The notes under the pieces: model-generated
The model's input: only the letters and a program-made list of their open reading frames with translations
What the model was told of the DNA's origin: nothing
Databases searched by the model: none
In this document: positions 1 to 64,000 of the stretch, piece after piece
Layout: every line of letters begins with the position of its first letter
Numbering within the stretch: position 1 is the stretch's first letter
Program-made: the position numbers and the translations under genes
Assembly (NCBI GenBank): GCA_013151965.1
Contig: JAADHF010000112.1
Coordinates: forward strand, 29,668-93,667
Reading direction: 5' to 3'
Source of the DNA: Spirochaetota bacterium
GTDB lineage: Bacteria; Spirochaetota; Spirochaetia; SZUA-6
DNA length: 64,000 nucleotides

Positions 1-249
1 TTAAAATGGTTTCTTGCCGATATGAGCGGTTTACAGATGTCCGCTTTAAAAAACAGGATAATCTTTATCGGGGATTCACCCAATGATGAGCCTATGTTTA
101 AAGAACTTCCATATACGGTAGCAGTTGCTAATATCAAGAAATTTCTTGAAGACCTTGAATTTCTGCCCGGATATATTACAACAAACCCGTCGGGCAGAGG
201 GTTCGAGGAAACAGTGGATATAATTCTTAAGAAAAGACACACCGAATAA
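1..249 (+). CDS. HAD-superfamily hydrolase (Cof/sucrose-phosphatase-like), C-terminal fragment. The gene starts upstream of the window.
   Basis: The translation contains HAD motif IV, IFIGDSPNDEPMF (GDxxNDxxM). The ORF is open to the window edge, so the annotated M at 22 is probably internal. Confidence 0.55.
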   Translation, partial: LKWFLADMSGLQMSALKNRIIFIGDSPNDEPMFKELPYTVAVANIKKFLEDLEFLPGYITTNPSGRGFEETVDIILKKRHTE

Positions 250-253
250 TTTT

Positions 254-1162
254 CTATAGCTGTTCCATATTAAGCTCCAGGGTTTTAGAAACAGTTCTAA
301 AACCGAAACTTTCAAAAATAGATATAGACTCAAACAGGCTATCGGGAAGCGCGATATCTATAAGGTTGATATTCTCCTTAAGTGTAAAGTCGACAAGGTG
401 TTTAAGTAATGCCTTTGCAATTCCAAGCCCGCGATACTCTTCTATTACATACAGCTGCACAATAAGGAAATACTGTGTATTAATGACGGTCTTTTTTTTC
501 TTAATAACCCATATAAACCCGGCGGTTTCATCGGAAGGAGTCTGCGCTGTAAATACTATGGAACTCTTATCATCTATATCCGGAAGATTTGATATTCTTT
601 TATTGTACAGTTTTTCGGCAACTTCCGGTTCGAAACCTTTATACCATCCGAATACGGCTTTCCTGTCAAGCTCCGCAATAATGGCAGGATTATTATTATG
701 CCACCTTGTAAAAACAAAATCACTCAATACGAGATCTTCCGTTTCCGCGGCAGGGATTTGAATTTTCTTTAAACCCTGAATTTCACGATTTGTATTATAC
801 CATTCATAGATTATTCTTTTTAACTCCCTTTCTTTATATAAAAACCATTTTCGTTCAAGTACCGCATTCCCTTTAAGACTGTTTTTGAAATTCCTGAACA
901 CCTTTCGTCCCGATGCAATAGCGTCCAGAAGCTGCTGCCTGTAGATAGGATTATGAAGTCCTGAAATAAAACTCTCCATTAACCTGTAGCCGTCCACAGG
1001 CCTCCATTCGGGAATTTCGATATACTTTTCATCTTTAAGACTTTCATCATCATCTCTTACCTCTGCCAGGCCGCCTGTATCCGGATTTACCACAAAGCTG
1101 TTCTCCTGGTCCTCCATGGCAAAGATGATTTGATCTATTATTTCCGGTGTTAATTTAAACAT
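254..1162 (-). CDS. GNAT-family N-acetyltransferase with an N-terminal UPF0158-like domain
   Basis: The C-terminal 130 aa carry the GNAT acetyl-CoA-binding motif (YVIEEYRGLGIAKALL). The N-terminal ~170 aa (IPEWRP..GYRLME) resemble the UPF0158 family. Confidence 0.6.
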   Translation of the reverse strand: MFKLTPEIIDQIIFAMEDQENSFVVNPDTGGLAEVRDDDESLKDEKYIEIPEWRPVDGYRLMESFISGLHNPIYRQQLLDAIASGRKVFRNFKNSLKGNAVLERKWFLYKERELKRIIYEWYNTNREIQGLKKIQIPAAETEDLVLSDFVFTRWHNNNPAIIAELDRKAVFGWYKGFEPEVAEKLYNKRISNLPDIDDKSSIVFTAQTPSDETAGFIWVIKKKKTVINTQYFLIVQLYVIEEYRGLGIAKALLKHLVDFTLKENINLIDIALPDSLFESISIFESFGFRTVSKTLELNMEQL

Positions 1163-1170
1163 CTTTTAAA

Positions 1171-2871
1171 CTAAACATCCTTTTGCTGTTTATTAAAAAG
1201 TGCGGAAATTTCTTCCGTAATTTTTTCTTTCGGAATAAGCCGGGTAAACCCCGTCTTTCTGTCGCTGATTTCAATAACACCCCTGTTCAGATTACGTGAT
1301 GACACCACAACTCTTACGGGAATACCGAGCAGATCAGAGTCCTTTAATTTTACTCCCGGAGATTCGCTGCGGTCGTCGAACAGTGTAACAGCTTCCATCT
1401 TTTTATATATATCCTCGGCAGTCTTTTTTACAGTATTCGACTTTCCGATAGTGATAAGATACATCTGATACGGCGAAACAGCATAAGGCCATACGATCCC
1501 CCTTTCGTCATGGTTAGATTCCACAATTGCAGAGAGCAGTCTGCCTATTCCGATACCGTAGCATCCGATATGTGCATAACCTTTTTTTCCATTATCATCC
1601 TGAAAATGCAGATTAAGAGCTTTTGAGTAGCCGTCACCAAGCTTAAAGATATGTCCGATCTCTACGGCTTTTATTTCCTTAAGCTCACACCCGCACTGCA
1701 GGCATACATCCGCATCCCCGGGCAAAGAGATATCGGCGATATTATCCGCAGTATAATCTCTCCCGTAATTGATATTCTTAAGGTGATAATCCTTTTCATT
1801 TGCTCCGTATACAAGGTTCGATGATTTAACAATAGTGTCATCCGTAACAACCTCTACGGACCCCTTTATTCCCAGGGGAGATAAAAATCCGGGAACAAGG
1901 CCGGCACTATGAAGCTCATCATCGGACGCCAGTCTAAACACGGGAGCTTCGATAGACCGTGAAAGTTTCTCCTCGCTGATTTCGTAATCACCCCGCACTA
2001 CAGCCATTACAAGCCCTTTTCCTGTATGATAAACAATACTCTTGGCACATCTATCCTTTGTAATTCCCAGATAGCCGGCCAGTTCATCTATTGTAATACG
2101 ATCCGGAGTATATACCTTTTCAGTTTTCAGAAGTTTTTCCGTATGATAATCCCTGCCCGTAGTTGCAATGTTTCTGTTCGCCAGGTAATGACATTTTTCA
2201 CAACTTATGATGGTATCATCACCGGTTTCCAGAGGCATCAGAAATTCATACGATTTTTTGCCGCCTATAAAACCTACACCTGCTTCCGCTGTAATAATTT
2301 TGATTCCGCACTTCTTAAAAATTCTTTTATATGATGCAAATATTTTAGGGAAAAAATCGTTAAGGCTGTAAAAGGATCTGTGAAATGAATATGCATCCTT
2401 CATTAGGAATTCTTTTGCCCGCATCAATCCCCCTCTGGGCTTTTCTTCATCACGAAATTTTATCTGAAATTCGTAGAGAAGCAGCGGAAGCTCCCTGTAG
2501 CTTAACAAACTTCCCTTAACAAGTTCTATCATCGCCTCCTCGTGAGTGGGGGCAATAACAAGCTCATGATTGTTGCGGTCTTTAAAACGTATCATCTCCT
2601 TATGAATCCATTCATACCTTCCGCTCTTCTTCCATATTTCCGCAGGATTAATAAGCGGCACCAGCACTTCCTGTCCTCCGAGCCGGTCCATTTCTTTTCG
2701 TATTATTCCTTTTATCCTCTCAATAGTTTTTATTCCCAGAGGAAGGTACGAAAAAAGCCCCTGCCCAAGCGGGCGTATATACCCGCCCTGTATTAACAGT
2801 GCCGAAGATGCGAATTTTACCTCATGAGGAGGTTCCCGCAATGTTTTGCCATGTACAGCCGAATACCTCAT
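1171..2871 (-). CDS. proS: Proline--tRNA ligase (bacterial type, with inserted editing domain)
   Basis: 566 aa. Class II aaRS motifs are present (FRDEEKPRGGLMRAKEF, KDAYSF). It is the typical bacterial ProRS length, including an INS domain. Confidence 0.9.
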   Translation of the reverse strand: MRYSAVHGKTLREPPHEVKFASSALLIQGGYIRPLGQGLFSYLPLGIKTIERIKGIIRKEMDRLGGQEVLVPLINPAEIWKKSGRYEWIHKEMIRFKDRNNHELVIAPTHEEAMIELVKGSLLSYRELPLLLYEFQIKFRDEEKPRGGLMRAKEFLMKDAYSFHRSFYSLNDFFPKIFASYKRIFKKCGIKIITAEAGVGFIGGKKSYEFLMPLETGDDTIISCEKCHYLANRNIATTGRDYHTEKLLKTEKVYTPDRITIDELAGYLGITKDRCAKSIVYHTGKGLVMAVVRGDYEISEEKLSRSIEAPVFRLASDDELHSAGLVPGFLSPLGIKGSVEVVTDDTIVKSSNLVYGANEKDYHLKNINYGRDYTADNIADISLPGDADVCLQCGCELKEIKAVEIGHIFKLGDGYSKALNLHFQDDNGKKGYAHIGCYGIGIGRLLSAIVESNHDERGIVWPYAVSPYQMYLITIGKSNTVKKTAEDIYKKMEAVTLFDDRSESPGVKLKDSDLLGIPVRVVVSSRNLNRGVIEISDRKTGFTRLIPKEKITEEISALFNKQQKDV

Positions 2872-2944
2872 GAATAGTATTTTATGCTTTTTTCCTTCCC
2901 TGGGTCAAGAAATCCGAAGATTTAAATATTTTTAACGCCTTAAC

Positions 2945-4304
<1,360 letters not shown>

Positions 4305-4325
4305 TGACAAATCGGAAAATCATAA

Positions 4326-4355
4326 AGCCGGCACATTAACTGCCGGCTTTTTTTA
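4326..4355. terminator. Bidirectional rho-independent terminator between convergent eno and acyP
   Basis: 8-bp perfect stem AGCCGGCA / TGCCGGCT with a 7-nt loop, followed by T7 on the + strand and A-rich on the - strand. Confidence 0.6.
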
Positions 4356-4634
4356 ATACTGTACGGTGAAACCCCTGTATAATCCGCTGTACGTGCTGTT
4401 CTGTACCTTAACTTCCCTGACAAAAGCGCCGGGAGGGCCTTTTTTTAGCCATTCTATCAGCCTGGTACAGTTCTCCGGACTCCCCTCTGCCACAACTTCC
4501 ACCGAACCATCCGGCATGTTTCTTACATACCCCGAAATTTTCAGCCTCCTTGCCATGTACACAGCGGAAAACCTGAAACCGACCCCCTGTACGGTACCGT
4601 AAACATGAGCTATAAAGGCTTTGTTCTTAGACAA
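4353..4634 (-). CDS. acyP: Acylphosphatase
   Basis: 93 aa. The acylphosphatase signature VQGVGFR and the C-terminal GxVxN..G.V motifs are present. Confidence 0.85.
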   Translation of the reverse strand: MSKNKAFIAHVYGTVQGVGFRFSAVYMARRLKISGYVRNMPDGSVEVVAEGSPENCTRLIEWLKKGPPGAFVREVKVQNSTYSGLYRGFTVQY

Positions 4635-4638
4635 TTAA

Positions 4639-5010
4639 CTAATCCTGTTCGTTTTGTTCCGCCTGCAGAGACTCCGCGATAAGTTTTTCAAGTTCTGTGT
4701 AGTCGAACGGTTTGTACAGTACCGGAAACGGAATCAGAAAATCCGATTTTAAAAAGCCGCTTGTAATGATAATTTTCTTATCACCGAGATAACGTTTTAA
4801 AAACCTTACCCAATAATCTCCGCCTAATATATCCATTCGATAATCCGTTACGATAATGTCTATTGTATGATCAAGGAGATGTTTTATTGCACCGACTCCG
4901 TCGGAGGCGACAAACACCTCATATCCCTTACGCTTTAAAAAATCCCGCAGCGTCAGCCGGATCGAGTCTTCATCTTCGACAACCAGGACAGTACCTTTTT
5001 TATGCGCCAT
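4639..5010 (-). CDS. Single-domain response regulator (CheY-like receiver)
   Basis: VLVVEDED, phospho-acceptor D in IIVTDYRM, T in IIITSG, K in LYKPFD. There is no output domain. It overlaps the upstream gene by 11 nt (ATGGCGCATAA). Confidence 0.8.
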   Translation of the reverse strand: MAHKKGTVLVVEDEDSIRLTLRDFLKRKGYEVFVASDGVGAIKHLLDHTIDIIVTDYRMDILGGDYWVRFLKRYLGDKKIIITSGFLKSDFLIPFPVLYKPFDYTELEKLIAESLQAEQNEQD

Positions 5011-5623
5011 TTCCCCTTCTATACTTTAAAATCAAATCATTAATTTTTACTACAAGCACTTCCAGATCCAGCGGTTTGGTATATATCGCTTCCGCACCCT
5101 CTTTTAAAAGTGCTTTTCTCTCTTCCGGATTATCCAATCCCGTTATTCCTATTATAACAGGATTGCCAAGATCCGGATCGGATTTAATCTTTCTGCACAA
5201 TATATGTCCATCGATGCCCGGAAGATAGATATCGAGTATTATTATTCCCGGCTTCCACTCGGATATCATTCTGCCTGCTTCGTATCCGTCAAAGGCCTGC
5301 AGAATGGTAAATTCGGGCATTTTTCTCGACAAATACCGTTTAATAATATGATTTATATCCCTGTCATCATCTACAATGAGTACTCTCTGCCATTCTGCAA
5401 TTTCTTCCTCTCCTGCATCGATTTCTTCCGGAATCCGCATTCCCCTGGATTTTAAGAACTCGAGCAGATCCTCCTCATAAACCCGGTACTGGCCGCCGGG
5501 AGTCATAAATGCTTTTAAATAACCGCTTTTTATCCAATTGATAGCGGTCTGATTTACGACACCGCATATGTTGGCTACTTCCAGAGCAGAAAATATCCTT
5601 ATCTTCTTTTCATTTTTGGCCAT
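5000..5623 (-). CDS. Atypical response regulator: N-terminal excisionase/MerR-type HTH (HTH_17-like) fused to a C-terminal REC domain
   Basis: The N-terminus ALEVANICGVVNQTAINWIKSGYLKAFMTPGGQYRVYEEDLLEFL matches the excisionase-family HTH pattern. The C-terminal REC has DDD, D in IILDIYLPG, T in GITG and K in YTKP. Confidence 0.75.
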   Translation of the reverse strand: MAKNEKKIRIFSALEVANICGVVNQTAINWIKSGYLKAFMTPGGQYRVYEEDLLEFLKSRGMRIPEEIDAGEEEIAEWQRVLIVDDDRDINHIIKRYLSRKMPEFTILQAFDGYEAGRMISEWKPGIIILDIYLPGIDGHILCRKIKSDPDLGNPVIIGITGLDNPEERKALLKEGAEAIYTKPLDLEVLVVKINDLILKYRRGNGA

Positions 5624-5630
5624 ATACCCT

Positions 5631-5646
5631 ATCCTTCTGTAAGGAT
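5631..5646. promoter_or_regulatory. Perfect 6-bp inverted repeat ATCCTT-ctgt-AAGGAT. It overlaps the presumptive SD of the HTH-REC gene and may act as an operator or an SD-sequestering hairpin.
   Basis: Palindrome read directly from the sequence. On the minus-strand mRNA it reads AUCCUU-acag-AAGGAU, where AAGGAU lies about 10 nt upstream of the AUG. Confidence 0.3.
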
Positions 5647-5683
5647 ATTTTTAAGAGTTTATTTCTCTATATTCTTTAGTATA

Positions 5684-6370
5684 GTGATTATGTCCAGTAT
5701 GTCAATGTCAGATTTTCATAAAGCTGTTTGCGATTACCGTTTTCTCCTGGAGCGGGGATACCCGGGAAAAGCTTCGCTGAAACTTATAGGGGACAGGTAC
5801 CGGCTGTCTAAAATCCGGAGAAACTGCCTTTTCCGCGGTGTTGTAGATTCCGGAACGGCCTTTAGCAGGAAAAGAAAAATAGTGCCCCTGAAAAAAGCCG
5901 AAGCTGTTGCTGTCGGTGTTGACTGGTATAATACACTGATTACCGTAGAGAGCTATTTAAAAGGCTGCACTCTCTTTATAGCAGATGATGGTATTGTAAG
6001 GGATTCGGCAGGAATACACGGAAGCTACAGAGAAAGCAGGGTCACTGAAAAAGCGGTAAATGAGATTATTAAACATCTGGTAAATTTAAAACCGGACAGG
6101 CTGGATATCTTTATCGATTCTCCTGTTTCATATTCCGGAGTCATGGGAGAAAAGATCCGCAGCAAACTGGAAAACGCCGTTAAAGGGAAATACAGTGTGC
6201 AGCTTGTTCCCTCTGCGGATTACCCTCTTAAAAGATATAGAGGTATTGTAGCATCTTCCGATTCGGTTATCCTGGATTCCGCTGCTGCCGTAATCGACCT
6301 TCCCAGGTTCATACTGGAATACTGTTTTAATTACATTCCGCCTGCAGTTGAAAACCTCAATCTTCCATAA
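5684..6370 (+). CDS. Hypothetical protein, DUF434-like N-terminus plus a NYN/PIN-like (DUF5616-like) C-terminal region
   Basis: The N-terminus FHKAVCDYRFLLERGYPGKASLKLIGDRYRL resembles DUF434. VGVDWYNTL, IADDG and FIDSP resemble NYN/PIN-type acidic motifs. The start codon is uncertain because there are several in-frame ATGs. Confidence 0.45.
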   Translation: MIMSSMSMSDFHKAVCDYRFLLERGYPGKASLKLIGDRYRLSKIRRNCLFRGVVDSGTAFSRKRKIVPLKKAEAVAVGVDWYNTLITVESYLKGCTLFIADDGIVRDSAGIHGSYRESRVTEKAVNEIIKHLVNLKPDRLDIFIDSPVSYSGVMGEKIRSKLENAVKGKYSVQLVPSADYPLKRYRGIVASSDSVILDSAAAVIDLPRFILEYCFNYIPPAVENLNLP

Positions 6371-7001
6371 CGGTATTGATGATTTCATAACTGAAACCTT
6401 TCCGGTACAGTTTTGAAAATAAAATCTGCCTGTTAAGTTTTTTCTTTTCTGTAAGCTTAGTAAGCTTATTAAGAACCGTACGTGCGCATTCAAGTTCCAT
6501 CTGACGGCTGCATAATTCATTTACTGTCGATTCCGCCAGAGCCCTCTCCACACCTTTCTGCATAAGGTGGGAAATCAATGCAAGTCTTCCTTCCGGATGT
6601 CTTGTAATTCTTGATGCAAGCCAGGTTTCGGCGAATTTTGCATCATCTATGTAGCCCAATTCCTCCACCCTTTTAAGTGCCTTATCAATAATATCCTCAC
6701 TAAAGCCTCTCTGCATAAGCTTAAGCTTTAGCCCTTTCCGGGTATGCATCGAATGCGACAGAAGGTTTAGTGCCTTTCTTTCCGCTTCCAGTGTTTTAGA
6801 CTGCTCTTCCAGAACCGGCAGAGTTTTACGCTCTACCTCATCACCTTTAAAAATCCCGGCTTTTAAAAGAATATCTTTCAGTAAAAAAAGAGAAGAGCCG
6901 TCGGAAAATCCAACTCTATAGAATCCCCCCGCTGCGCCTCTCTTCTGCACGGAAATGACGGTTAAATTACCTCTTGGAGAACTGGAATTTTCTTCTTGCA
7001 C
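6357..7001 (-). CDS. recX: RecX-family regulatory protein
   Basis: The 214-aa helical-repeat protein matches the RecX pattern ([20 protein letters not shown]). The annotated ATG overlaps the rpsI 3' end by 35 nt, and an in-frame GTG at about 6950 could be the real start. Confidence 0.7.
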
Positions 7002-7359
7002 CCCGTTGTCCGTATTTTTTCCTCTCCACCATACGGGAATCTCTGGTTAAAAAACCATTCGCCTTTAAGACCGGTCTATTGGCTTCGCTGTATGCAAGCA
7101 ATGCCCGCGCTATGCCATGCCGGCATGCTCCGGCCTGCCCGGAAAGCCCGCCTCCTTTTAAATTTATAAGAATATCAAATTTATCCAGAAAATCGGTTAC
7201 AACAAGAGGTTGTTTAACATATATTTGATATTCCTCTATCGGGAAATAAGTTTCGAATTTCCTGTGATTAACAGTTATCCTGCCCGAACCTTCTCTTAAA
7301 TATACTCTTGCAACAGCAGTTTTCCTTCTGCCTACTACAACTACCAGATTTTTAACCAC
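6967..7359 (-). CDS. rpsI: 30S ribosomal protein S9
   Basis: [20 protein letters not shown] and the C-terminal RRKFQFSKR identify S9. Confidence 0.92.
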
Positions 7360-7374
7360 TCTTTTCTCCTATTC

Positions 7375-7812
7375 CTACTTAGTTTTAATCTCCGCTTTAA
7401 CCGGTTTCTGCGATTCATGCGGATGTTCGGGACCTGCATATATCTTTAAATTTGTAAATAATTTTCTGCCGAGTCTTCCATTCGGGAGCATTCCCTTAAC
7501 GGCATGTTCGAGGGGAAATGTCGGTTTTTGTGCCATTATTTTACTATAATTTACCGCTTTAAGCCCCCCGGGATAGCCCGAATGCCTGTAATACATTTTC
7601 TGCTGAGCCTTTCTCCCCGTTACAACGATCTTGCTGGCATTTACCACTACAACATAATCGCCTACCTCCATATTCGGGGTAAAAATGGGCTTATGCTTCC
7701 CGCGAAGTAAATCGACTATTCTAACCGCGAGTTTACCCAGAACAATACCTTCGGCATCTATGATGTACCACTTTCTTTGAATATCTTTTGGTTTTAAAAA
7801 AATTGTTTTCAT
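7375..7812 (-). CDS. rplM: 50S ribosomal protein L13
   Basis: [15 protein letters not shown] identifies L13. It is in the classic rplM-rpsI order. Confidence 0.92.
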
Positions 7813-7877
7813 ATTACTACCTTAACGTATAACTATATTCTTTCGTTTTGTTCTTTTAACAGATAAAACCGGTGTTG

Positions 7878-8132
7878 TCAAGCATCCGGTTTTTCTTCCG
7901 CAGACTTATCTTCCGTTTCATCTTCCAGTTCCTCGTTTTTTGCCTCTATTTTATCTTTAATATCAGCTATTCCCACAAAAAACGAAATTGCGCCTATAAA
8001 CAGAGCAAAAATAGGTACCCCGCCTTTTACAAATTCCAGAACATTATTCCACCAGTTCAAAGCCCAGGGAAAAGGAAGCACCGAATATACGGCAAATAAA
8101 ACAAGTAAAATACCTAACAAAAGAGCAATCAT
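7878..8132 (-). CDS. Small membrane protein (two TM helices, acidic C-terminal tail)
   Basis: Hydrophobic N-terminal 60 aa and a D/E-rich tail. It is co-directional with rplM. No homology call is possible. Confidence 0.4.
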   Translation of the reverse strand: MIALLLGILLVLFAVYSVLPFPWALNWWNNVLEFVKGGVPIFALFIGAISFFVGIADIKDKIEAKNEELEDETEDKSAEEKPDA

Positions 8133-8308
8133 TTAGAACCTCCAATAGACCTTTTTACGACTACTACCCGTACTTACTGCAAAGATAGTAATTTTTATAA
8201 AACTGTCAAGCCTAATTTTTAAAGGCATACAATAATCCTTGACCTTTGTTTATTTTAATACCATATTTATTTTTATACAACAATAGCTTTGTTTAAGGAG
8301 GTAGTATC

Positions 8309-9013
8309 ATGTCCGACAGGAACCCTGTAAGTCTTTCCATAAAGGCGGTAAGGGAAAGGACCGTTCTTCGAAATGTTTATCTATGGATGGCTATCGGCCT
8401 TGCATTAACAGGGGTTGTAGCGCTCGGTTTTGCATCGACACCGCAGCTCGTATTAGCTCTCGTTAAAAACCCGATTCTCTTTTTCGGAATCATAATCGGT
8501 GAGCTTGCCCTTGTATTCTTCCTTTCCGCAAAAATAATGACATTAAGCCCCACTGCGGCGACATTAGGATTTGCCGCTTATGCCGTATTAAACGGTGTTA
8601 CGCTCTCGCTTATTTTTCTGGCATACACAGGAGCAAGTATCGCGTCCAGTCTTTTCATCACAGCGGGAACCTTTGCCGGCATGAGCATCTATGCCGTAAC
8701 GACAAAAAGGGACCTCTCGTCTTTGGGCCATTACCTTATAATGGGATTATGGGGGATAATTATAGCTTCCGTAGTAAATATGTTCTTAAAGAGCAGCGCC
8801 TTGTACTGGCTTCTTTCCTACGGCGGAGTCGCCCTTTTCCTGGGCCTTACGGCATACGACACACAGATGATTAAACGCTGGAGTGACGAACTCGGCAATT
8901 CCCCTTCCGAAGCTGATTTCTTAAGAATTTCTATTCTCGGTGCCTTGAAACTTTATCTTGATTTTATTAATTTATTCCTGTTCATACTTCGCATCTTCGG
9001 GAGAAGAAGGTAA
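8309..9013 (+). CDS. Bax-inhibitor-1/YccA-family membrane protein
   Basis: Seven predicted TM helices, a basic C-terminus and the BI-1 pattern (GVTLSLIFLAYTG, LGALKLYLDFINLFLFIL). The RBS AAGGAGG precedes the ATG. Confidence 0.8.
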   Translation: MSDRNPVSLSIKAVRERTVLRNVYLWMAIGLALTGVVALGFASTPQLVLALVKNPILFFGIIIGELALVFFLSAKIMTLSPTAATLGFAAYAVLNGVTLSLIFLAYTGASIASSLFITAGTFAGMSIYAVTTKRDLSSLGHYLIMGLWGIIIASVVNMFLKSSALYWLLSYGGVALFLGLTAYDTQMIKRWSDELGNSPSEADFLRISILGALKLYLDFINLFLFILRIFGRRR

Positions 9014-9052
9014 TTTCCCCGAATAAAAATTAAATCGTAAGAGGAGTAAAAA

Positions 9053-9241
9053 ATGAAGGTAAAGATTGATGAAGATCTGTGTACGGCATGTGGTCTATGC
9101 ACAGACAGTGTTCCCGAGGTTTTCGAGCTGGGTGATGAATTTGCAACGGTTATAAAGCCCGAAGTTCCGCCGGAGCATGAGGATGCCGTACGTGATGCGG
9201 CTGCCGATTGCCCCGTAGAATCGATTATAATAGAAGAGTAA
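9053..9241 (+). CDS. Small 4Fe-4S ferredoxin (single cluster)
   Basis: 62 aa, with CTACGLC...DCP (Cx2Cx2C...CP), typical of short [4Fe-4S] ferredoxins. Confidence 0.8.
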   Translation: MKVKIDEDLCTACGLCTDSVPEVFELGDEFATVIKPEVPPEHEDAVRDAAADCPVESIIIEE

Positions 9242-9249
9242 GATAAAAA

Positions 9250-9277
9250 CCTGGCCTGTACCGGCCGGGTTTTTTAT
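9250..9277 (+). terminator. Rho-independent terminator after the ferredoxin gene
   Basis: Stem CCTGGCC / GGCCGGG (7 bp, one G-U wobble), loop TGTACC, then T7. Confidence 0.5.
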
Positions 9278-9326
9278 TGTTTTAATTTTCTAAAAAATCA
9301 ATACACTGGGAAAAAGGGGGCTTATT

Positions 9327-10118
9327 ATGGAAGTAATCTTAACTGAAGACTATAATGAAATGAGTAAAATATCTGCCGGTGAAATTGCCAGACAGGTCAG
9401 AAAAAAGCCTAATTCGGTTATAGGCCTTGCTACAGGCAGTACTCCGCTCGGCACCTATAAAGAGCTCATCCGGCTTCATAAAGAGGAAGGGCTCGATTTT
9501 TCCAAGGTAATTACATTTAACCTGGATGAGTATCTCGGCCTTCCTCCGGCTCATAAGGAAAGTTATAACTTTTTTATGTGGGAAAATCTTTTTAAGCATA
9601 TAAATATAAACCCGGAAAATGTACATGTTCCGCAGGGAATGGTAGAAGATGCAGAGGAATTCTGTGAGTGGTACGAGAAAGAAATAGAAAAGGCCGGCGG
9701 CATAGACCTGCAGCTTTTAGGCATCGGGAGTGACGGACATATAGCATTTAACGAACCGGGATCATCCTTCGGAAGCCGGACCAGGGTTAAAACTCTGGAA
9801 GAACAGACTATCGAGGATAATTCCAGATTCTTTAACAGTATCGACGAGGTGCCCCACTTCGCAATCACCATGGGAGTGGGAACAATATTAGAAGCACGAA
9901 AAATCGTACTGGCTGCTAATGGTAAAAACAAGGCCCAGGTATGTGCCCGGTTTATAGAAGGACCGATTGATTCACAGATTACAGCTTCCGCTCTCCAGCT
10001 TCATCCTCATGCGGTTATAGTTCTGGATGAAGCTGCAAGCTCACAGCTTAAACGTAAAAAATACTACAACTGGATCCGGGACAACAAACACATGGTAAAA
10101 AAATATTTAGGCAGGTAG
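9327..10118 (+). CDS. nagB: Glucosamine-6-phosphate deaminase (short canonical form)
   Basis: VIGLATGSTP, FNLDEY and LLGIGSDGHIAFNEP are the NagB catalytic motifs. Length is 263 aa. Confidence 0.9.
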   Translation: MEVILTEDYNEMSKISAGEIARQVRKKPNSVIGLATGSTPLGTYKELIRLHKEEGLDFSKVITFNLDEYLGLPPAHKESYNFFMWENLFKHININPENVHVPQGMVEDAEEFCEWYEKEIEKAGGIDLQLLGIGSDGHIAFNEPGSSFGSRTRVKTLEEQTIEDNSRFFNSIDEVPHFAITMGVGTILEARKIVLAANGKNKAQVCARFIEGPIDSQITASALQLHPHAVIVLDEAASSQLKRKKYYNWIRDNKHMVKKYLGR

Positions 10119-10134
10119 ATTATAACAGACCTGT

Positions 10135-12051
10135 ATGAAAGATATAAAGGAAGAATTAAGCAGAATAATCGGCTCATCGAATTTTATCAGCAGTATAAGG
10201 GCAGTAAAAGAAAAAAGGGGAGAAAGCGTACTCTTCGGGGATTCCATACGGAAGCTTACCGAAGATGAGATAAAAATCCTTAAAGGTAACGGAAACTACT
10301 GTAATGACTGGTCTTTAATTGCGGTTGTTTATGATTTTAATCCGGGAAAAATCATAAACAGCCTCTTCTTCGGAAAATGTGTTTTGGGGAAATTTACCGG
10401 CGAAACAAGAGATGTTGCCGGAAGTATCTCTCTGCCCACAGGTATTTACAGAAGTACCATAATCAATTCGGAAATAGGAAATGAAGTATTTATTTTAGGA
10501 AACGGCAGTATATCCGGATACATAATAAAAAGCGGAGCTGCAGTTATTAATACGGTAAGTCTATCACATATTGCCGGCGGCTCCTTCGGTAATGGTCTGG
10601 AACTTGCAATCGGAATAGAAACGGGAGGCAGGGAAGTTCTTTCCTTTGCAGAATTGACAATAGATACCGCAGCACGCATTGCAACGGAGAGGGATAACGA
10701 ACAGGTACTCTCCGGCTATAACAGATCTGTTAAAGATTATACGGAAGCTGCAAAGAGCAGTTTCGGAGTGGTGGAAAAAAACGCACGGATATTGAATACA
10801 GTAAGAGTTGCAAATTCCTATATCGGTGATTATGCCGTTATAAATGGTGCGAATGTTATAGAAAATTCTACTATTTTAAGCGGCAGCGGAGAAGAAACAG
10901 AAATAAGCGGCGGAGCATATGTCAGAAATTCGTGTATCCAGTGGGGCTGTTCCGTATCGTCTATGGCAATCGTGGATAGTTCCGTATTAACGGAACATTC
11001 ACATGTGGAGCGCCATGGAAAAGTAACAGAAAGCATCATAGGCCCCAATACCGAAATTGCAGAGGGTGAAGTAACTTCATGTATAGTAGGGCCCTTTGTT
11101 GGTTTTCATCATCAGTCGCTTCTTATTGCCGCAATATGGCCGGAAGGCAGAGGGAATGTCGGATACGGTGCCAATGTCGGTTCCAATCATACATCAAAAG
11201 CACCTGACCAGGAAATCTTCTGCGGGGAAGGAACTTTTTTCGGACTTGGTGTAAATATTAAGTTTCCCTCCGATTTTTCCGCAGCACCTTACAGTATCAT
11301 AGCGACAGGGGTAAGCACACTTCCGCAGAAGGTAGAATTCCCTTTTTCTCTCATTAATGAACCTGCCGCTCATTTTCCCGGCATATCACCGGCATATAAC
11401 GAAATATTCCCTGCATGGGTTCTGTCCGACAATATCTATATGATAAGGCGTAATGAAGGAAAATACAGAAAACGAAATAAGGCAAAACGGACGCAATTTA
11501 TTTATGATGTTTTCAGACCGGATATTATAGACAGGATGATACGTGCACGGGAAACGCTTCTGTCTGTCCGGATAAAAAAGGATATCTATCTGGATAAGGA
11601 TATCAGGGGAATAGGAAAAAACTTTCTTCTGGAGAAAAACAGGGTCAAAGCAATAGAGACTTACTCATACTATATACGGTACTATGCCCTTTCCGGCATA
11701 AAAAAAATGATAGATAAAATAATCGGCAGCGGGAGAAAAATCAGGGAAAGCATGCTGCACGATAAACTTCCGGAAAACAAAAGATGGGAACATGAGCATA
11801 AGATTCTCTGCAAAGAGGGACTGGCAGATAACGGCATTAAAGAAAACCTTAAACTGCTGCTCGAAATGGAGGAAAAAATTGCACGCTCCACCGGGGAATC
11901 CAAGGCAAAGGATGATAAAAGGGGAAAAAGAATAATAAAAGACTACACTGCCGCACATAAACCGGCTGAAGAAGACAGTTTTGTTATCGAAACATGGAAA
12001 AAATATCATAATCTTAGAAAAGAGATAGAAAGCTATGAATTCTGCAGTTGA
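10135..12051 (+). CDS. DUF4954-like protein with a left-handed beta-helix (hexapeptide-repeat) core and a C-terminal helical domain
   Basis: Hexapeptide-like periodicity runs over about 250 aa (IGDYAVINGANVIENSTILSG...IIGPNTEIAEGEVTSCIVGPFVG...VGYGANVGSNHT). The downstream gene overlaps it by 17 nt. Confidence 0.6.
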   Translation: MKDIKEELSRIIGSSNFISSIRAVKEKRGESVLFGDSIRKLTEDEIKILKGNGNYCNDWSLIAVVYDFNPGKIINSLFFGKCVLGKFTGETRDVAGSISLPTGIYRSTIINSEIGNEVFILGNGSISGYIIKSGAAVINTVSLSHIAGGSFGNGLELAIGIETGGREVLSFAELTIDTAARIATERDNEQVLSGYNRSVKDYTEAAKSSFGVVEKNARILNTVRVANSYIGDYAVINGANVIENSTILSGSGEETEISGGAYVRNSCIQWGCSVSSMAIVDSSVLTEHSHVERHGKVTESIIGPNTEIAEGEVTSCIVGPFVGFHHQSLLIAAIWPEGRGNVGYGANVGSNHTSKAPDQEIFCGEGTFFGLGVNIKFPSDFSAAPYSIIATGVSTLPQKVEFPFSLINEPAAHFPGISPAYNEIFPAWVLSDNIYMIRRNEGKYRKRNKAKRTQFIYDVFRPDIIDRMIRARETLLSVRIKKDIYLDKDIRGIGKNFLLEKNRVKAIETYSYYIRYYALSGIKKMIDKIIGSGRKIRESMLHDKLPENKRWEHEHKILCKEGLADNGIKENLKLLLEMEEKIARSTGESKAKDDKRGKRIIKDYTAAHKPAEEDSFVIETWKKYHNLRKEIESYEFCS

Positions 12052-14368
12052 AATCAGGGCACTTGAAAAATCAGGGCATAAACTTAAGTACAGTCCGACA
12101 GAAAAAACAGGTGTTATAACGGTAGATAATTTTCCCGAACTGGGAACATTAACAGCATTAAGATTCTTGGAATGGGTGCAGAAAAACCCGGGCGGTGTAG
12201 TATCCCTGCCTACAGGCAAAACCCCCGAGTATTTTATAAAAGAGGTCAGAAGGTTAAAAGAAGGCTGGGAAAGCAGCTCCGTAAAAAAAGAACTCGAAAA
12301 CCGGGGAATAGACCCGTCTGTAAAACCGGACTTTAAAAGCCTCTGCTTTGTTCAGATAGATGAATTCTACCCGATAAGCCCTCTGCAGCATAACAGTTTT
12401 TACTACTATGTCAATGAGTTCTACATTAACGGTTTCGGACTCGATCCCGGAAAAGCTCTTCTTATAAACTGCAGCGAAATAGGCCTTCCCGAAGGAAAAC
12501 AGATGGAAGACATCTGGCCGGCGGGTAAAGTAGATCTGTCTCTGCGCTGCCGGGCTCCGGAAAGCAAAACGGAAATTCTGCAGAAGGAAACACTGTACAA
12601 AATAGACCAATGGTGCGTCGAGTACGAAAACAAAATACGTTCGTCAGGCGGAATAGGTTTTTTCTTAGGAGGCATAGGCCCTGACGGCCATATAGGATTT
12701 AATGTCCGCGGGTCGGATTTCTACTCCACAACACGTCTCGCCGGAACAAATTACGAAACACAGGCGGCTGCAGCTACCGACTTAGGCGGAATAGAAGTTG
12801 CCAGAAACCGGCTTGTCATTACCATCGGGCTTTCCACAATCACTTTTAACCCTGAATGTACTGCCATAATCATTGCAGCAGGAGACGCCAAAGCTAAAGT
12901 TATTGCAGATGCAGTTCAGAATAAAATGAATGTGGTATATCCTGCCACTGTCCTTCAGAAATTACCCAATGCACGTTTTTTCTTAACCAGGGGTGCATCC
13001 GGACTTTTAATAGAACGCAATGTAAAGTCATTCACCGAAAAAAGAGAACCGAAAACAGATGAAATAGAAAAAATCATAATCGACCTTTCCGCAGAAAAGG
13101 GCAAACCGGTCTCACAGCTTGTTCCCGAAGATTATAATGCTAATTCTCTGGCAAAAGCTCTATACAGAAGATATCCGGAAAAAATAAAAACATTTCAGGA
13201 TCGGACAATACAGGACCTTAAAGCTAAAATCGCACGGGGAACAAAAATAAACAGCGGCAGGGTATTCCTCCATACCGAACCGCACCATGATGATCTGATG
13301 CTCGGCTACCTTCCGTTTATAGTACGTCATATAAGAGACCACAGCACGCGGCACTACTTTACAACCCTGACAAGCGGTTTTACATCGGTTACCAATAAAT
13401 TCATGCTGAATCAATTAAAAAATCTCAAAGAATACATTAAAAAGGGATACTTTAACCGGCTATTCCGAACTAATTACTTCGATTCTGATAACGTCGAGGG
13501 GAAAAACAGGGATGTATGGCAGTACTTAGACGGTGTTGCTGCAGACTCGGAAGACATGAAACATGAGGGAGAATTAAGGCGTCTTACACGGAATCTTATC
13601 CATATATTCAATGAAAAGGAACTGCAGCAACTTGAGTACCGGATAGACGAACTTATAAACTATTTTAACACGCAATACCCGGGGAAAAAGGATATTCGGC
13701 ACATTCAGCTCTTAAAAGGGATGAGCAGGGAGTGGGAAGCAGACTGCCTCTGGGGATATTTCGGCTGGCATTCGGATTCTATTTTTCATTTAAGATTAAG
13801 CTTTTACAGGGGTGATATCTTTACAGAGGAACCTACCGTAGAGGGTGATGTAACCCCTGTCCTTAATCTTTTAAAAAAGATTAATCCGGATATTGTTACA
13901 GTGGCATTCGATCCGGAGGCAAGCGGACCGGACACTCACTACAAGGTACTCCAGGCGGTTACGGAAGCCTTAAAGCTTTACGAAAAGGAATCCGGCCGTT
14001 CCGATATAGAAATAATCGGCTACAGAAATATCTGGTACCGGTTCCACCCCTCGGAAGCGGACATCTTCGTGCCCGTTTCGCTTAATATGTTTTCTCTCCA
14101 GTCCAATGCCTTTTTAAACTCCTTTATAACTCAAAAAACCGCCTCTTTCCCCAGTTACCTTCATGACGGGCCGTTTTCCGAACTGGCTCAGAAGATACAG
14201 GTAGAACAGTACCAGACGCTTAAAACCTGTCTCGGAAGAGATTTTTTTAACAATCACAGAGTTGCACTTATGCGTGCAACACGGGGAATGGTATTCCTGA
14301 AGAAGATGAGTTTAACGGAATTTTACCGGTACTCACGGGAGCTGAAAAAGGGAACAGAGAATAGATAG
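12035..14368 (+). CDS. Fusion protein: NagB-like sugar-phosphate isomerase/deaminase domain (N-terminus) plus PIG-L/LmbE-family N-acetylglucosaminyl deacetylase-like domain (C-terminus)
   Basis: The N-terminus has SLPTGKTP, FVQIDEF and GGIGPDGHIGFN, which are NagB motifs. The C-terminus has HTEPHHDDLMLGY (the PIG-L PHxDD motif), with further H/D residues downstream. Length is 777 aa. Confidence 0.7.
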   Translation: MNSAVEIRALEKSGHKLKYSPTEKTGVITVDNFPELGTLTALRFLEWVQKNPGGVVSLPTGKTPEYFIKEVRRLKEGWESSSVKKELENRGIDPSVKPDFKSLCFVQIDEFYPISPLQHNSFYYYVNEFYINGFGLDPGKALLINCSEIGLPEGKQMEDIWPAGKVDLSLRCRAPESKTEILQKETLYKIDQWCVEYENKIRSSGGIGFFLGGIGPDGHIGFNVRGSDFYSTTRLAGTNYETQAAAATDLGGIEVARNRLVITIGLSTITFNPECTAIIIAAGDAKAKVIADAVQNKMNVVYPATVLQKLPNARFFLTRGASGLLIERNVKSFTEKREPKTDEIEKIIIDLSAEKGKPVSQLVPEDYNANSLAKALYRRYPEKIKTFQDRTIQDLKAKIARGTKINSGRVFLHTEPHHDDLMLGYLPFIVRHIRDHSTRHYFTTLTSGFTSVTNKFMLNQLKNLKEYIKKGYFNRLFRTNYFDSDNVEGKNRDVWQYLDGVAADSEDMKHEGELRRLTRNLIHIFNEKELQQLEYRIDELINYFNTQYPGKKDIRHIQLLKGMSREWEADCLWGYFGWHSDSIFHLRLSFYRGDIFTEEPTVEGDVTPVLNLLKKINPDIVTVAFDPEASGPDTHYKVLQAVTEALKLYEKESGRSDIEIIGYRNIWYRFHPSEADIFVPVSLNMFSLQSNAFLNSFITQKTASFPSYLHDGPFSELAQKIQVEQYQTLKTCLGRDFFNNHRVALMRATRGMVFLKKMSLTEFYRYSRELKKGTENR

Positions 14369-14383
14369 CATAATCTTCTGCAG

Positions 14384-14686
14384 CTATCTGGGTATTCTCT
14401 TTCGCACAATTACCGTAATAAAGGCAAAGATAAAGAAGATCATCGGAAGAACAGACAACAACAGCTTAAGGGCGGGAACTCCGTAAAGAGTAATTACTAT
14501 ATTGCCGGTAATACCGAATATTTCAAGTGTCGTATATACAATATTTATATACTGCACGATAGTTCCTATTATTACAAATATCCAGGCGATATCCCGGGTT
14601 TTCGACCAGAGTAAAACTGCAAAAAAGGTGGCAATGCCGCCCACTGCAACCTTTGAAATAATCAATACGAAATCAGCAAATTCCAT
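14384..14686 (-). CDS. Small membrane protein (three TM helices)
   Basis: Hydrophobic 100-aa ORF, 4 nt downstream of the HemL-like gene on the same strand. Confidence 0.4.
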   Translation of the reverse strand: MEFADFVLIISKVAVGGIATFFAVLLWSKTRDIAWIFVIIGTIVQYINIVYTTLEIFGITGNIVITLYGVPALKLLLSVLPMIFFIFAFITVIVRKRIPR

Positions 14687-14689
14687 TCT

Positions 14690-15523
14690 CTACTTTCCGT
14701 TTATAACTTTTAAAAGTCCGATTATCTTTTTCCGTTCCCCGTCCGAGAGCCCTCCGGGCATAATTGTAGGACCCGGGAAACAGGGAGATATAATTACCCC
14801 TTCAGCCAAAAACTTTTTAAATACGTTTTCGTACTCTGAAATACTGCACTCGGCTTTAAGGTAGATACCCTCCCTCTTCCAGATATTAAACGACTTAGGC
14901 AGCGAAAGGTCAACCCAGTCCGGTATTTTATAATGTTTTAGCCGGTACATCACATGAATAACACCGGCTAAAAGAACTGGAGAAACAGTATCCGAAGCAG
15001 GCAGTACATCCGCGGCCTTATCTTTAGAATCTTTAAAGCACAGTACCGCCGGAGAACCGCCGGCTGCAAAAGGGAAAAGGGGAACGAGCATTTTGTATTT
15101 CTTATAAAAAGTACTGTCCGTAAAGGGCCGCCAGTATGCGGCTTTATAACTTTTATCATCAGGGCCGCCGGCCGAAATCAGTACGGGATCCGTAATATCC
15201 TCTGCAGTTATACTCCCGCCGGATAACAAAGAAATATCCTTTAAAACTCTTTCAAAAGACCTTCTTATTCTAAATGTACTGTAAGCGGGAAATATTGTGA
15301 TAAGAAGTCTTATTAACCTCTTTTCATAAACCGAAGGAAAATCGTACAGCAGCCCTTTGGAAAGAGTATTCTTTAGTGTCCTTGAAAGTTTTTCCGCCCT
15401 GTGACCCAGGAGTGCATGCCCGTTATTCTGATAACAGTCTATATACCTTCTGCCTGTGCAGCCATACAATCTATAGTCCCTGGCTCTTTTGATTTCAGGG
15501 ATAAGTTTATTAAGGTCTATCAA
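14690..15523 (-). CDS. Short, apparently degenerate class-III aminotransferase-like (HemL-like) protein
   Basis: The N-terminus RARDYRLYGCTGRRYIDCYQNNGHALLGH parallels the HemL/AT-III motif DxDGxxYIDxxxGxxxxLGH. The C-terminus EGVIISPCFPG parallels HemL EGVYLAPSQFE. The protein is only 277 aa, and the region aligning to the PLP-lysine loop reads LVPLFPFAAGGSP, with no Lys. Confidence 0.4.
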   Translation of the reverse strand: MIDLNKLIPEIKRARDYRLYGCTGRRYIDCYQNNGHALLGHRAEKLSRTLKNTLSKGLLYDFPSVYEKRLIRLLITIFPAYSTFRIRRSFERVLKDISLLSGGSITAEDITDPVLISAGGPDDKSYKAAYWRPFTDSTFYKKYKMLVPLFPFAAGGSPAVLCFKDSKDKAADVLPASDTVSPVLLAGVIHVMYRLKHYKIPDWVDLSLPKSFNIWKREGIYLKAECSISEYENVFKKFLAEGVIISPCFPGPTIMPGGLSDGERKKIIGLLKVINGK

Positions 15524-16292
15524 CTTTAAAATCTCTCCGTATCATTGCATATGCACTGTGATTATGAATTGATTCCATATTCTCCGCTTCTACGGAAAAA
15601 AAACGGAGATAGGATAATTTCTCCAGTCTTGCCGCCACTTCCCGGACAACATCCTCCACAAATTTGGGGTTTTTATATGCCTGCTCTGTAATGTATTTCT
15701 CGTCTTCGCGCTTCAGCAGAGAGTAGAGAGGACAGGAAGCGGATTCTTCTGCAATCGTAATCAGGTCTTCTATCCATACAAACTTAATCATTTCCACTGT
15801 AATTGTCACATATCCCCTCTGATTATGGGCCGAAAAATCGGAAATTTCTTTGGAACACGGGCACAGTGTATGAACAGGAATTCGTACCGTTGTTGTTATG
15901 GAAAGATGCTTATCATAGGTAGCGGCAATAATACAGTCATAAGACATCAGGGATTCCCACAGAGTAACGGGGGCCTTTTTTGTTAAAAAGTACGGAAACG
16001 AAAATTCGAGATGCGATTTTTCGGCATTCAGTCTTTCCTTCATCCTTAGGAGTATTCTGTCCAGATTCTTATAGCTTACCTCTCCCTTAAACTCGTTAAG
16101 TACTTCTACAAGCCTGCTCATATGGGTACCCCGGTAATGATGGGGCAGGTTTACATAAAGGCTCACATCCGCAACTGTCGGCTGTCTCTGGTTCTTTCTA
16201 TCCTGTACGACAATAGGATACCTGATATTTTTTATTCCGACACAGTTAATAGGTATATTTCTTTTATCCCTTGAATTTTGAATATCAACCAT
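15510..16292 (-). CDS. folE2: GTP cyclohydrolase FolE2/MptA family
   Basis: CPCSKEIS...HNQR and the HNHSA motif are characteristic of COG1469. The likely start is MVDIQNSRDKR at 16292. The longer annotated ORF begins at 16325. Confidence 0.75.
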   Translation of the reverse strand: MVDIQNSRDKRNIPINCVGIKNIRYPIVVQDRKNQRQPTVADVSLYVNLPHHYRGTHMSRLVEVLNEFKGEVSYKNLDRILLRMKERLNAEKSHLEFSFPYFLTKKAPVTLWESLMSYDCIIAATYDKHLSITTTVRIPVHTLCPCSKEISDFSAHNQRGYVTITVEMIKFVWIEDLITIAEESASCPLYSLLKREDEKYITEQAYKNPKFVEDVVREVAARLEKLSYLRFFSVEAENMESIHNHSAYAMIRRDFKVDRP

Positions 16293-17739
16293 CACCAAGC
16301 TTTTCCCTGAGGATTGCCGCAGCAACTTGAGGATTTGCCCTGCCTTTTGTCAGCTTCATTATCCGGCCCATAAGAAACTTAATGGCATGATCCTTCCCCT
16401 TACGAAAATCGGCTACCGACTGCGGATTTTCTTTCATAACCTCCGCAACAAACCCTTCCAGTTTATCCCTGTCGGTAATCTGATTCAGTTTAAGTTTTTT
16501 AACAATAGTATCCGGAGACTCTCCGGATCCGGCCATCCTTGCAAAGACCTTCTTTGCAATCTTGCTGCTTATAATGCCGCTGTCAACAATTTCCATTAAT
16601 TTTGTTATATTTTCCGGGGGGAGAGAAAACTCCTCTATCGTAAGTCCTTCGGTATTCAAGTAGCCTCCGACCTCCGTTATTATCCAGCTTGCTATTTTTA
16701 CCGGTTCTCTATAACCCTTTGCGGCAGCCTCGAAGTAATCGCTTAAAGCCTTCGACGCAGCAAGAACAGAAGCCGCACCCTTCTTAAGTCCGTACTGCGA
16801 AACAAATCTCTTTCTCTTTGCAGCGGGCAGTTCGCCTACTCTTTTGCCCATTTCCGCTTCCAGATCTTTCGTTATCACTACAGGTTTTAAATCCGGCTCG
16901 GGAAAATATCTGTAATCCGCCTCTTCTTCTTTTTCCCGCTGTACTACGGTTTCCCCTGTCCTGTCATTATAACCCCTTGTTACTTTCCCTGTATCCGTAA
17001 GAGTCAGACGTTTCTCTCCCCATTCGGCAAGCTGCCTTTTAATCTCGTATTTAAGTGCATTCCGCATGGCCTTAAACGAATTCATATTCTTTACTTCGGA
17101 GATCGGGGTTTCGTACCTTTTATCATCTTCATAGATCCACAGGTTGATGTTTGCATCACACCTAAGGGACCCTTCCTCCATATTGCAGTCCGATATGCCC
17201 AGATACTTCATTATCTCGCGAATTCCCTGCACATACGAAACAGCCTCTAAAGGCGAGCGCATATCAGGTTCCGAAACAATCTCCAGAAGCGGAGTACCGC
17301 AGCGGTTAAAGTCCACATAGCTCAATCCGGAACCGTCTTCAAGGTGTAAATTTTTGCCTGCGTCCTCTTCCATATGCAGACGAATAATCCTTATGCTCTT
17401 TTTCCCGTCTCCGGTTTCTATATCGAGTTTCCCGCCTGTGCAGACAGGCATATCGTACTGTGAAATCTGATACCCCTTCGGCAGGTCGGGATACATGTAA
17501 TTCTTTCTGTCGAACCCGGTTACAGACGCCACTTTACAGTTTAAGGCCAGGCCGGCTAAAACAGCATCTTCTATCATTTTCTGGTTAACGACAGGCAGAG
17601 CTCCGGGCAGACCGAGACATACGGGACATACCCTGGTATTAGGTATTCCGCCGAACCTGTTTTCGCAGCTGCAGAAAGCCTTTGTTTTCGTTAACAGCTG
17701 GACATGAACTTCACAACCGATAACTACCTCATATTTCAC
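16285..17739 (-). CDS. gatB: Asp/Glu-tRNA amidotransferase subunit B
   Basis: The N-terminus YEVVIGCEVHVQL and the C-terminal YqeY-like tail identify GatB. Confidence 0.92.
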   Translation of the reverse strand: MKYEVVIGCEVHVQLLTKTKAFCSCENRFGGIPNTRVCPVCLGLPGALPVVNQKMIEDAVLAGLALNCKVASVTGFDRKNYMYPDLPKGYQISQYDMPVCTGGKLDIETGDGKKSIRIIRLHMEEDAGKNLHLEDGSGLSYVDFNRCGTPLLEIVSEPDMRSPLEAVSYVQGIREIMKYLGISDCNMEEGSLRCDANINLWIYEDDKRYETPISEVKNMNSFKAMRNALKYEIKRQLAEWGEKRLTLTDTGKVTRGYNDRTGETVVQREKEEEADYRYFPEPDLKPVVITKDLEAEMGKRVGELPAAKRKRFVSQYGLKKGAASVLAASKALSDYFEAAAKGYREPVKIASWIITEVGGYLNTEGLTIEEFSLPPENITKLMEIVDSGIISSKIAKKVFARMAGSGESPDTIVKKLKLNQITDRDKLEGFVAEVMKENPQSVADFRKGKDHAIKFLMGRIMKLTKGRANPQVAAAILREKLGDG

Positions 17740-19183
17740 CGCGGCGCCCCTTTAAAAACCAGGTTTTAGCGGCACGCAATAGACCCTTTTCGCCGAACAT
17801 GCGTCCTGTTAACTGCATGCCGACCGGCAGTCCATCAGAAGTCGTACCTGCCGGAATCGAAACGGCAGGCAGCAGCGCGAGGTTTGCAAAGATGGTACAG
17901 ATGTCGGTAAGGTACATCGAAAGGGGATTATCGATTTTGGACCCGAGTTTAAACGGCGGGACAGGTGATGTGGGCGAGAGAATATATTCATACTCTTCGA
18001 GGATTCTATTCAGTTCTTTTTTAAGAAGATATCTTACCTGCATCGCTTTTTTATAATAGGCATCGTAGTACCCTGCGGAAAGCACGTAATTGCCGAGAAA
18101 AATTCTCCTTTTAACCTCGTCTCCGAATCCTTTTGTCCTGGTATTAACGTATAAATCTTCCAGGTTATTACCTGTAATATCCCTTAGACCGTACCTTACT
18201 CCGTCGTACCTTGCAAGATTGGAAGAAGCTTCGGCAGGGGCAATAATATAGTACATGGCAACAGTTGTCTTAAGGAGCGGCATGGATACTCTCTCCGGGA
18301 CTGCACCTTCGCTTCTAAGCCATGAACAGAACCGTTCCAATACTATGCCGACTTCTTTGTCTATACCTTCACCCGACAATTCTTCAGGTATTGCAATTTT
18401 TTTTCCCTTTAACCGCATTCTTTTAAGGGGGAACAGAGCGGAAAAATCGACATCTTCGGAAGTAAAGTCATTGGAATCGAATCCCGATGCCACACTGATA
18501 ACAAGGGCAATATCATCCGGATCTCCGGAAATAACACCTATCTGATCCATAGATGAGCCGAATGCAACCAGGCCGTAACGGGAAAGACTGCCGTATGTAG
18601 GTTTAAAGCCGTAGGTTCCGCAGAATGAAGCGGGAAGCCGTACCGAACCCCCTGTTTCCGATCCCAGAGCACAAGGTGCCTGGCCCGATGCAACAACCGC
18701 AGCGGAACCGCCCGAACTTCCCCCTGTTACATATTCCCTGTTAACAGGATTCTTAGAGGACCCGTATACAGAATACTCACAGGTGGAACCCATGGCAAAC
18801 TCATCCATATTTGTTCTGCCTACGGGAATAATGCCCTCATTCATAAGCCGCTCCACAACGGTAGAAGAGTAAGGAGCTGTAAATCCCTGCAGTATCGCAG
18901 AACCGCAGGTAGCTTTTCTGCTGCTTATCAGTATGTTGTCCTTAACAGCAATCGGAAGTCCTTCGAGAATTCCCGAAGTACCGGTTTTTCTCGCCTCATC
19001 CGCCTTTACCGCCAGCTCCTCTGCATCACTAAAAAACTCGATATAGCCGTTTAAAGGTACCGGTTTTTTCCTGTCACTTTCATACTGTTCCTTAAAGGAC
19101 GTAATTATTTCCAGAGCCGATACTTCTCCCCTGTCCAGCAGTCTTTTAAGCTCCGTTAAACTTTTGCCGGCAATCTGACCCAT
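17729..19183 (-). CDS. gatA: Asp/Glu-tRNA amidotransferase subunit A (amidase family)
   Basis: The amidase signature GGSSGGSAAVVASG...GSETGGSVRLPASFCG is present. Confidence 0.92.
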   Translation of the reverse strand: MGQIAGKSLTELKRLLDRGEVSALEIITSFKEQYESDRKKPVPLNGYIEFFSDAEELAVKADEARKTGTSGILEGLPIAVKDNILISSRKATCGSAILQGFTAPYSSTVVERLMNEGIIPVGRTNMDEFAMGSTCEYSVYGSSKNPVNREYVTGGSSGGSAAVVASGQAPCALGSETGGSVRLPASFCGTYGFKPTYGSLSRYGLVAFGSSMDQIGVISGDPDDIALVISVASGFDSNDFTSEDVDFSALFPLKRMRLKGKKIAIPEELSGEGIDKEVGIVLERFCSWLRSEGAVPERVSMPLLKTTVAMYYIIAPAEASSNLARYDGVRYGLRDITGNNLEDLYVNTRTKGFGDEVKRRIFLGNYVLSAGYYDAYYKKAMQVRYLLKKELNRILEEYEYILSPTSPVPPFKLGSKIDNPLSMYLTDICTIFANLALLPAVSIPAGTTSDGLPVGMQLTGRMFGEKGLLRAAKTWFLKGRRGEI

Positions 19184-19491
19184 TATTTATCCTCCCCTCC
19201 GGAAGCATCCTCAAGAATCCGCGGAACCGGGAAATAACCGTCCTGGAAATCCGCTGCAAAGGTTTTTATGATAGCCAGAGAAAAGGAATCCTTAATTTCA
19301 TCGACCCTTAAATCTTCGATCGGAATACCTTCCCCGGCACTCAATTCCACATTTTCAGTATCCACGCCTGTTAAAACTTTAAAATAAGAAAGTATTTCCT
19401 CTATCTGTTTTCGAAATTTCTCCTTTTCCTCACCGCTTACCTGCAGTTTGCTCATATAAAGAACAGAATCCAGAACCTTATCATCAATCAT
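19183..19491 (-). CDS. gatC: Asp/Glu-tRNA amidotransferase subunit C
   Basis: About 100 aa, sitting directly upstream of gatA in the canonical gatCAB arrangement. Confidence 0.8.
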   Translation of the reverse strand: MIDDKVLDSVLYMSKLQVSGEEKEKFRKQIEEILSYFKVLTGVDTENVELSAGEGIPIEDLRVDEIKDSFSLAIIKTFAADFQDGYFPVPRILEDASGGEDK

Positions 19492-21565
19492 AACTATCTA
19501 CCCTTTCCAGACCCGAATAGCGGGCTATAAACTTCCCGACCATACCAGTCTGAAACTTAACAAGAACATGAAGTTTGCCGTTATTATACCAGTTCCGAAG
19601 GATTATTCCAGTACCGTAATCATAGTGGTAAACAGAAGTACCAACCGGGTAATCGGATTCTTCTTCGGGAATACTTTCATTTCTTATTTTTATCAGCTCC
19701 GGCGGAATTTCCCCGATGAACTGCGAAGGCATCTGATATTCCGTCTTTCCGTACCGTCTTCTTGTTCTGCACGATGTTAAATAGAGTTTTCTTTTTGCAC
19801 GTGTAATTCCGACATAAAAAAGCCTCCGCTCTTCTTCTAACTCTTCCTCGCTCTGTGTACTTGAATAGTGAGGGAATATATCCTGTTCCAGACCTGTTAT
19901 TATTACACGCTCGAATTCCAATCCCTTTGTATTATGAAGCGTTATAAGAGTAACGGCCCCGCTCTCTCTGTAAGGGTTTTCCTTATCCGGATCAAGGGAA
20001 ACATTTTCCAAAAAACGCAGCAGCTCACCGGTTCCTGTACCATAACCGGAGGCAGCATTGACCAGTTCTTTTAAATTCTCGGCTTTAGCAATATTTAAAC
20101 CTGTATCCTTTTCTCTGTAGTAATCATAAAGACCTGTTCTTGTAATGACATCCTGCAGAATTTCAGCAGTAGAAAGGGCATCCATCCTTTTTTTAAGATA
20201 GTTAATCATCCCTAAAAAATCTTTGGCTCCCCTTAGACCTTTCCCTGACAGGTTTTTTAACCCCTTCTCTGTTTTTTTAAGCAGATCCTGCCTTTCGGAA
20301 ACGTCTGCTCCGGTGGAAATAAGAATTCTGCCCAATGTTTTTTTCCCGATACCCCTTGGAGGTTTATTAACAGCCCTTGTAAAAGCTACTTTATCGCCCG
20401 GATTTACAAGCAGGGAAAGATAAGCGACTGCATCCTTTACCTCTTCACGTTCATAAAATCTTTTAGTTCCCACAATCCTGTACGGGATATTGTGATTCAT
20501 GAAGTACTCTTCGAAGGTCCGTGACTGAAAATTCATACGGTACAGCACAGCAGTGCCGCCGTAATCTCTATCCGCAACTACACCTGCACAAAACTCAGCC
20601 TCCCTGTCCTGATCGGTCAGATAGGCAAGCTCCACAGGACTTCCTTCCCCTGAAGATGTCCAGAGTTTCTTTCCGAGCCTGCTCTGATTATTTACAACAA
20701 CAGATGAGGCTACCCGAAGGATAGTTTCTGTGGACCTGTAGTTCTGTTCCAGCCTTATTGTATCGGAACCTTTAAAATACCCGGGAAAGTTTAGAATATT
20801 ATCTATTTCCGCCCCTCTGAATCTGTATATCGACTGATCCTCATCCCCTACTACACATATATAGTTACTGCCGTCATAGAGTTGTTTAAGCAGTTCAAAT
20901 TGAGCCCGGTTGGAATCCTGATATTCATCTACTAAAATAACCCGGAACCTCTGCCTTGTTCTTATCCTGATTTCCGGATAGTTTTTAAGCATATCAACGG
21001 GGAGCATGATTAAATCACCGAAATCCACGTTACCCGACAGCCTTAAACTCTCCTGATACTTTGCATAAATATCCTTGAACTTACTGTGAACCGAAATCTC
21101 AAGTGTATTCCCGTCCGGTTTAATGCAGGAATCTTTAGCCCTGCTTATCCAGTGTGCAAATTTCTTTAATTCTTCCTTTTTTAAAGCTCCCTCTGTTACA
21201 TCGCTCAAGATTTTAAGCATATCATCGTCATCATAGATGAGAAAATTTCTATTCATCCCGGTTAAATGTGCATTGTTTCTTAAAAGCCATGAACCAAAGG
21301 AATGAAACGTTTTAATCATTACATCCCCCGATTCAGGAATCATACTGTGCACCCGCTCCTTCATCTCACCTGCTGCTTTATTCGTAAATGTCACCGCAAG
21401 GATCGATTCCGGATATATCCCGTGTTTCTCTATCAGGTAAGCTATCTTTGTTGTTATTACCCTGGTCTTCCCTGAACCGGCACCTGCAAGTATCAAAAGC
21501 GGAGAGCCGAAGTGCAGAACAGCTTTTCTCTGTGCCTCATTTAATTTATCAAACAGATCACTCAA
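19484..21565 (-). CDS. pcrA: ATP-dependent DNA helicase, UvrD/PcrA family (SF1)
   Basis: Walker A AGAGSGKT, TFTNKAAGEM and the VDEYQDSN motifs are present. Confidence 0.88.
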   Translation of the reverse strand: MSDLFDKLNEAQRKAVLHFGSPLLILAGAGSGKTRVITTKIAYLIEKHGIYPESILAVTFTNKAAGEMKERVHSMIPESGDVMIKTFHSFGSWLLRNNAHLTGMNRNFLIYDDDDMLKILSDVTEGALKKEELKKFAHWISRAKDSCIKPDGNTLEISVHSKFKDIYAKYQESLRLSGNVDFGDLIMLPVDMLKNYPEIRIRTRQRFRVILVDEYQDSNRAQFELLKQLYDGSNYICVVGDEDQSIYRFRGAEIDNILNFPGYFKGSDTIRLEQNYRSTETILRVASSVVVNNQSRLGKKLWTSSGEGSPVELAYLTDQDREAEFCAGVVADRDYGGTAVLYRMNFQSRTFEEYFMNHNIPYRIVGTKRFYEREEVKDAVAYLSLLVNPGDKVAFTRAVNKPPRGIGKKTLGRILISTGADVSERQDLLKKTEKGLKNLSGKGLRGAKDFLGMINYLKKRMDALSTAEILQDVITRTGLYDYYREKDTGLNIAKAENLKELVNAASGYGTGTGELLRFLENVSLDPDKENPYRESGAVTLITLHNTKGLEFERVIITGLEQDIFPHYSSTQSEEELEEERRLFYVGITRAKRKLYLTSCRTRRRYGKTEYQMPSQFIGEIPPELIKIRNESIPEEESDYPVGTSVYHYDYGTGIILRNWYNNGKLHVLVKFQTGMVGKFIARYSGLERVDSYD

Positions 21566-22884
21566 AGTGCCGCCTCCAGGTCGAAACCCGCACTCCCGGT
21601 AATTCTTGCATCGACAACCCGGCCCGGACTTAAATCACGCATGGTTTCCACGACAACCGCTCCGTCCACTTCGGGCGCCTGCATAAATGAACGTCCTATA
21701 TAAAGATTTTCATTCCGGATCTTTTCTTCTATAAGAATCCGCATATTCATGCCTATATACTTTTTAAGCCGCTTTTCCGTTATCGCAGTCTGGGCATTCT
21801 CTACGGCTGCTTTTCTGTTTCCGGCAGTCTTTTTCGAAACATGATGTTTCAACGAAAAAGCTCCCGTCCCTTCCTCTCTTGAATAGGTAAAAACACCAAG
21901 CCAGTCTATTTCCGCTTTTCTCTGAAATTCCAGCAGAGTATTAAAGTCATCATCCGTCTCACCCGGGAAACCAACTAAAAAGGTGGACCTGATAACGGCA
22001 TCCGGCAGAGTCATCCTGATTTTTTCTATTAATTCCAGATACTTTTCCCTGTTTCCCCGCCTTCCCATCGAGGCAAGAACCTTCCGCGATGCATGCTGAA
22101 ATGGCAGATCAAAATAGGGAATTATCCTTTCATCCGATTTAATAACGGACAGTATTCCGGCATCAAATTTATCAGGATAAAAGTAGAGAGGTCTCAGCCA
22201 GAACTCCTCTTTTAAAGAAGCTATTTCTCTAAAAAGCTTATCAAGTTCCTGTGCACCACGGTCGCTTCCGAAAGAGCCGAGGTCCTGTGCAATCAAATTT
22301 ATTTCAAAAATACCGTGAGCAAGGAGATATTTAATTTCATCGATAACGGATTCGATGCTCCTGCTCTTAAGCCTCCCGCGTATAATAGGAATGGCACAAA
22401 AAGCGCATCGATTATCACATCCCTCGGAAATCTTTACATATGCACTGCCCGGCAATGAAAGGAGATTATCCCTTCTGTAATAATCAGGTTCGTAAAAATT
22501 ACTCTCAGGGAACATCCGTACCCTCTTGCCGTCCAGAACCATTTCGGATGCTTCTACGATCCGGCTTAAAGACCTGTTGCCGAAAAAACCGTCGACCTCT
22601 TTTAAGCCCTCCGGCAGTTCGTCCTTGTACCTCTCGCTTAAGCATCCGGTTACCAGCACCTTCTTGTCTCCGTATACAGCCTTAAATCTCAGCGCAGTAT
22701 CTATGGATTCTTCTTTCGCGGGCTGAATAAAGCCGCAGGTATTTACGAGCAGAAGGTCGGCCCCCTCGGGATCATCCGATAATGTCCACCCTGCTTTAAT
22801 CAGGTTCTTAACTATTATCTCCGAATCAACCTGATTCTTCGCACATCCGAGGCTTTCGATATAGAATGTCCGTGATTTTTTCAT
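21562..22884 (-). CDS. rimO: Radical-SAM methylthiotransferase, RimO-like (MiaB/RimO family)
   Basis: The N-terminal MTTase domain has LGCAKNQVDSE, the radical-SAM CxxxCxxC motif is CDNRCAFC, and there is a C-terminal TRAM domain. Confidence 0.75.
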   Translation of the reverse strand: MKKSRTFYIESLGCAKNQVDSEIIVKNLIKAGWTLSDDPEGADLLLVNTCGFIQPAKEESIDTALRFKAVYGDKKVLVTGCLSERYKDELPEGLKEVDGFFGNRSLSRIVEASEMVLDGKRVRMFPESNFYEPDYYRRDNLLSLPGSAYVKISEGCDNRCAFCAIPIIRGRLKSRSIESVIDEIKYLLAHGIFEINLIAQDLGSFGSDRGAQELDKLFREIASLKEEFWLRPLYFYPDKFDAGILSVIKSDERIIPYFDLPFQHASRKVLASMGRRGNREKYLELIEKIRMTLPDAVIRSTFLVGFPGETDDDFNTLLEFQRKAEIDWLGVFTYSREEGTGAFSLKHHVSKKTAGNRKAAVENAQTAITEKRLKKYIGMNMRILIEEKIRNENLYIGRSFMQAPEVDGAVVVETMRDLSPGRVVDARITGSAGFDLEAAL

Positions 22885-22898
22885 GAGAGATTACTGCA

Positions 22899-23999
22899 TC
22901 AATAAACGGAAAACATCTTTAGAAGATATTTATCGCCTGTACCGTTTTTTACCCATTTTATCTGTTTTGTAACCACTTCGCCCGGTCTTCCCATCCCGAC
23001 AGACTCTCCTGCTACGGAAACCTTTAAAGACCCCGCATTAGATATCCACAGAATAACCGTATTTTTTATATCCAGGGAAAACTGCTCACCCTTGTGGAAA
23101 AAACGCTCATCCCGCTCTTTATTATCTTTTAAATACCTCAGCATACAGTAGCCGCGGAACCGAAAATCCACGGCAAAAGGTTCTATAGCGGATGATTCCA
23201 GAATAGTAACACTTGCAGCAGCAGAACTTACAGACTGTCCCGTAACGGCCGCTTGGGCGGGTTGTCCTTTTTCCGCTGAGGCAACCGGTTTAATAATCTT
23301 ATAAAGTCCGAGATTAACTCTCTGTGCATCGGTTGTTTTATCTATATCATTTAAAATAATTCTTATATCCGGTTTCGAATTAGAATCCAGGTCCAGATAA
23401 TTTTCCGAACCGACATGCAGATTAATCAATCCCTTACCGGTTTTAAGTGTTAACCCGTCGTCTATCCTGCTGATCTCTATACTGTAAACCTTTTTCCCTA
23501 ATTCATATTCTATTGTATCTCCCTTATTAAACCACCTGGTTATTGCCTCTCCCTGAAATACAAATTTACTGCCCTTTTTGCCTGCATTAAGAACCTCGGC
23601 TTTTTTAACAGTTTCCGCTTTTTCCCGGCCCGCTGAAAAATACTTATAGATGAAGTACCCTCCGGCTGCTGCGGAAACTGCAATTAAAACAATAACCGCC
23701 AGCCTGGAAATATTGCGCACTGCAGGTTTCACCTTAAGAAGTTCATCCATCGGAACCGGCTGTTCCTGGATCTTGATGTTTTTATAAAGATTAATGAGTT
23801 CACCGGGATCGAGCCCCAAATAATCGGCATAGTTTCTTAAAAAACCGATAATATAGGTTTCGCCCGGGAAAATACTAAAATCTTCATCTTCCAGAGCATG
23901 AAGATAGCGTTTGGATATATGCGTCTCCCGTGCAACCTGTTCGATATTGCATCCGTTTTTTTCGCGTTCCTGTTTCAGCAACCTGCCTATTGATTCCAT
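22899..23999 (-). CDS. RodZ-like XRE-family HTH membrane protein
   Basis: The N-terminal HTH is LLKQEREKNGCNIEQVARETHISKRYLHALE, followed by a single TM and an extracytoplasmic C-terminal domain. Confidence 0.65.
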   Translation of the reverse strand: MESIGRLLKQEREKNGCNIEQVARETHISKRYLHALEDEDFSIFPGETYIIGFLRNYADYLGLDPGELINLYKNIKIQEQPVPMDELLKVKPAVRNISRLAVIVLIAVSAAAGGYFIYKYFSAGREKAETVKKAEVLNAGKKGSKFVFQGEAITRWFNKGDTIEYELGKKVYSIEISRIDDGLTLKTGKGLINLHVGSENYLDLDSNSKPDIRIILNDIDKTTDAQRVNLGLYKIIKPVASAEKGQPAQAAVTGQSVSSAAASVTILESSAIEPFAVDFRFRGYCMLRYLKDNKERDERFFHKGEQFSLDIKNTVILWISNAGSLKVSVAGESVGMGRPGEVVTKQIKWVKNGTGDKYLLKMFSVY

Positions 24000-24005
24000 T
24001 TTAAC

Positions 24006-24731
24006 CTACTCTTGTGACTCAAACAAAAAATTATTAAAAACATTGGCATAAGCCGGTGCATCATAATCAAACCGGGAATCAGGAATATTCTGGTTTGCCT
24101 TTATATCCTGAAAATCAAAAACCAGCTCATCATACCCCATAGTCACCCCTTTGATACGCCTGATTAATCCGTTTTTCCCGATAGCCATTTCTATCTGCCG
24201 AAATCCCTCCGACACAGACCGGGATGTGAGCTTTAGTTTTACAACCAATTCTTTGGATTTTTCATCCAGAGGTACAGGATCAGGGCCGACGAGGTATGCT
24301 ATACTGTAATTCTTTCTCATGAATATCAGCCCCTGTTCGCTTGCCATCGAGGCAAGAGCCGATTCACTGTGTCTTTTTAATTTCTGAGTCATTATAACTT
24401 CGTATTTCGGTATATATATGGTAAGTTCTTTGCCGTTAGTTACAAGAACCTGATCCTTTGGTTCGGTGAAATCTATTCTTAAAAGATTGGGGATTTTATA
24501 GTAAAGTACACCTTTCATTACCGTATCACCCCGCGTAATAGTCACTTTTGCTTCATAATCCTTTACCTTGCCGTATGTTTTAGAAATTTTATCGAAATAT
24601 TTCTCCGCAGTAAGAATCTCTTCTCCGTAAGCGGACAAAACGCACAGCAACAACAGAGTGACGGTAAATGATAAGATTAATGTTTTTTTTTCCAAGGCCT
24701 TTCTTCTTAATCGAATGGTTTTACATAACAT
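24006..24731 (-). CDS. LolA-like outer-membrane lipoprotein carrier/sorting-fold protein
   Basis: It has a signal peptide, and ISKTYGKVKDYEAKVTI...LRIDFTEP matches the LolA/LppX unclosed beta-barrel pattern. Confidence 0.55.
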   Translation of the reverse strand: MLCKTIRLRRKALEKKTLILSFTVTLLLLCVLSAYGEEILTAEKYFDKISKTYGKVKDYEAKVTITRGDTVMKGVLYYKIPNLLRIDFTEPKDQVLVTNGKELTIYIPKYEVIMTQKLKRHSESALASMASEQGLIFMRKNYSIAYLVGPDPVPLDEKSKELVVKLKLTSRSVSEGFRQIEMAIGKNGLIRRIKGVTMGYDELVFDFQDIKANQNIPDSRFDYDAPAYANVFNNFLFESQE

Positions 24732-24736
24732 ACTAC

Positions 24737-27190
24737 TTAAACTGTATCCTTTGTCAAGTAACCCTTAAGGAGATAACGCAGAGAATCATCGGGGAGTTTA
24801 AGATATTCTCCGCAGTCAGGGCATGTAAAACGTTTATCCTTAATATAGCCGGATACACACTTTACACAGTATATTTTGCCGCAGATATTACACCTGCCCG
24901 CCGGAGCTTCGTCAGGCACATTACCGATAACCCTTAAAGAAGACTGCCGGGCTATATTCAACGGAACGTGCCAGCTCTGTCCGCATATCGAACATGAAAG
25001 CTCTTTCATATACCTTTTATGTATACTATCAAGCAGGGTGCGGGCCGAATGACTGGAGGAGTTCTTACCGAGAATATCCTCTGCAAGATGCAATGCCTTT
25101 TCCACATCGAGCCTCTTTAAATATAATCCCGCTAAACTGAGTTTTAAAATCTCATTATCCTTCTCTATCCTTAAACCTTCCAGGAAGGACATTTCAGCTC
25201 TCCTGTACTCCCCTTTTATCCCGGCAACCGTACCAATAAGATTATAGGCCGACGGAGAACCTGTAAGATCGAGAAGTTTAACGGCAAGCTCTTCGGCCCT
25301 GCTTATCATGTCGTTTTTTATGCAGGCGGAAGCGTAATTCTCTATATACGAAACATTATCCTTATCGATCCGCAGGGCCTTCTCATATTCGTAAACAGCG
25401 TTCTGATATTCATGCTTCCGCACAAACATATTACCCAGTTGATTATGCAGCCTCGCATTATCCGGGTTATCTTTTAAGTTTTTACGGAGCAGGGAGGCCG
25501 CATCACCGAGTTTACCCTTCTTAAAAAGAAACCCGGAATAGTTTATCAGTATATCGATCTCACCCGGAGCCGCTTCGAACGCTTTATGCAGGTATTCCTC
25601 TGCCATGTCAGGATTATCCTGTTTCAGGAAGTAGAGGCCGTAGAGGTTATTTATCCAGGGATCATCAGGATCGATTCTGTATGCTTCTTTCAGTTCATGA
25701 ACCGGATCCCTGTTAAGGAGGAATTTACTCTCTGCAAGTTTAAACCGGTACGGAGCAAAATCAGGTTCTATCTCCACTGCCTTTTCGTAGAGTTTTGCAG
25801 CCTGTTCCCGGTCTCCTCTCTTCGCATGAATCATGCCGGAAAGATAATATATCGAACTATCCCCGGTATTTTTCTTAATAAGCAGGGAAAAAATATCCTC
25901 TGCATTTTCTTCTCTGCCCTCGAAATAATGTATCTTTGCTTTTAAGCCCATTGTCGCATTATTTTTCGGATCTATACGCTGCATACGGGTAAGCACTGCA
26001 GAGAGCTCATCGTATTCCTCCCTTTTAAGAAGCAGAAGAGATGCATCTCTATACTTATCGAGCGCCTTACCGTTTTCCCGCAGCATCTCCATGCAGCGCG
26101 CCTCATTGACCATAAAGAGTGTATTTTCCGGTTCTATCTCCTCAGCCTGCTTATACGCCTTTAAGGCCTCTTCCATGTTCCCGAGTGCATACTGAGTATT
26201 GCCCAGAATATTCCGGAGCATTGCATCATCCTTAAACCTTTCGCAGATGCCCGCTATAAAATCTCTCGCTTCCGAATACCGCCTGAGCAGGTACAGAAGA
26301 TGAGCTTTTATTACCAGTGCATCGTCCATGTCCGGATCTATCTTAAGAGCACGCTCCGTTTCTTTAATTGCATCGCCGTAGAGTTTTAAACGCATTAAAA
26401 TCCGTGCATAAAGAACAAAATATTCGGGCACATCCCTTTTAGATGCAAGGACTTTTTTTACCTGCACAGCCGCAGGTTCAAGGTAGGAAAAGGTACTATC
26501 CGACATGGCAATAAACGTTTTTGCAAGATTAATCCGGAACTCCGGTTCCGCAGGGATATACTTTGCCCATCGCAAGTACATCTTTTCTACCTCAGCCGGC
26601 TTCGAATCTATCAAATAACTGTTAAGATAGAATGATGCCGGAGCCCTGTCGTTAAAATTCTGACCTGCAAATCCTATATATCCCTGATATACGGTTTCAT
26701 CTTCTATCTCCGCAACCCATTCATCATCGATATAAAACGAAAAACGAGAGCCGTCCGCTATCAGCCTTACATGATTCCCGCCGCGGGTGATAAGGGGATT
26801 TTCGGTCCATTCGATAAGACGGATGGGATTGCCGTTAAAGACAACATCGAGTCTGAACATCGCTCTATTGGAAAGCATAAAATAATAAAAATTCTCTTCA
26901 TTCATATATCTGAAAACAAAGCCTGCAGCGGAATGTCCGTTCTCCCGCCCAAAGGAAATATCCGCCTCTATAAAAAAATCTCTGTATTTATAATCTCCCT
27001 CGAGAGCCCAGGCAAACAGATTTTTCCGTTTTAATGTAAGCATAAATGAACGACGATATATTTCGGCTTTATACGAACCGGTTTCTTCGGCCGTGAACCT
27101 CTTCTGCTGGTACCACTTAAAACCTGTCTTCCATCTCTCGTAAACGACTCTGTCCGGATCTCTATGCTGCTTTCGAAACTCGAATATCAT
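24737..27190 (-). CDS. Multi-domain protein: N-terminal concanavalin/DUF1080-like jelly-roll, central TPR repeats, C-terminal double zinc ribbon
   Basis: The N-terminus GFVFRYMNEENFYYFML...NHVRLIADGSRFSFYIDDEWV resembles DUF1080. More than ten TPR-like repeats follow. The C-terminus has CSICG...CNICGKIYCVKC...CPDCG. Confidence 0.7.
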   Translation of the reverse strand: MIFEFRKQHRDPDRVVYERWKTGFKWYQQKRFTAEETGSYKAEIYRRSFMLTLKRKNLFAWALEGDYKYRDFFIEADISFGRENGHSAAGFVFRYMNEENFYYFMLSNRAMFRLDVVFNGNPIRLIEWTENPLITRGGNHVRLIADGSRFSFYIDDEWVAEIEDETVYQGYIGFAGQNFNDRAPASFYLNSYLIDSKPAEVEKMYLRWAKYIPAEPEFRINLAKTFIAMSDSTFSYLEPAAVQVKKVLASKRDVPEYFVLYARILMRLKLYGDAIKETERALKIDPDMDDALVIKAHLLYLLRRYSEARDFIAGICERFKDDAMLRNILGNTQYALGNMEEALKAYKQAEEIEPENTLFMVNEARCMEMLRENGKALDKYRDASLLLLKREEYDELSAVLTRMQRIDPKNNATMGLKAKIHYFEGREENAEDIFSLLIKKNTGDSSIYYLSGMIHAKRGDREQAAKLYEKAVEIEPDFAPYRFKLAESKFLLNRDPVHELKEAYRIDPDDPWINNLYGLYFLKQDNPDMAEEYLHKAFEAAPGEIDILINYSGFLFKKGKLGDAASLLRKNLKDNPDNARLHNQLGNMFVRKHEYQNAVYEYEKALRIDKDNVSYIENYASACIKNDMISRAEELAVKLLDLTGSPSAYNLIGTVAGIKGEYRRAEMSFLEGLRIEKDNEILKLSLAGLYLKRLDVEKALHLAEDILGKNSSSHSARTLLDSIHKRYMKELSCSICGQSWHVPLNIARQSSLRVIGNVPDEAPAGRCNICGKIYCVKCVSGYIKDKRFTCPDCGEYLKLPDDSLRYLLKGYLTKDTV

Positions 27191-27198
27191 GGCTCTTT

Positions 27199-29397
27199 CT
27201 ATTTCCGTCCGGTTATGATTTTATAACCCCCGGTAAGCCAGTTTTTTATTTCCCTTTTATAGTACCGTGAAAAGCGTCTTCCGCTTGCCCCTCCGGGAAT
27301 GACCGTATAGGCAGTATTATTACCAAAATCCGCAATAAGCCTGTATGACGGGCCGAAACTCATATCCATATTATTCGCCCTGTACATTGTACCCTGATGC
27401 ACTGTACTCCTGGATCCCCGAAGCGGATAGCGCACTGAATTAAAACCCAGGACCCTGAGTATAGTACTGCCGAAGAGAAGATGTCTCATAGTTATGCTGT
27501 TTTTTCTGCCCCAGGGTTCTTTTTTATTTCTTTTAACCCTTAAAAGGGCCTCTTTAACGGCCTGTTCCCAGTCGATGTCCTTAAAAATACCATCCTTTTT
27601 TAACCATTCTTCCTCCACCGCCTGATGGACGAGAACAAAGAAAAAAGTTTCTTCGTATATTTTTCTTCCGAGCTGTTCCGGAAAGATAATCCCGGTTCCT
27701 GTTATGAGCATAAGTTCTCTGTAAAAATCTTCGAAAAGAGATGCTTCGGTACTCTCAGGTACAAAACGGCAGTCCCATGCAAGAAGCTTATCACCGGCTT
27801 CATCACCCTTAAGATTGGGCTTTAGAAAATCAAGAACTCGTCTTACCTGATTGGAATAAACATCCATCTGAATCCTTCCCATCTTTTTATAATTTAAGGG
27901 TTTCGAACTTAAAATCATGTCTGCTATTCTATCCGCCCTGTCGGAGGAGAACGGAAGATTCTGGATTATTCCCTTCTGCTTATCATCCAGCCTGTTGTTT
28001 GCGGTAACAATAAAACCCTGTTCGGGATTGTACCGGTTCGGCAGTTTATCACGGTCCATATAACCCGCCCAGTCATAACCGGAATCCCATCCCGGTATGG
28101 GAAGGATGCCGCTTAAGCCCTTTCTCCGTTCCGGTATTATTCCGCTCATCTGAAAACCGATATTGCCTTTACTGTCAGCGAAAGTCCAGTTAAGAGTTGG
28201 TATATCTATCCCGGATGTAATACTCATTCCCTCTTTTACCGAATCCGATAAGGGGAGTTTAAGGAAATTATCAATAGTTTTGCCCAGAATACTTTCCGTA
28301 CCGCTCCACTTTCTGGCAAGATAAATACCTTCTTCGTAAGGATTTCCCTCTAAAGTGCCATGCTGATTTTCGTACACTGTAAATTCGATTTCCCTGCCTT
28401 TTTTTGTTTTAATAATCTCTTTTCGTTCGACGAAGGCATGATACTTACCGTTCCTTAAATACTTACCCTCTCTGCATTTTTCTATAAAAAAATCTTCCGT
28501 ATCAGCAGCTGTAAAAGTGATTCCCCATCCGATTTTCCCGTTAAAGCCGGCAGGAACTGCCGGTGCACCCGGAACCGTAATACCGGAAAACCATACTTCG
28601 GGAGTATCGATTATAATTTCGTACCAGATACTCGGCAGACGGGAAATCTCCAGGTGAGGATCGTTGCAGAATATCGGTTTGCCTGATTCGGTAAGGCTTC
28701 CGGAAACAGCCCAGTTGTTGCTTCCGCCGATTGAATTGTCGAAAAGCACATTTTCGGAAAGAGGGGTTTTTAGTTTTATTCCCTGAAACCATGAGTAATC
28801 GTATCCCGCAAAATAGGGATAAAAAAGCTTCCCCAGGTTATCAAAGTACTTTTTATCCTGGCAGATAACATCCGTCAGCACCTTCTCCGCTGATCCCTGA
28901 CTCTCCGCAAGGCCGACATACGCCATTATCCTCGATAATGCAAAAACATCTTTTAAATTCCATGGTTCGGGTTCCACTCCCGTAAGTTTAAATTCAAGAG
29001 GTCTGTAGCCGGTTTCCCTGAAATCCTCCACACCGGATATATATGCATTAAGCCATGTAAATGCCTTATCCGAAATATCATTAAATTCTTCTTCCGGCGA
29101 ACCTTTAAAATTAAGTGTTCTAAAATACTTATCCGCATTTATAAGATCTTCCCTGTCTCCGAAATACTCGGCAGCTCTTCCTTCCGCCAGAATCTTTACA
29201 AACCACATCTGAAACATCCTGTCGTACGCATGCATTACTCCCATGCCGTAGTATGCGTCTTCGAGATTCGAAGCCTTTATCACCGGTGTCCCGTAACCAT
29301 GCCTTGTTATGAGTATATCATTATGCGGATAAATACTGCCGCCTTCCTTTAAGGCTTTTGTTATTTTCATTTTACCGTTCTTAAATTTAAACCGCAT
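27199..29397 (-). CDS. Penicillin-acylase-family Ntn hydrolase (S45; penicillin/AHL/aculeacin acylase-like)
   Basis: The beta-subunit nucleophile motif GGSNNWAVSG...NDPHL is present. Length is 732 aa. Confidence 0.8.
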   Translation of the reverse strand: MRFKFKNGKMKITKALKEGGSIYPHNDILITRHGYGTPVIKASNLEDAYYGMGVMHAYDRMFQMWFVKILAEGRAAEYFGDREDLINADKYFRTLNFKGSPEEEFNDISDKAFTWLNAYISGVEDFRETGYRPLEFKLTGVEPEPWNLKDVFALSRIMAYVGLAESQGSAEKVLTDVICQDKKYFDNLGKLFYPYFAGYDYSWFQGIKLKTPLSENVLFDNSIGGSNNWAVSGSLTESGKPIFCNDPHLEISRLPSIWYEIIIDTPEVWFSGITVPGAPAVPAGFNGKIGWGITFTAADTEDFFIEKCREGKYLRNGKYHAFVERKEIIKTKKGREIEFTVYENQHGTLEGNPYEEGIYLARKWSGTESILGKTIDNFLKLPLSDSVKEGMSITSGIDIPTLNWTFADSKGNIGFQMSGIIPERRKGLSGILPIPGWDSGYDWAGYMDRDKLPNRYNPEQGFIVTANNRLDDKQKGIIQNLPFSSDRADRIADMILSSKPLNYKKMGRIQMDVYSNQVRRVLDFLKPNLKGDEAGDKLLAWDCRFVPESTEASLFEDFYRELMLITGTGIIFPEQLGRKIYEETFFFVLVHQAVEEEWLKKDGIFKDIDWEQAVKEALLRVKRNKKEPWGRKNSITMRHLLFGSTILRVLGFNSVRYPLRGSRSTVHQGTMYRANNMDMSFGPSYRLIADFGNNTAYTVIPGGASGRRFSRYYKREIKNWLTGGYKIITGRK

Positions 29398-29462
29398 AGA
29401 TTTCCTCTTTTTAAATTGCAGCCTATAGTACCATGCTCATAACACCGGTTAATTTCCGGCTG

Positions 29463-30221
29463 CTACAGCATGCCGAGGTTAAGGTTGTTTCCGGGATTCT
29501 CGATTTCCTTTATCCGGTCACGCAGTTCCGCTGCACGTTCATAATTCTCATTCTTAACAGCTCTTTCCATATCCGTTTTAAGTTTTGCCAGGGGTGTCTC
29601 CCTGCTCTCCGCTACCTGCTTCAGCGTTGATTTAAGATAGTTAATCGATCTGATGCGTTCAAACTGAAAAGCAGGAGTATCAATTTCCGGCATCGCTTCG
29701 ATATCATTTATAGCTGATTTAAGAATCTCTCTGGCCGTAGTTTTCATCTCATGATGCAGGAGAATCATGGCCCGTGAAATGGCATTCATCCGCAGAATAT
29801 AAGGCCTGTACTGGAGTATCTCTTTTTTATCCTCTTCATTCTCCGCATAATCTTCGACAATATCGCATACCTTCAGATTATGTTCGGTATCTCTTACCGT
29901 CCTTTTAAAATCACCGATCTGAAACAGAACGAGATAACGGAAGTAGTACAGGATGCCTTCGTTCTGGATCTGCAGAAAATCTTCATGACTTATTGTATAA
30001 CCGGGATTGCCGTCTATCCGGGAGAAGAATTCATCCAGTACCGATTCCCTGTTAAAAGGTCTCTTACCGTCCGGCCTGCCCTCCAGTTCATACTGCTCTA
30101 TTCCGAGCGGCTGCCTGACCTGGAGCACATCCCTTCCGTCATCCGCCTGTATAATTCGAATTTGATCTCCCGGCTCATATTCCCATTTTTTTAATAAACC
30201 AGTAATATCCTGACTCATCAC
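29463..30221 (-). CDS. Hypothetical protein with a C-terminal UVR (UvrB/UvrC-type) motif
   Basis: The C-terminus ENYERAAELRDRIKEI matches the UVR domain. The N-terminal 200 aa are unassigned. Confidence 0.5.
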   Translation of the reverse strand: MMSQDITGLLKKWEYEPGDQIRIIQADDGRDVLQVRQPLGIEQYELEGRPDGKRPFNRESVLDEFFSRIDGNPGYTISHEDFLQIQNEGILYYFRYLVLFQIGDFKRTVRDTEHNLKVCDIVEDYAENEEDKKEILQYRPYILRMNAISRAMILLHHEMKTTAREILKSAINDIEAMPEIDTPAFQFERIRSINYLKSTLKQVAESRETPLAKLKTDMERAVKNENYERAAELRDRIKEIENPGNNLNLGML

Positions 30222-30306
30222 TCTACCCGTTTTCTCTTCCTTAATTATAATTATACAGTAAAATAGTCCGCCACGCTACCTTCTTTAAAAGTTATTTTTT
30301 AAGCCG

Positions 30307-31257
30307 TCATTTTCCGGGGCGGTTAACCGCATGAACGGCTTTCCCTGTTGTAAGGTATTCCGCAATCTGGTTAATAACCATAACGGCTACATTAACCTGG
30401 GCCTCCCTGGTAGAAGCTCCTATATGAGGCGTCGCCGTGACCCCGGGATGATTCACAAGACTTAAGTCCGAAGGGGGTTCCGATTCGTAAACATCTATTC
30501 CGGCTGCTGCAACCTTACCACTCTCAAGTGCATCGAGCAGATCCTTTTCCACAACTATTCCGCCCCGCGAACAGTTAATAAAGATAACACCATTCCTCAT
30601 CTTTGTAAAAGCCGCCCTGTTTATAAGGCCTGCTGTTTCTCTGTTACTCGGAACATGTATGGAAATAAAATCCGATTTGTTCAGCAGATCTTCAAAATCG
30701 GTAAGCTCCGCACCTATTTCCTTTGCTCTTTCCCGTGAAAGATACGGATCATACGCAATAACAGTCATTCCAAGTGCTCCCGCCCTTTCTGCGACGATAC
30801 CGCCCACAAAACCCGTACCGATTATACCGAGTGTCTTGCCGAGTAATTCTACTCCCATAAAGAGTTTCTTTTCCCATCTTCCGGCCTTCATGGAACTATC
30901 CGCCTGTGCTATCTTACGCGCTGCTGCAAACATCAGAGCAACAGCTAATTCCGCTGCCGCTTCGGCGTTGCCGCCCGGTGTATTCATAACAATGATGTTA
31001 TTTTCCGTTGCGGCGTCGATGTCGATATTATCAACACCCGCGCCTGCTCTTCCTATCACCTTTAATTTCCCTGCCGCCTTTATTACCCTTTCCGTTACCT
31101 TTGTTGCCGACCTCACTACCAGTGCATGGTACTCCGGTATTTCTGCAGCAAGTTCGTCCTCTGTCATACCGGTCTTAACAACCGCTTCGATTCCTCTATG
31201 TTTTTTAAGTTCATCGAGCCCTTCCGCCGCTATTTTGTCGGAGATTAATATCTTCAT
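30307..31257 (-). CDS. D-isomer-specific 2-hydroxyacid dehydrogenase (short SerA-like D-3-phosphoglycerate dehydrogenase)
   Basis: The NAD-binding motif GIIGTGFVGG is present, together with a catalytic R/E/H arrangement (RGG...E...HIGAST). Confidence 0.8.
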   Translation of the reverse strand: MKILISDKIAAEGLDELKKHRGIEAVVKTGMTEDELAAEIPEYHALVVRSATKVTERVIKAAGKLKVIGRAGAGVDNIDIDAATENNIIVMNTPGGNAEAAAELAVALMFAAARKIAQADSSMKAGRWEKKLFMGVELLGKTLGIIGTGFVGGIVAERAGALGMTVIAYDPYLSRERAKEIGAELTDFEDLLNKSDFISIHVPSNRETAGLINRAAFTKMRNGVIFINCSRGGIVVEKDLLDALESGKVAAAGIDVYESEPPSDLSLVNHPGVTATPHIGASTREAQVNVAVMVINQIAEYLTTGKAVHAVNRPGK

Positions 31258-31448
31258 TTACAGTGTCCTTTCTTATAACAGATTATAATTGCAGTTCTAC
31301 CCGGGCAGGAATGGCAGACCTTGCCCGCCCGTCAGAATCCACACCCATATTAGTCCCTTTTTTCCTGGAAAAATCAACAGAAAAACCATTAACTTAATGG
31401 TAAAATTTGCTTGAATATTTTAAAAAACATGACTAATCTTAATTCAGG

Positions 31449-32165
31449 ATGGATAATCTTAAAAGACACAACACTCCGGTGCATGTAATCTCACTCGGAG
31501 GATCACTCATAGCGCCGGATACTGTGGACACGGATTTCCTTAAGAAATTCAAAAGAGCAGTTACGGAATACTTAAGCGAAGACATAATGAGAAAACTGAT
31601 TCTTGTATGCGGAGGCGGAGCAACGGCAAGAAAATACCAGCAGTCCTACACAAGCATAATTCCGGATGCAGCGCCGGAAGAACTGGACTGGATAGGAATA
31701 AGGGCAACCAGACTTAATGCCGAACTTGTTAAAAATATCTTCAGGGAATACACTGCCGACATGGTTGTTACCGATCCTACCGCAGTTTCCGTTTTTGCAG
31801 GCCGTATTCTTGTTGCATCAGGCTGGAAGCCCGGTTTTTCCACGGATTATGATTCCGTTATACTTGCAGAAAAGTTCTTTGCCGGTACTATCATCAATCT
31901 CTCGAATATAGAAAAGGTCTATTCCGAAGATCCTAAGAAAAACCCGGATGCCGTACCGATGGATAAAATAACCTGGCCCGAGTTTCAAAAACTTGTGGGA
32001 AATGTATGGAAACCCGGCATCAATGTACCCTTCGACCCTGTAGCCTCGAAAAGAGCCGCACAAAAGGGTCTTCGTGTTGTGATTGCATCCGGCAGTAATA
32101 TTCCCAACCTTCTCAGCATACTAAGGGGGGATAAGTTTACCGGCACCAGTATCGTCCCGGCTTAA
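31449..32165 (+). CDS. pyrH: UMP kinase, archaeal type (amino-acid-kinase family)
   Basis: LVCGGGATARKY, IGIRATRLNA, KVYSEDPKKNPDA and the C-terminal GDKFTGTSIVP follow archaeal-type PyrH rather than the bacterial GGGNxxRG type. Confidence 0.75.
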   Translation: MDNLKRHNTPVHVISLGGSLIAPDTVDTDFLKKFKRAVTEYLSEDIMRKLILVCGGGATARKYQQSYTSIIPDAAPEELDWIGIRATRLNAELVKNIFREYTADMVVTDPTAVSVFAGRILVASGWKPGFSTDYDSVILAEKFFAGTIINLSNIEKVYSEDPKKNPDAVPMDKITWPEFQKLVGNVWKPGINVPFDPVASKRAAQKGLRVVIASGSNIPNLLSILRGDKFTGTSIVPA

Positions 32166-32191
32166 GGTTTATCGGATGATCTGGATACTCC

Positions 32192-33154
32192 TCATCTCAC
32201 ATTATATCCGCCGGTGAAATGCCATAATGGTTTTGCCATATCACGGGGGAAGGGATTGTGCTTTTTAAAATCAGGCATCCATTCGTCACTTTCGGAGAAT
32301 TCCTGCATAAACCCGTCATCTATCTCTAATTTAAAAAGATAGTCCGTTACGGCACTGTATTCGTCAGCGGAAAGCATTCCGGGTATTCCGGTTTCCGATT
32401 CTTTTGTTCCTCTGTGCGTATCCACAGGAATAAACTGAAACATCAAAGAAAGGACAGCCCTTTTATACCACCTGTCCTTAAACAGTTTTAAAATTTCATA
32501 GGTTGATTCAAGGGCACCCGGAATAACGAGATGCCGCAATATTACCCCGCGGACCATCCTTTTATCATACATTTTAAGGGACTTCATATCTATCATACTG
32601 CCGGCCGCTTCCGCGGCAATTTCGGGATACAAAGCCGCTTTAAATAAATTCAGAGAAGCTTTCACGGACAAACTTTTTAAATCCGTTAAAAAAATATCCA
32701 CGGTATTTTTTAACAATATCAGCGATTCTTCTTTCTCGAAACCCGATGTATTCCAGACGATGGGTATTCCGAGCCCCTTTTTACGCGCCCTTTCCACGGC
32801 ATCGACAATATGAGGAATAAAATGTGTCCCGGTAACAAGATTGATATTTTCGGCATTCATCTTTTCCAGTCCAAGCATAATATCCGAAAGTTCTCCGGCA
32901 GTGACTACGGATCCTATCCGGCTGCCGGAAAGCTGATAATTCTGACAGAAAGTACATTGCAGAGTACACCCGGTAAAAAATATTGTGCCCGAGCCGTTTT
33001 TCCCTGTAATAACCGGTTCTTCGCCATAATGGATACCGGCCCATGCAATTCTTACATCTGCGGATTCTCCGCAGAAACCGGTTCTGCCTTTTAACCTGTT
33101 AACACAACAATTTCTCGGACATAATGTGCAGTGTTCATAACCTTTATGATTCAT
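32192..33154 (-). CDS. Radical SAM protein (COG1313/PflX-like)
   Basis: CTLQCTFCQN is the CxxxCxxC motif. There is an additional N-terminal Cys cluster CTLCPRNCCVN. Confidence 0.75.
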   Translation of the reverse strand: MNHKGYEHCTLCPRNCCVNRLKGRTGFCGESADVRIAWAGIHYGEEPVITGKNGSGTIFFTGCTLQCTFCQNYQLSGSRIGSVVTAGELSDIMLGLEKMNAENINLVTGTHFIPHIVDAVERARKKGLGIPIVWNTSGFEKEESLILLKNTVDIFLTDLKSLSVKASLNLFKAALYPEIAAEAAGSMIDMKSLKMYDKRMVRGVILRHLVIPGALESTYEILKLFKDRWYKRAVLSLMFQFIPVDTHRGTKESETGIPGMLSADEYSAVTDYLFKLEIDDGFMQEFSESDEWMPDFKKHNPFPRDMAKPLWHFTGGYNVR

Positions 33155-33282
33155 TGTATGAATATATCTTTACAACAGAACTGATTTCTTGACAAGATAC
33201 GGAAAGATAACTATTCTTTACCACTGTCACAGGTACTTAAAGGTTCCGTTTTTAAGCACATGAGGAAAGTGCTGCAAATTAT

Positions 33283-33367
33283 GCCGGCGTGATGAAATTG
33301 GTAGACGTGCCAGACTCAAAATCTGGTGGGCCTTGCGCCCGTGTCGGTTCGACTCCGACCGCCGGCA
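33283..33367 (+). tRNA. tRNA-Leu (anticodon CAA)
   Basis: The acceptor stem is GCCGGCG / CGCCGGC. The anticodon stem-loop CCAGA-CTCAAAA-TCTGG gives anticodon CAA. There is a long variable arm, a T-arm GGTTCGACTCC and discriminator A. No CCA is encoded. Confidence 0.85.
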
Positions 33368-33376
33368 TATATCGTA

Positions 33377-34054
33377 ATGAAAATATTAATAGTTGAGGAT
33401 GACAGCAGAATTGCCACGTTTATTTCCAGAGGATTGACGCAGGCCGGTTACACGGTAGATCATCTGGAAAGTGCGGAAGAGTGCCTCCGGATTACCAAAA
33501 ACATACCGTACGACCTGATAATAATCGATATAATGCTTCCCGGAATGGACGGCATAACATTGATAGAGACTCTAAGAAGCAGGGGTTCTATCATGCCGAT
33601 ACTTATTTTAAGTGCCAGACAGTCCGTAGATGACAAGGTAGAAGGGTTAAGGCACGGCGGCGATGATTACCTTACCAAACCTTTTTCATTTACAGAACTT
33701 CTTGCAAGAATCCAGGCCCTTATAAGAAGATCCAGCCGCATATCGGGCAGTTCCGCAAAACTAACAGCAGGCGATCTCTCCCTCGACCTTTACAGTCATG
33801 AAGTAAAACGGTCAGGGCAGAAAATCGATCTAAGACCGAGAGAATTTGCCCTGCTTGAATACCTCATGCGGAACGCCGGTAATGTTCTGACAAAAACCAT
33901 GATAATGGAAAAGGTCTGGAATTACGATTTCGATCCGCAGACAAATATCGTGGATGTGCTTATATCCAGGTTGAGAAATAAAATCGATAAGGATTATGAA
34001 AATAAAATGATAAAAACCATCCGCGGTGTGGGCTATGTTCTTCAGGTCACTTAA
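33377..34054 (+). CDS. OmpR/PhoB-family response regulator
   Basis: MKILIVEDD, DIMLPGMDG and KP are present, with a winged-helix C-terminus (LRPREFALLEYL...IKTIRGVGY). The start is 9 nt after the tRNA 3' end. The upstream ATG at 33326 is rejected because it lies inside the tRNA. Confidence 0.88.
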   Translation: MKILIVEDDSRIATFISRGLTQAGYTVDHLESAEECLRITKNIPYDLIIIDIMLPGMDGITLIETLRSRGSIMPILILSARQSVDDKVEGLRHGGDDYLTKPFSFTELLARIQALIRRSSRISGSSAKLTAGDLSLDLYSHEVKRSGQKIDLRPREFALLEYLMRNAGNVLTKTMIMEKVWNYDFDPQTNIVDVLISRLRNKIDKDYENKMIKTIRGVGYVLQVT

Positions 34055-35423
34055 ATTCCGTATTGCCCTGTTTTTTCTCATCCTTTTTATTTCAGGTGCC
34101 GCAATACTGTACAGTACTTCCTATCTTTTTTTTACAAGATCGCTAAAAAATGATTTCAATAATGAAATGAGATTCCTCCTTTTGAATTTCTGGGCACAGT
34201 ACCAGTCCGGCGGTCTCGAATTTTTATCACAGGAACTTGTCCGGAACAAATATGAAGGAAAAGCCTTTCTTATCCGCATAGCAGACAGGACAAATACGAC
34301 ACTTTTCCTTCTCTACCCGAAATTATGGGATAATTTTAATTTCGATTCCCTGGACAGGATAAAACCGGCCGATAACGGGAACGGTATTCTTCTTAAAACC
34401 CCGGAATATTTATGGAATATAGAGGTAAAAACGGTACTTCTGCCTGACAGCAATATCCTTCAGGTCGGGATCAGTAACGAGGACACAATAAAAATGCTTA
34501 AACATTTTCGGGGTATCTTTCTGCTGGCTCTGCTCCCGGTTCTCCTTATAAGTTTTGCAGGGTTTTTCTTATTTGCAGCAGGTGCTTTAAAACCCCTCGA
34601 TAAAGTAATCGATACTGCGGATAACATAATCAGAACAGGAAAAATAAAGACAAGGATTCCATATAAAGACAGCGGAGACGAGATCTCAAAACTTATCAAT
34701 ACCTTTAACACAATGTTAAACAGCATAGACTCTTCCATGGAAAGGATGAAAAACACCCTTGATAATGTTGCCCATGACCTTAGAACTCCGATGACACGCC
34801 TGCAGGGAACAGCAGAAATAGCCATCGGAACTGCAAAAAACAGCGAAATGTACAGAGAAGCCCTGCAGGAATGCGTGGATGATACCAGGACCATAATGAC
34901 GCTTGTAAATACGCTTATGGATATTTCCGAAGCGGAAACAGGTATCATGAAATTAAGAAAATTATCCGCCGATATTTCCCTGCTGGTTAAGGATGTTGCA
35001 GAATTCTATTACTACCCTGCAGATGAAAAGGGAATAACCATTACAACGGATATACCTAAAAATATCTCTGCGGAAATCGACATAAACAGGATAAGACAGG
35101 TCCTGGCCAATATTCTCGATAACGCCGTTAAATATACTCCCGAAAACGGTGAAATAAACGTTTCCCTCTACAGGGAAACAATTAACGGAACACCTCATAT
35201 TTGTATAAGAATCTCTGATAACGGACCGGGTATTCCCGAACAGGATATTGAACACATATGGAACAGGCTTTACAGGGCTGATAATACCAGGAACATAAAA
35301 GGCCTGGGATTGGGCTTAAGCCTTGCAAAAGCAATTGTAGAGGCTCATAACGGCAGCATAAAAGCGGAAAACAGAAAGAATCACGGAGCCGTATTTACCA
35401 TATCTTTGCCCGTCCGTCAATAA
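34026..35423 (+). CDS. Sensor histidine kinase (2 TM, HAMP, HisKA, HATPase_c)
   Basis: The H-box is HDLRTPMTRL. The N, G1 and G2 boxes are present (NAVKYT, DNGPGI, GLGLGLS). Confidence 0.85.
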   Translation: MWAMFFRSLKFRIALFFLILFISGAAILYSTSYLFFTRSLKNDFNNEMRFLLLNFWAQYQSGGLEFLSQELVRNKYEGKAFLIRIADRTNTTLFLLYPKLWDNFNFDSLDRIKPADNGNGILLKTPEYLWNIEVKTVLLPDSNILQVGISNEDTIKMLKHFRGIFLLALLPVLLISFAGFFLFAAGALKPLDKVIDTADNIIRTGKIKTRIPYKDSGDEISKLINTFNTMLNSIDSSMERMKNTLDNVAHDLRTPMTRLQGTAEIAIGTAKNSEMYREALQECVDDTRTIMTLVNTLMDISEAETGIMKLRKLSADISLLVKDVAEFYYYPADEKGITITTDIPKNISAEIDINRIRQVLANILDNAVKYTPENGEINVSLYRETINGTPHICIRISDNGPGIPEQDIEHIWNRLYRADNTRNIKGLGLGLSLAKAIVEAHNGSIKAENRKNHGAVFTISLPVRQ

Positions 35424-35449
35424 TCCGAATACGGGTTAATTTGCCAACA

Positions 35450-35463
35450 TTACAAAATTGTAA
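35450..35463. promoter_or_regulatory. Inverted repeat TTACAA-aa-TTGTAA in the htrA promoter region, a candidate operator for the upstream OmpR-type regulator
   Basis: 6-bp perfect arms read from the sequence, about 75 nt upstream of the htrA ATG. Any regulatory role is inferred. Confidence 0.2.
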
Positions 35464-35537
35464 CATTTCCGTAATCCTTCTGTAATAATTCATCATTATA
35501 CTATCTTTAAGTAAACAATAGATCCAAGGAGGATACT

Positions 35538-37082
35538 ATGAAGATCAAAAAATTTTTAGGTTCCAAAGGATTTCTGGCAGTAAACATTTTTTTAATTACC
35601 GCTGTCGCCGTAATCCTGGTTGTTTCCCTTTCGGGATTCGGAGGCAGAGGAGAACAGCAGACACCCCAGCCTGTGAACAATCAACAGCCTTCAGGTACTG
35701 CAGTTCAGCCTCAGCAGACCGGAAATACTTCCGGAAGCGGGGGAATACAGGCACTGAAAGAAATGCAGTTCTCATTCAGGACTGTTGCCAGCAGGGTTAT
35801 TCCTACCGTTGTGGAAGTAGATGTTGTTGATATTATCAAACAGCCCGTTCCGCAGTTAACAAATCCATTTGAGTTCTTCTTCGGGCCCCAGGGAAATAAT
35901 CAGGAAAAGAAACAGTACAGGGAGTATAAACAGTACGGACTCGGTTCCGGTGTTATAGTAAAGAGGTCCGGAAATAAAGTTTATGTACTTACCAACAACC
36001 ATGTCGTGGGAAAAGCGGAAGAGATAAGTATAAAACTGCACGATCAGAGAATTTTTAAAGCCAAGCTTGTAGGCAAGGATGAGAAAAAAGACCTTGCCCT
36101 TGTTGTTTTCAAAACAAAACAGTCCGTTCCCATAGCGGAGCTCGGCGACTCGAACACTCTGCAGGTCGGCGACTGGGTACTGGCAGTGGGCAATCCTCTC
36201 GGCTTTGAATCCACAGTAACAGCCGGTATTGTAAGTGCAATCGGAAGACATCCCATAAGGGGCAGCGGAATTGCTACATTTACAAATTATATTCAGACGG
36301 ATGCTGCAATAAACCGCGGAAATTCCGGGGGTGCTTTAGTTAACTTAGACGGACAGGTCGTCGGAATAAACTCATGGATAGCTTCTCCCTCCGGAGGAAG
36401 TATCGGTCTCGGTTTTGCAATTCCGATTAATACGGCAAAAAAAGCCATAAATGAATTTATAACAAAGGGTAAAATCGAATACGGCTGGCTCGGTGTTTCC
36501 ATGGGTGATGTTTCTCCCCAGATTGCAGCCGGATTCGGCTTAAAGAACCATTCAGGTGCCTTTATATACGGCGTTTTTAAAGGGTCTCCCGCAGGCAAAA
36601 GCGGCATCCTGCCCGGAGACATTATTACAAAGATTAACAACCGGACAATTAAAGATTCTACCGAACTCTTAATGACAATAGGTGATCTTCCTCCGAACCA
36701 CACAATTACGATCGGAATCTACAGATACGGCACTACTACGGAAGTTAAAGTTAAACTCGCAACACGTGAAGAGGAAAAAAAGATTGCCAAAAAGGCAGAT
36801 AAACTCTGGCCCGGATTATATGCGGTGCCTATTACTCCGGACATCAGAAAACAGCTTAAACTATCCTCCCGTGACGGTGATGTTATTTTAGGAAATGTGA
36901 TACAGGGCAGTCCGGCTGCAATAGCTGGTTTTAGACCCGGAGATATAGTAAAGAAAATAAACGGCACGGATATAAAAACACTTACGGACTTTTATAAAGC
37001 GTTAAACAATTTAAAAGAGAGAAAACTGCTCTTTAATCTGGTTCGCGAAAATAATTCGATCATTATAGGTCTGGTAAGATAA
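35538..37082 (+). CDS. htrA: HtrA/DegP-family periplasmic serine protease with two PDZ domains
   Basis: The catalytic triad context is NNHVV, DLALV and GNSGGAL. An N-terminal TM/signal anchor and two PDZ domains are present. The RBS is AAGGAGGA. Confidence 0.88.
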   Translation: MKIKKFLGSKGFLAVNIFLITAVAVILVVSLSGFGGRGEQQTPQPVNNQQPSGTAVQPQQTGNTSGSGGIQALKEMQFSFRTVASRVIPTVVEVDVVDIIKQPVPQLTNPFEFFFGPQGNNQEKKQYREYKQYGLGSGVIVKRSGNKVYVLTNNHVVGKAEEISIKLHDQRIFKAKLVGKDEKKDLALVVFKTKQSVPIAELGDSNTLQVGDWVLAVGNPLGFESTVTAGIVSAIGRHPIRGSGIATFTNYIQTDAAINRGNSGGALVNLDGQVVGINSWIASPSGGSIGLGFAIPINTAKKAINEFITKGKIEYGWLGVSMGDVSPQIAAGFGLKNHSGAFIYGVFKGSPAGKSGILPGDIITKINNRTIKDSTELLMTIGDLPPNHTITIGIYRYGTTTEVKVKLATREEEKKIAKKADKLWPGLYAVPITPDIRKQLKLSSRDGDVILGNVIQGSPAAIAGFRPGDIVKKINGTDIKTLTDFYKALNNLKERKLLFNLVRENNSIIIGLVR

Positions 37083-37192
37083 GGTTTTAAAACTATGAAG
37101 ATATCGGGCATTCTATCCCCATTATATTACCCCTCCAATCAGGTCGCTCTTAAAAAACCGACCCTCCCTGGGGATAGAGGCCCGTATTTTAC

Positions 37193-38260
37193 TCAGCAGC
37201 TGTTATTTACCATAATAACCGACTTGATTACCTCACCCTTCATCATGCTGTAAAAACCTTCCACCGCTTTGTTAAATGTGAAAATTTTCACCCAGTTTCC
37301 AGCTCTCACTTTACCGGAAGATAATAATTCGACTGCCAGCATGTAATCTTCCTTCTTTGCACCATAAGAACCTATAATCTGTTTCTCCGCTGTAATAACA
37401 TCATAACTGCTTATCCCCGTTCTATCCTCACGTAATCCGAACCATCCCGCCGAACCTCCCGGACGAATAACTTTAAGAGCAGTTTCTTTGGTTTCTGACA
37501 AACCTATGGCATCGATACAAAAATCGAGCCCGTCACCGTACGAAAAATCACGGCATGCCTTTTCCGCATCCGTTCTTAAGGGATTAACAGCTGCTATTGC
37601 ACCAAGCTCCCCGGCAGTTTTAAGATTTGTGTCCTGCACATCTATCACAAGAACCTCGGCATTTTTAAGAACAAGTGATGCCTGCAGTATCATAAGCCCT
37701 ATTGTTCCCATTCCTATAATCGCCGCTCTCGGTTTTTTACTCTGATAACACTTTTTATCAGCCGAACCGTCTGTTTCGACATACCGCACCGGTATCCTGT
37801 TTAAAAGGTGAATGCTTACAGCCAGCGGCTCTGCAAGAGCACCCGAAACCGGATCGAGGCTGCCCGGAAGAGGATACAGAGAGGTAACCGGTACTGCTGC
37901 ATATTCCGCCATCCCGCCGGGCATGTTCATCCCGAACACCTTCCGGTTTTCACATAGGTTTGTTTCGCCTCTTTTGCATGCATTGCAATTTCCGCATGGG
38001 ATAACAGAATTTACCGCAACCGGCATGCCGGGCACAAGAAAAGATGATTCTGCCTGTATTTTTTCCACTGTCCCGCAGAACTCATGGCCTAAAATAAGAG
38101 GAGGAATTCTCCGCTTACTGGATGTTTTAAACGATTCGATTTCCGACCCGCAAATTCCGCATGCTTCCACCCGGATAACAGCTTCTCCGCTTTCCGGCTT
38201 CGGCTCCGCTACATCCTTTATCTTAAGTGTATTCCAGTCACTATACACCAATGCTTTCAT
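37193..38260 (-). CDS. Zinc-dependent medium-chain alcohol/polyol dehydrogenase
   Basis: The catalytic zinc motif is GHEFCGTV, the structural zinc motif is CGNCNACKRGETNLC, and the Rossmann motif is GMGTIG. Confidence 0.8.
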   Translation of the reverse strand: MKALVYSDWNTLKIKDVAEPKPESGEAVIRVEACGICGSEIESFKTSSKRRIPPLILGHEFCGTVEKIQAESSFLVPGMPVAVNSVIPCGNCNACKRGETNLCENRKVFGMNMPGGMAEYAAVPVTSLYPLPGSLDPVSGALAEPLAVSIHLLNRIPVRYVETDGSADKKCYQSKKPRAAIIGMGTIGLMILQASLVLKNAEVLVIDVQDTNLKTAGELGAIAAVNPLRTDAEKACRDFSYGDGLDFCIDAIGLSETKETALKVIRPGGSAGWFGLREDRTGISSYDVITAEKQIIGSYGAKKEDYMLAVELLSSGKVRAGNWVKIFTFNKAVEGFYSMMKGEVIKSVIMVNNSC

Positions 38261-38394
38261 AACTTTCTCCTGAATAATTCCTTATAATATGCAGAAAAAT
38301 AAAAAAGAAGTAACTGTATACATAGTATAATATTTTATTGTAGTAATTGAATATTAGCAACATGATACCATACGGATAAGGGAGATAAGGCAGG

Positions 38395-39183
38395 ATGGAA
38401 AAATATCTGTTTGATCTGAGCGGAAAAACCGCAATAGTAACAGGAGCAAGCAGAGGCCTCGGACAGTATTTTGCAAAAGCACTTTCCGGAGCCGGAGCAG
38501 ACTTAATCATAACCAGCAGACAAAAAGACCGCCTCGAAACCTTCCGCTCCGAAATAGAAACATCGGGGCGCAGAGTACTGCCGCTGGAACTCGATGTCAC
38601 GGATTACGGCAGTATACAGAGAATGGTCGAAAATGCATACAGCCATTACGGGAAAATCGATATACTCGTTAACAACGCCGGATGCAATGTGCGAAAACCT
38701 GCAGCGGATATTTCCTGGGAAGAGTGGAACACTGTTCTCGACACAAACCTCCGGGGCGCCTTTTTTACAGCACAGGCCGCTGCCAGGAAAATGATCCCCC
38801 GAAGGTACGGGAGAATTATTAACATCGGATCGGTTACTGCAGTATTCGGCTATGCCGGGCTGGCTCCCTATTGTGCAAGCCGAGGGGGCATAAAACAGTT
38901 AAGCATGAGCCTGGCTGATGACTGGGGAAGATACGGCATCACCGTTAATGTACTTGCACCAGGATGGTTTAAAACCGAACAGACAAAGGCACTCTACGGG
39001 AACAGTACATGGGTCGAGTATATAACGGATCGAATCCCGTTAAAGCGTCCGGGATTACCGCATGATCTCGACGGTGCTGTTGTGTTTTTAGCTTCTGACG
39101 CCAGTGCATATATCACGGGACAGACCCTGCTCGTTGACGGCGGAATCTCCACAGGTGCAACAAAAGCCACTGTACAAGATTGA
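38395..39183 (+). CDS. SDR-family oxidoreductase (gluconate-5-dehydrogenase/KduD-like)
   Basis: TGASRGLG is present, with the catalytic YxxxK at YCASRGGIK. Confidence 0.8.
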   Translation: MEKYLFDLSGKTAIVTGASRGLGQYFAKALSGAGADLIITSRQKDRLETFRSEIETSGRRVLPLELDVTDYGSIQRMVENAYSHYGKIDILVNNAGCNVRKPAADISWEEWNTVLDTNLRGAFFTAQAAARKMIPRRYGRIINIGSVTAVFGYAGLAPYCASRGGIKQLSMSLADDWGRYGITVNVLAPGWFKTEQTKALYGNSTWVEYITDRIPLKRPGLPHDLDGAVVFLASDASAYITGQTLLVDGGISTGATKATVQD

Positions 39184-39214
39184 CTGATTTTTTTAATATA
39201 GTATAATACATCTT

Positions 39215-40324
39215 ATGGACTACAGATGTTCTATGTGCGGGAAAAAGTATCCTCTCGATACGGAGCGGTTCAGGTGTAGCTGCGGCGGATTCTTCGAACT
39301 GGAAGTCCGGAATATATTTTCCAAAAAAAGCCTTTCCGGGCGTCTGCATACCATCTGGCGTTACAGAGAAGCTTTTATGCTTCCTGATACAATCGAACCT
39401 GTTTCCCTGGGTGAGGGCCTGACTCCTATTGTAAACAGAACCATCAATGATAAAAAAGTTTTTTTAAAAATGGATTATATGCAGCCGACAGGCTCTTTTA
39501 AAGACCGGGGAGCAAGTGTTTTAATTTCACTTGTTAAGTATCTCGGCATAAAGAGCGTAGTCGAGGATTCCTCCGGAAATGCAGGTGCGGCGGTTTCCGC
39601 CTATGCAGCTTCCGCAGGCATATCATGTACCGTATACGTCCCCGGTTATACACCGGAAGGCAAATTATCACAGGCTATTCTGTACGGATCAAAAGTCGTA
39701 AAGGTTCAGGGCAAAAGGCAGGATGCAAATGATGCGGCCATGGATGCTTCTAAGAGTTCTTACTATGCCAGCCATCTATGGAGTCCCTTTTTCCCTATAG
39801 GGCTTCAGTCATCCGCATTTGAGATATGGGAATTCTTTAACTATAATATCCCTGATACTATCATTGTACCTGCAGGTTCGGGAGGAAATATAGAAGGGAT
39901 ATACACAGGCTTTAAAACTCTTGTTAAAGCCGGGTATTCTGATAAAATACCTCGGATCATCGGGGTCCAGGCGGAAAAATGTTCACCCCTACATACCGCA
40001 TTTCAGAAGGGACTGGATGATTACGCAAGAATCGATGCCGGCATTACCGTAGCGGAAGGTATTGCAGTCCAGTGCCCCCCGAGGGCAAAAGCGGTTTTAC
40101 ATGCAATAAGAGACAGCGGAGGCAAAACGGTAAGTGTAACAGACAATGAGATACTGGAATCCTTAAAGAAGCTTTTCGGCATGGGTATATACGTGGAGCC
40201 GACTTCAGCCTCCGTACTGGCAGGCTGGGAAAAACTTACACAGGCTGAACAGGATGATGCGGTTTTGATACTGACAGGCAGCGGGCTTAAAGAGACAACA
40301 AAGCTCGTTGAGCTTTTTATATAA
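39215..40324 (+). CDS. Threonine-synthase-like PLP fold-type II enzyme with an N-terminal Cys4 zinc ribbon (archaeal-type short ThrC-like)
   Basis: CSMCGKKY...CSCGG is the zinc ribbon. The PLP lysine context is TGSFKDRG, and the glycine loop is GSGGN. Confidence 0.7.
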   Translation: MDYRCSMCGKKYPLDTERFRCSCGGFFELEVRNIFSKKSLSGRLHTIWRYREAFMLPDTIEPVSLGEGLTPIVNRTINDKKVFLKMDYMQPTGSFKDRGASVLISLVKYLGIKSVVEDSSGNAGAAVSAYAASAGISCTVYVPGYTPEGKLSQAILYGSKVVKVQGKRQDANDAAMDASKSSYYASHLWSPFFPIGLQSSAFEIWEFFNYNIPDTIIVPAGSGGNIEGIYTGFKTLVKAGYSDKIPRIIGVQAEKCSPLHTAFQKGLDDYARIDAGITVAEGIAVQCPPRAKAVLHAIRDSGGKTVSVTDNEILESLKKLFGMGIYVEPTSASVLAGWEKLTQAEQDDAVLILTGSGLKETTKLVELFI

Positions 40325-40408
40325 AACTGCTTTACATACAATTCGTTAATCTGCTTTAAATATTCAATCTACAACCCGTATGTATAAGCAAAATCAGGAG
40401 GCATCGGT

Positions 40409-41707
40409 ATGAGTCTTGAGGAACTTAAAAAAAGACGGGGAGTATTTGACTGGTATTTTAAAACCAGTCTGCTTATCAGAATACTCATAGGTCTTATCTT
40501 AGGGGCAGTAATCGGTCTTATTGTGGGACCCGGTATTTCTTGGGTAAAACCATTCGGCGATCTGTTTATACGACTGCTTAAGATGATTGTAATGCCCGTT
40601 GTGTTTTTTACACTCGTTGTCGGTTCTGCAAGCATAAGCCCGGCACGTCTGGGAAGGGTCGGCATAAAAATAATTGTTTACTATCTGTTGACTTCAGCTT
40701 TAGCAGTTGCCATCGGTTTAATTGCAGGCAATATTTTCCACCCGGGTCTCGGTCTTGCACTCGGCGGGGGCAAAGCCGCAGGAAGGGTACTGAAACAACC
40801 AGGCATTATAGATACACTGCTTAATATTGTACCGAAAAATCCCTTCGGAGCTTTAGCTAAGGGTGCCGTACTGCCGACTATTTTCTTTGCTATCTTTTTC
40901 GGAATTGGTCTGTCCTTTCTCATGATCAGCAAAGACAAACGCATCAAAGAGGCTGCAGAATCGGTTTTTAAGTTCTTCGACGGTGCGGCGGAGGTTATGT
41001 ACAAGATTGTCGGATGGGTTCTCCAGTATGCACCCATCGGTGTTTTTGCATTAATAGCCGTAGTCTTCGGAAAACAGGGCGCTAAGGCTTTCGGGCCGCT
41101 CGGCATGGTTACACTCACAGTCTATATAGGACTCGCAGTACAGCTCTTTATTGTTTACGGGGGACTGCTCTCACTCTACAGAATGGGCTTTTTAAAATTC
41201 TTAGGAGGTGCAAAGGATGCAATGCTTACCGCATTTGTGACAAGAAGCAGCAGCGGGACACTTCCCGTTACCATGAGAAATGCGGAAGAGAATCTCGGAA
41301 TTTCACGAAGTATTTTTTCCTTTACGCTTCCGCTTGGTGCTACTATTAACATGGACGGAACTGCAATATATCAGGGTGTCTGTGCACTCTTCGTAGCTTT
41401 TGCAGTAGGTATGAATCTAACCTTTGCACAGCAGCTGACAGTTATCTTAACAGCGGTACTTGCATCGATCGGAACAGCCGGTGTTCCGGGTGCGGGAGCA
41501 ATAATGCTGCTCCTGGTACTAAACTCCGTCGGCCTGCCCGTAGAACCGGGAACTCCTGTCGCCACGGCATACGCAATGATTTTAGGTATCGATGCAATAC
41601 TCGATATGGGAAGAACCAGCCTTAATGTTACAGGAGATCTGACAGGTACATCGATAGTTGCAAAAACAGAAAAAGAACTGGATTTAACAAAGTGGGGGAA
41701 AGAATAA
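40409..41707 (+). CDS. Dicarboxylate/amino acid:cation symporter (DAACS family; GltP/SstT-like)
   Basis: Eight-plus TM helices and the DAACS conserved segments ([19 protein letters not shown]). Confidence 0.8.
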
Positions 41708-41765
41708 AAGAAAAATATTTCTTTATGCAGGAGGATCCGGGACAGACCGGATCCTCATTTACATT

Positions 41766-44633
41766 TCAGCCGTCGACTTTTTGTTCACGCTCATGTTTTT
41801 CCATAACCTGCCGGTATACCTTTTCTTTAAAACGATCAAAATCCACAGGTTTGGAAATGTAGTCATCGAAGCCCATTGTCAGATACTTTTCCGCATCACC
41901 CTTTAGCGCATTTGCCGTAAGTGCTATAACATAGAGGCCTTTTAATTTCTCATTTTTTCTTATACCCTCAAGAACCCCGGGACCATCAAGTTTCGGCATC
42001 TGAATGTCGAGAAGTACCAGATCATAATCCTTCTCATTTATCATTTTAAGGGCATTCTCACCATTCTCCGCTACATCGCAGGACAGATGCATCTTATTCA
42101 GAATCCTCTCCATCAGCTGCTGATTAATACGGTTATCCTCGGCAAGAAGAATATTAAAATCCGTTTCCAGGTTGGGAACCATGTTCCGCTCCGTCTTTTC
42201 ATCGAGGTATTTAACAGGTATGCCGGCAATAATACCTTTAAGGCGGAACAGGAGATCTCTGATTTGAGTAATACTGTAGTCATTCTTGTTTATTTCTTCG
42301 TCCATTCTTTTTGAAATCTCATATACCTCATCCATCTTAAGATTACCCGACATACCTTTAAGTTCATGAGCTATAAACCGTATTCCTTTTCTGTCTCTCT
42401 TTAAGACAGCATCTTCGAGTTTTTTTACCTTTAAAGGCAGCTTTTTTACACCCATTAAAAGCACTTCGACTATTTCCTCTTCACCATCGAAGTTATCTAT
42501 CCAGCGCTCCACTACCCCTTCATCTGCAGTTTCTTTTTCTCCGTTTAACAATGCTCCTTCGGTCATAGAATTAAGAGATTCTTTTTTATCATCACCTGCC
42601 GTCGATAATTCATGACTTTCCCCGGAAACGGTTTCTGCAGGTATAGTCAGGGTAAAAGTTGTGCCTTTGCCGTATGTACTTTTTACAGAAATACGTCCGC
42701 CCATGAGCTTTGCAAGTTTTCTGGAAATTGCAAGACCCAGTCCCGTACCTCTCGATGCCGTTTCGGCTGTTCCCATTATCTGCCTGAAAGGAGAGAATAT
42801 AATCTTTTGATCTTCTTTGCGTATCCCGATACCGGTATCTTTTACGGAAATTGACAGCTTCCCTTTTCCGTACCTGGCAATAAGAGTGATACTGCCCTTT
42901 TTAGTAAACTTGAAAGCATTACTTAAAAAATTTATTATAATCTGGCCAAGGCGTACTTCATCACCACGGATTGTTCCGGGAATTGATTTATCGATCTCCG
43001 TAATAAATTCAAGACCCTTTTCCTCCGCTTTTCTTTTGAACATACTCACCATGTGATCCAGAACTTTCATTACCGTAAAGGGCCTGGAGACGATCTCCAT
43101 TTTGTCAGCTTCTATTTTCGAAAAATCAAGAATATCATTTATCAGATTAAGCAGTGTCTCCCCGGATTGTTTGATGATCCTCATGCTATTCTTTTTTTCC
43201 GGATCTTTCTCTTCATCCATCAGGAGATTAATAAAACCGAGAATTGCATTCATCGGAGTTCGAATTTCATGAGACATATTGGCAAGAAAAACGCTTTTTA
43301 ATTGATTGGCCTTTTCCGCTTCTTCCTTTGCCTTTTTTAGTTTCTTCTCCATTTCTTTCTGCTGCGTTATATCGTCCTTCACCGCAACGTAATTAATTAT
43401 CTGTCCTTCACTATTCATAACCGGTGTAATAACCGCACTTTCCCAGTAGAGACTTCCATCCTTCTTTCTGTTGATAAACTCACCCTTCCACGTTTTCCCC
43501 TCCCGAATGGTTTTTTTAAGATCATGGTATGTTTCCTCCGAAGTAAAGCCGGAACTGAAGAGACGGGGAGTTTCCCCCATAGCCTCACTTATCCGGTAGC
43601 CGGAGATATGTTCCATTGCCTTATTTGCAAAGATTATTTTCTCATCCACATCTGTAATAACTATCGTACTTTTACTCTGTTCGACAGCCTGCAGAAGTCT
43701 TAGAATCTCTCTGTCCGCTTCTTTTAATTTTGTTATGTCCGTTCCATAGAAATAAACGGCATCACCGAATCCGGTTTTAATTGCGGTAAACATGATTATG
43801 GCATTAGATCCTGTAACCTCAAATTGGAAAGATTCACCTGACAGCATCTTCTCTATATCACCTTTCAGGTGTATCCGGGCAAGCGAATCTATACTTTTTC
43901 CGATAGGATCTTCACCGAAAAACGAACAGGCAACAGGATTACAGAATGTTACTGTACCCCGGGAATCCGTGCGTAATAGTATAGCCGGATTAGCCTGAAA
44001 AAAACGTGATTCTTCGCTCAGTTTCCCCGCAATAATTTTTTCTTTTGATATATCCCGGACTAAAGCCATCGATCCTGAGAAATTTCCGGATTTACCGGTA
44101 ATAACGGAAGGCGTAATTGCCAATACTATTTCTTCTCCGTCCTTTTTTTGTACGGTCAGCTCATACGGCAGAGATGTTCCCGTTCTTCCCTCTTTATTCT
44201 GTTCATGTATAACGGAGAAATCACTAAAACGCCTTCCTATCAGTTCCTCACTGCTGTACCCTGTAATATCACAGAGGCTGTCATTTACAAATATTATAAC
44301 ACCATTGCTGTCCGCTATGATTACACCTTCGTTCATCGTTTCTATTAAATCTTTATAACGTATTCCGTTTCTAAAAAACATTTCACCATCCGGTTTGTTT
44401 TTAATCTTAATCGATATAAGAATAATACCTGCCGTCAGGATGAGAAGAGCGGCAATAATTGATATTAACAGCCATTCACCGTTAAAAAGAATGATAAAAA
44501 CAATAAGAACAAGCAATGAGACAATCAGTACAGCCGATTTTTTTATCAGGGGAAACATTTCTTTTAAATTATCGCCATCTTTCAAGTTTAATTTCATTAT
44601 TATAATAGTAACAACGATATTGCCTGATTTCAA
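41766..44633 (-). CDS. Hybrid sensor histidine kinase: TM, three PAS domains, HisKA, HATPase, HPt, REC
   Basis: The H-box is SHEIRTPMNAILGF, the HPt motif is HELKGMSGNL, and the C-terminal REC has LLAEDN...DIQMP. The start codon is uncertain because there are several N-terminal Ms. Confidence 0.85.
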   Translation of the reverse strand: MKSGNIVVTIIIMKLNLKDGDNLKEMFPLIKKSAVLIVSLLVLIVFIILFNGEWLLISIIAALLILTAGIILISIKIKNKPDGEMFFRNGIRYKDLIETMNEGVIIADSNGVIIFVNDSLCDITGYSSEELIGRRFSDFSVIHEQNKEGRTGTSLPYELTVQKKDGEEIVLAITPSVITGKSGNFSGSMALVRDISKEKIIAGKLSEESRFFQANPAILLRTDSRGTVTFCNPVACSFFGEDPIGKSIDSLARIHLKGDIEKMLSGESFQFEVTGSNAIIMFTAIKTGFGDAVYFYGTDITKLKEADREILRLLQAVEQSKSTIVITDVDEKIIFANKAMEHISGYRISEAMGETPRLFSSGFTSEETYHDLKKTIREGKTWKGEFINRKKDGSLYWESAVITPVMNSEGQIINYVAVKDDITQQKEMEKKLKKAKEEAEKANQLKSVFLANMSHEIRTPMNAILGFINLLMDEEKDPEKKNSMRIIKQSGETLLNLINDILDFSKIEADKMEIVSRPFTVMKVLDHMVSMFKRKAEEKGLEFITEIDKSIPGTIRGDEVRLGQIIINFLSNAFKFTKKGSITLIARYGKGKLSISVKDTGIGIRKEDQKIIFSPFRQIMGTAETASRGTGLGLAISRKLAKLMGGRISVKSTYGKGTTFTLTIPAETVSGESHELSTAGDDKKESLNSMTEGALLNGEKETADEGVVERWIDNFDGEEEIVEVLLMGVKKLPLKVKKLEDAVLKRDRKGIRFIAHELKGMSGNLKMDEVYEISKRMDEEINKNDYSITQIRDLLFRLKGIIAGIPVKYLDEKTERNMVPNLETDFNILLAEDNRINQQLMERILNKMHLSCDVAENGENALKMINEKDYDLVLLDIQMPKLDGPGVLEGIRKNEKLKGLYVIALTANALKGDAEKYLTMGFDDYISKPVDFDRFKEKVYRQVMEKHEREQKVDG

Positions 44634-44761
44634 TTTAAAGTAATATTATTTTTAACCGGAATTAATTACCCGTATACAGAGGAGCAGTTCACCATTTTAA
44701 AAAACACATCCATTGTTCCGACTGATTTCTTTATGTTTTATTTCTGCTGCCGAAATAGAGA

Positions 44762-44959
44762 TTAACAACAGCTATACAGGATGTCGTTACGATAAGAAGA
44801 AATGCTATGGCGTTTATCACCGGAGATCAGGAGCGTAAAAATCGTTGTTATAAATGAAAACCGGCCCGGAATAACCAGCCATATCCCCGGGCTTAACATA
44901 TTCATATTCCAGCCTAATTTATTATCGAAAAACGTACCGACAGCATTGGAAAACATCAA
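44762..44959 (-). CDS. Small hypothetical ORF downstream of the GHMP kinase. It may be a gene remnant.
   Basis: 65-aa ORF on the same strand as mvk, 12 nt downstream of its stop. It has no recognisable motif, and its codon usage was not assessed. Confidence 0.2.
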   Translation of the reverse strand: MMFSNAVGTFFDNKLGWNMNMLSPGIWLVIPGRFSFITTIFTLLISGDKRHSISSYRNDILYSCC

Positions 44960-44971
44960 CAGGGAAAAGGG

Positions 44972-45904
44972 TTAATTCCCGATTTGCGCCTTTATCACAT
45001 GAAAACCCCTGTCCTCTATAGCTTTTGCAACCCTGTTCTGCAGATCCTTACCCGGCGTAAGGGCTATCATAAACCCTCCCATTCCGCCTCCTGTTAGTTT
45101 CGCACCCAAAGCGCCTTCCGCAACAGCCAGATCACAGAGGTAGACAAGCTTCTCATGAGAAAGCCCCATATCAATAAGAATTTTATGATTATCCGTTATT
45201 ATACCGCCCGCTTTCTTTAAATCATTTGCAATCAGCGCAGATTTGACCTCCGTAACCTGTTCACTTATTTTCTTTAATCTGGAAGCATGAAGCTCAGGGT
45301 CCTTTCTGTTAAGTTCTTCCACCAGGCCGTCCAGTACGGCAGTATTTGCAGAAATTCCGCTGTTGCCTAACACAACATGTATGGGCTCCCTGACTTTGAT
45401 TTTTTCCACTACTCTTTTACCGTCTTCCAACCGGAAAAGCATTAACCCGCCGTAACACGATGCAGTATTATCCACCCCGCTCGGCGTACCGTGATAGGCG
45501 AATTCTCCCTCCCACGCTATCCGGTTAATCTCATCGATACCCAGGCCCAGCTTAAACTCATCATTCAAAGCCCTTGCAATAGAGACACAGCCTGCAGCAC
45601 TCGCCCCCACACCGCTTCCTGCAAGCAGGCTGCCGCCTAATGTAATCCTTACCGGATTTTTATCAGTATCGATATTCATAACCTTTAATATTCTATTAAT
45701 GGATTCCTTCTGCTGTTCTTCCTTGCTCTTTTTATAACCGGGTACTTCTCTCCTGTTATCTTTTAAAATCCATCCTCTGCCGGAAATTCTTTCCACAACA
45801 GCATCTGTCTTAAAAGAAATCGATGAAACAATAGCGGGCACGCCTTTAAGCACAAACTGATCCCCAATAAGAATCGTCTTACCATATCCGCTTCCTTTTC
45901 CCAT
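44972..45904 (-). CDS. mvk: GHMP kinase, mevalonate-kinase-like
   Basis: Motif 1 is GKTILIGDQFVL, motif 2 is GSGVGASAA, and motif 3 is KLTGGGMGG. Confidence 0.65.
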   Translation of the reverse strand: MGKGSGYGKTILIGDQFVLKGVPAIVSSISFKTDAVVERISGRGWILKDNRREVPGYKKSKEEQQKESINRILKVMNIDTDKNPVRITLGGSLLAGSGVGASAAGCVSIARALNDEFKLGLGIDEINRIAWEGEFAYHGTPSGVDNTASCYGGLMLFRLEDGKRVVEKIKVREPIHVVLGNSGISANTAVLDGLVEELNRKDPELHASRLKKISEQVTEVKSALIANDLKKAGGIITDNHKILIDMGLSHEKLVYLCDLAVAEGALGAKLTGGGMGGFMIALTPGKDLQNRVAKAIEDRGFHVIKAQIGN

Positions 45905-46074
45905 TTTTTTCTCCTTATGCGATTAACATATACAGTTATTAAGCAGAACACAATAAGCGCTGCTCTTAATTATATGTCATAAACTTCAAAAACAGTCAAT
46001 AATAATCATTAAAAGTCAGAAAACAACAGTATCTTTATATTGAAACAGCTATGCATTTTAAGTAGAATATACAC

Positions 46075-46977
46075 ATGAATAATTTTAAGGAACTGTTGGA
46101 ACGGGCCGGGCAGAAGCGCGGATGCATAATCTCTGTTGCACAGGCGGCAGATAAAACAGTCCTGGATGCGGTAAAGCAAGGAACGGAAGCAGGACTCATA
46201 AGTGCAATCCTTGTAGGAAGCAGAGCTGCAATAAAGAAAAAAGCCGAAGAAACGGGGCTTAAACCGGGTTCATATACAATTACGGAACCCGAACCGAACG
46301 AATCACCGGCAGTTACCGCGGTAAGGCTCATTAAAGAAGGCAAAGCTGATATTCTCATGAAAGGCCTTATACCCACCGGAGAACTGCTTAAGGAAGTACT
46401 GCGCAGGGAAAACGGCCTTAATATGGGCAAGACCCTGTCTCATGTTGCTGTTTTTAAGCATCCCGGCTATGACCGCTTTATATTTGTAACAGATGCGGGT
46501 CTTAACATTGCGCCCGATCTCTCACAGAAGAAAGATATTGTTCAGAACGCCATCGACCTTGCTGTAAGCCTCGGGGTTAAAGAACCTGTTGCGGCTGCCG
46601 TTTGTGCAGTGGAGGTCGTTAATCCCGCAATGCCGGCAACAATAGATGCCGCTTCACTTGCGAAGATGAGCGAACGGGGAGTAATAAAAGGCGGCAGGGT
46701 AGAAGGACCTCTTGCTCTGGATAATGCAGTTTCAGTGGAAGCCGCACAGCACAAAGGCATAAAAAGCCCCCTTGCAGGCAGAGCCGATATTCTTCTTGCC
46801 CCGGATATCGAGGCAGGAAATATCCTGTACAAATCGCTGATTTTTTTCACTTCTGCCGAAGCCGCAGGACTAATTGTCGGAGCCCGGGTACCGGTGGTTT
46901 TAACCTCCCGGTCGGATTCCGCAGCAAGCAAACTGTACTCGATCGCCCTCGGTGTACTTTCCGTCAAAGAGAACTAA
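46075..46977 (+). CDS. ptb: Phosphate butyryl/acetyl-transferase family (Ptb-like)
   Basis: 300 aa of the PTA_PTB family (DAGLN, LLAPDIEAGN). Confidence 0.8.
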   Translation: MNNFKELLERAGQKRGCIISVAQAADKTVLDAVKQGTEAGLISAILVGSRAAIKKKAEETGLKPGSYTITEPEPNESPAVTAVRLIKEGKADILMKGLIPTGELLKEVLRRENGLNMGKTLSHVAVFKHPGYDRFIFVTDAGLNIAPDLSQKKDIVQNAIDLAVSLGVKEPVAAAVCAVEVVNPAMPATIDAASLAKMSERGVIKGGRVEGPLALDNAVSVEAAQHKGIKSPLAGRADILLAPDIEAGNILYKSLIFFTSAEAAGLIVGARVPVVLTSRSDSAASKLYSIALGVLSVKEN

Positions 46978-47758
46978 GCTCATATATATCCGTTCTTCTG
47001 TCCTTAAAAAGATCATTTAAATCCGCAATCTTTTTCGAACGTGCATGTTCCGGGTCTATTTCCACGATGCCAAGCCGGTCTTCCGATTCCGGAGCGGAAG
47101 AAAGTATTTTACCGGAGGGAGAAACTATCCGGCTGCATCCGGTATAACGAAGCTTCTTACCTCCCCTGTTCTCCCGGCCGTGCCTGTTTGCAAGCACCCA
47201 GAATATTTTATTCTCGATCGCCCTTACCCTTGTTGTTAATTGACCTAATTCGGGCAGAACAAGGTTGGAAGGATGGCATATAATTTCCGCACCCTTTAAA
47301 GCAAGAGTCCTGGCAGCTTCGGGAAACATGTGGTCGAAACATACAAGGAGCCCGAGTTTTACCCCTCTGTAATCCATAACATCCAATCCGCCGCCTCTTG
47401 TAAAGTATAATTTCTCCCCGTTAAAGAGATGCACCTTCCGGTAAACATACTCCACGCCGTCAGGCGTTATAAAAACGGCGCTGTTATAGACTTTATTCCC
47501 TTTCAGTTCCGCTATTCCGGCAACAATAGCACAACCGCTCTTCCCTGCAGCAGCGGTCAGTCTTTCCGTCGAGGGGCCTGGAACAGGCTCTGCACATGCA
47601 AACAGCTCTTCTCTGCTTGTAAAAAGATACCCGCTTGTCGCAAGCTCCGGTGCAACTATCAGGTCGGCTTCCGCTTCCGCGAGTACGGCTGCCAATTTTT
47701 CCGTATTCTTTTCCGTATTACCAAACTCAGGCGCAAACTGATAGTATCCTATTCTCAT
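46964..47758 (-). CDS. Carbon-nitrogen hydrolase family protein (nitrilase superfamily)
   Basis: The catalytic E-K-C triad context is APELATSGY...RKVHLF...GLLVCFD. The start at 47758 (MRIGYYQF) is preferred because GGAG lies 8 nt upstream. Confidence 0.75.
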   Translation of the reverse strand: MRIGYYQFAPEFGNTEKNTEKLAAVLAEAEADLIVAPELATSGYLFTSREELFACAEPVPGPSTERLTAAAGKSGCAIVAGIAELKGNKVYNSAVFITPDGVEYVYRKVHLFNGEKLYFTRGGGLDVMDYRGVKLGLLVCFDHMFPEAARTLALKGAEIICHPSNLVLPELGQLTTRVRAIENKIFWVLANRHGRENRGGKKLRYTGCSRIVSPSGKILSSAPESEDRLGIVEIDPEHARSKKIADLNDLFKDRRTDIYELSSL

Positions 47759-47972
47759 TCTGTTTCTCCTGCCTGCAATTAGATTTTCCCTTCTTATTAT
47801 CTCCGATTTGTACATACAAGTCCACCCGGAAGGGCTTTTTAAAAGGAACAGACTATCTGTTTATTATCTAAAATTAATCTTGATTTTCTACGTATAAGCG
47901 ATAGTATTTTATATATATGAGCAAATTTATCAGACCGACCCGGTCATTTATCTGAACAGAAGGATAAAGACA

Positions 47973-50687
47973 ATGCCGGAAAAGAAAATTAAACTGCTGG
48001 ACCTAATACGCCTCTCCTTCATCATCTTTTTGATTTCGCTCGCCGCTGCAATAGCGGTATTCCAGGCCATAAGCTCCTACCATAGTTTTAACAGCAACAC
48101 CATAAAGGTTCGATCGGATTATATAAAAAAGCAGAAATGGTTAATTAAAAGGGAAGTGGACCATGTTGTCGAAATAATTAAATACGAAAAAGATAAAGTA
48201 AAAGCAGAAGCAAAACAGGAAGTTACACATAGAATTAACGAAGCTCTGGATATCGCTGAAGATATCTACCTTCGGTACACCGGCGAAAAGAAAGATGCCG
48301 AAATTAGAAAAATGATTGTGAATACATTAAAATCGATCGGTTTTGATGACAATAAGAACAGGTACTTTATAAAAGACGCAAACGGAGTTCCCATTTTAAA
48401 TATGAAACCGAAGTACAGAGGTTTAAAATATAAGAAAACGGGAAATGCAGAGGAAAGTGCTTTTAAAATATTCAAACCCTTTAACTGGTACATCGGTACA
48501 GCTGTTTCCCCGGCCGATATCCGAAAAAAAGCACAGGAACAGCTAAAAAAATATATCGGGAAAATCCGTTTCGGACCTGATAAAAACGGATACATTTTTG
48601 TTAATTCATACAATGGCGACTGCCTTGTTCTTAACACTCAGAAAGAACTGGAAGGCACCAATATCTGGAATATTACAGATACGAACGGTGTAAAGGTAGT
48701 ACAGGAGGAAAGAAAAGCCGCGGAAAAACCGGGCGGAGATTTTATCTATTATACGTGGAATAAACCGTCCACCCGGGAACCTTCTCCGAAAGTTTCTTTT
48801 ATAAGGGGAATCGATGACTGGAAATGGATTATAGGAGCAGGCGTATATCTCGATGATGTGGAAAAGAATATAACAGCAATGCACGACAAATTAAAAAATA
48901 AATTAAAGTATGATTTTCTGCGCATTGCAGTGATAACAGGTTTACTCATTTCGCTTTTTTTATTCTTATTCCATTTAATAAGCCGCAGGATACAGAGTGA
49001 TTTTTTTCTGTTTATCTCGTTCTTTAAGCAGGCTGCTGTTTCCGATAAGGAAATCGATCAGAGTAAAATAAAATATGACGAGTTTTCCCGAATGGCTGAT
49101 TATGCCAACAAGATGCTGAAAGATAAAATGAAGGTTTACCATGAATTAGTGGAGGAAAAAGAACAGTTAGCTGTCACTCTGCGGTCCATCGGTGATGCAG
49201 TAATTGTTTCCGGCATATCCGGCGGCATCATACTTATGAACAGGGTGGCGGAAAAATTAACCGGATGGGAGCAAAACGAAGCAGCAGGCAAACCGCTTGT
49301 AAATGTATTTAATATTATTAACGAATACTCGAGAAAACCGGCAGAGAACCCGGTAAAAAGAGTACTGAAAAACGGAAAGATTGCGAATCTTGCCAATCAT
49401 ACCGTTCTTATTGCAAAGAACGGAAAAGAATACTGTATAGAGGACAGTGCGGCACCTATACTGGATAGTAAAAACAATATCAGGGGAGTTGTCCTTGTAT
49501 TTCGCGATGTAACGGAAAAGTTAAAGAAGGAAAAAGAAATGTTAAAAGTAAAAAAATTAGAGTCCGTCGGGATTCTCGCCGGCGGAATCGCCCATGATTT
49601 TAACAATCTTCTAACTGCAATTTACGGCAATATTTCCCTTGCCAGAATAAACGTAAAACCTGCGGAAAAAGCTTATGAGTATCTTGAGATAGCAGAAGAA
49701 TCTCTCCAGAGAGCAACCAACCTGACCAAACAGCTTTTAACCTTCGCAAAAGGCGGAGAACCTGTATTGGGTGCCGTTAAAATAGAAAAAATAATCGGGA
49801 AAACCGCCAAATTCATCCTTACGGGCAGCAATGTAAAACTTAATCTTTATACGGAACCCGAATTATGGCAGGTAAAAGCAGACAAGGGACAAATAAGCCA
49901 GGTTATTTCCAATCTGGTGATAAATGCAAAACAGGCTATGCCGAACGGAGGGAATCTGTATATCGATACAAGTAACGCTGATATAGGCATAAAGAACAAT
50001 ATAAAAACAGTTTCGCCGGGACGATATGTAAAGATTACCATTAAAGACGAGGGGATTGGAATTCCTAAAAAAGATCTCGAACGGATATTTGATCCGTATT
50101 TCAGCACCAAAGAGTCCGGTTCCGGCCTGGGGCTTGCAACAGTGCACTCCATTATCCAGAAACATGACGGGTATATATATGTCGATTCGATTCTTAACAG
50201 GGGAACTACTTTTACAGTTTATCTTCCTGCTCTAACCCCGGAGGAGAAAGAGCAAAACCTCCCATATAAAGACAGGGAATCCGTTAAAAATAATAATTCC
50301 GCTAAAATACTTGTCGTGGACGATGAGGAGGAGATTAGAAAGGTAGCGGGCAAGATGCTTGAAATTATCGGGCATACGGTTGAATTTGCCGGAAACAGCA
50401 GAGAGGCTGTCAATAAGTATAAAAATGCTATGAAAACAGGCAGCGCTTTTGATATTGTAATAATGGATCTGACAATGCCGGGAGGATTGGGCGGCAGGGA
50501 AACGGCAAAAGAAATACTTAAAGCTAATCCTGATGCAAAAATAATAGTTTCCAGTGGTTATTCCACAGACCGGATTATGGGAAATTACAGGGAATTCGGA
50601 TTTATAGGAATGGTTGCAAAACCATACAGACTTATTGAAATGAAAAACGAAGTTCAGCGCGTTTTACAGATACGGAATAACGAATAA
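47973..50687 (+). CDS. Hybrid sensor kinase: periplasmic double-Cache domain, PAS, HisKA, HATPase, C-terminal REC
   Basis: Two TM helices flank a roughly 290-aa extracytoplasmic domain. The H-box is AHDFNNLL. The ATPase boxes are present. The REC domain has LVVDDEEE...IMDLTMPG. Confidence 0.85.
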   Translation: MPEKKIKLLDLIRLSFIIFLISLAAAIAVFQAISSYHSFNSNTIKVRSDYIKKQKWLIKREVDHVVEIIKYEKDKVKAEAKQEVTHRINEALDIAEDIYLRYTGEKKDAEIRKMIVNTLKSIGFDDNKNRYFIKDANGVPILNMKPKYRGLKYKKTGNAEESAFKIFKPFNWYIGTAVSPADIRKKAQEQLKKYIGKIRFGPDKNGYIFVNSYNGDCLVLNTQKELEGTNIWNITDTNGVKVVQEERKAAEKPGGDFIYYTWNKPSTREPSPKVSFIRGIDDWKWIIGAGVYLDDVEKNITAMHDKLKNKLKYDFLRIAVITGLLISLFLFLFHLISRRIQSDFFLFISFFKQAAVSDKEIDQSKIKYDEFSRMADYANKMLKDKMKVYHELVEEKEQLAVTLRSIGDAVIVSGISGGIILMNRVAEKLTGWEQNEAAGKPLVNVFNIINEYSRKPAENPVKRVLKNGKIANLANHTVLIAKNGKEYCIEDSAAPILDSKNNIRGVVLVFRDVTEKLKKEKEMLKVKKLESVGILAGGIAHDFNNLLTAIYGNISLARINVKPAEKAYEYLEIAEESLQRATNLTKQLLTFAKGGEPVLGAVKIEKIIGKTAKFILTGSNVKLNLYTEPELWQVKADKGQISQVISNLVINAKQAMPNGGNLYIDTSNADIGIKNNIKTVSPGRYVKITIKDEGIGIPKKDLERIFDPYFSTKESGSGLGLATVHSIIQKHDGYIYVDSILNRGTTFTVYLPALTPEEKEQNLPYKDRESVKNNNSAKILVVDDEEEIRKVAGKMLEIIGHTVEFAGNSREAVNKYKNAMKTGSAFDIVIMDLTMPGGLGGRETAKEILKANPDAKIIVSSGYSTDRIMGNYREFGFIGMVAKPYRLIEMKNEVQRVLQIRNNE

Positions 50688-50691
50688 AATA

Positions 50692-51276
50692 TTACCCTCC
50701 TGTTCCATGCACCCATTTAAAAACCATATAAGCAACTGTAACTGCAATACCCTTATCCATTAAATTCACAGGGATTCTAGCCCAAAAGGCAGCCTGCAGC
50801 ATCGATTTCAGTGCCGTAAACAGTCCTATCGTAAGGTAATCCATGCTGACTCCCGTAACCCCCCCGAAAACAAACGTAGCTATTATGGCACCGAGTACGG
50901 CATTAACAAGAACAACTATAAGAAAAGTTACAATTGCATCCGGTACCGTACTGAATCTGCCATTCTTTACCATAAGGGCGACAACAATTGCAGTTCCCGC
51001 TCCGACCAGGCCGAATGGATAAATAGTGCCCGGAAAACACTGAAGTACCTCGATAAAACCATTCGTCAACAGACCGACCATGATTCCCGGCACCAGCCCG
51101 AACAGGGCGGCTATAACTGCCGTACCTATAGAATCCATAAAAAGCGGAACTGACAGTATCATGATTATACTGCTTAATGCACCGTTTATTACGACTGCAA
51201 GTGCACAACTTAACAGGACAAACCACAGTGACTTTTCCAGTACAAGTTCAATTAAGCTATGCCCAACCCTTTTCAT
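50692..51276 (-). CDS. ECF-transporter S-component-like integral membrane protein (substrate unknown)
   Basis: Six TM helices and a glycine-rich small-residue pattern typical of ECF S components. The start at 51276 (MKRVGHSL) was chosen, but SD spacing is poor and the start is uncertain. Confidence 0.5.
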   Translation of the reverse strand: MKRVGHSLIELVLEKSLWFVLLSCALAVVINGALSSIIMILSVPLFMDSIGTAVIAALFGLVPGIMVGLLTNGFIEVLQCFPGTIYPFGLVGAGTAIVVALMVKNGRFSTVPDAIVTFLIVVLVNAVLGAIIATFVFGGVTGVSMDYLTIGLFTALKSMLQAAFWARIPVNLMDKGIAVTVAYMVFKWVHGTGG

Positions 51277-51473
51277 TTCTCCATAATCTCTACTATTATA
51301 ATAATCTCTAACTACTTTTTGTAAAGAAGTATTTTTTAAAATAAAAAAGATGCATATTTTTTTGTATACGGCCTGCTGGAAGAATATAAGCTTACATAGT
51401 AGAATAAACGTATGACAAAGCAAAACAGACTATTAAATAGTTAACACCTTAAGACAAGGAGAAATAAGTTATT

Positions 51474-52499
51474 ATGAGAACACTTAAACCGATGGCTGCC
51501 GTTATCATCTTTCTTGCCGCCGCAGCAGGCCTCTTTGCAACAGGTCAGCAGGAAAAGATACCGACAAAGGTTGTACTCTACACAAGCGTAGATAAAAAGG
51601 ATGCAAAAAAGATTCTCGACGCATTTACAGCAGATACAGGTATAACCGCTTCTTTTGTTTATCTTTCCTCCGGTCCTGCACTGACAAGAATTACAGCGGA
51701 AAAAAACAATCCGCAGATAGATGCGTGGATGGGAGCACCCAGAGAAAACCACATTATTGCCAGAGACAAGGATTTAACAATTCCCTACAAATCCGGTCCC
51801 TGGAAAAAACTCGATGCTAAATTTAAAGATCCCGACGGCTACTGGAGATCCTTTTATATGAACCCGGTAGCCTTCTGTGTAAACACCGCAGCTCTTAAAA
51901 AGGCAGGAGCCCCCATGCCGGCATCATGGGATGACCTTCTTAATCCCGTTTATAAGGGTCTTATACAGGCTCCGACGCCACAGTCCTTTGGGATGACCGC
52001 TTACAATATATTAGCAAGTCTTGTAACAATGCGCGGGGAAGACAAGGCTTTCGAATATATGGCAAAGCTCAATAAGAATATTCAGACCTATACTTCTTCC
52101 GGCACAGCGCCTTCCAAAGCCGTAGCAGCCGGCCGGTGTGCTGTCGGAATACAGTTTACTCCCGCGTTCTTCCGGTTCATCGACCAGGGTTATCCTCTTA
52201 AGGTCATATTTCCCAGAGAAGGCGTAGGTTTCGAAGCTCCGGCAGTATCCATTATAAAGGGTGCAAAGAACCTGGAAGCCGCAAAGATCCTTGCCGATTG
52301 GCTTGTTTCTGAAAAGGGACAGGATGTTTTATCCGAAAAAAAGACTCACTTCTACCCTGTTAACCCGGAGGCAAAACTGGGCAGTGGAATGCCTCCTTTC
52401 TCATCACTGAAGTTGATCAGTTATAATCCGGAATGGGCCGGAAAAAACAAAAACCGTCTTGTAACGCGCTGGGTAAATGAAGTCCTGCCGGCTAAGTAA
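51474..52499 (+). CDS. ABC transporter periplasmic substrate-binding protein (SBP family 1; iron(III)/thiamine-type)
   Basis: It has a signal peptide and a type-II SBP fold pattern. No partner permease or ATPase genes are adjacent. Confidence 0.7.
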   Translation: MRTLKPMAAVIIFLAAAAGLFATGQQEKIPTKVVLYTSVDKKDAKKILDAFTADTGITASFVYLSSGPALTRITAEKNNPQIDAWMGAPRENHIIARDKDLTIPYKSGPWKKLDAKFKDPDGYWRSFYMNPVAFCVNTAALKKAGAPMPASWDDLLNPVYKGLIQAPTPQSFGMTAYNILASLVTMRGEDKAFEYMAKLNKNIQTYTSSGTAPSKAVAAGRCAVGIQFTPAFFRFIDQGYPLKVIFPREGVGFEAPAVSIIKGAKNLEAAKILADWLVSEKGQDVLSEKKTHFYPVNPEAKLGSGMPPFSSLKLISYNPEWAGKNKNRLVTRWVNEVLPAK

Positions 52500-52554
52500 G
52501 ATTTATATTTAAGGGGTGTGTGTTTCCGCACCCCCTGTTTAACATTCGGTTCCG

Positions 52555-53796
52555 CTATTCGTATTTTTTTAAAAGCATAACGGAATTATGTCCTCCGAAA
52601 CCAAAGGAATTGGAGATTGCAGCTTTAATTGTTCCTTCATATCCTTTATTCGGAACGTAATCCAGATCACATTCAGGGTCCGGATTTTCCAGATTTATAG
52701 TCGGAGGGAAATACTGGTTCTTAATAGCAAGAGCTGTTATAACAGCTTCCAGTCCGCCGGCAGCTCCCAACAGGTGCCCTGTCATCGATTTGGTGGAGGA
52801 AACCTTAAGCTCCTTTGCATGATCTCCGAATACCGCCTTGATTGCCTTTGTTTCCGTAGGATCATTAATCGGCGTGGAAGTGCCGTGGGCATTGATATAA
52901 TCTATATCCTCAGGTTTTAATCCGCTTTTTTTAATGGCAAGTTCCATTGCCCTGACTGCGCCTTTTCCCTCGGGATGCGGTGCTGTAAGGTGATACGCAT
53001 CGCTTGTTATTCCTTCTCCTCCGAGTTCGGCATATATTTTTGCTCCTCTTTTTTTAGCATGTTCAAGTTCTTCGATAATAAGGATGCCCGCTCCCTCTGC
53101 AATTACAAAACCATCTCTGTCTTTATCAAAGGGTCTGCATGCCTTATCCGGAATATCATTGAATTTAGTACTGAGAGCCTGGAGAATGCAGAAACCCGCA
53201 ACTCCGATCGGAGTAATGGCAGCTTCCGACCCGCCTGCCACCATAATATCCGATTCACCGGATCTTATCCATCTGTACGCCTGCCCTATCGCATCCGTGC
53301 CGGAAGAACATGCACTGACAACCGTATAATTCGGACCCAGCGCCTGAATCTTTATAGCTATATTAGCCGGAGCGATATTGCTTATCATCTTCGGAACTGT
53401 AAGAGGGTGAATAGTCATCGGTCCTTTGTTGTACAAACGTTTAAACGCTGTCGTTAACGTTTCTATGCCGCCTATTCCGTTTCCAAGAATAATTCCGATT
53501 CTTTCAGGATCATATTCCCCGATTTTAAGACCTGCATCATCCATGCCCTCAAGCGCGGCCACCATGCCGTACAATGTAAACGAGTCCATTCTTCGTGCTT
53601 CACGTTTATCCAGATAATTTTCAGGCGAGAAATCCCTTATTTCACCTGCCACTTTACTTGTATAATCCGCGGTATCAAACTTTGTAATGTTTCCGATTCC
53701 GGACCTCGAGCTCTTAATGCTCTCCCATAGTTCTTTAACATTATTTCCTATGGGGCTTACTGCACCCAGTCCGGTTATTACTACTCTTCTTTCCAT
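52555..53796 (-). CDS. fabF: 3-oxoacyl-ACP synthase II
   Basis: VVITGLGAVSPIG and the active-site Cys context SACSSG identify FabF. The GHxxGAAG motif is present. Confidence 0.9.
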   Translation of the reverse strand: MERRVVITGLGAVSPIGNNVKELWESIKSSRSGIGNITKFDTADYTSKVAGEIRDFSPENYLDKREARRMDSFTLYGMVAALEGMDDAGLKIGEYDPERIGIILGNGIGGIETLTTAFKRLYNKGPMTIHPLTVPKMISNIAPANIAIKIQALGPNYTVVSACSSGTDAIGQAYRWIRSGESDIMVAGGSEAAITPIGVAGFCILQALSTKFNDIPDKACRPFDKDRDGFVIAEGAGILIIEELEHAKKRGAKIYAELGGEGITSDAYHLTAPHPEGKGAVRAMELAIKKSGLKPEDIDYINAHGTSTPINDPTETKAIKAVFGDHAKELKVSSTKSMTGHLLGAAGGLEAVITALAIKNQYFPPTINLENPDPECDLDYVPNKGYEGTIKAAISNSFGFGGHNSVMLLKKYE

Positions 53797-53807
53797 AATA
53801 TTCCTCC

Positions 53808-54548
53808 TTAAATTGCCATTCCCCCATCCACGATGAGTACCTGGCCTGTAATATATGATGCTCTGTCAGAGGCAAGAAAAACAACTGCAGATGCTATTTC
53901 CTCCGGCTGAGCTGTCCTTCCCAGAGGTATCTGTGCTTTTAAGGCCTCTCTTGCTTTTTCTCCGATTTTCTTAGTCATATCAGTCTCCACGAAACCGGGG
54001 GCAACTACATTAACCCGGACACCGCGTGATGCCACTTCTTTCGCAAGGCTTTTACTAAAACCGATAAGCCCGGCCTTGGAAGCGGAATAATTCGTCTGTC
54101 CGGCATTGCCGGTTATTCCCACGATAGATGAAATATTTACTATAACACCTGACCTCTGTTTTATCATTATACGGGCAAGCTGTCTGCATGTAAAAAATGC
54201 GGATCTTAAGTTAACGGAAAGCACTTCGTCCCAATCATCCGTTTTCATCCGGAAAATAAGACCATCCCGTGTAATACCGGCGTTATTTATCAGAATATCA
54301 ACCGTTCCCGCTTCCTTTATTATCACATCTATTACTTCCGCTATACTCTCTCCGGACACATCCCCCTCTTTCCAGTAAACAGAAGTACCTGCGGATTCCG
54401 CTATATTCTCCATTTCCTTTTGATGTTCGCCTCTGGAACGGGATATGTAATAAACCGCTGCACCTTCCTCTAACAGTTCCTTTACAATTGCAAGGCCTAT
54501 TCCCCTGGACCCTCCCGTTACAATGGCATTCTTACCTTTTAAAAGCAT
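53808..54548 (-). CDS. fabG: 3-oxoacyl-ACP reductase
   Basis: TGGSRGIG, NNAG and YSASKAG are present. The start was chosen at MLLKGKNAIVTGG. Confidence 0.88.
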   Translation of the reverse strand: MLLKGKNAIVTGGSRGIGLAIVKELLEEGAAVYYISRSRGEHQKEMENIAESAGTSVYWKEGDVSGESIAEVIDVIIKEAGTVDILINNAGITRDGLIFRMKTDDWDEVLSVNLRSAFFTCRQLARIMIKQRSGVIVNISSIVGITGNAGQTNYSASKAGLIGFSKSLAKEVASRGVRVNVVAPGFVETDMTKKIGEKAREALKAQIPLGRTAQPEEIASAVVFLASDRASYITGQVLIVDGGMAI

Positions 54549-54553
54549 ACTTT

Positions 54554-55492
54554 TTATCCCTCCAGAATCTGTTTTATCGCATCCACAGTCCCTAAAGGAG
54601 TGCATACGATCTCCCTGTTAAAGGAACGCCACAAGCCGGACAATACCTTTCCCGGGCCTACTTCATAAACCGTATCAAAACCGTCTCTTAAGATGCTCTC
54701 TTCCTCTGTAACCCATTTAACCGTAGATACAACCTGACGAATACAGTAATCCTTTGCTTCCCGGCCGCTTTTAATCCTGTCTCCGGATACATTCGCATAA
54801 ACCGCCTTAACAGGATCGGAATACTCGATTCCGGAAAGCAGCTCAGCCAGTCCCTTCCGCGCATCCTCTAAAAGCGGTGAATGAAAAGGACCGGATACTT
54901 TTAACCTGATAAACCGCCTTGCCCCTGCATCCTTAAAGGCATCTTCCGCCTTATTAAGCCCGTCGGCAGTGCCCGAAAGGACTACCTGTGTAGGACTCGA
55001 ATAATTTGCAAGATAGATTCTTTCATTTTCCAGCCCGCCTAAAACTTCTTTTGCTTTCTCAAACGAAAGCCCTACTACGGCAGCCATTCCCGCATTTCCG
55101 GAAGAAGAATCAAGACCCCTGCTCGCCTTTTCCATTAATTCGCCGCGGACCTTTACTATAACGAAAAGATCCTGCAGTTTTACGATACCGGCTTCGTACA
55201 GTGCGGAATGCTCTCCGAGACTAAAACCTGCAAAACCTTCCGCATTTACACCGTTCTCTTTTAAGACGGTACTTGCGGAAAGATTTGCCAGAGTAACGGC
55301 AATCTGTGTTTTATCCGTAGCTTTGAGTTCTTCCTCCGTTCCCTCAAAAAGCAGCTTTTTAAGATCCATCTTTGCACTTTCAGATGCAACTTCGAAAAGC
55401 TCCTTTACTTTACTGCTGTAATCCCATAAATCCTTTGCCATGCCGGGATACTGAGCCCCCTGTCCCGGAAAAAGAAACACCGTTTTTCCCAT
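54554..55492 (-). CDS. fabD: Malonyl-CoA:ACP transacylase
   Basis: FLFPGQGAQYPGM and the GFSLGEHSA nucleophile elbow are present. The start was chosen at MGKTVF. Confidence 0.88.
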   Translation of the reverse strand: MGKTVFLFPGQGAQYPGMAKDLWDYSSKVKELFEVASESAKMDLKKLLFEGTEEELKATDKTQIAVTLANLSASTVLKENGVNAEGFAGFSLGEHSALYEAGIVKLQDLFVIVKVRGELMEKASRGLDSSSGNAGMAAVVGLSFEKAKEVLGGLENERIYLANYSSPTQVVLSGTADGLNKAEDAFKDAGARRFIRLKVSGPFHSPLLEDARKGLAELLSGIEYSDPVKAVYANVSGDRIKSGREAKDYCIRQVVSTVKWVTEEESILRDGFDTVYEVGPGKVLSGLWRSFNREIVCTPLGTVDAIKQILEG

Positions 55493-55694
55493 AAAAACCC
55501 CCCATAAGGTTACTTTGCGGGAAATTAACACATTAATTCCCTGTTGTCAAGTTAGATTTATTATCCCGCCGGCATACTTATTATAAGAGCGCAACGGAAA
55601 AGATAAAAGCACACGGATAAAATATTATTACAAATATACTGGTATATAAAAGAATTCAAATTACAGCGATATATAAAAAAAGTAAGAAAATTAG

Positions 55695-55723
55695 TTCCAA
55701 TAATAAAAAAACCGGTGTATAAT
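55695..55723 (+). promoter_or_regulatory. Candidate promoter of the cyclase gene: TATAAT -10 at 55718-55723 with an upstream TG
   Basis: GTGTATAAT was read from the sequence 18 nt upstream of the ATG, with GGAG at 55731-55734. No clear -35 element was found. Confidence 0.2.
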
Positions 55724-55740
55724 TTTTTCGGAGTTTTAAT

Positions 55741-57312
55741 ATGAAAGTAAAAAAAGAAAATGTTCTCGAAGAATTGGTGAGGGCGGGCTCTCTGCTTTCA
55801 CGCGAACTGGAATTTAAGTCATTGATTTCCACTCTTGTCGACCAATCTCTGGATATCACAAAATCGGATATTTCATGTCTGTATATTTCGAAAAATCCTG
55901 ATATCCGAACCGGTTATTCTCTTATCCACAGAAGAGGCAAGTATCCGGTTCCGCAGGAACTTACAGCCGAAAGCACGATTGTCCGGTTTATCGCCGAAAG
56001 CTGTGAATCGGTAGTATTCCTTAAAAGAAGAGAACACATTTTTCAGGAAGTACTTCTTAACAATCAGATGGAAAGCGGCATTGCTCTTCCCATATTTACA
56101 CCGAAATTAAAACTGGGAATTCTTGTTCTTAATTCACAGGTGCCTTTTTTCTACAATAGAGAAAAATTTAAATTTCTGGATTCATATACAAAATTAGCCG
56201 GAGGAATGCTGCACAATTCTAAGATGATACAGGAAATAAGGGAATACCTTAAAAAAATAGAAGAACTAAAGCGTTATCAGGAGAGCATTTTCTCTTCCAT
56301 GACAAACCTTCTTATAGCAACAGATCCACAGGGAAAAATACGCTACTATAACAGAGCGGCGGAAGAAAAACTCGAATTACAGAAAGACGACACAGGTTCG
56401 GAATTAAAGGAGCTTTTCAGGGACAGGATTAACGAAACAATACTCGGAACCGTAGATGAAGCGGGCAAAACAAAAACTGAAAATCTGGGAATAGAAGGTA
56501 TCTATAAATCACAGAAGAGAGAAATGGATTTTTCGCTCAATATTGCCCCGCTCAAAGGCGCCCGGGGCAGATACCAGGGGTTGACGCTTCTCTTTACAGA
56601 CCAGACATACGAACGTGAACTGCAGCAGAAAATGAAAAAGGTGGTCGAAGAACGGAGGATTATAAAAGATATGTTTTCCAGGTACCTTTCGCAGGAGGTT
56701 GTCAAGCAGCTTATGGAATCGCCAGACCTTGTCAAGCCGGGGGGGGATAAAAAAGAGGCAACGATATTTTTTGCCGACATACGCGGATATACCTCATTCT
56801 CCGAAGGGAAAGACCCTGAATATATAATAAAAATCCTCAATGAATATTTCGGCGAAGCGGTTGAAATCGTTGTTAAACACAGAGGATACATAGATAAATT
56901 TATAGGTGATTGTATAATGGCTGCCTGGGGAGTTCCTATGCAGACTGCTGAAGAAGATGCTTATCAGGCGGTTTCATGTGCACTCGAGATCCAGGAACTG
57001 GTTGCTTCGGAGAAGAGAAGTTTTTTCAATGGAGAGGCTTCTAAACTAAAAGTCGGTATCGGAATGCATACAGGCCCTCTTGTAGCAGGTAATCTCGGCA
57101 GCAGCAGAAGGATGAACTATACGGTTATCGGGGATACGGTAAATGTGGCTGCAAGATTAGAGGGAGTTGCCGGGCCCGGAGAAGTCATTATAACGGAAAA
57201 TACAAGGCAGTTTATAGGCAGTAGATTCATCCTGGAACAGAGAAAACCGGTTAAAGTAAAGGGCAAAACAAAGCCCATACCGATTTACAGCGTTCTCAAA
57301 AAGGCCGTATAA
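55741..57312 (+). CDS. GAF/PAS-domain class-III adenylate/guanylate cyclase
   Basis: The C-terminal CHD domain has FADIRGYTSF and GDCIMAAWG. GAF-like and PAS-like regions lie upstream. Confidence 0.8.
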   Translation: MKVKKENVLEELVRAGSLLSRELEFKSLISTLVDQSLDITKSDISCLYISKNPDIRTGYSLIHRRGKYPVPQELTAESTIVRFIAESCESVVFLKRREHIFQEVLLNNQMESGIALPIFTPKLKLGILVLNSQVPFFYNREKFKFLDSYTKLAGGMLHNSKMIQEIREYLKKIEELKRYQESIFSSMTNLLIATDPQGKIRYYNRAAEEKLELQKDDTGSELKELFRDRINETILGTVDEAGKTKTENLGIEGIYKSQKREMDFSLNIAPLKGARGRYQGLTLLFTDQTYERELQQKMKKVVEERRIIKDMFSRYLSQEVVKQLMESPDLVKPGGDKKEATIFFADIRGYTSFSEGKDPEYIIKILNEYFGEAVEIVVKHRGYIDKFIGDCIMAAWGVPMQTAEEDAYQAVSCALEIQELVASEKRSFFNGEASKLKVGIGMHTGPLVAGNLGSSRRMNYTVIGDTVNVAARLEGVAGPGEVIITENTRQFIGSRFILEQRKPVKVKGKTKPIPIYSVLKKAV

Positions 57313-57354
57313 ACGGGTTTACACAATTTACAGACGGCATAGGAGGTACAGAAT

Positions 57355-59934
57355 ATGGAAAAGTATTTAAATATGGCTTCGGGCTTTATTCCGTTATGGG
57401 CAATAGGAATTATTTCGGCGTTAATACTCGGAGTTATAACAATTTTTATTATAATAGTCATATCAAGAAAGCGATTCAATAATCTGTTAAAACAGGTTAT
57501 GCAGCACCCGGAACTCTCTGAGAGTCTGATACTTAAGAGATACAGTTCCGCAAAGCTTTTACGAAGATCGAAATTAATAGAAAAATTCGCCCATAAAAAC
57601 GGTAATGAAATTATTGGTTATACAAAAATCGACGATCTCTGGCTTAAAAGGCTCATGGCAAAACGAAGAGAACAGGATTTTAAAAGAATTATGAACTATG
57701 CAAGAGCAAAGGGCATATTTACCTGTTTTATAGTAAGTCTTGATAATAAAAAACTTTCCTCGCTCTTTATGCGGATACTCAATGTTTCCGAAGGATTTCT
57801 GTCATTGCGGAAGCTTGCCCTTGCCGGAAACGGAGAAGATTTTAACGGGGAAAAGGCATTATTGCTTTTTAAAGATAAACTCGATGAACTTCGCGAGATG
57901 ACCGGTTATCCCGAATGGCAGGCAAGATACTTTGCCGTTAAAATTCTCCTCCACGATAATGATGAAAAATCCGTCCGGGCAATCCGGGAATCATTTAAGG
58001 ATTCGTACCCGCTTATCAGGAGAACCGCTGCTTCCGAGTTTAAAACCGGAGAAAAGGAAAAACTGTACAGTACCTTATACAATCTCATATTAAATGATCC
58101 GTCTCCGGAGGTGCGTTCCGCAGCCTGGAAAAGAATTCAGAACGATTTTAAGGATCTTTACATACTGAAATACGAAAAACTTAAGGGCTCACAGCTTCTT
58201 CATGCATTGGAAGTTTTACAGCCCTCATCAAAAAACGATGAAAATACTGCGCTTAATATGCTCAGGGATAAGAATCCTGAAATAAGCTTTTATGCCGCTC
58301 AATTTTTAAAAAGAGCGGGAAGCTTAAACCGCTTATTGATAGAGACCGACATGGGTGATATGGACCTTGTGGAGAGAAATCTTGAACTCTTAAAGAAAGC
58401 CGTGGAGGTACACGAAATCTCCTTTCTATCTTACATAAAATCCGCAGACAAACCGGCACCTCTCTATATCGGGGCGAAGATACTTGCAGATGCTGGTCCG
58501 CGTGACTTTATAACAGAATTAGCCCGCAAGATTTTTGAACTGCCGGATAATGGCCCCGAATACTTTACCGTTTACGATGCGGTACTCGATGCCGTTCGGA
58601 ACAGGGGAACCGATAAGGCCCTTTTCCTTATGCATGAAGAATTAAAAAAACGGCAGAATAATCATGAAAGGTTAATCAGAATTTTAAACCGGATTCCTGC
58701 AAGAGCTGATTTTATTTTTATCGATACCCTGTTTTCACTTTTAGAGAATCCCCGGTTTAAAGAACATCAATCTCTGCGCAGAGTTTTCGGTACGATAGCA
58801 GCAGATACATATATCGACAGACTCATGGAAATTATAAGAGGAGGCAGGGAAAAATATCCTCACAAGGTCCGCATTGAAGCGCTGAAAATACTGGGGGAGA
58901 CAGGAAAAACCGGCTGTCTTCAGATTATACTAGAAAACCTTCCTGTACTGCCCCTTGACGAAGCTAAAGCTTTTACAAAGACCCTGCACGAATATTCGGG
59001 TGAAAATTTTAACAGAAAAGCGGCAGAACTTCTGGATAATGTCGACTCCACAATAAGAGCATCCCTGATAGCCGCTCTCCCTGCAACGGGCAGCAAAGAG
59101 TTTATAAAGGAAATCAGAAATTCTTTAAATGATTCCGATCCCGATGTCAGAATAGCATGTGCATGGGCGCTTGCGGATTTTGGTGATTACAGATCGCTAA
59201 ACCAGGCATTAGACATGCTTCGCGATCCGGTAGAAAGAGTGCGGGAGGAGGCAGCACGTGTAATCGGTTCTGTGGGGCAGAAAGAGGCTGTTTCCGGACT
59301 AAAAAAAATCCTTACGGATAAAAATGAAGTTCTATCCGTAAAGGAATCTGCCGTTAACGGGCTCGCACGCTCCTCTTCGCTTGAATCCATAAATATACTC
59401 ATCGATGCCGTCGAATCCGATAAAAGCCTTCGTGATCCGGTTATCCGGGCATTATCCTTTAAAAGGAAAGAAAAAGAGATTAAAAGTCTCATCGAACATT
59501 TTAAAGATGCCGGTCCCGAATTAAAGGATATTATAACGGAGACATTTAAAAAAATGGGTGAAACGATAGAGGCTCCTCTTTCGGAATTGATGCGGCAGGA
59601 TATTGCATCTCTGCATCAATATATTGTGGAAATACTTGAAAAAACAGGCTATGTGGATGCCGAAATTCGAAAACTTGCCAATCGTGATGTAAATGTACGT
59701 AAAAGGGCTGCTTCATTTCTCTCGTTAGTGGGATCGCTTTCCGCTTTCAGAGGTATTGTCCTTGCAAGCAGAGATCCTAATATCGAGGTACGTGTAGAAG
59801 TTGTAAAAGCACTCGAAAAACTGGAAACAGAGGACGGAGAGAAGATACTTAATTCCCTAAAAGATGATCCTGATAAAAAAGTGCGTACATATACATTATG
59901 GGCAATGGAGAGGCTTAAAGCCAAATCATTATAA
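57355..59934 (+). CDS. Membrane-anchored HEAT-repeat (PBS-lyase-type) protein
   Basis: There is an N-terminal TM helix. Repeated xPxVRxxAxxALG motifs follow (PEVRSAAWKRI, DPDVRIACAWALADFG, ERVREEAARVIGSVG, KKVRTYTLWAM). Confidence 0.65.
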   Translation: MEKYLNMASGFIPLWAIGIISALILGVITIFIIIVISRKRFNNLLKQVMQHPELSESLILKRYSSAKLLRRSKLIEKFAHKNGNEIIGYTKIDDLWLKRLMAKRREQDFKRIMNYARAKGIFTCFIVSLDNKKLSSLFMRILNVSEGFLSLRKLALAGNGEDFNGEKALLLFKDKLDELREMTGYPEWQARYFAVKILLHDNDEKSVRAIRESFKDSYPLIRRTAASEFKTGEKEKLYSTLYNLILNDPSPEVRSAAWKRIQNDFKDLYILKYEKLKGSQLLHALEVLQPSSKNDENTALNMLRDKNPEISFYAAQFLKRAGSLNRLLIETDMGDMDLVERNLELLKKAVEVHEISFLSYIKSADKPAPLYIGAKILADAGPRDFITELARKIFELPDNGPEYFTVYDAVLDAVRNRGTDKALFLMHEELKKRQNNHERLIRILNRIPARADFIFIDTLFSLLENPRFKEHQSLRRVFGTIAADTYIDRLMEIIRGGREKYPHKVRIEALKILGETGKTGCLQIILENLPVLPLDEAKAFTKTLHEYSGENFNRKAAELLDNVDSTIRASLIAALPATGSKEFIKEIRNSLNDSDPDVRIACAWALADFGDYRSLNQALDMLRDPVERVREEAARVIGSVGQKEAVSGLKKILTDKNEVLSVKESAVNGLARSSSLESINILIDAVESDKSLRDPVIRALSFKRKEKEIKSLIEHFKDAGPELKDIITETFKKMGETIEAPLSELMRQDIASLHQYIVEILEKTGYVDAEIRKLANRDVNVRKRAASFLSLVGSLSAFRGIVLASRDPNIEVRVEVVKALEKLETEDGEKILNSLKDDPDKKVRTYTLWAMERLKAKSL

Positions 59935-60043
59935 ATCAGCCGGTGTCATAATACACTATAATTATCAATAAGCTATCTGCGCGCTATTGACCTATTGGAT
60001 TGATGGTATTACAATAGCCTTCAAAATTTTCGGAGGTTAAAAT

Positions 60044-61027
60044 ATGAGAGCTGTAATAAAATCGATTGGTGCCTACGCACCTCCCAGACGGGTAAGTAAT
60101 GATGAATTTGCGAAAATAGTTGATACTACCGATGAATGGATAGTCTCCCACACAGGAATAAGATTTCGACATATAGCTGCCGATGATCAGGCGGCTTCCG
60201 ATATGGCAATCGAAGCAGGTAAAATTGCAGTTGAAAGATCCGGAATAGCTCCGGAAGATATAGATCTGGTAATCGTTTCTTCCGCCTCCAGCGATTATCT
60301 TGGTTTTCCCGCCACTGCATGTATTGTCCAGAATACGCTGGGTTTAAAACACGCAGGGGCAATGGATCTCCTGGCAGGCTGTACCGGATTTATCTACGGT
60401 CTCGAAACAGCAAAAAACTTTATAATATCCGGGTCTGCAAAGGCAGTTCTCGTAATAGGGGCGGAGATACTTACCCGCATAATGAACTGGAGCGACAGAA
60501 ACACATGTGTTCTCTTCGGCGACGGAGCCGGAGCAGCTGTCGTAACGGCATCGGATGACGATGACCGCGGAATTATCGATTCTATTTTAAGAGCTGACGG
60601 ATCCGGAGCGGAACTCCTCGAAAGGCCTGCAGGCGGAACCAGAAAACCCTTTAAACCGGGCGAAACCGATCCTTCCGAATTATGCCTTAGAATGGACGGC
60701 GGAAAAGTATATACATTTGCTGTCCGTGTAATAGTAGTGACGATTAAAGCTCTGCTGGAGCAGAATAATTTGACAATAGACGATATTAAATACATAGTTC
60801 CGCACCAGGCAAACAGCAGAATAATAGAAGCGGCATCAAAGAGGTCCAGAATACCATTGGAAAAGTTTTATCTTAACATACAGGAATACGCCAATACCTC
60901 TGCCGCATCGATTCCTCTGGCACTTAATGAAATGACAGAGAAAAACCTCCTTAAAAAGGGTGATAAAATCATTACCGTCGGATTCGGTGCGGGGCTTACG
61001 TACGGGGCTAATCTTATAGTCTGGTAA
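60044..61027 (+). CDS. fabH: 3-oxoacyl-ACP synthase III
   Basis: The catalytic triad contexts GCTGFIYGL, HQAN and GFGAGLTYGA are present. Confidence 0.9.
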   Translation: MRAVIKSIGAYAPPRRVSNDEFAKIVDTTDEWIVSHTGIRFRHIAADDQAASDMAIEAGKIAVERSGIAPEDIDLVIVSSASSDYLGFPATACIVQNTLGLKHAGAMDLLAGCTGFIYGLETAKNFIISGSAKAVLVIGAEILTRIMNWSDRNTCVLFGDGAGAAVVTASDDDDRGIIDSILRADGSGAELLERPAGGTRKPFKPGETDPSELCLRMDGGKVYTFAVRVIVVTIKALLEQNNLTIDDIKYIVPHQANSRIIEAASKRSRIPLEKFYLNIQEYANTSAASIPLALNEMTEKNLLKKGDKIITVGFGAGLTYGANLIVW

Positions 61028-61046
61028 ACAAATTGCGGAACCGGCG

Positions 61047-62033
61047 CTATTCGTCTAAAAAACATGCGGAGAAATGACCGGGACTTACCTCCCGCATACC
61101 GGGTTTTTTCTTACTGCACTTAAGCATTGCGCGCAGACACCGCGGATGAAAATGACAGCCGGAAGGCGGCTCCATCGCACTGGGTATCTCGCCTTTCGGC
61201 ATCTCTTCTATTCTGCGTCTCTTTGGGTCGGGCACAGGTACAGCAGCAAGCAATGCCTTTGTATACGGGTGGTGCGGATTGCCGAAAAGTTCATCTTTAG
61301 TACCTATTTCGACAATTCTCCCGAGATACATAATTGCCACACGGTCGCATAGGTATTTGGCAGTTGCAAGATCATGAGTAATAAACAGATATGTAAGATT
61401 AAATTCAGCCTTAAGCTTTTTCATTAATTCAAGGATAAGTGCTCTGACAGAGACATCCGCCATTGCTATCGGTTCATCTGCGACAATAAAATCCGGCGAT
61501 GTAATAAGGGCGCGGGCCAGTACAACTCTCTGACTCTGACCGCCGGAGAGCTGGTGAGGGTATTTTCTGTAAAGGAAAGATGCAGGGGTTAACCCTATTT
61601 TTTCCATTAAATCCAGAACCTTCTCTTTCCGTTCTCCTTTTGTACCCATATTGTGTATTTTTAAGGGATGTTCGATAGCTTCTCCCACACTCATTCTGGG
61701 GCTTAAAGAAGAGTTGGGGTCCTGAAAAACAATCTGAATCTTGGAGCGGAGAGCTTCCATCTCCTTTCTGCGTATGGAAATCATATCCTTTCCGCGGTAA
61801 TAGACACTGCCTCCGGTAGGTTCGAGCAGCCTTAAGATAAGTCTCCCTGTCGTAGATTTACCCGATCCGCTTTCGCCTGCAAGCCCTAAAACCTCACCCT
61901 CCCTGATACTGAAAGAGACGTCATCTACGGCATGGATGAAATTCCTCTTTCTGCCCGCAAGCAGAACATCCAGAATGTTTTTTTCCACAGGGAAGTTCTT
62001 GGTCAGATTTGTTACTTTAAGTAATTCAGGCAT
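61047..62033 (-). CDS. Oligopeptide/dipeptide ABC transporter ATP-binding protein (OppF/DppF-like)
   Basis: Walker A is GESGSGKST, the signature motif is LSGGQSQR, and a C-terminal oligopeptide-ABC extension is present. Confidence 0.88.
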   Translation of the reverse strand: MPELLKVTNLTKNFPVEKNILDVLLAGRKRNFIHAVDDVSFSIREGEVLGLAGESGSGKSTTGRLILRLLEPTGGSVYYRGKDMISIRRKEMEALRSKIQIVFQDPNSSLSPRMSVGEAIEHPLKIHNMGTKGERKEKVLDLMEKIGLTPASFLYRKYPHQLSGGQSQRVVLARALITSPDFIVADEPIAMADVSVRALILELMKKLKAEFNLTYLFITHDLATAKYLCDRVAIMYLGRIVEIGTKDELFGNPHHPYTKALLAAVPVPDPKRRRIEEMPKGEIPSAMEPPSGCHFHPRCLRAMLKCSKKKPGMREVSPGHFSACFLDE

Positions 62034-62052
62034 CTTTAATTATTCCTTATCC

Positions 62053-63012
62053 TTACTCGTAGAGCCGGCATGCAATCTTCCTGCCTTTATACATCCTTAC
62101 TTCAGGTACTTCCTTTTTACATATATCCATCACTCTGGGACAGCGCGGAGCAAAACGGCAGCCGTCAGGCGGATTAACCAGGTCAGGAGGATTGCCGGGC
62201 ATTGTGATTAACTCTTTCTGTTCAAGTTCGATATTCGGAATACAATTTATCAAGCCGAAGGTGTACGGATGCAGAGGATCGCTGAAGATATTATCCGCAG
62301 ATCCAATCTCCATTATTCTGCCGCCGTACATTACGGCAACCCTGTCGGCTATTTCCGCCACAAGCCCCAGGTTATGCGTGATAAGGATAATCGTAAGGTT
62401 AAACCTTTTCCTTAATCTGTTTAATAAATCTATAAATCCGGCTTCTACAATAACATCGAGTGATGTTGTCGGTTCATCGGCAACGAGTATATCGGGCTGC
62501 ATTATCAGCCCCAGGCCTATCATTATCCTCTGTCTCATCCCCCCGGATAACTTGTGCGGATACTCATGCATGCGTTCCTTATCTATTCCGAGATCCTCAA
62601 GAATATTTTCCGACATTCTGATCGCTTCTTCCTGTTTAATTTCCGGTTTGTGGTAATGAATTGTCTCTAAAAACTGATCCTTTACTTTAAACAGGGGGTT
62701 AAGTGAAGTCAGAGGATTCTGAAATACCATTGCTATATTCTGTCCGCGGAAATTTAACATCTCGCTGCCGGACATCTTAAGTACGTCTTTCCCTTTGTAT
62801 AGAATCTCGCCTCCGGAGACCTTTCCGGGAGGCCTGATAAGCTTTAACAACGACAGACCGAGTGTCGACTTTCCGCAGCCGGATTCGCCGACAAGGCCGA
62901 GAACCTCTCCCCTGTTTAAGATGAGACTTACATCTTCGACTGCGTGTACCGTTCCGATACTGATCGGATAATCTATATAGAGGTTATTAATCTCCAATAT
63001 CGGTTTATTCAA
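62053..63012 (-). CDS. Oligopeptide/dipeptide ABC transporter ATP-binding protein (OppD/DppD-like)
   Basis: Walker A is GESGCGKST, the signature motif is LSGGMRQR, and a C-terminal Cys-containing tail is present. Confidence 0.88.
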
Positions 63013-63013
63013 A

Positions 63014-63928
63014 CTACCGCTCCAGCAGCCTGGGATTTAATATTTCCGACAATCCTTCTCCAAGCATGGTAAAACCCAGAGCAAGAGTCATAATCATTAA
63101 GCCGGGAAAAGTTATCATCCACCAGATTCCGGAGGGAAGATATTTTTTACCCATTGCAAGGTCCATGCCCCAGTCCGGAATGCCGGCGGGAAGTCCCAAT
63201 CCGATATACGACAGGGCTGCTTCCGTCATAATTGCATCAGCTATATTCAGAGAAAATACTACAACAACCGTTGCTATGACATTGGGAAAGATATATTTTC
63301 TCAGTATAACCGAACGTTTGGCGCCGATAGCACGGGCCGCTTCCACATACAGTTCTTCTTTTATCGATAATGTCTGCCCGCGTACAAGCCTGAAATAGGT
63401 AGGTATATACACAACGGCAACGGCAAGTGTAATGTTTACGACTCCGGGACCGAGCATTGCTGCAAAGGCAATTGCAAGGATAAGCCCCGGGAAAGAATAA
63501 ATAGAATCCATAATCAGTGAAAATATTCTGTCGAATACCCCGCCTATGAATCCTGATATTAAACCAAGGGGAATTCCGATTAAGGAAGAAAGGATTGCAG
63601 CCGTGAAAGCAACACCTAAAATCGTTCTCGATCCGTATATCATTCTGGAAAGAATATCCCTGCTTAAATTGTCCGTTCCGAACGGGTGGCCCGGACCCGG
63701 AGCCATAAGCTGAGGCCCTGTATTCTGATCCAGCGGATTGTACGGTGCTAATGTGCCGGGGAAAAGAGCCATATAACTTATAAAAAGTATGATAACGGCA
63801 CCAAAAATCAGTATCCACCATTCCACACCGTATTTCTTATTGGCATTTATTAACCATTCAAAAACTCTCCCCATCCTTCCGGAAGCGGAATATCCGGAAG
63901 CCTCTATATTTTTTGATTTCTGTGTCAA
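63014..63928 (-). CDS. Oligopeptide/dipeptide ABC transporter permease (OppC/DppC-like)
   Basis: Six TM helices and the EAA-like loop (YVEAARAIGAKR) are present. There is an apparent TTG start with AGGAG 8 nt upstream. Confidence 0.85.
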   Translation of the reverse strand: MTQKSKNIEASGYSASGRMGRVFEWLINANKKYGVEWWILIFGAVIILFISYMALFPGTLAPYNPLDQNTGPQLMAPGPGHPFGTDNLSRDILSRMIYGSRTILGVAFTAAILSSLIGIPLGLISGFIGGVFDRIFSLIMDSIYSFPGLILAIAFAAMLGPGVVNITLAVAVVYIPTYFRLVRGQTLSIKEELYVEAARAIGAKRSVILRKYIFPNVIATVVVVFSLNIADAIMTEAALSYIGLGLPAGIPDWGMDLAMGKKYLPSGIWWMITFPGLMIMTLALGFTMLGEGLSEILNPRLLER

Positions 63929-63938
63929 ATTTATACTC

Positions 63939-64000
63939 CTAATATTTTACACGCGGATCTATCATTGCATAAAAAATATCCACTATCAGAGATACAAGGC
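63939..64000 (-). CDS. ABC permease (OppB/DppB-like), C-terminal fragment. The gene continues beyond the window.
   Basis: The minus-strand translation ends ...LVSLIVDIFYAMIDPRVKY*, the hallmark OppB/DppB C-terminus (DPRxxY). Confidence 0.6.
   Translation of the reverse strand, partial: LVSLIVDIFYAMIDPRVKY

Follow-up and report, generated by a model that had tools for sequence, protein, structure and literature searches.

Peptidoglycan and lipid A cannot be made without UDP-GlcNAc, and GlmU, whose C-terminal domain (glucosamine-1-phosphate N-acetyltransferase, EC 2.3.1.157) is among the closest known systems to the protein described here, is a pursued antibiotic target. Classical beta-helix acyltransferases require trimers, with their active sites at the subunit interfaces. 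In E. coli, derepressed NagB is reportedly able to replace GlmS, an observation attributed to Vogler and co-workers, in J Bacteriol in 1989. The canonical UDP-GlcNAc pathway has been reported to be lacking in the FCB group and Spirochaetes, where GlmS or GlmU is missing (PMC7725333). Tannerella forsythia contains neither glmS nor glmU (PMC5790795), and some bacteria, for example a planctomycete, encode the N-domain of GlmU only, 'suggesting an unidentified acetyltransferase' (bioRxiv 10.64898/2026.06.23.733835). In B. thetaiotaomicron, BT_4127 is a NagB isozyme that is repressed on mucin/GlcNAc (PMC13634575).

The stretch of DNA analysed here (64,000 nt of a Spirochaetota contig, hereafter the window) encodes a protein of the DUF4954 family next to a canonical glucosamine-6-phosphate deaminase (Table 1). 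The family assignment, already made in a preliminary description of the sequence, is borne out by a match to Pfam DUF4954 (PF16314) that spans residues 39-477 at E 1.1e-54 (186.2 bits, cutoff 26.2) and by an identical NCBI protein named 'DUF4954 family protein, MAG Spirochaetes bacterium'. The Hexapep_GlmU model also scores above its cutoff (28 versus 23.3 bits). A profile search (E-value up to 1e-3) yielded 2477 family clusters at 50% identity; the family, which is distributed over at least 12 phyla, is found in just those phyla reported to be without canonical GlmS/GlmU, and a member is annotated in Treponema pallidum, the syphilis agent with a minimal genome. None of the 150 top-ranked representatives, nor any of ten ranked low, comes close to the Bacteroides seeds of the Pfam model (65-161 bits). 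We found no functional literature on the family, its mentions being non-functional, and nothing functional on TP0851, T. pallidum amino-sugar genes or a bacterial beta-helix GlcN-6-P acetyltransferase. Pfam detects no NTP_transferase (uridylyltransferase) domain in the protein, residues 1-60 of which form short helices in the structural model, and similarity to the GlmU family model TIGR03992 (Arch_glmU) is restricted to the generic beta-helix region (21.4 bits versus a cutoff of 292).

Table 1. Features of the nagB-DUF4954 locus, with positions in the window and the evidence for each.
Feature	Position	Strand	Evidence
Intrinsic-terminator-like hairpin (12-bp stem and T run)	9245..9284	+	Terminator scan, sequence
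nagB, canonical glucosamine-6-phosphate deaminase, 263 aa	9327..10118	+	TIGR00502, E. coli NagB alignment
DUF4954 gene, 638 aa	10135..12051	+	ORF, Pfam match, identical deposited protein, structure model
Predicted left-handed beta-helix, segment 1 (residues 62-170)	10318..10644	+	Secondary structure of pLDDT-96 model
Predicted helical insert between beta-helix segments (residues 176-206)	10660..10752	+	pLDDT-96 model
Predicted left-handed beta-helix, segment 2 (residues 211-425)	10765..11409	+	Periodicity, model, fold comparison
Most conserved family block (residues 285-452)	10987..11490	+	125 diverse members
Predicted external loop GSNHTSKAPDQE (residues 349-360)	11179..11214	+	Model loop, gapless GlmU alignment
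Predicted C-terminal helical domain (residues 428-633)	11416..12033	+	Model, conservation
Downstream gene, 777 aa, divergent NagB-like N-domain and ~400-aa C-terminal domain	12035..14368	+	PDB, alignment

The upstream NagB matches TIGR00502 with 328 bits (cutoff 237, E 4e-98), contains the catalytic residues D72, D141, H143 and E148 as well as intact allosteric-site residues when compared with E. coli NagB, and carries a C-terminal tail common to DUF4954-linked NagBs. The gap between nagB and the DUF4954 gene is 16 nt, and the end of the DUF4954 gene shares 17 nt with the start of the downstream NagB-like gene, in agreement with the earlier view that the DUF4954 gene and its nagB-type neighbours belong to the same operon. 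The terminator-like hairpin probably ends the upstream ferredoxin gene and would mark the 5' boundary of this operon. NagB occupies the position directly upstream of DUF4954, on the same strand, in 57 of the 76 informative loci, and the pair covers at least 12 phylum-level lineages. This linkage is not due to chance, and the genomic context on which the preliminary functional interpretation depended is confirmed in many phyla. The other neighbours in the window have housekeeping functions (proS, eno, recX, gatAB, folE2 and a gene for a UvrD-family helicase); neither nagA nor a sugar transporter gene is located near the DUF4954 gene, and searches with the E. coli proteins identified no GlmS, GlmU, GlmM or NagA in the window. 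The same search of loci L001-L085 identified a full GlmS, outside the giant-protein loci described below, only in L077, where a canonical GlmS is encoded 2 kb from the DUF4954 locus; the nagB-DUF4954 pair is therefore not always a GlmS replacement.

The downstream 777-aa gene is confined to the closest Spirochaete relatives. Its N-domain is NagB-like (PDB E 4e-17), with E148 replaced by Val and with two insertions, so that only the upstream of the two flanking 'deaminase' genes is a bona fide NagB, the downstream one being divergent. Neither Pfam (at E up to 1) nor the PDB sequences (at E up to 10) yield a match for residues 376-777, and the 'deacetylation' part of the original operon label could accordingly not be confirmed. 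A PIG-L/LmbE deacetylase domain was considered for this region and rejected, as it is unsupported by Pfam and PDB and only a 'PHHDD' motif resembles that family.

AlphaFold predicts, for the monomer and from a diverse alignment of 125 sequences, a left-handed beta-helix made of two segments and, behind it, a helical C-terminal domain (pLDDT 96). This model replaced one built from 48 close homologs, because the latter had a pLDDT of less than 40 in precisely the block that is most conserved. The fold envisaged from the sequence, including its helical C-terminal domain, is thus predicted with high confidence, but the beta-helix exceeds the originally estimated 250 residues and is split in two by the helical insert. 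Segment 2 contains both the clean hexapeptide run and the family-specific core. The hexapeptide periodicity, previously described over about 250 residues, is clean at residues 205-320 (lag-6 aliphatic autocorrelation 0.33) but weak over residues 60-425 (0.10, a value reached by 51 of 2000 shuffles). The closest characterised structures to the model are amino-sugar N-acetyltransferases (QdtC, GlmU), and further structural neighbours include WlbB, PglD-type N-acetyltransferases and LpxA/LpxD. In sequence-profile comparisons, the PDB proteins most similar to the generic beta-helix include eIF2B gamma/epsilon, GMPP, complex-I gamma-CA-like proteins and GlmU, and no sequence relative of the conserved core (approximately residues 310-450) was found in PDB.

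About 45 residues, many of them polar or ionisable, are near-invariant across phyla. Among the 125 diverse members these include E312, G319, P320, H325, H326, W335, G338, N341, G345, A346 and N351, as well as H352, D358, Q359, E360, E365, G370, K376, P378, R439, K443 and R447. The core motifs GPFVGFHHQ, WPEGKGN and GSNHTSKAPDQE are specific to the family and have no PDB sequence relative. In a gapless profile scan against E. coli GlmU, residues 340-395 score 17.5 at an offset of +34 (next best offset -14.2), which none of 500 shuffles reached. This places them on GlmU residues 374-429, the acetyltransferase coils bearing N377, A380, N386, K392, S405 and A423, and brings the external loop GSNHTSKAPDQE onto the external loop of GlmU. 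Identity is low in this region and key ligands differ, with N386, K392 and S405 corresponding to H352, D358 and L371, respectively; hhalign gives the GlmU comparison a probability of 83-88%, with only 38 confident columns against E. coli GlmU. H325, H326 and H352 are conserved in 93-99% of the diverse members, and the catalytic histidine would presumably be one of these three. The equivalence of H325-H326 to the catalytic H363 of GlmU lacks statistical support: hhalign places the histidine pair on K351/K352, a manual register places H326 on H363, and the gapless scan supports neither placement of residues 318-338. As the registers disagree, we name no catalytic histidine. The invariant basic patch R439, K443 and R447 directly follows the last beta-helix coil and, together with a ladder of small residues, hints indirectly at a possible acyl-CoA (or acyl-ACP) dependence.

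The same comparisons bear on whether the protein could be a non-catalytic regulator or scaffold that binds UDP-GlcNAc, GlcNAc-6-P or acetyl-CoA and either controls NagB and GlmS or organises them, by analogy with the beta-helix domains of GlgC, GMPPA and eIF2B or with GlmR in Bacillus. Such a role would agree with the profile relatives of the generic helix, which include the non-catalytic domains of eIF2B gamma/epsilon, GMPP and GlgC, and with the linkage of DUF4954 to both a consumer (NagB) and a producer (the GlmS-like fusion described below) of GlcN-6-P, as expected for a homeostatic regulator. Furthermore, the DUF4954-linked NagBs retain the allosteric site, and their additional conserved tail could be a docking element. 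However, the number of near-invariant polar and ionisable residues (H325, H326, N351, H352 and D358, among others) suits an active site better than a surface for binding, the core aligns to the catalytic coils of GlmU, and distant members have no nagB or glmS nearby. We therefore consider a regulator or scaffold unlikely, yet a live rival to catalysis.

Seven giant bacterial protein clusters contain a GlmS-like module, consisting of a class II glutamine amidotransferase and SIS domains, fused to a full DUF4954 module that is 44% identical to the window protein. In L082, an adjacent giant combines a GlmU uridylyltransferase domain lacking the beta-helix with a PGM/PMM (GlmM-like) mutase, so that every step to UDP-GlcNAc is represented in the pair of giants, with DUF4954 at the position of the acetyltransferase. 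The second giant of L085 has only a weak precomputed PGM_PMM_I match and that of L084 has no family on record, and the search with E. coli proteins gave weak GlmS-like and GlmU-N-like matches at loci L082-L084. The giants start with signal-peptide-like sequences, and their clusters also hold catabolic-looking genes (GH94 phosphorylase, ROK and NagA). Fusions of NagB with DUF4954 were looked for in two longer representatives (P0244 and P0189), neither of which contains a NagB domain.

A catabolic role, in which DUF4954 would replace NagA as a metal-dependent, gamma-carbonic-anhydrase-like GlcNAc-6-P deacetylase feeding NagB, is highly improbable. The gamma-class carbonic anhydrase Cam binds Zn via H81, H117 and H122, and H288, H290 and H294 of the window protein show gamma-CA-like spacing to H326, but the conservation of these three histidines, at just 30-64% within the family, speaks against such a site; gamma-CA-like sequence similarity is confined to the generic coils at residues 219-310. 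Pfam finds no Amidohydro (NagA-type) match in the protein and the predicted fold is a beta-helix, so that any likeness to NagA could only be a non-homologous analogy, and we know of no beta-helix amide hydrolase. Among loci L001-L085, NagA was identified only in L084, where it shares a cluster with a DUF4954-bearing giant; DUF4954 thus does not stand in for NagA at that locus. Its fusion partner is of the biosynthetic GlmS type, and the housekeeping neighbourhood in the window is devoid of transporters.

Taken together, the GlmS-like fusion, the uridylyltransferase-only GlmU partner, the similarity to GlmU coils and the housekeeping neighbourhood favour a forward, biosynthetic reading over the reverse-direction N-acyltransferase first suggested. 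Among the roles put forward in the preliminary description (acyltransferase, scaffold or regulator), the fusion and the GlmU coils favour an N-acetyltransferase. We hypothesize, with a probability of roughly 45%, that DUF4954 proteins are acetyl-CoA-dependent glucosamine-phosphate N-acetyltransferases acting with NagB or GlmS. The protein would belong to the hexapeptide (left-handed beta-helix) acyltransferase superfamily and act in the cytoplasm, transferring the acetyl group of acetyl-CoA to the amino group of GlcN-6-P, or of GlcN-1-P following a mutase step. It would replace the C-terminal domain of GlmU (or eukaryotic GNA1) where canonical GlmU and/or GlmS are lacking. In the operon of the window, NagB may form GlcN-6-P from fructose-6-P and ammonia, and the essentially irreversible acetylation would drive this unfavourable reaction forward. 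Against this reading speak the failure to find a PDB sequence relative of the core, the non-catalytic domains among the profile relatives of the generic helix, the unsupported equivalence to H363 of GlmU, the GlmS at L077, the catabolic-looking genes and signal-peptide-like starts of the giants, and the more distant branches of the family, which adjoin GFO_IDH_MocA, M20 peptidase and HD genes instead of nagB.

An acyltransferase that uses another acceptor or another donor, acting for example on a nucleotide-linked amino sugar or another amine downstream of GlcN-6-P, with nagB supplying the precursor, appears improbable. QdtC, WlbB, PglD-type enzymes and LpxA/LpxD among the structural neighbours would be consistent with it, as would two gene contexts. 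In a Rhodothermales genome, the DUF4954 gene directly follows a gene for a GFO_IDH_MocA oxidoreductase, the family to which WlbA-type sugar-nucleotide dehydrogenases belong, and M20 deacylase-type genes are located upstream in Fermentibacteria-like genomes. Nevertheless, NagB is the tightest and most widespread partner, no sugar-nucleotide modifying genes were identified among 80 DUF4954 loci, the fusion partners are exactly the core enzymes of UDP-GlcNAc synthesis, and the near-invariance of the core across clades argues for a single conserved substrate.

Extending the glucosamine-phosphate N-acetyltransferase hypothesis, NagB and DUF4954 could constitute a widespread and hitherto unrecognised pathway that uses ammonia to make N-acetylglucosamine phosphate, and from it UDP-GlcNAc, with no need for GlmS or the acetyltransferase of GlmU. 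Such a pathway would account for the seemingly absent canonical one in Spirochaetota, the FCB group and many PVC bacteria. In that case DUF4954 would represent a new architectural class of beta-helix acetyltransferases, possibly in complex with hexameric NagB. We regard this wider proposal as rather doubtful. DUF4954 is nonetheless a concrete candidate for the acetyltransferase called for by the 2026 preprint in bacteria keeping only the uridylyltransferase domain of GlmU. If correct, the assignment would close a gap in the pathway of major gut, oral and environmental phyla, turn a NagB regarded as 'catabolic' into a biosynthetic enzyme and provide a lineage-specific drug target; a regulator would still constitute a new control element at the glucosamine-6-phosphate node.

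Several known proteins can be compared with the DUF4954 protein. YdcK (PDB 2f9c/2pig), an enterobacterial protein with 17% identity at a non-significant E of 0.07, lacks the C-terminal helical domain and, being itself uncharacterised, allows no functional transfer. The nucleotide-amino-sugar N-acetyltransferases QdtC and WlbB are small (190-260 aa), use dTDP-/UDP-linked sugars and show no detected sequence similarity to the conserved core. Residues ~200-310 find their best sequence matches in the regulatory beta-helices of GlgC, GMPPA/B and eIF2B gamma/epsilon, which differ in coming after a nucleotidyltransferase domain and in having no such invariant polar core. The reaction proposed for DUF4954 would be that of eukaryotic GNA1 (EC 2.3.1.4) if the acceptor is GlcN-6-P, and the two would also share the position directly after a GlcN-6-P-forming enzyme; as GNA1 has a GNAT fold and DUF4954 a beta-helix, the two would at most be functional analogues and not relatives. 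Compared with GlmU, to whose C-terminal domain its residues 340-395 align locally, the DUF4954 protein differs in lacking the N-terminal uridylyltransferase domain, in core motifs that are family-specific, with no established equivalent of H363, in a beta-helix divided into two segments by a helical insert, and in a C-terminal helical domain of 200 aa.

The protein encoded by the window's 638-codon uninterrupted ORF belongs to DUF4954, a catalogued, uncharacterised family. The Pfam match covers residues 39-477 (E = 1.1e-54; 186 bits against a cutoff of 26.2), and the GlmU and eIF2B-epsilon hexapeptide domains match residues 252-312 less strongly. An identical protein, named 'DUF4954 family protein', is on record from a 103-kb contig of a Spirochaetes metagenome-assembled genome. 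A literature search on DUF4954 retrieved no functional study; one paper lists the gene as adjoining lgt in Treponema pallidum. Apart from generic hexapeptide coils, a PDB sequence search with the protein returned no relatives. Membership of the GlmU family was rejected because no uridylyltransferase domain is present and the protein does not reach the cutoffs of the family models.

The upstream gene (see table) encodes a bona fide glucosamine-6-phosphate (GlcN-6-P) deaminase (NagB; TIGR00502, E = 4e-98, above cutoff), in which the residues of E. coli NagB are retained both at the catalytic positions (D72, D141, H143 and E148) and at the allosteric site (S151, R158, K160 and T161). The downstream 777-aa protein has a divergent NagB-like N-domain (PDB, E = 4e-17) with two large insertions and Val in place of E148, and a C-terminal domain of ~400 residues with no match in Pfam or PDB, whose sole resemblance is a PIG-L-like 'PHHDD' motif. 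The Pfam match, the structural model and the upstream NagB bear out the preliminary description of a DUF4954 beta-helix protein beside nagB; its 'deacetylation' label for the operon is unconfirmed, since the C-terminal domain of the 777-aa protein matches nothing in either database. Genes beyond the 777-aa gene lie on the opposite strand. Window neighbours are housekeeping genes (proS, enolase, recX, gatA/gatB, folE2 and a UvrD-family helicase), and no nagA, glmS, glmU, glmM or sugar transporter was detectable within the 64 kb.

Between the operon and a Bax1-I/YccA-family membrane protein gene stand a ferredoxin gene, below the 80-aa limit of the ORF listing, and a hairpin. The membrane protein gene is syntenic with nagB-DUF4954 in three close Spirochaete relatives (L002, L009 and L014) and not elsewhere, which is probably lineage synteny only. 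A DUF434 + DUF5616 protein is encoded between a response regulator and recX. Long antisense 'shadow' ORFs opposite DUF4954 and nagB recur in many loci and were rejected as genes, being a product of coding-strand composition.

Features of the window, the DUF4954 model and the loci encoding giant proteins
Feature	Sequence	Position	Remark
DUF434 + DUF5616 protein	window	5684-6370	
Bax1-I/YccA-family gene	window	8309-9013	
Ferredoxin gene	window	9053-9241	62 aa, single-cluster 4Fe-4S
Terminator-like hairpin	window	9245-9284	strong, 12-bp stem, at end of ferredoxin gene
nagB	window	9327-10118	16-nt gap to DUF4954 gene
DUF4954 gene	window	10135-12051 (+)	
Antisense ORF	window	11665-12219 (-)	rejected
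777-aa gene	window	12035-14368	17-nt overlap with DUF4954 stop
N-terminal helices	AlphaFold model	residues 4-51	
Beta-helix segment 1	AlphaFold model	residues 62-170	
Helical insert	AlphaFold model	residues 176-206	
Beta-helix segment 2	AlphaFold model	residues 211-425	12-residue external loop 349-360
Helical C-terminal domain	AlphaFold model	residues 428-633	
Giant pair	L082	10001-17926 and 17952-23828	
Further giant	L084	10001-20029	
Further giant	L085	1586-13564	

Scanning one genome for each species, we confirmed 388 DUF4954 relatives. The best 80 loci, which were compared, include Spirochaetota, Calditrichota, Sumerlaeota, Krumholzibacteriia, Latescibacterota, Eisenbacteria, Planctomycetota, Omnitrophota, Gemmatimonadota, Fibrobacterota, Auribacterota, Elusimicrobiota and others. 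The linkage to nagB on which the earlier functional suggestion depended recurs across them: of the 76 loci whose upstream sequence is long enough, 57 have a gene for a canonical 263-aa NagB immediately upstream in the same orientation, and several more have one within 5 kb. Unbiased clustering of neighbouring ORFs identified a ROK-family gene (about 15 loci) as the other widely conserved partner and no further one, and the long NagB-like gene (777-aa type) is limited to four close Spirochaete relatives (L002, L003, L009 and L014). Identity to the window protein is 50-60% for DUF4954 homologs from different phyla, and the linked NagBs share 49-93% identity with that of the window. The window NagB and those of L004, L015 and L047, when aligned, share a C-terminal tail, YYNWVRDNKHMV... 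(YYNWVRDNKHMVxKxxGR, ~20 codons), which E. coli NagB lacks and to which DUF4954 could dock. Distant DUF4954 branches adjoin other genes, encoding a GFO_IDH_MocA oxidoreductase, an M20 peptidase or an HD protein. At one Fermentibacteria-like locus (L093:15614-17749), M20 peptidase genes immediately precede a distant member, which is followed ~6 kb downstream by genes for a GlmM-type mutase and GlmS.

The AlphaFold model (pLDDT 96, pTM 0.94) was built on an alignment of 125 sequences, 30-69% identical; an earlier one from 48 close homologs was poor in the most conserved segment. It predicts the proposed beta-helix fold, and the best 19 Foldseek matches in the PDB are all GlmU. The 250 residues of visible periodicity described previously proved too many for the sequence signal, which is clean only in residues 205-320, and too few for the helix itself. 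In the 125-member alignment, which extends to 30% identity, conservation reaches at least 90% at about 45 positions, mostly within residues 312-447, including E312, H325, H326, W335, N341, N351, H352, D358, Q359, E360, E365, K376, R439, K443 and R447; no PDB sequence relative of this core was found. Judged from its alignment, the family is unusually constrained and has a conserved candidate catalytic base, and the dense set of invariant polar residues looks like an active site; that DUF4954 instead regulates the GlcN-6-P node, or serves it as a scaffold, without catalysis appears unlikely.

Profile alignment (hhalign) of the family with E. coli GlmU gave 83-88% probability (E = 3e-6 to 8e-6), with confident columns pairing DUF4954 254-291 with GlmU 289-326 and an ambiguous register downstream. 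The family profile of residues 340-395 was slid without gaps along the GlmU C-domain: offset +34 (GlmU 374-429) scored 17.5, the next best offset -14.2, and a score of 17.5 was reached in 0 of 500 shuffles that preserved composition. The GlmU acceptor and acetyl-CoA contacts N377, A380, N386, K392, S405 and A423 (numbering checked on the sequence) all fall within this segment, as does the GlmU external loop, which equals the DUF4954 loop in length. At offset +34, H352 is aligned with N386, and the scan gave no statistically supported placement of the invariant H325-H326 on the catalytic H363. That DUF4954 is an acyltransferase with a different acceptor is, in our estimate, as unlikely as the regulator or scaffold reading.

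An exhaustive profile search returned 2477 clusters at E-values up to 1e-3, and among the best 150 a complete DUF4954 module occurs in seven giant proteins of 2600-4000 residues. In the cluster representative P0137, the module and the window protein share 44% identity over 629 residues and have nearly the same core. P0137 also contains repeated copies of a short 'AGLE/GLE' motif, several of them close to apparent module borders, and these may represent linkers or polyprotein cleavage sites. Four of five giants scanned carry class II glutamine-amidotransferase and/or SIS domains in their N-terminal half, best matched by GlmS/GFAT (PDB, E = 7e-17; NCBIfam glmS, E = 1e-41 to 1e-44, under cutoffs). 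On bacterial contigs, the giants are encoded in a conserved gene cluster of ABC sugar permeases, (NagA), a ROK regulator/kinase, a GH94 phosphorylase, giant 1 and giant 2. They form pairs of multi-enzyme proteins of 2600-5000 aa, giant 1 joining a GlmS-like module to DUF4954. In L082, residues 123-342 of giant 2 form a GlmU-like uridylyltransferase domain (aligned with GlmU 22-225, E = 1e-9), followed directly, without a beta-helix, by a mannitol-dehydrogenase-like Rossmann domain and then a PGM/PMM mutase domain. The L082 pair thus holds homologs of GlmS, the mutase and the uridylyltransferase, with DUF4954 in the place that the GlmU acetyltransferase domain would take. Accessory modules are divergent. 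Giant 2 of L085 has only a weak precomputed PGM_PMM_I match and that of L084 no family on record. Both L082 giants begin with signal-peptide-like sequences. The cluster also resembles a chitobiose salvage locus. That DUF4954 is a hydrolase replacing NagA is very unlikely.

In a survey of 12,939 genomes, the canonical UDP-GlcNAc pathway was found in no FCB-group or Spirochaetes organism, GlmS or GlmU being missing (PMC7725333), and Tannerella forsythia lacks both glmS and glmU (PMC5790795). DUF4954 is present in phyla reported to lack the pathway. In B. thetaiotaomicron, the NagB isozyme BT_4127, possibly a DUF4954 neighbour, is repressed on mucin/GlcNAc and two other isozymes are induced (PMC13634575), which fits a biosynthetic NagB.

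As the best-supported explanation we propose, with a probability of roughly 45%, that DUF4954 is a beta-helix enzyme that N-acetylates glucosamine phosphate right after the step of the GlcN-6-P-forming enzyme. GlcN-6-P would be made by NagB in the aminating direction in the window operon and by the GlmS-like module in the fusion proteins, and acetylation would draw forward the amination by NagB, which is otherwise unfavourable. The fold, the family membership, the synteny, the fusions and the local similarity to GlmU are established by the analysis; the acyl donor, the acceptor (6-P or 1-P), the direction of NagB and any NagB-DUF4954 complex are what we infer here. DUF4954 thereby offers a directly testable hypothesis for a pathway gap noted repeatedly in several major phyla. 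In E. coli, derepressed NagB can reportedly stand in for GlmS (work of Vogler and colleagues from 1989). The window protein may work like the GlmU acetyltransferase, as a functional counterpart of the GlmU C-domain or GNA1.

Follow-up and report, generated by a model that had tools for sequence, protein, structure and literature searches.

Penicillin-acylase-family enzymes are classically periplasmic or secreted, and LapB/YciM of E. coli, a regulator of envelope biogenesis, is a TPR protein of the cytoplasm that ends in a zinc-binding domain. Residues Y53 and Y57 of T. maritima RodZ were reportedly found by van den Ent et al. in 2010 to contact MreB, and in E. coli rodZ adjoins ispG and lolA adjoins ftsK. 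In Borrelia burgdorferi, bb0346 encodes LolA, which is essential (PMC11326224), bb0345 an HTH protein (PMC2811001) and bb0344 UvrD (PMC5333916). The order and strand of this bb0346-bb0345-bb0344-gatCAB string (lolA, RodZ-like HTH/TM gene, uvrD, gatC/A/B) are also those of the window, by which we mean the whole stretch of 64,000 nucleotides analysed here. In the Borreliella locus (L093), lolA comes first after an opposite-strand (minus) NFACT gene and is followed by genes for an HTH_25 protein, UvrD, a GatC-sized ORF, GatA and GatB, the string being devoid of the TPR gene, the acylase and rimO that are found in the window. The HTH protein of Borreliella can be aligned with the window RodZ from end to end (E 6e-16). 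Only its HTH_25 and HTH_19 domains pass Pfam; RodZ_C fails. The features of the window discussed here are as follows:

31257-30307, minus strand: 2-hydroxyacid dehydrogenase gene (Pfam 2-Hacid_dh_C, 1e-60), which with the next gene (the pair spans 29463..31257) forms the true head of the run
30221-29463, minus strand: UVR-motif protein (UVRp) gene, 252 aa (Pfam UVR, 1.7e-12), part of the same run head
29397-27199, minus strand: penicillin-acylase-family Ntn hydrolase, 732 aa (Pfam Penicil_amidase PF01804, 2e-150)
27190-24737, minus strand: gene of the 817-aa TPR protein (whole ORF, from the ORF list)
26546..27190, minus strand: its N-terminal ConA-like beta-sandwich, aa 1-215, CBM66/DUF1080-like
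25010..26545, minus strand: its TPR superhelix of about 15 helical hairpins, aa 216-727
24737..25009, minus strand: its C-terminal 8-Cys zinc-ribbon/RING-like domain and terminal helix, aa 728-817 (from conserved Cys and beta-hairpins in the structure model)
24006..24731, minus strand: lolA, periplasmic lipoprotein carrier, 241 aa (Pfam LolA 55.4 bits, cut-off 23.6)
22899..23999, minus strand: rodZ, bitopic morphogenetic protein, 366 aa (HTH_25 3e-24; RodZ_C 26.0 bits, cut-off 23.9)
21562..22884, minus strand: rimO, ribosomal protein S12 methylthiotransferase (TIGR01125 430.8 bits, cut-off 357), 14 nt past rodZ
19484..21565, minus strand: uvrD/pcrA-type helicase (orthologues with UvrD-helicase and UvrD_C Pfam domains), with a 4-nt overlap with rimO
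16285..19491, minus strand: gatC (19491-19183), gatA (19183-17729) and gatB (17739-16285), overlapping one another and uvrD

The four ORFs from the acylase to rodZ are separated by 8, 5 and 6 nt, in agreement with the gaps of at most 9 nt given by the original prediction, which had further described the acylase as secreted and had placed the cluster first in a same-strand run of 15 kb. Only the packing stood: the run reaches from 31257 to 14690 and two more genes precede the cluster on the same strand (with gaps of 85 nt between the 2-hydroxyacid dehydrogenase and UVRp genes, and of 65 nt between the latter and the acylase). Moreover, the packing goes on past the cluster (RodZ-14-RimO-(-4)-UvrD-(-8)-GatC-(-1)-GatA-(-11)-GatB, in nt, negative values being overlaps), and from the acylase through gatB every junction overlaps or has a gap of at most 14 nt; the GatC, Amidase and GatB Pfam domains were seen in L001 and L003, two loci of collinear order. 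No terminator-like site was found in any gap of the string, and the promoter-like and terminator-like counts of the window were at shuffle level. The string is most likely a single long, translationally coupled transcription unit, for which we infer co-transcription.

The acylase was correctly recognized as an Ntn hydrolase, as shown by the family match and by the Gly-Ser pair at the start of its beta chain: in the alignments with its PDB matches (D-succinylase 7eby and glutaryl-7-ACA acylase 4hst, 1e-39 to 1e-40) the beta chain begins at residue 226, Gly225-Ser226 (motif GG|SNNW) falls on the first residue of the beta chain in solved acylases, and autoprocessing between these two residues is predicted. 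As for its supposed secretion, the longest ORF begins MRFKFKNGKMKITKALKEGG, without a hydrophobic segment, and an in-frame stop precedes it by 13 codons. The same is true of its orthologues in L001 and L003, none of the 120 nearest homologues carries a signal-peptide-like N-terminus, and the enzyme falls in a signal-less subfamily of 710-760 aa present in Spirochaetota, Thermodesulfobacteriota and others. Its score against the PvdQ equivalog model was 22.6, far under the cut-off of 950.

The 817-aa protein was found to contain 31 helices at residues 198-727, amounting to about 15 TPR hairpins, followed by a domain with beta-hairpins in the structure model and eight conserved cysteines (C733, C736, C767, C770, C775, C778, C790 and C793, i.e. 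4 x CxxC between 733 and 793), so that the more than ten repeats and the double zinc ribbon announced for it are both borne out. These cysteines are invariant in the C-terminal alignment (A5) and conserved at 90% or more in alignment A1, in which one fragment is without the domain; matches of the domain to IBR, RING and DZR are weak. For the claimed DUF1080/concanavalin-like domain, the 817-aa protein gave no direct match to Pfam DUF1080, but its closest non-orthologous relatives all pass Pfam PF06439 (3-keto-disaccharide hydrolase, the former DUF1080). Polar and aromatic residues of the N-domain are strongly conserved (W61, Y102, R113, D115, N119, W128, W158, D164, Q177 and N178). The family comprises at least 65 representative clusters with both the N-domain and the 4 x CxxC, and 58 full-length homologues, of which all the taxon-named ones are from Spirochaetota; on the names that the sources give, it is apparently restricted to spirochaetes. 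No signal peptide was found in its members (0/65 and 0/58), and the protein is presumably located in the cytoplasm, in view of its Cys-rich zinc domain and the lack of hydrophobic segments near the N-terminus.

The LolA-like and RodZ-like assignments both held. Besides its Pfam match, the window LolA has a hydrophobic N-terminus (KD 2.84), to which an N-terminal signal peptide was assigned, and finds its best PDB match in the homologous Borrelia burgdorferi LolA (7tpm, 7e-21), with alignment of the L-D and R-R residues, which both proteins share and which are noted as conserved in spirochaetal LolA; the gene is orthologous to Borrelia BB0346. RodZ combines a cytoplasmic HTH (aa 1-90), one TM segment (around aa 98-120, hydropathy 2.17) and a periplasmic RodZ_C, and matches the RodZ N-domains 3fym (2e-8) and 2wus_R (3.5e-5).

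With rodZ as the anchor, we compared the gene order of 80 species-REPRESENTATIVE loci; since they are the best-scoring 80 of more than 546 matches, distant spirochaetes (Leptospira, Brachyspira) lie outside the sample. Among these best-scoring loci, lolA immediately precedes rodZ in 77/77 (median gap 5 nt; at most 20 nt in 69/80), rimO immediately follows it in 64/68 (at a median gap of 7 nt), and uvrD is next in order in 48/60. The TPR gene is the immediate upstream neighbour of lolA in 50/62 of these loci, in Spirochaetales and Treponema-related families, at a median gap (about 41 nt) looser than those of lolA to rodZ or rodZ to rimO; where it is missing (at least five separate places on a crude RodZ NJ tree) UVRp adjoins lolA directly, and in acylase-less loci UVRp adjoins the TPR gene. 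The acylase was found in a single one of the 52 testable species loci of the same best-scoring set, and is confined, among the loci examined, to the window, L012, L001/L010, L003/L013 and L090, which form one clade on the crude RodZ NJ tree; its homologues further off (44% and 39% identity) have genomic contexts unrelated to this one. The acylase is thus a recent lineage-specific insertion outside the conserved core. As it lies 8 nt from the TPR gene, both are probably co-expressed in the window clade, where its functional recruitment is possible. Synteny, the test on which the original prediction had made its reading depend, splits the cluster, and the interpretation given to it is supported in part: that it is no random juxtaposition is true of three of the four genes (the TPR gene, lolA and rodZ), given the unbroken lolA-rodZ pair and the position of the TPR gene before lolA.

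Taken together, these observations make it likely that the region forms part of a gene string which is ancient and collinear in spirochaetes, ordered (2-hydroxyacid DH - UVR-motif protein) - [TPR protein] - lolA - rodZ - [rimO] - uvrD - [gatCAB], rather than a module of four genes dedicated to the envelope. The string would serve several pathways and not one, with biochemical roles assigned by homology: LolA, exported via its signal peptide, would carry lipoproteins over the periplasm by a pathway that lacks LolB, as has been demonstrated for the orthologue in Borrelia; RodZ would be a bitopic membrane anchor for MreB; RimO, UvrD and GatCAB would fulfil unrelated housekeeping functions. The two genes on the 5' side would have been gained at different times, the signal-less TPR scaffold earlier (beside lolA in about 80% of lineages, with several losses from the locus) and the signal-less acylase recently, by a single insertion in the small clade of the window. 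As rimO and uvrD, which are not envelope genes, are linked to rodZ as strongly or more, synteny and packing are here the sign of an old collinear housekeeping string and, taken alone, no mark of a functional envelope module.

A rather unlikely alternative, in which the acylase is a later passenger, is that the TPR protein is a spirochaete-specific scaffold acting with RodZ and/or the Lol pathway, its superhelix docking for example on the cytoplasmic HTH of RodZ, on MreB or on LolCDE and its beta-sandwich binding a sugar-containing envelope precursor, by which cell elongation would be coupled to envelope or lipoprotein supply. The frequent position of the gene before lolA across several families speaks for it, as do the coherence of this always signal-less family, the conserved N-domain residues (which fit a putative ligand site), the long OGT-like superhelix typical of protein-binding scaffolds, and the triad with lolA and rodZ, which is kept in three loci (L005, L009 and L006) despite rearranged flanks on both sides; this persistence, with the spread of the triad over Spirochaetales and Treponema-related families, exceeds what neutral collinearity needs and may point to a functional link. 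However, the TPR gene is missing from the locus in 12/62 species of the best-scoring set, Borreliella lacks it yet keeps lolA-rodZ intact, its junction with lolA is loose, and rimO is equally tight to rodZ without a plausible common function, which makes adjacency alone weak evidence. It is highly improbable that all four genes make up a single module for morphology and for envelope, lipoprotein or acyl-signal processing, with a secreted acylase that works in the periplasm beside LolA and RodZ and removes acyl groups from AHLs, lipopeptides or lipoproteins. In favour of this model, the short gaps make co-expression likely in the window genome, the order recurs in four further genomes of the clade and the acylase is probably active (its Gly-Ser nucleophile site being kept). 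Against it, the tests of synteny and signal peptides have already weakened the model, equal packing reaches rimO, uvrD and gatCAB, the PvdQ score is low, an enzyme without a signal peptide has no Sec-route access to periplasmic lipoproteins or external AHLs, and its acyl-signal component is left unsupported by an acylase that is limited to one clade, has homologues in unrelated contexts and is not secreted. Under the preferred reading of a collinear string, the frequent place of the uncharacterised TPR family beside lolA-rodZ is the sole mildly novel lead.

With regard to known systems, the window RodZ has the HTH_25, single TM and C-terminal RodZ_C in common with T. maritima RodZ (RodZ-MreB complex, 2wus) and S. 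aureus YmfM (3fym), and Y53 and Y57 of the former align with Y49 and F53, both invariant in spirochaete orthologues; its identity to these is about 25-30% over the HTH only, and its periplasmic linker is long and variable. Furthermore, the constant pairing with lolA, found in the sampled (best-scoring) spirochaetes, is not seen in E. coli. The acylase is a full-length match to the family (PF01804) of penicillin G acylase, glutaryl-7-ACA acylase and D-succinylase, with alpha and beta regions aligned, and differs from the classical enzymes of the family in its lack of a signal peptide. Compared with the CBM66 of Bacillus subtilis levanase SacC and with PF06439, the beta-sandwich of the 817-aa protein has no direct Pfam match. 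Unlike many related proteins, which are secreted and contain 3-13 tandem copies, the 817-aa protein is signal-less, and its beta-sandwich stands in front of the TPRs and the zinc ribbon. Its likeness to LapB/YciM is one of resemblance and not of membership (NCBIfam LapB 25 bits vs a cut-off of 363): it has no N-terminal membrane anchor, carries an extra lectin-like domain, and possesses about 15 TPRs vs about 9 and an 8-Cys double ribbon vs a 4-Cys rubredoxin-like domain, while in both a TPR array is succeeded by a Cys-rich metal-binding domain in a protein that is predicted to be cytoplasmic and is encoded amid envelope genes.

The four co-directional genes on the minus strand between 29397 and 22899 (ORFs of 732, 817, 241 and 366 aa, encoding an acylase, a TPR protein, LolA and RodZ) are best explained as a stretch of an old, collinear spirochaete gene string, and not as a dedicated envelope module. 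The original prediction had described them as packed with gaps of 9 nt or less, in agreement with the gaps found here (8, 5 and 6 nt), and as heading a same-strand run, which they do not, as two co-oriented genes lie ahead of them (gaps of 85 and 65 nt). Packing is equally tight past RodZ (14 nt to RimO, followed by overlaps of 4 nt for RimO/UvrD, 8 nt for UvrD/GatC, 1 nt for GatC/GatA and 11 nt for GatA/GatB), and GatB is succeeded by FolE2 (GCHY-1) and by one further ORF, the run ending at 14690. Since tight packing and co-direction are equally true of rimO, uvrD and gatCAB, packing cannot single out an envelope module.

Genes of the same-strand run
31257-30307, minus strand: 2-hydroxyacid dehydrogenase, upstream of the cluster
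30221-29463, minus strand: UVR-motif protein of 252 aa, recognisable solely by a UvrB/UvrC (UVR) motif at its C-terminus
27199-29397, minus strand: penicillin-acylase-family Ntn hydrolase of 732 aa (Pfam PF01804)
16285-17739, minus strand: gatB
15510-16325, minus strand: folE2 (type I GTP cyclohydrolase, GCHY-1), longest ORF

The string is probably polycistronic. In the cluster region, consensus scans returned promoter-like and terminator-like sites in numbers equal to the shuffled expectation (with none inside the short gaps), and Rfam and tRNA scans gave no match; the single 10/12 promoter-like site, at 24757-24730, which ends on the lolA start codon, was taken as a chance occurrence. The longest ORF of folE2 shares 41 nt with the end of gatB, and its TTG start may therefore be over-extended; the gatB-folE2 order recurs in two related loci (L001 and L003). 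On the plus strand, positions 12035-14368 hold a 777-aa ORF that matches no Pfam family at E <= 0.01, in which a glucosamine-6-phosphate-isomerase-like GPDGHIGFN motif and an LmbE/PIG-L-like HHDD motif can be recognised by eye; a 492-aa Glucosamine_iso plus PIG-L protein is encoded downstream in the related locus L008. Upstream of the cluster (31449-37082) lie an AA-kinase (plus strand), a radical-SAM protein (minus strand), a tRNA-Leu(CAA) at 33282-33368, an OmpR-type response regulator, a histidine kinase and an HtrA-like protease (plus strand), and as this block is collinear in L001, L003 and L090, gene order is shared over more than 25 kb within the clade of the window.

Gene order was surveyed with a RodZ alignment as query and one genome per species, the 80 loci being the best 80 of more than 546 matches (from Spirochaetales, Treponemataceae, Rectinemataceae, Breznakiellaceae and others, distant spirochaetes such as Leptospira and Brachyspira lying outside this set), and the window proteins were placed on them by tblastn.

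Gene neighbourhood of rodZ (loci with the feature / testable loci) and intergenic gaps
lolA as immediate 5' neighbour of rodZ: 77/77
rimO as immediate 3' neighbour of rodZ: 64/68
uvrD as the following gene: 48/60
TPR gene as immediate 5' neighbour of lolA: 50/62
gatA at a distance of up to 10 kb: 2/43
acylase present: 1/52
Gap lolA to rodZ: median 5 nt; at most 20 nt in 69/80
Gap rodZ to rimO: median 7 nt; all at most 100 nt
Gap TPR gene to lolA: median about 41 nt; at most 100 nt in 45/55

Throughout the spirochaetes sampled (all 77 testable loci and Borreliella) lolA and rodZ are never separated, usually with a gap of 0-6 nt, and the order TPR-LolA-RodZ was found in 8 of 8 distinct metagenomic contigs with orthologues of the TPR protein. 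Among those eight, the acylase is present only in the two closest (60% and 48% identity); it also occurs on a short contig 90-93% identical to the window (L012) and in a further locus with the same four-gene order (L090, acylase identity 59%). Homologues of the acylase that are 44% and 39% identical have mevalonate-pathway genes, or ClpS/ClpA and toxin-antitoxin genes, as neighbours. The UVR-motif gene directly abuts lolA in loci that lack the TPR gene, and abuts the TPR gene in those that lack the acylase. In a rough neighbour-joining tree of RodZ, the acylase loci form a single clade and the TPR-less loci are scattered over five or more separate positions. The synteny implied for all four genes thus stands for lolA-rodZ and, in most loci, for the TPR gene, and fails for the acylase. 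Taken together, these observations are best read as an old collinear string whose members do unrelated jobs around an invariant lolA-rodZ core; on this reading the TPR gene is an old and often-kept 5' neighbour that was lost from the locus several times, and the acylase was inserted once, in the small clade that holds the window.

The UVR-motif gene (29463-30221 in the window) is itself conserved on the 5' side: in many spirochaete loci it stands between the 2-hydroxyacid dehydrogenase and the string. Its junction with the acylase is an insertion hotspot: L001 (7077-7679) and L003 (5255-7685) have an opposite-strand methyltransferase between the two genes, together with a 619-aa unannotated protein in L003; no gene intervenes between the two in the window or in L090. 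At the other end, three related loci (L005 and L007 after uvrD, L008 after folE2) encode a small TP_0679 (PF27420) protein, preceded by a protein of 270-285 aa without a Pfam match and followed, in L005 and L007, by rplM-rpsI-recX; in Borreliella, a 269-aa protein without a Pfam match and then rplM-rpsI come after gatB. This recurrence, along with the Borreliella order, indicates that the conserved string is longer than the part seen in the window.

Each of the four proteins belongs to a known family. The first is, as had been proposed, a penicillin-acylase-family Ntn hydrolase, with a full-length match to PF01804 (Penicil_amidase; residues 29-726, 503.4 bits against a cut-off of 21.3, 2e-150), and among solved structures it is closest to D-succinylase and to glutaryl-7-ACA acylase (about 1e-40), with penicillin G acylases next. 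In the PDB alignments, residue 226 coincides with residue 1 of many solved beta chains, and since this start falls on Ser226 of the autoprocessing motif GG|SNNW (G225 and S226), the Ntn nucleophile site is intact. The secretion that had been ascribed to the enzyme is contradicted by its N-terminus: the longest ORF begins with MRFKFKNGKMKITKALKEGG, an in-frame stop lies 13 codons 5' of its start, no N-terminal segment is hydrophobic (maximum KD15 0.44), the orthologues in L001 and L003 likewise lack a hydrophobic N-terminus, and a signal-peptide-like segment is found in none (0/120) of the nearest homologues (710-770 aa), whose sources include Spirochaetota, Leptospiraceae, Thermodesulfobacteriota, Wallbacteria and others. 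The window acylase and these homologues (P0121-P0240) belong to a large signal-less subfamily (705-817 aa) that, to judge from its sequences, is presumably cytoplasmic, which would be unusual within the penicillin-acylase family and of possible enzymological interest. We rejected an identity as AHL acylase, the score against the PvdQ equivalog (NCBIfam NF051460) being 22.6 bits for a cut-off of 950, and the PDB matches listed being all cephalosporin, succinyl or penicillin acylases. With both the signal peptide and the synteny missing, a secreted, acyl-signal-processing component of the cluster has to be given up.

The product of the second gene matches, in Pfam, TPR families only (residues 250-720), and tandem 34-residue helix-turn-helix repeats bear out the predicted count of more than ten. 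Its first 215 residues gave no Pfam match, PF06439 included, even at E <= 10; a profile of this N-domain (18 orthologues) matched, in the PDB, the CBM66 domain of the levanase from B. subtilis (3.4e-5), and its AlphaFold model is an all-beta sandwich (pLDDT 91.3). Against 1.84 billion representative proteins the profile retrieved 5692 relatives, among which matches at E 1e-52 to 1e-89 themselves pass PF06439 (the 3-keto-disaccharide hydrolase family, formerly DUF1080); the strongest non-orthologous relatives are secreted proteins with 3-13 tandem copies, and 7 of the 7 scanned pass PF06439. The nearest of them (P0241, P0242, P0268 and P0293) carry up to 13 tandem DUF1080/CBM66-like domains in very large proteins, whose length reaches 3465 aa and many of which have a signal peptide. 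The proposed DUF1080/concanavalin-like jelly-roll accordingly holds at the level of fold (a ConA-like beta-sandwich) and of transitive homology through intermediates, and not as a direct family match. The C-terminal domain, a candidate double zinc ribbon, has eight cysteines in four CxxC motifs, invariant in the C-terminal alignment, and shows beta-hairpins in the model; its Pfam matches (DZR, Zn_ribbon, IBR and RING) are all under cut-off, and in the PDB its profile picked up nothing beyond C2H2 arrays, matched through composition, and weak RING hits. An exact look-up of the protein returned no record. The family (58 full-length homologues at 32-90% identity; 65 representative clusters of 790-966 aa with the N-domain and the four CxxC motifs) is uncharacterised and, wherever the source names the organism, confined to Spirochaetota. 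None of the 65 clusters has a signal-peptide-like N-terminus, as against 38 of the 81 further proteins that the N-domain profile matched, a set with many short fragments, so that a cytoplasmic location would be the straightforward prediction.

The fourth protein is RodZ-like in architecture, as anticipated, with an HTH_25 domain (85 bits, 3e-24), one transmembrane segment (about residues 98-120, KD19 2.17) and a RodZ_C domain (26.0 bits, cut-off 23.9), and in the PDB it matches N-domains of RodZ, 3fym and 2wus_R, of which 2wus_R comes from the complex of T. maritima RodZ with MreB. RodZ binds MreB via helix 4 of its HTH domain, and Y53 and Y57 of the T. maritima protein reportedly contact MreB, in work by van den Ent et al. 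from 2010; the aligned residues in the window protein, Y49 and F53, are invariant across spirochaete orthologues. The LolA-like carrier could likewise be recognised, with PF03548 passed (55.4 bits, cut-off 23.6), a strongly hydrophobic N-terminus (KD 2.84) and, by far the best PDB match, B. burgdorferi LolA BB0346 (7tpm, 7e-21). Its score against the TIGR00547 equivalog (63.8 bits) is under the cut-off of 112, for a model that is mainly proteobacterial and from which Borrelia LolA is likewise divergent. The alignment with 7tpm keeps the Leu-Asp and Arg-Arg pairs, the four residues reported to be most conserved among spirochaetal LolA homologues (PMC11326224). A lipoprotein reading of LolA (Cys30 in LLLC) was discarded, as the cysteine varies among orthologues, whose signal peptides end in AxA/AQ-E-type sites. 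No LolCDE-type ABC transporter was found among the ORFs Pfam-scanned at about 12-40 kb of the window.

A conserved module of four, which would have meant a new envelope/acyl-signal module, is not borne out, the acylase being limited to one clade; what the evidence describes is an ordinary, very old string plus one lineage-specific acylase. The conserved trio (TPR, lolA, rodZ) that survives from that claim is not demonstrably a functional module, though it could be read as a three-gene unit whose cytoplasmic lectin-TPR-zinc-ribbon protein would act together with RodZ/MreB or with the Lol system. The persistence of the triad through rearrangements of its flanks and across families speaks for this reading; however, the TPR gene has repeatedly been lost from the locus, its junction with lolA is the looser one, and adjacency in this string is demonstrably uninformative, so that we consider it unlikely. 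In its most specific and equally doubtful form, the protein would be a spirochaete-specific cytoplasmic adaptor, linking the RodZ/MreB elongasome or LolCDE-LolA export to a sugar-containing envelope precursor sensed by the beta-sandwich; the lolA-rodZ pairing would then mean that, in spirochaetes without LolB, lipoprotein trafficking is really coupled to the machinery of cell shape. The unstudied TPR family of about 800 aa, usually found just 5' of lolA-rodZ, and the invariant pairing itself are modest leads for spirochaete envelope biology.

Among known systems, LapB/YciM, a regulator of envelope biogenesis, is a cytoplasmic protein that has TPRs and, at its C-terminus, a zinc domain. The TPR protein falls outside such regulators on all membership tests run (N-terminal membrane anchor, rubredoxin-like domain C-terminal to the TPRs, NCBIfam cut-off), and as neither rubredoxin nor LapB is among the PDB matches listed for its zinc-domain profile, the analogy is a loose resemblance. 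The closer comparison is with Borrelia, in which LolA is essential and acts in a LolB-less pathway (PMC11326224). Starting from the Borrelia LolA sequence, we obtained the locus of Borreliella spielmanii (L093), where an opposite-strand NFACT gene is followed by LolA, a 400-aa HTH_25 protein, UvrD, a GatC-sized ORF, GatA, GatB, L13 and S9; the HTH_25 protein aligns end to end with the window RodZ (23% identity, E 6e-16). Literature annotations agree with this order, bb0344 being UvrD and bb0347 the fibronectin-binding protein (PMC5333916), bb0345 the HTH protein (PMC2811001) and bb0346 LolA (PMC11326224). Although Borreliella is without the TPR gene, the acylase and rimO, the lolA-rodZ-uvrD-gatCAB order is common to both loci and is thus ancient, and the invariant lolA-rodZ pairing matters for work on Borrelia or Treponema that concerns the elongasome or the LolB-less Lol pathway (e.g. 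polar effects in lolA or bb0345 mutants).

Follow-up and report, generated by a model that had tools for sequence, protein, structure and literature searches.

Layout of the locus

The window analysed here is a 64-kb stretch of DNA from a Spirochaetota bacterium, and between its positions 52555 and 61027 it carries four genes of fatty-acid synthesis together with two further genes. On the minus strand, fabD (malonyl-CoA:ACP transacylase, 312 aa; 54554..55492), fabG (3-oxoacyl-ACP reductase, 246 aa; 53808..54548) and fabF (beta-ketoacyl-ACP synthase II, 413 aa; 52555..53796) form one unit, of which fabD is the first gene and fabF the last; the gaps are 5 nt between fabD and fabG and 11 nt between fabG and fabF. 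A divergent spacer of 248 bp (55493..55740) separates fabD from a plus-strand gene for a soluble protein of 523 aa, the predicted GAF-PAS class IIIb adenylate cyclase (NOY09575.1; 55741..57312). After 42 nt on the same strand comes the gene of an 859-aa HEAT-repeat protein (NOY09576.1; 57355..59934), an all-alpha solenoid by prediction with an N-terminal membrane anchor. Then follow a spacer of 109 nt, with a promoter-like element (TTGACC-17-TACAAT, plus strand, 59987..60015) inside it, and fabH (beta-ketoacyl-ACP synthase III, 327 aa; 60044..61027), also on the plus strand and divergent from fabD. The next gene, oppF (61047-62033, minus strand), is convergent with fabH.

This layout agrees with the initial annotation, which had placed the six genes on these strands, had found acpP missing between fabG and fabF and had put fabH about 4.5 kb away (the start codons of fabD and fabH are 4,551 bp apart). 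The divergent region upstream of fabD, described there as AT-rich and some 250 bp long, has a GC content of 29.4%, where the window as a whole has 43%. At 41-42% GC, the genes of the cyclase and the HEAT protein are close to that mean, and their composition therefore gives no hint of a recent foreign origin.

Identity of the fab genes and the missing acpP

The four enzymes are assigned by family profiles and by their motifs. FabF scores 627 bits with TIGR03150 (cut-off 494) and has the motifs ACSSG, HGTST and GHLLG, with Cys163, His304 and His341. FabG scores 323.9 bits with TIGR01830 (cut-off 297.75) and has the cofactor and catalytic motifs of the SDR family, TGGSRGIG, NNAG and YSASK; its open reading frame extends to 54605, but the true start is Met20, which ends the gene at 54548 and leaves a protein of 246 aa, the length of the orthologues. 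For FabD, TIGR00128 is the best family by far, although the score of 245.1 bits, obtained on an over-long reading frame, is below the cut-off of 260.9; the Pfam family Acyl_transf_1 is over its threshold (104 bits), the motifs GQGAQ and GFSLGE (with the nucleophile Ser) are found, and the gene, which begins MGKTVFLFPGQGAQ, holds its conserved position upstream of fabG. FabH scores 400.9 bits with NF006829 (cut-off 249) and 376.9 bits with TIGR00747 (cut-off 292); its motifs CTGF (Cys113), HQAN (His254) and ANTSAAS presumably supply the Cys-His-Asn catalytic triad of E. coli FabH.

The canonical order of type II fatty-acid synthesis genes, as in E. coli and Bacillus, is plsX-fabH-fabD-fabG-acpP-fabF. 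The window has the same four enzymes with their catalytic motifs intact, and fabD, fabG and fabF have stayed side by side with hardly any space between them. However, it departs from a colinear, one-strand order fabH-fabD-fabG-acpP-fabF in that fabH is inverted relative to fabD and lies on the opposite strand, and in that acpP is absent from the cluster; besides, no plsX was seen beside fabH, and a signalling module of 4.3 kb stands between fabD and fabH.

Two motif scans and an ACP HMM, applied to all six-frame open reading frames, found no ACP-like frame in the whole 64-kb window. Thus the absence of acpP from its usual slot stands, while looking for it elsewhere, as had been suggested, gave no copy within the window. 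When the motif scans and the HMM were extended to all 106 loci that we compared, only the Firmicutes controls (five loci) were positive. In our opinion acpP would be encoded elsewhere in the genome throughout this spirochaete lineage.

Age of the divergent arrangement and content of its spacer

Our comparison rests on about 100 related loci. The divergent order fabF-fabG-fabD<>fabH without acpP is found in every related spirochaete fab locus that was recovered, namely the window, L003, L005, L006, L007 and L021, and also L004 as far as its sequence reaches; fabH identity among these loci goes down to about 60%. In contrast, the Firmicutes loci L009-L016 are colinear (fabH-fabD-fabG-acpP-fabF). 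The suggestion of an ancestral inversion is therefore well founded, since fabH is flipped with respect to fabD-fabG-fabF in all the related spirochaete loci. Judged from gene order and sequence, the divergent, acpP-less split of the fab genes is old in this lineage.

Splitting of the fab cluster seems to be normal in the phylum. In Brachyspira, fabG, acpP and fabF lie together, fabD is elsewhere, and fabH-plsX are found beside grd genes (PMC2897892). The two splits are not the same: Brachyspira keeps acpP between fabG and fabF, whereas in the lineage of the window fabD-fabG-fabF stay together and the cluster no longer contains acpP.

What lies between fabD and fabH varies from one lineage to another. 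In L003 the slot is empty (226 bp, no gene); in L005 and L007 it holds one gene without a Pfam match; in L004 and L006 it holds a second gene of unknown kind, unrelated to the former. The cyclase-HEAT pair occupies the slot in the clade of the window only (the window, L001, L002, L017 and L021), and comparison with the empty slot of L003 bears out the earlier description of the fab cluster as interrupted. The spacer between fabD and fabH would thus tolerate insertions, with cargo that differs by lineage.

In simple neighbour-joining trees of few taxa, L003, which has no pair, is sister to L021, which has it, and both are sister to the clade of the window. These positions suggest a single entry of the pair into the slot, followed by its loss or relocation in L003. 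Since L003 and L019 each have an aldo-keto-reductase/Fe-S gene nearby, we considered whether they are one and the same rearranged genome; we rejected this, because the two proteins are just 24% identical.

The arrangement has been retained between the window and L021 despite substantial divergence (70% identity for fabH), which could reflect weak selection for linkage.

The cyclase

Pfam finds in the cyclase of the window a Guanylate_cyc domain (PF00211; 111 bits against a cut-off of 21.9) and a PAS domain, and solved cyclases match it at E-values down to 3e-45, the best relatives being Cya2, CyaB and CyaC. The catalytic domain is homologous to those of the class IIIb enzymes CyaC of Spirulina (1wc0), CyaB of P. 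aeruginosa (3r5g) and Cya2 of Synechocystis (2w01), with E-values of 1e-25 to 1e-39. The two metal aspartates, the asparagine, the arginine and the lysine with its Thr/Ser partner are present in the window cyclase as in these three: D346, K386, D390, N468 and R472 are invariant in 32 orthologues, and at position 461, 26 of them have Thr and the other 6 have Ser. Class IIIb adenylate cyclases typically have a Lys-Thr substrate pair, and we take Lys386 with Thr/Ser461 to mean an ATP-specific enzyme of this class. The protein is thus a predicted class IIIb adenylate cyclase and a predicted maker of cAMP. It differs from CyaC, CyaB and Cya2 in that its sensor is a GAF-PAS tandem and that a dedicated gene for a HEAT partner almost always comes next.

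The initial annotation had given the cyclase both GAF and PAS domains. PAS is found by its profile and its fold is also visible in the AF2 model. The GAF domain does not reach the Pfam threshold by profile (GAF_3, E 0.006, 17 bits against a cut-off of 27), but the fold of the model confirms it: the N-terminal residues 1-170 are modelled with pLDDT 82-94, and Foldseek aligns them with the GAF domain 3ci6 over some 165 columns at a target TM of 0.80-0.81 and an rmsd of 3.0. Many of the orthologues have precomputed matches to GAF, GAF_2 or GAF_3, and a GAF-only homologue in L024 scores 29 bits. The AF2 monomer is weak for the catalytic domain (residues 297-400 have pLDDT below 50), and we draw no structural conclusion there.

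The N-terminal GAF-PAS module of E. coli DhaR, in complex with DhaK/DhaL (4lry, 4lrx, 4lrz), is one of the best matches in fold to the GAF-PAS tandem of the cyclase. DhaR is a precedent for a GAF-PAS region that reads a partner protein and not a small ligand, but by analogy only, since its output is an AAA+ transcription factor and not a cyclase, there is no relation between the partners and the TM is low (0.33-0.36).

The HEAT-repeat protein

HEAT_2 matches this protein in five stretches with 135.6 bits (cut-off 27.7), and the AF2 model (pLDDT 88) consists of paired helices between about residue 40 and residue 859. The earlier description of it as a membrane protein holds in so far as it is anchored, but the anchor (residues ~14-37) belongs to one N-terminal hydrophobic segment only, which covers residues ~5-37, and is followed by a basic RKR motif. 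The anchor is kept in all 16 of the orthologues aligned, and we infer a one-helix tether that would hold the protein at the cytoplasmic face of the membrane.

With PR65/A of PP2A, karyopherin-beta2, CAND1, SF3B1 and the bacterial PBS-lyase-type proteins NblB and CpcE it shares the common HEAT alpha-solenoid, and by analogy with these it is likely a protein-binding scaffold. As candidates for a specific structural relative, however, they had to be rejected: the best fold matches are generic HEAT scaffolds at TM <= 0.35, with identities of 11-15%, and no specific kinship follows. At 50% identity, its family comprises roughly 100 full-length representatives. The protein is set apart by its membrane anchor, by a family-specific N-terminal half and by a GAF-containing gene with which its own gene is obligately paired in the genome.

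A two-gene module

We found 83 non-redundant loci with an orthologue of the HEAT gene, 69 of which have at least 600 nt of upstream sequence and 60 enough sequence downstream. A GAF-containing gene lies directly upstream in 68 of the 69; it is a full cyclase in 64 loci and a GAF-only gene in four (free-standing GAF proteins are encoded in L024, L035, L042 and L043), and neither is found in the remaining one. In the window, likewise, the gene for an anchored HEAT protein of about 860 aa directly follows a GAF-containing gene on the same strand. Neighbour clustering gave no recurrent third partner gene, the largest neighbour family (9 of 80 loci) being the opp ATPases found in the clade to which the window belongs. 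The gene after HEAT is fabH in 6 of the 60 loci, which amount to 5 distinct loci (of about 59) from a single clade. In Oceanispirochaeta crateris (CP036150.1; cyclase QEN09931.1 / WP_246157023.1, beside a HEAT gene of 871 aa) and a member of the Spirochaetaceae (CP070696.1) the pair lies away from the fab genes, as it does in L019, L022, L023, L024 and the P0007 contig. On this comparative evidence the cyclase and HEAT genes are a self-contained two-gene module, common in spirochaetes. In the literature on HEAT proteins, cyclases, spirochaetes and fab genes we found no published description of the pair.

We infer that the two proteins interact physically. The HEAT scaffold would bind or localise the cyclase via its GAF (or GAF-PAS) region, and would so set where or when cAMP is made. 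That docking would be on the GAF domain is suggested by the four loci in which a free-standing GAF protein alone is encoded upstream of HEAT. More tentatively, and with less than even confidence, we propose that the two proteins form an obligate complex conserved across Spirochaetia, in which the HEAT protein, docked on GAF, is an undescribed accessory or localising subunit of a class III cyclase, and that the position of the pair in this clade might feed membrane state into cAMP signalling.

Intergenic regions

Near fabD, an element TTGACA-17-TAATTT on the minus strand, read by eye, is conserved in the alignment with L001 and L021, and a palindrome (GGAAATTAA-N4-TTAATTCCC, 55520-55541) overlaps this putative promoter. 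The cyclase start is preceded, at about 20 nt, by a TATAAT. The consensus promoter scan called no site in 55493..55740, and the intergenic regions gave no Rfam match at E <= 0.1.

The element upstream of fabH, on the other hand, was called by the scan. It is kept as TATTGACC-N17-TA[C/G/A]AAT in the window, L001, L002, L017 and L021, and also in L003, which is without the cyclase-HEAT pair. Counts in the promoter and terminator scans were not over shuffled expectation (22 vs 17.6; 13 vs 9.3); among the scan sites the fabH element alone gains weight, because it is conserved across species. After the HEAT gene the scan found no terminator-like site, so read-through from HEAT into fabH is possible.

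Is the pair linked to fatty-acid synthesis?

The reading that we prefer is as follows. The fab genes are an ordinary type II set, split into what would be two divergent transcription units, fabD-fabG-fabF and fabH (units taken from the gene order). A pre-existing spirochaete signalling module would have arrived in the spacer between them in an ancestor shared by the window's clade; its first gene encodes the soluble adenylate cyclase (GAF-PAS, class IIIb) and its second a membrane-tethered HEAT solenoid. fabH would be driven by its own promoter right upstream of its start codon. With a self-contained module, and with fabH under a putative promoter of its own, the adjacency to fab would reflect history and not a regulatory circuit. 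We hold it to be quite probable that this is so, and we see no sign that the pair controls lipid synthesis. With similar confidence we explain the position of the pair by an ordinary relocation, specific to this lineage, into an intergenic slot that is permissive.

The initial annotation had considered a link between cNMP signalling and lipid synthesis. In such a coupling, the pair would sense a membrane or metabolic cue and tune fatty-acid synthesis, either by co-transcription with fabH or by cAMP control of the fabD and fabH promoters. Indeed the pair is co-directional with fabH with no terminator-like site between, the HEAT protein has a membrane anchor, the palindrome covers the putative fabD promoter, and the layout has held from the window to L021 though the HEAT proteins are only 48% identical. 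In L008, a more distant spirochaete, a gene for a cNMP-binding-domain protein is divergent from fabH, a second coincidence of cNMP and fabH that can be counted on the same side. However, we consider coupling unlikely. The sister locus L003 keeps the fab arrangement without the pair, which is what the annotation itself had named as a refutation, and linkage to fab is also absent in L019; the fab layout is undisturbed by these changes. As a conserved unit, the pair mostly lies away from fab genes, and one evolutionary event explains all five linked loci. The conserved promoter-like element of fabH is present with or without the pair upstream, and the locus has no cAMP-receptor gene. For these reasons we do not favour a cNMP-lipid link.

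It could also be argued that the pair had its original home between fabD and fabH and that its other contexts are secondary relocations, given that the pair is in this slot on both sides of the deepest split inside the clade of the window and L021. We find this very improbable. The more distant spirochaete loci L004-L007 have the divergent fab layout too, but the genes in their slots are unrelated to the pair, and the most divergent loci that do have the pair (L022-L024, L025, L106 and dozens from metagenomes) place it in unrelated and mutually different contexts.

The present data suggest that the genomes with the pair in the slot are a single derived clade.

Finally, the window is part of a metagenome-assembled genome, but that a chimeric MAG contig has joined fab to unrelated signalling genes is hardly conceivable, as the same gene order, including the downstream opp operon, is found in independent assemblies from different samples (L001, L002/L026, L017/L018 and L021/L031) at 48-93% protein identity.

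Implications

For fatty-acid synthesis, relocation of the module by lineage history would have little consequence: the suggestive neighbourhood would be a lineage-specific accident of gene order, and a split fab cluster without acpP appears normal for this group of spirochaetes. Annotators should not infer a circuit between cAMP and lipids from adjacency alone. What is new here, and only mildly so, is the cyclase-HEAT module, an uncharacterised and newly defined pair that appears tightly linked and widely conserved in Spirochaetia. The cultured Oceanispirochaeta crateris carries it, and there the pairing is open to experiment.

Layout of the fab genes in spirochaetes

The genes that the initial annotation had named here (four fab genes, a cyclase and a HEAT-repeat protein) are borne out by the ORF map and profile searches. 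fabF (52555-53796), fabG (53808-54548) and fabD (54554-55492, beginning MGKTVFLFPGQGAQ) lie on the minus strand; the fabG reading frame itself extends to 54605, and alignments and orthologues place the start at its Met20. Since the gaps are only 11 nt between fabG and fabF and 5 nt between fabD and fabG, the three genes are very probably a single operon. fabH (60044-61027) lies on the plus strand, 109 nt after the HEAT gene. Catalytic motifs are present in all four Fab proteins, and although FabD scores slightly under the NCBIfam equivalog cut-off, its identity is otherwise unambiguous.

It had also been claimed that acpP is missing from its usual place between fabG and fabF. Indeed, two motif scans and an HMM built from control ACPs found no ACP-like ORF anywhere in the 64-kb window, nor acpP in any of about 100 spirochaete loci; five Firmicutes loci, as a control, yielded it under identical tests.

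A FabH scan of species-representative genomes gave eight spirochaete loci and eight distant ones. The Firmicutes loci have the textbook colinear order fabH-fabD-fabG-(acpP)-fabF. All spirochaete loci holding both halves (L003, L005, L006, L007 and L021, and L004 partly) have fabF-fabG-fabD on one strand, a divergent fabH and no acpP, with FabH identity down to about 60%. Judging from these sequences, the layout of the window's fab genes is not unusual for its lineage. Because every two-half locus shows both features, the inversion of fabH and the removal of acpP from the cluster are old in the group, which supports the ancestral inversion that the annotation had offered as one alternative. For this phylum a divided fab cluster is nothing unusual: Brachyspira has fabG-acpP-fabF together, fabD elsewhere and fabH beside plsX (PMC2897892).

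Upstream of fabF, within window 47973-52499, lie genes for a hybrid histidine kinase of 904 aa (with dCache, PAS, HisKA, HATPase and receiver domains), for a CD3073-type ECF transporter S component (50692-51423, minus) and for a phnS2-like solute-binding protein (51474-52499). L003 and L021 have none of the three beside fabF. In both, a gene for a phosphate acetyl/butyryl-transferase is found upstream of fabF; the two are adjacent in L003, and a chemoreceptor (MCP) gene separates them in L021.

One more distant Spirochaetia locus (L008, OY764342.2) has a solitary fabH at 10001, with fabD, fabG and fabF absent within 10 kb. The gene divergent from it (8522-9823, minus) encodes 433 aa and combines an anti-sigma-kinase-like HATPase_c_2 domain with a cNMP-binding one. 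Here, independently, cyclic-nucleotide signalling coincides with fabH for a second time.

The spacer between fabD and fabH

What fills the spacer between divergent fabD and fabH varies by lineage. In L003 it is empty (226 bp). In L005 (8665-9942) and L007 (8616-9863) it holds a gene for a protein of about 415-425 aa, membrane-anchored by an N-terminal hydrophobic segment, and in L004 (8373-9782), whose fab halves are about 9 kb apart, and L006 (8315-9826) an unrelated one of about 470-503 aa; both types are co-directional with fabH and have no Pfam match. The cyclase-HEAT pair occupies the spacer in the window, L001, L002, L017/L018 and L021/L031. The window sequence comes from a metagenome-assembled genome, and the arrangement is real, being common to independent assemblies.

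In neighbour-joining trees, whether built from concatenated Fab proteins or just from FabH, L003 groups with L021 as its sister, and the window's clade is sister to the two. The simplest history is that the pair arrived once in the common ancestor and was later lost or relocated in L003. An opp-type ABC transporter operon (window 61047-63928) converges on fabH; it is syntenic in all cyclase-HEAT-fabH loci (window, L001, L017, L021) and not in L003, thus the L003 lineage was rearranged on both flanks of fabH. The pair can evidently leave the spacer again, since L019 is nested within this group in the cyclase-HEAT tree and its pair is flanked by genes for a solute-binding protein and a 5'-nucleotidase. 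The arrangement is best taken as the ordinary, lineage-specific move of a conserved signalling module into a permissive spacer between the divergent promoters of a fab cluster that had split long before.

The stretch between fabD and the cyclase gene is 248 bp long, with 29.4% GC vs 43% for the window. Just upstream of fabD, between a -35-like TTGACA and a -10-like TAATTT (minus strand, read by eye), is an inverted repeat, GGAAATTAA-N4-TTAATTCCC (55520-55541), identical in L001 and with no obvious conservation in L021; it may serve as an operator or have arisen by chance.

The proposed link to lipid synthesis

The annotation had further proposed that the pair may link cNMP signalling to lipid synthesis, but relatives share the fab arrangement without the pair and the pair occurs elsewhere, a pattern that the annotation itself had named as a refutation. 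No comparative data tie the pair to lipid synthesis. A promoter-like element, TATTGACC-N17-TA[C/G/A]AAT, lies 28 nt upstream of the fabH start codon in the window and is conserved in L001, L002, L017 and L021 though the spacers are otherwise divergent; L003, where no cyclase-HEAT pair precedes fabH, keeps it too. Because the element is conserved with or without the upstream pair, fabH is most likely transcribed independently. Some read-through from the HEAT gene may still occur, since no terminator-like hairpin was found between HEAT and fabH.

The cyclase-HEAT module

The cyclase gene (55741-57312, plus; NOY09575.1) encodes 523 aa with PAS and class III cyclase domains, and the HEAT gene (57355-59934, plus; 859 aa; NOY09576.1) follows after 42 nt. 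Searching 1.8 billion representative proteins with a profile gave roughly 100 full-length HEAT representatives (about 830-900 aa) at 50% identity; the hits below these are all generic giant HEAT proteins. When metagenomes were scanned with the HEAT alignment, 249 contigs matched, of which 80 were retrieved; a word-indexed protein search returned just 16 members, so k-mer prefilters badly under-sample this fast-evolving solenoid. The cyclase is more conserved, with >120 orthologues of about 523 aa at 56-77% identity, several named Spirochaetaceae, Alkalispirochaetaceae or Oceanispirochaeta.

All loci pooled, with duplicates removed, came to 83. In 69 of them the sequence extends 600 nt or more upstream of HEAT; 64 of these have the full cyclase there, four a GAF-only gene and one neither. 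The pair is inherited together. fabH lies downstream in six of the 60 loci whose sequence reaches 1,150 nt or more on that side (five distinct loci, all of the window's clade), and when flanking ORFs were clustered, no other gene family recurred in over 9 of 80 loci. Far from fab genes, the adjacent pair is found in Oceanispirochaeta crateris (CP036150.1) and Spirochaetaceae bacterium CP070696.1. The locus with neither gene (L067:1-2358 / L068:3304-5327) has a full-length 860-aa HEAT member after ABC-transporter permease genes.

Context look-ups of HEAT orthologues found the cyclase directly upstream on the same strand except in the most divergent locus, L024. There, its place is taken by a gene for a free-standing 148-aa GAF protein (3037-3483), a homologue of the N-terminal part of the cyclase (29% identity, E 4e-19); the gene shares 4 nt with the start of HEAT. 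Genes for such proteins (about 150-175 aa over the four loci), without PAS or cyclase domain, also precede HEAT in L035 (573-1166), L042 (177-686) and L043 (1730-2233). The GAF domain is therefore the constant companion of HEAT, which points to GAF-HEAT as the module's conserved core.

The cyclase looks catalytically competent. Its catalytic domain matches the solved bacterial class III cyclases Cya2, P. aeruginosa CyaB and Spirulina CyaC; metal-binding D346 and D390, transition-state Asn468 and Arg472, and Lys386 are invariant in 32 orthologues, and position 461 is Thr or Ser across them. A Lys/Thr pair is the mark of ATP-specific class IIIb cyclases. The protein is most likely an adenylate cyclase that is active as a homodimer. 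AF2 models its first 170 residues with confidence, and these superpose on the GAF domain 3ci6 (TM 0.80); a PAS fold follows at residues 189-287. As a tandem, the two domains also resemble DhaR(N), a sensor of partner proteins.

The HEAT protein has a single hydrophobic helix at its N-terminus with basic residues after it, kept in all 16 aligned orthologues. AF2 models the remainder confidently as an all-helical solenoid (pLDDT 88) resembling generic HEAT scaffolds only. We suppose that the solenoid would be tethered at the inner membrane face, where it may bind the cyclase through GAF(-PAS), and that this binding would localise or gate cAMP synthesis. We found no description of a cyclase-HEAT module in the literature searched, and it is in the module itself that the remaining interest lies.
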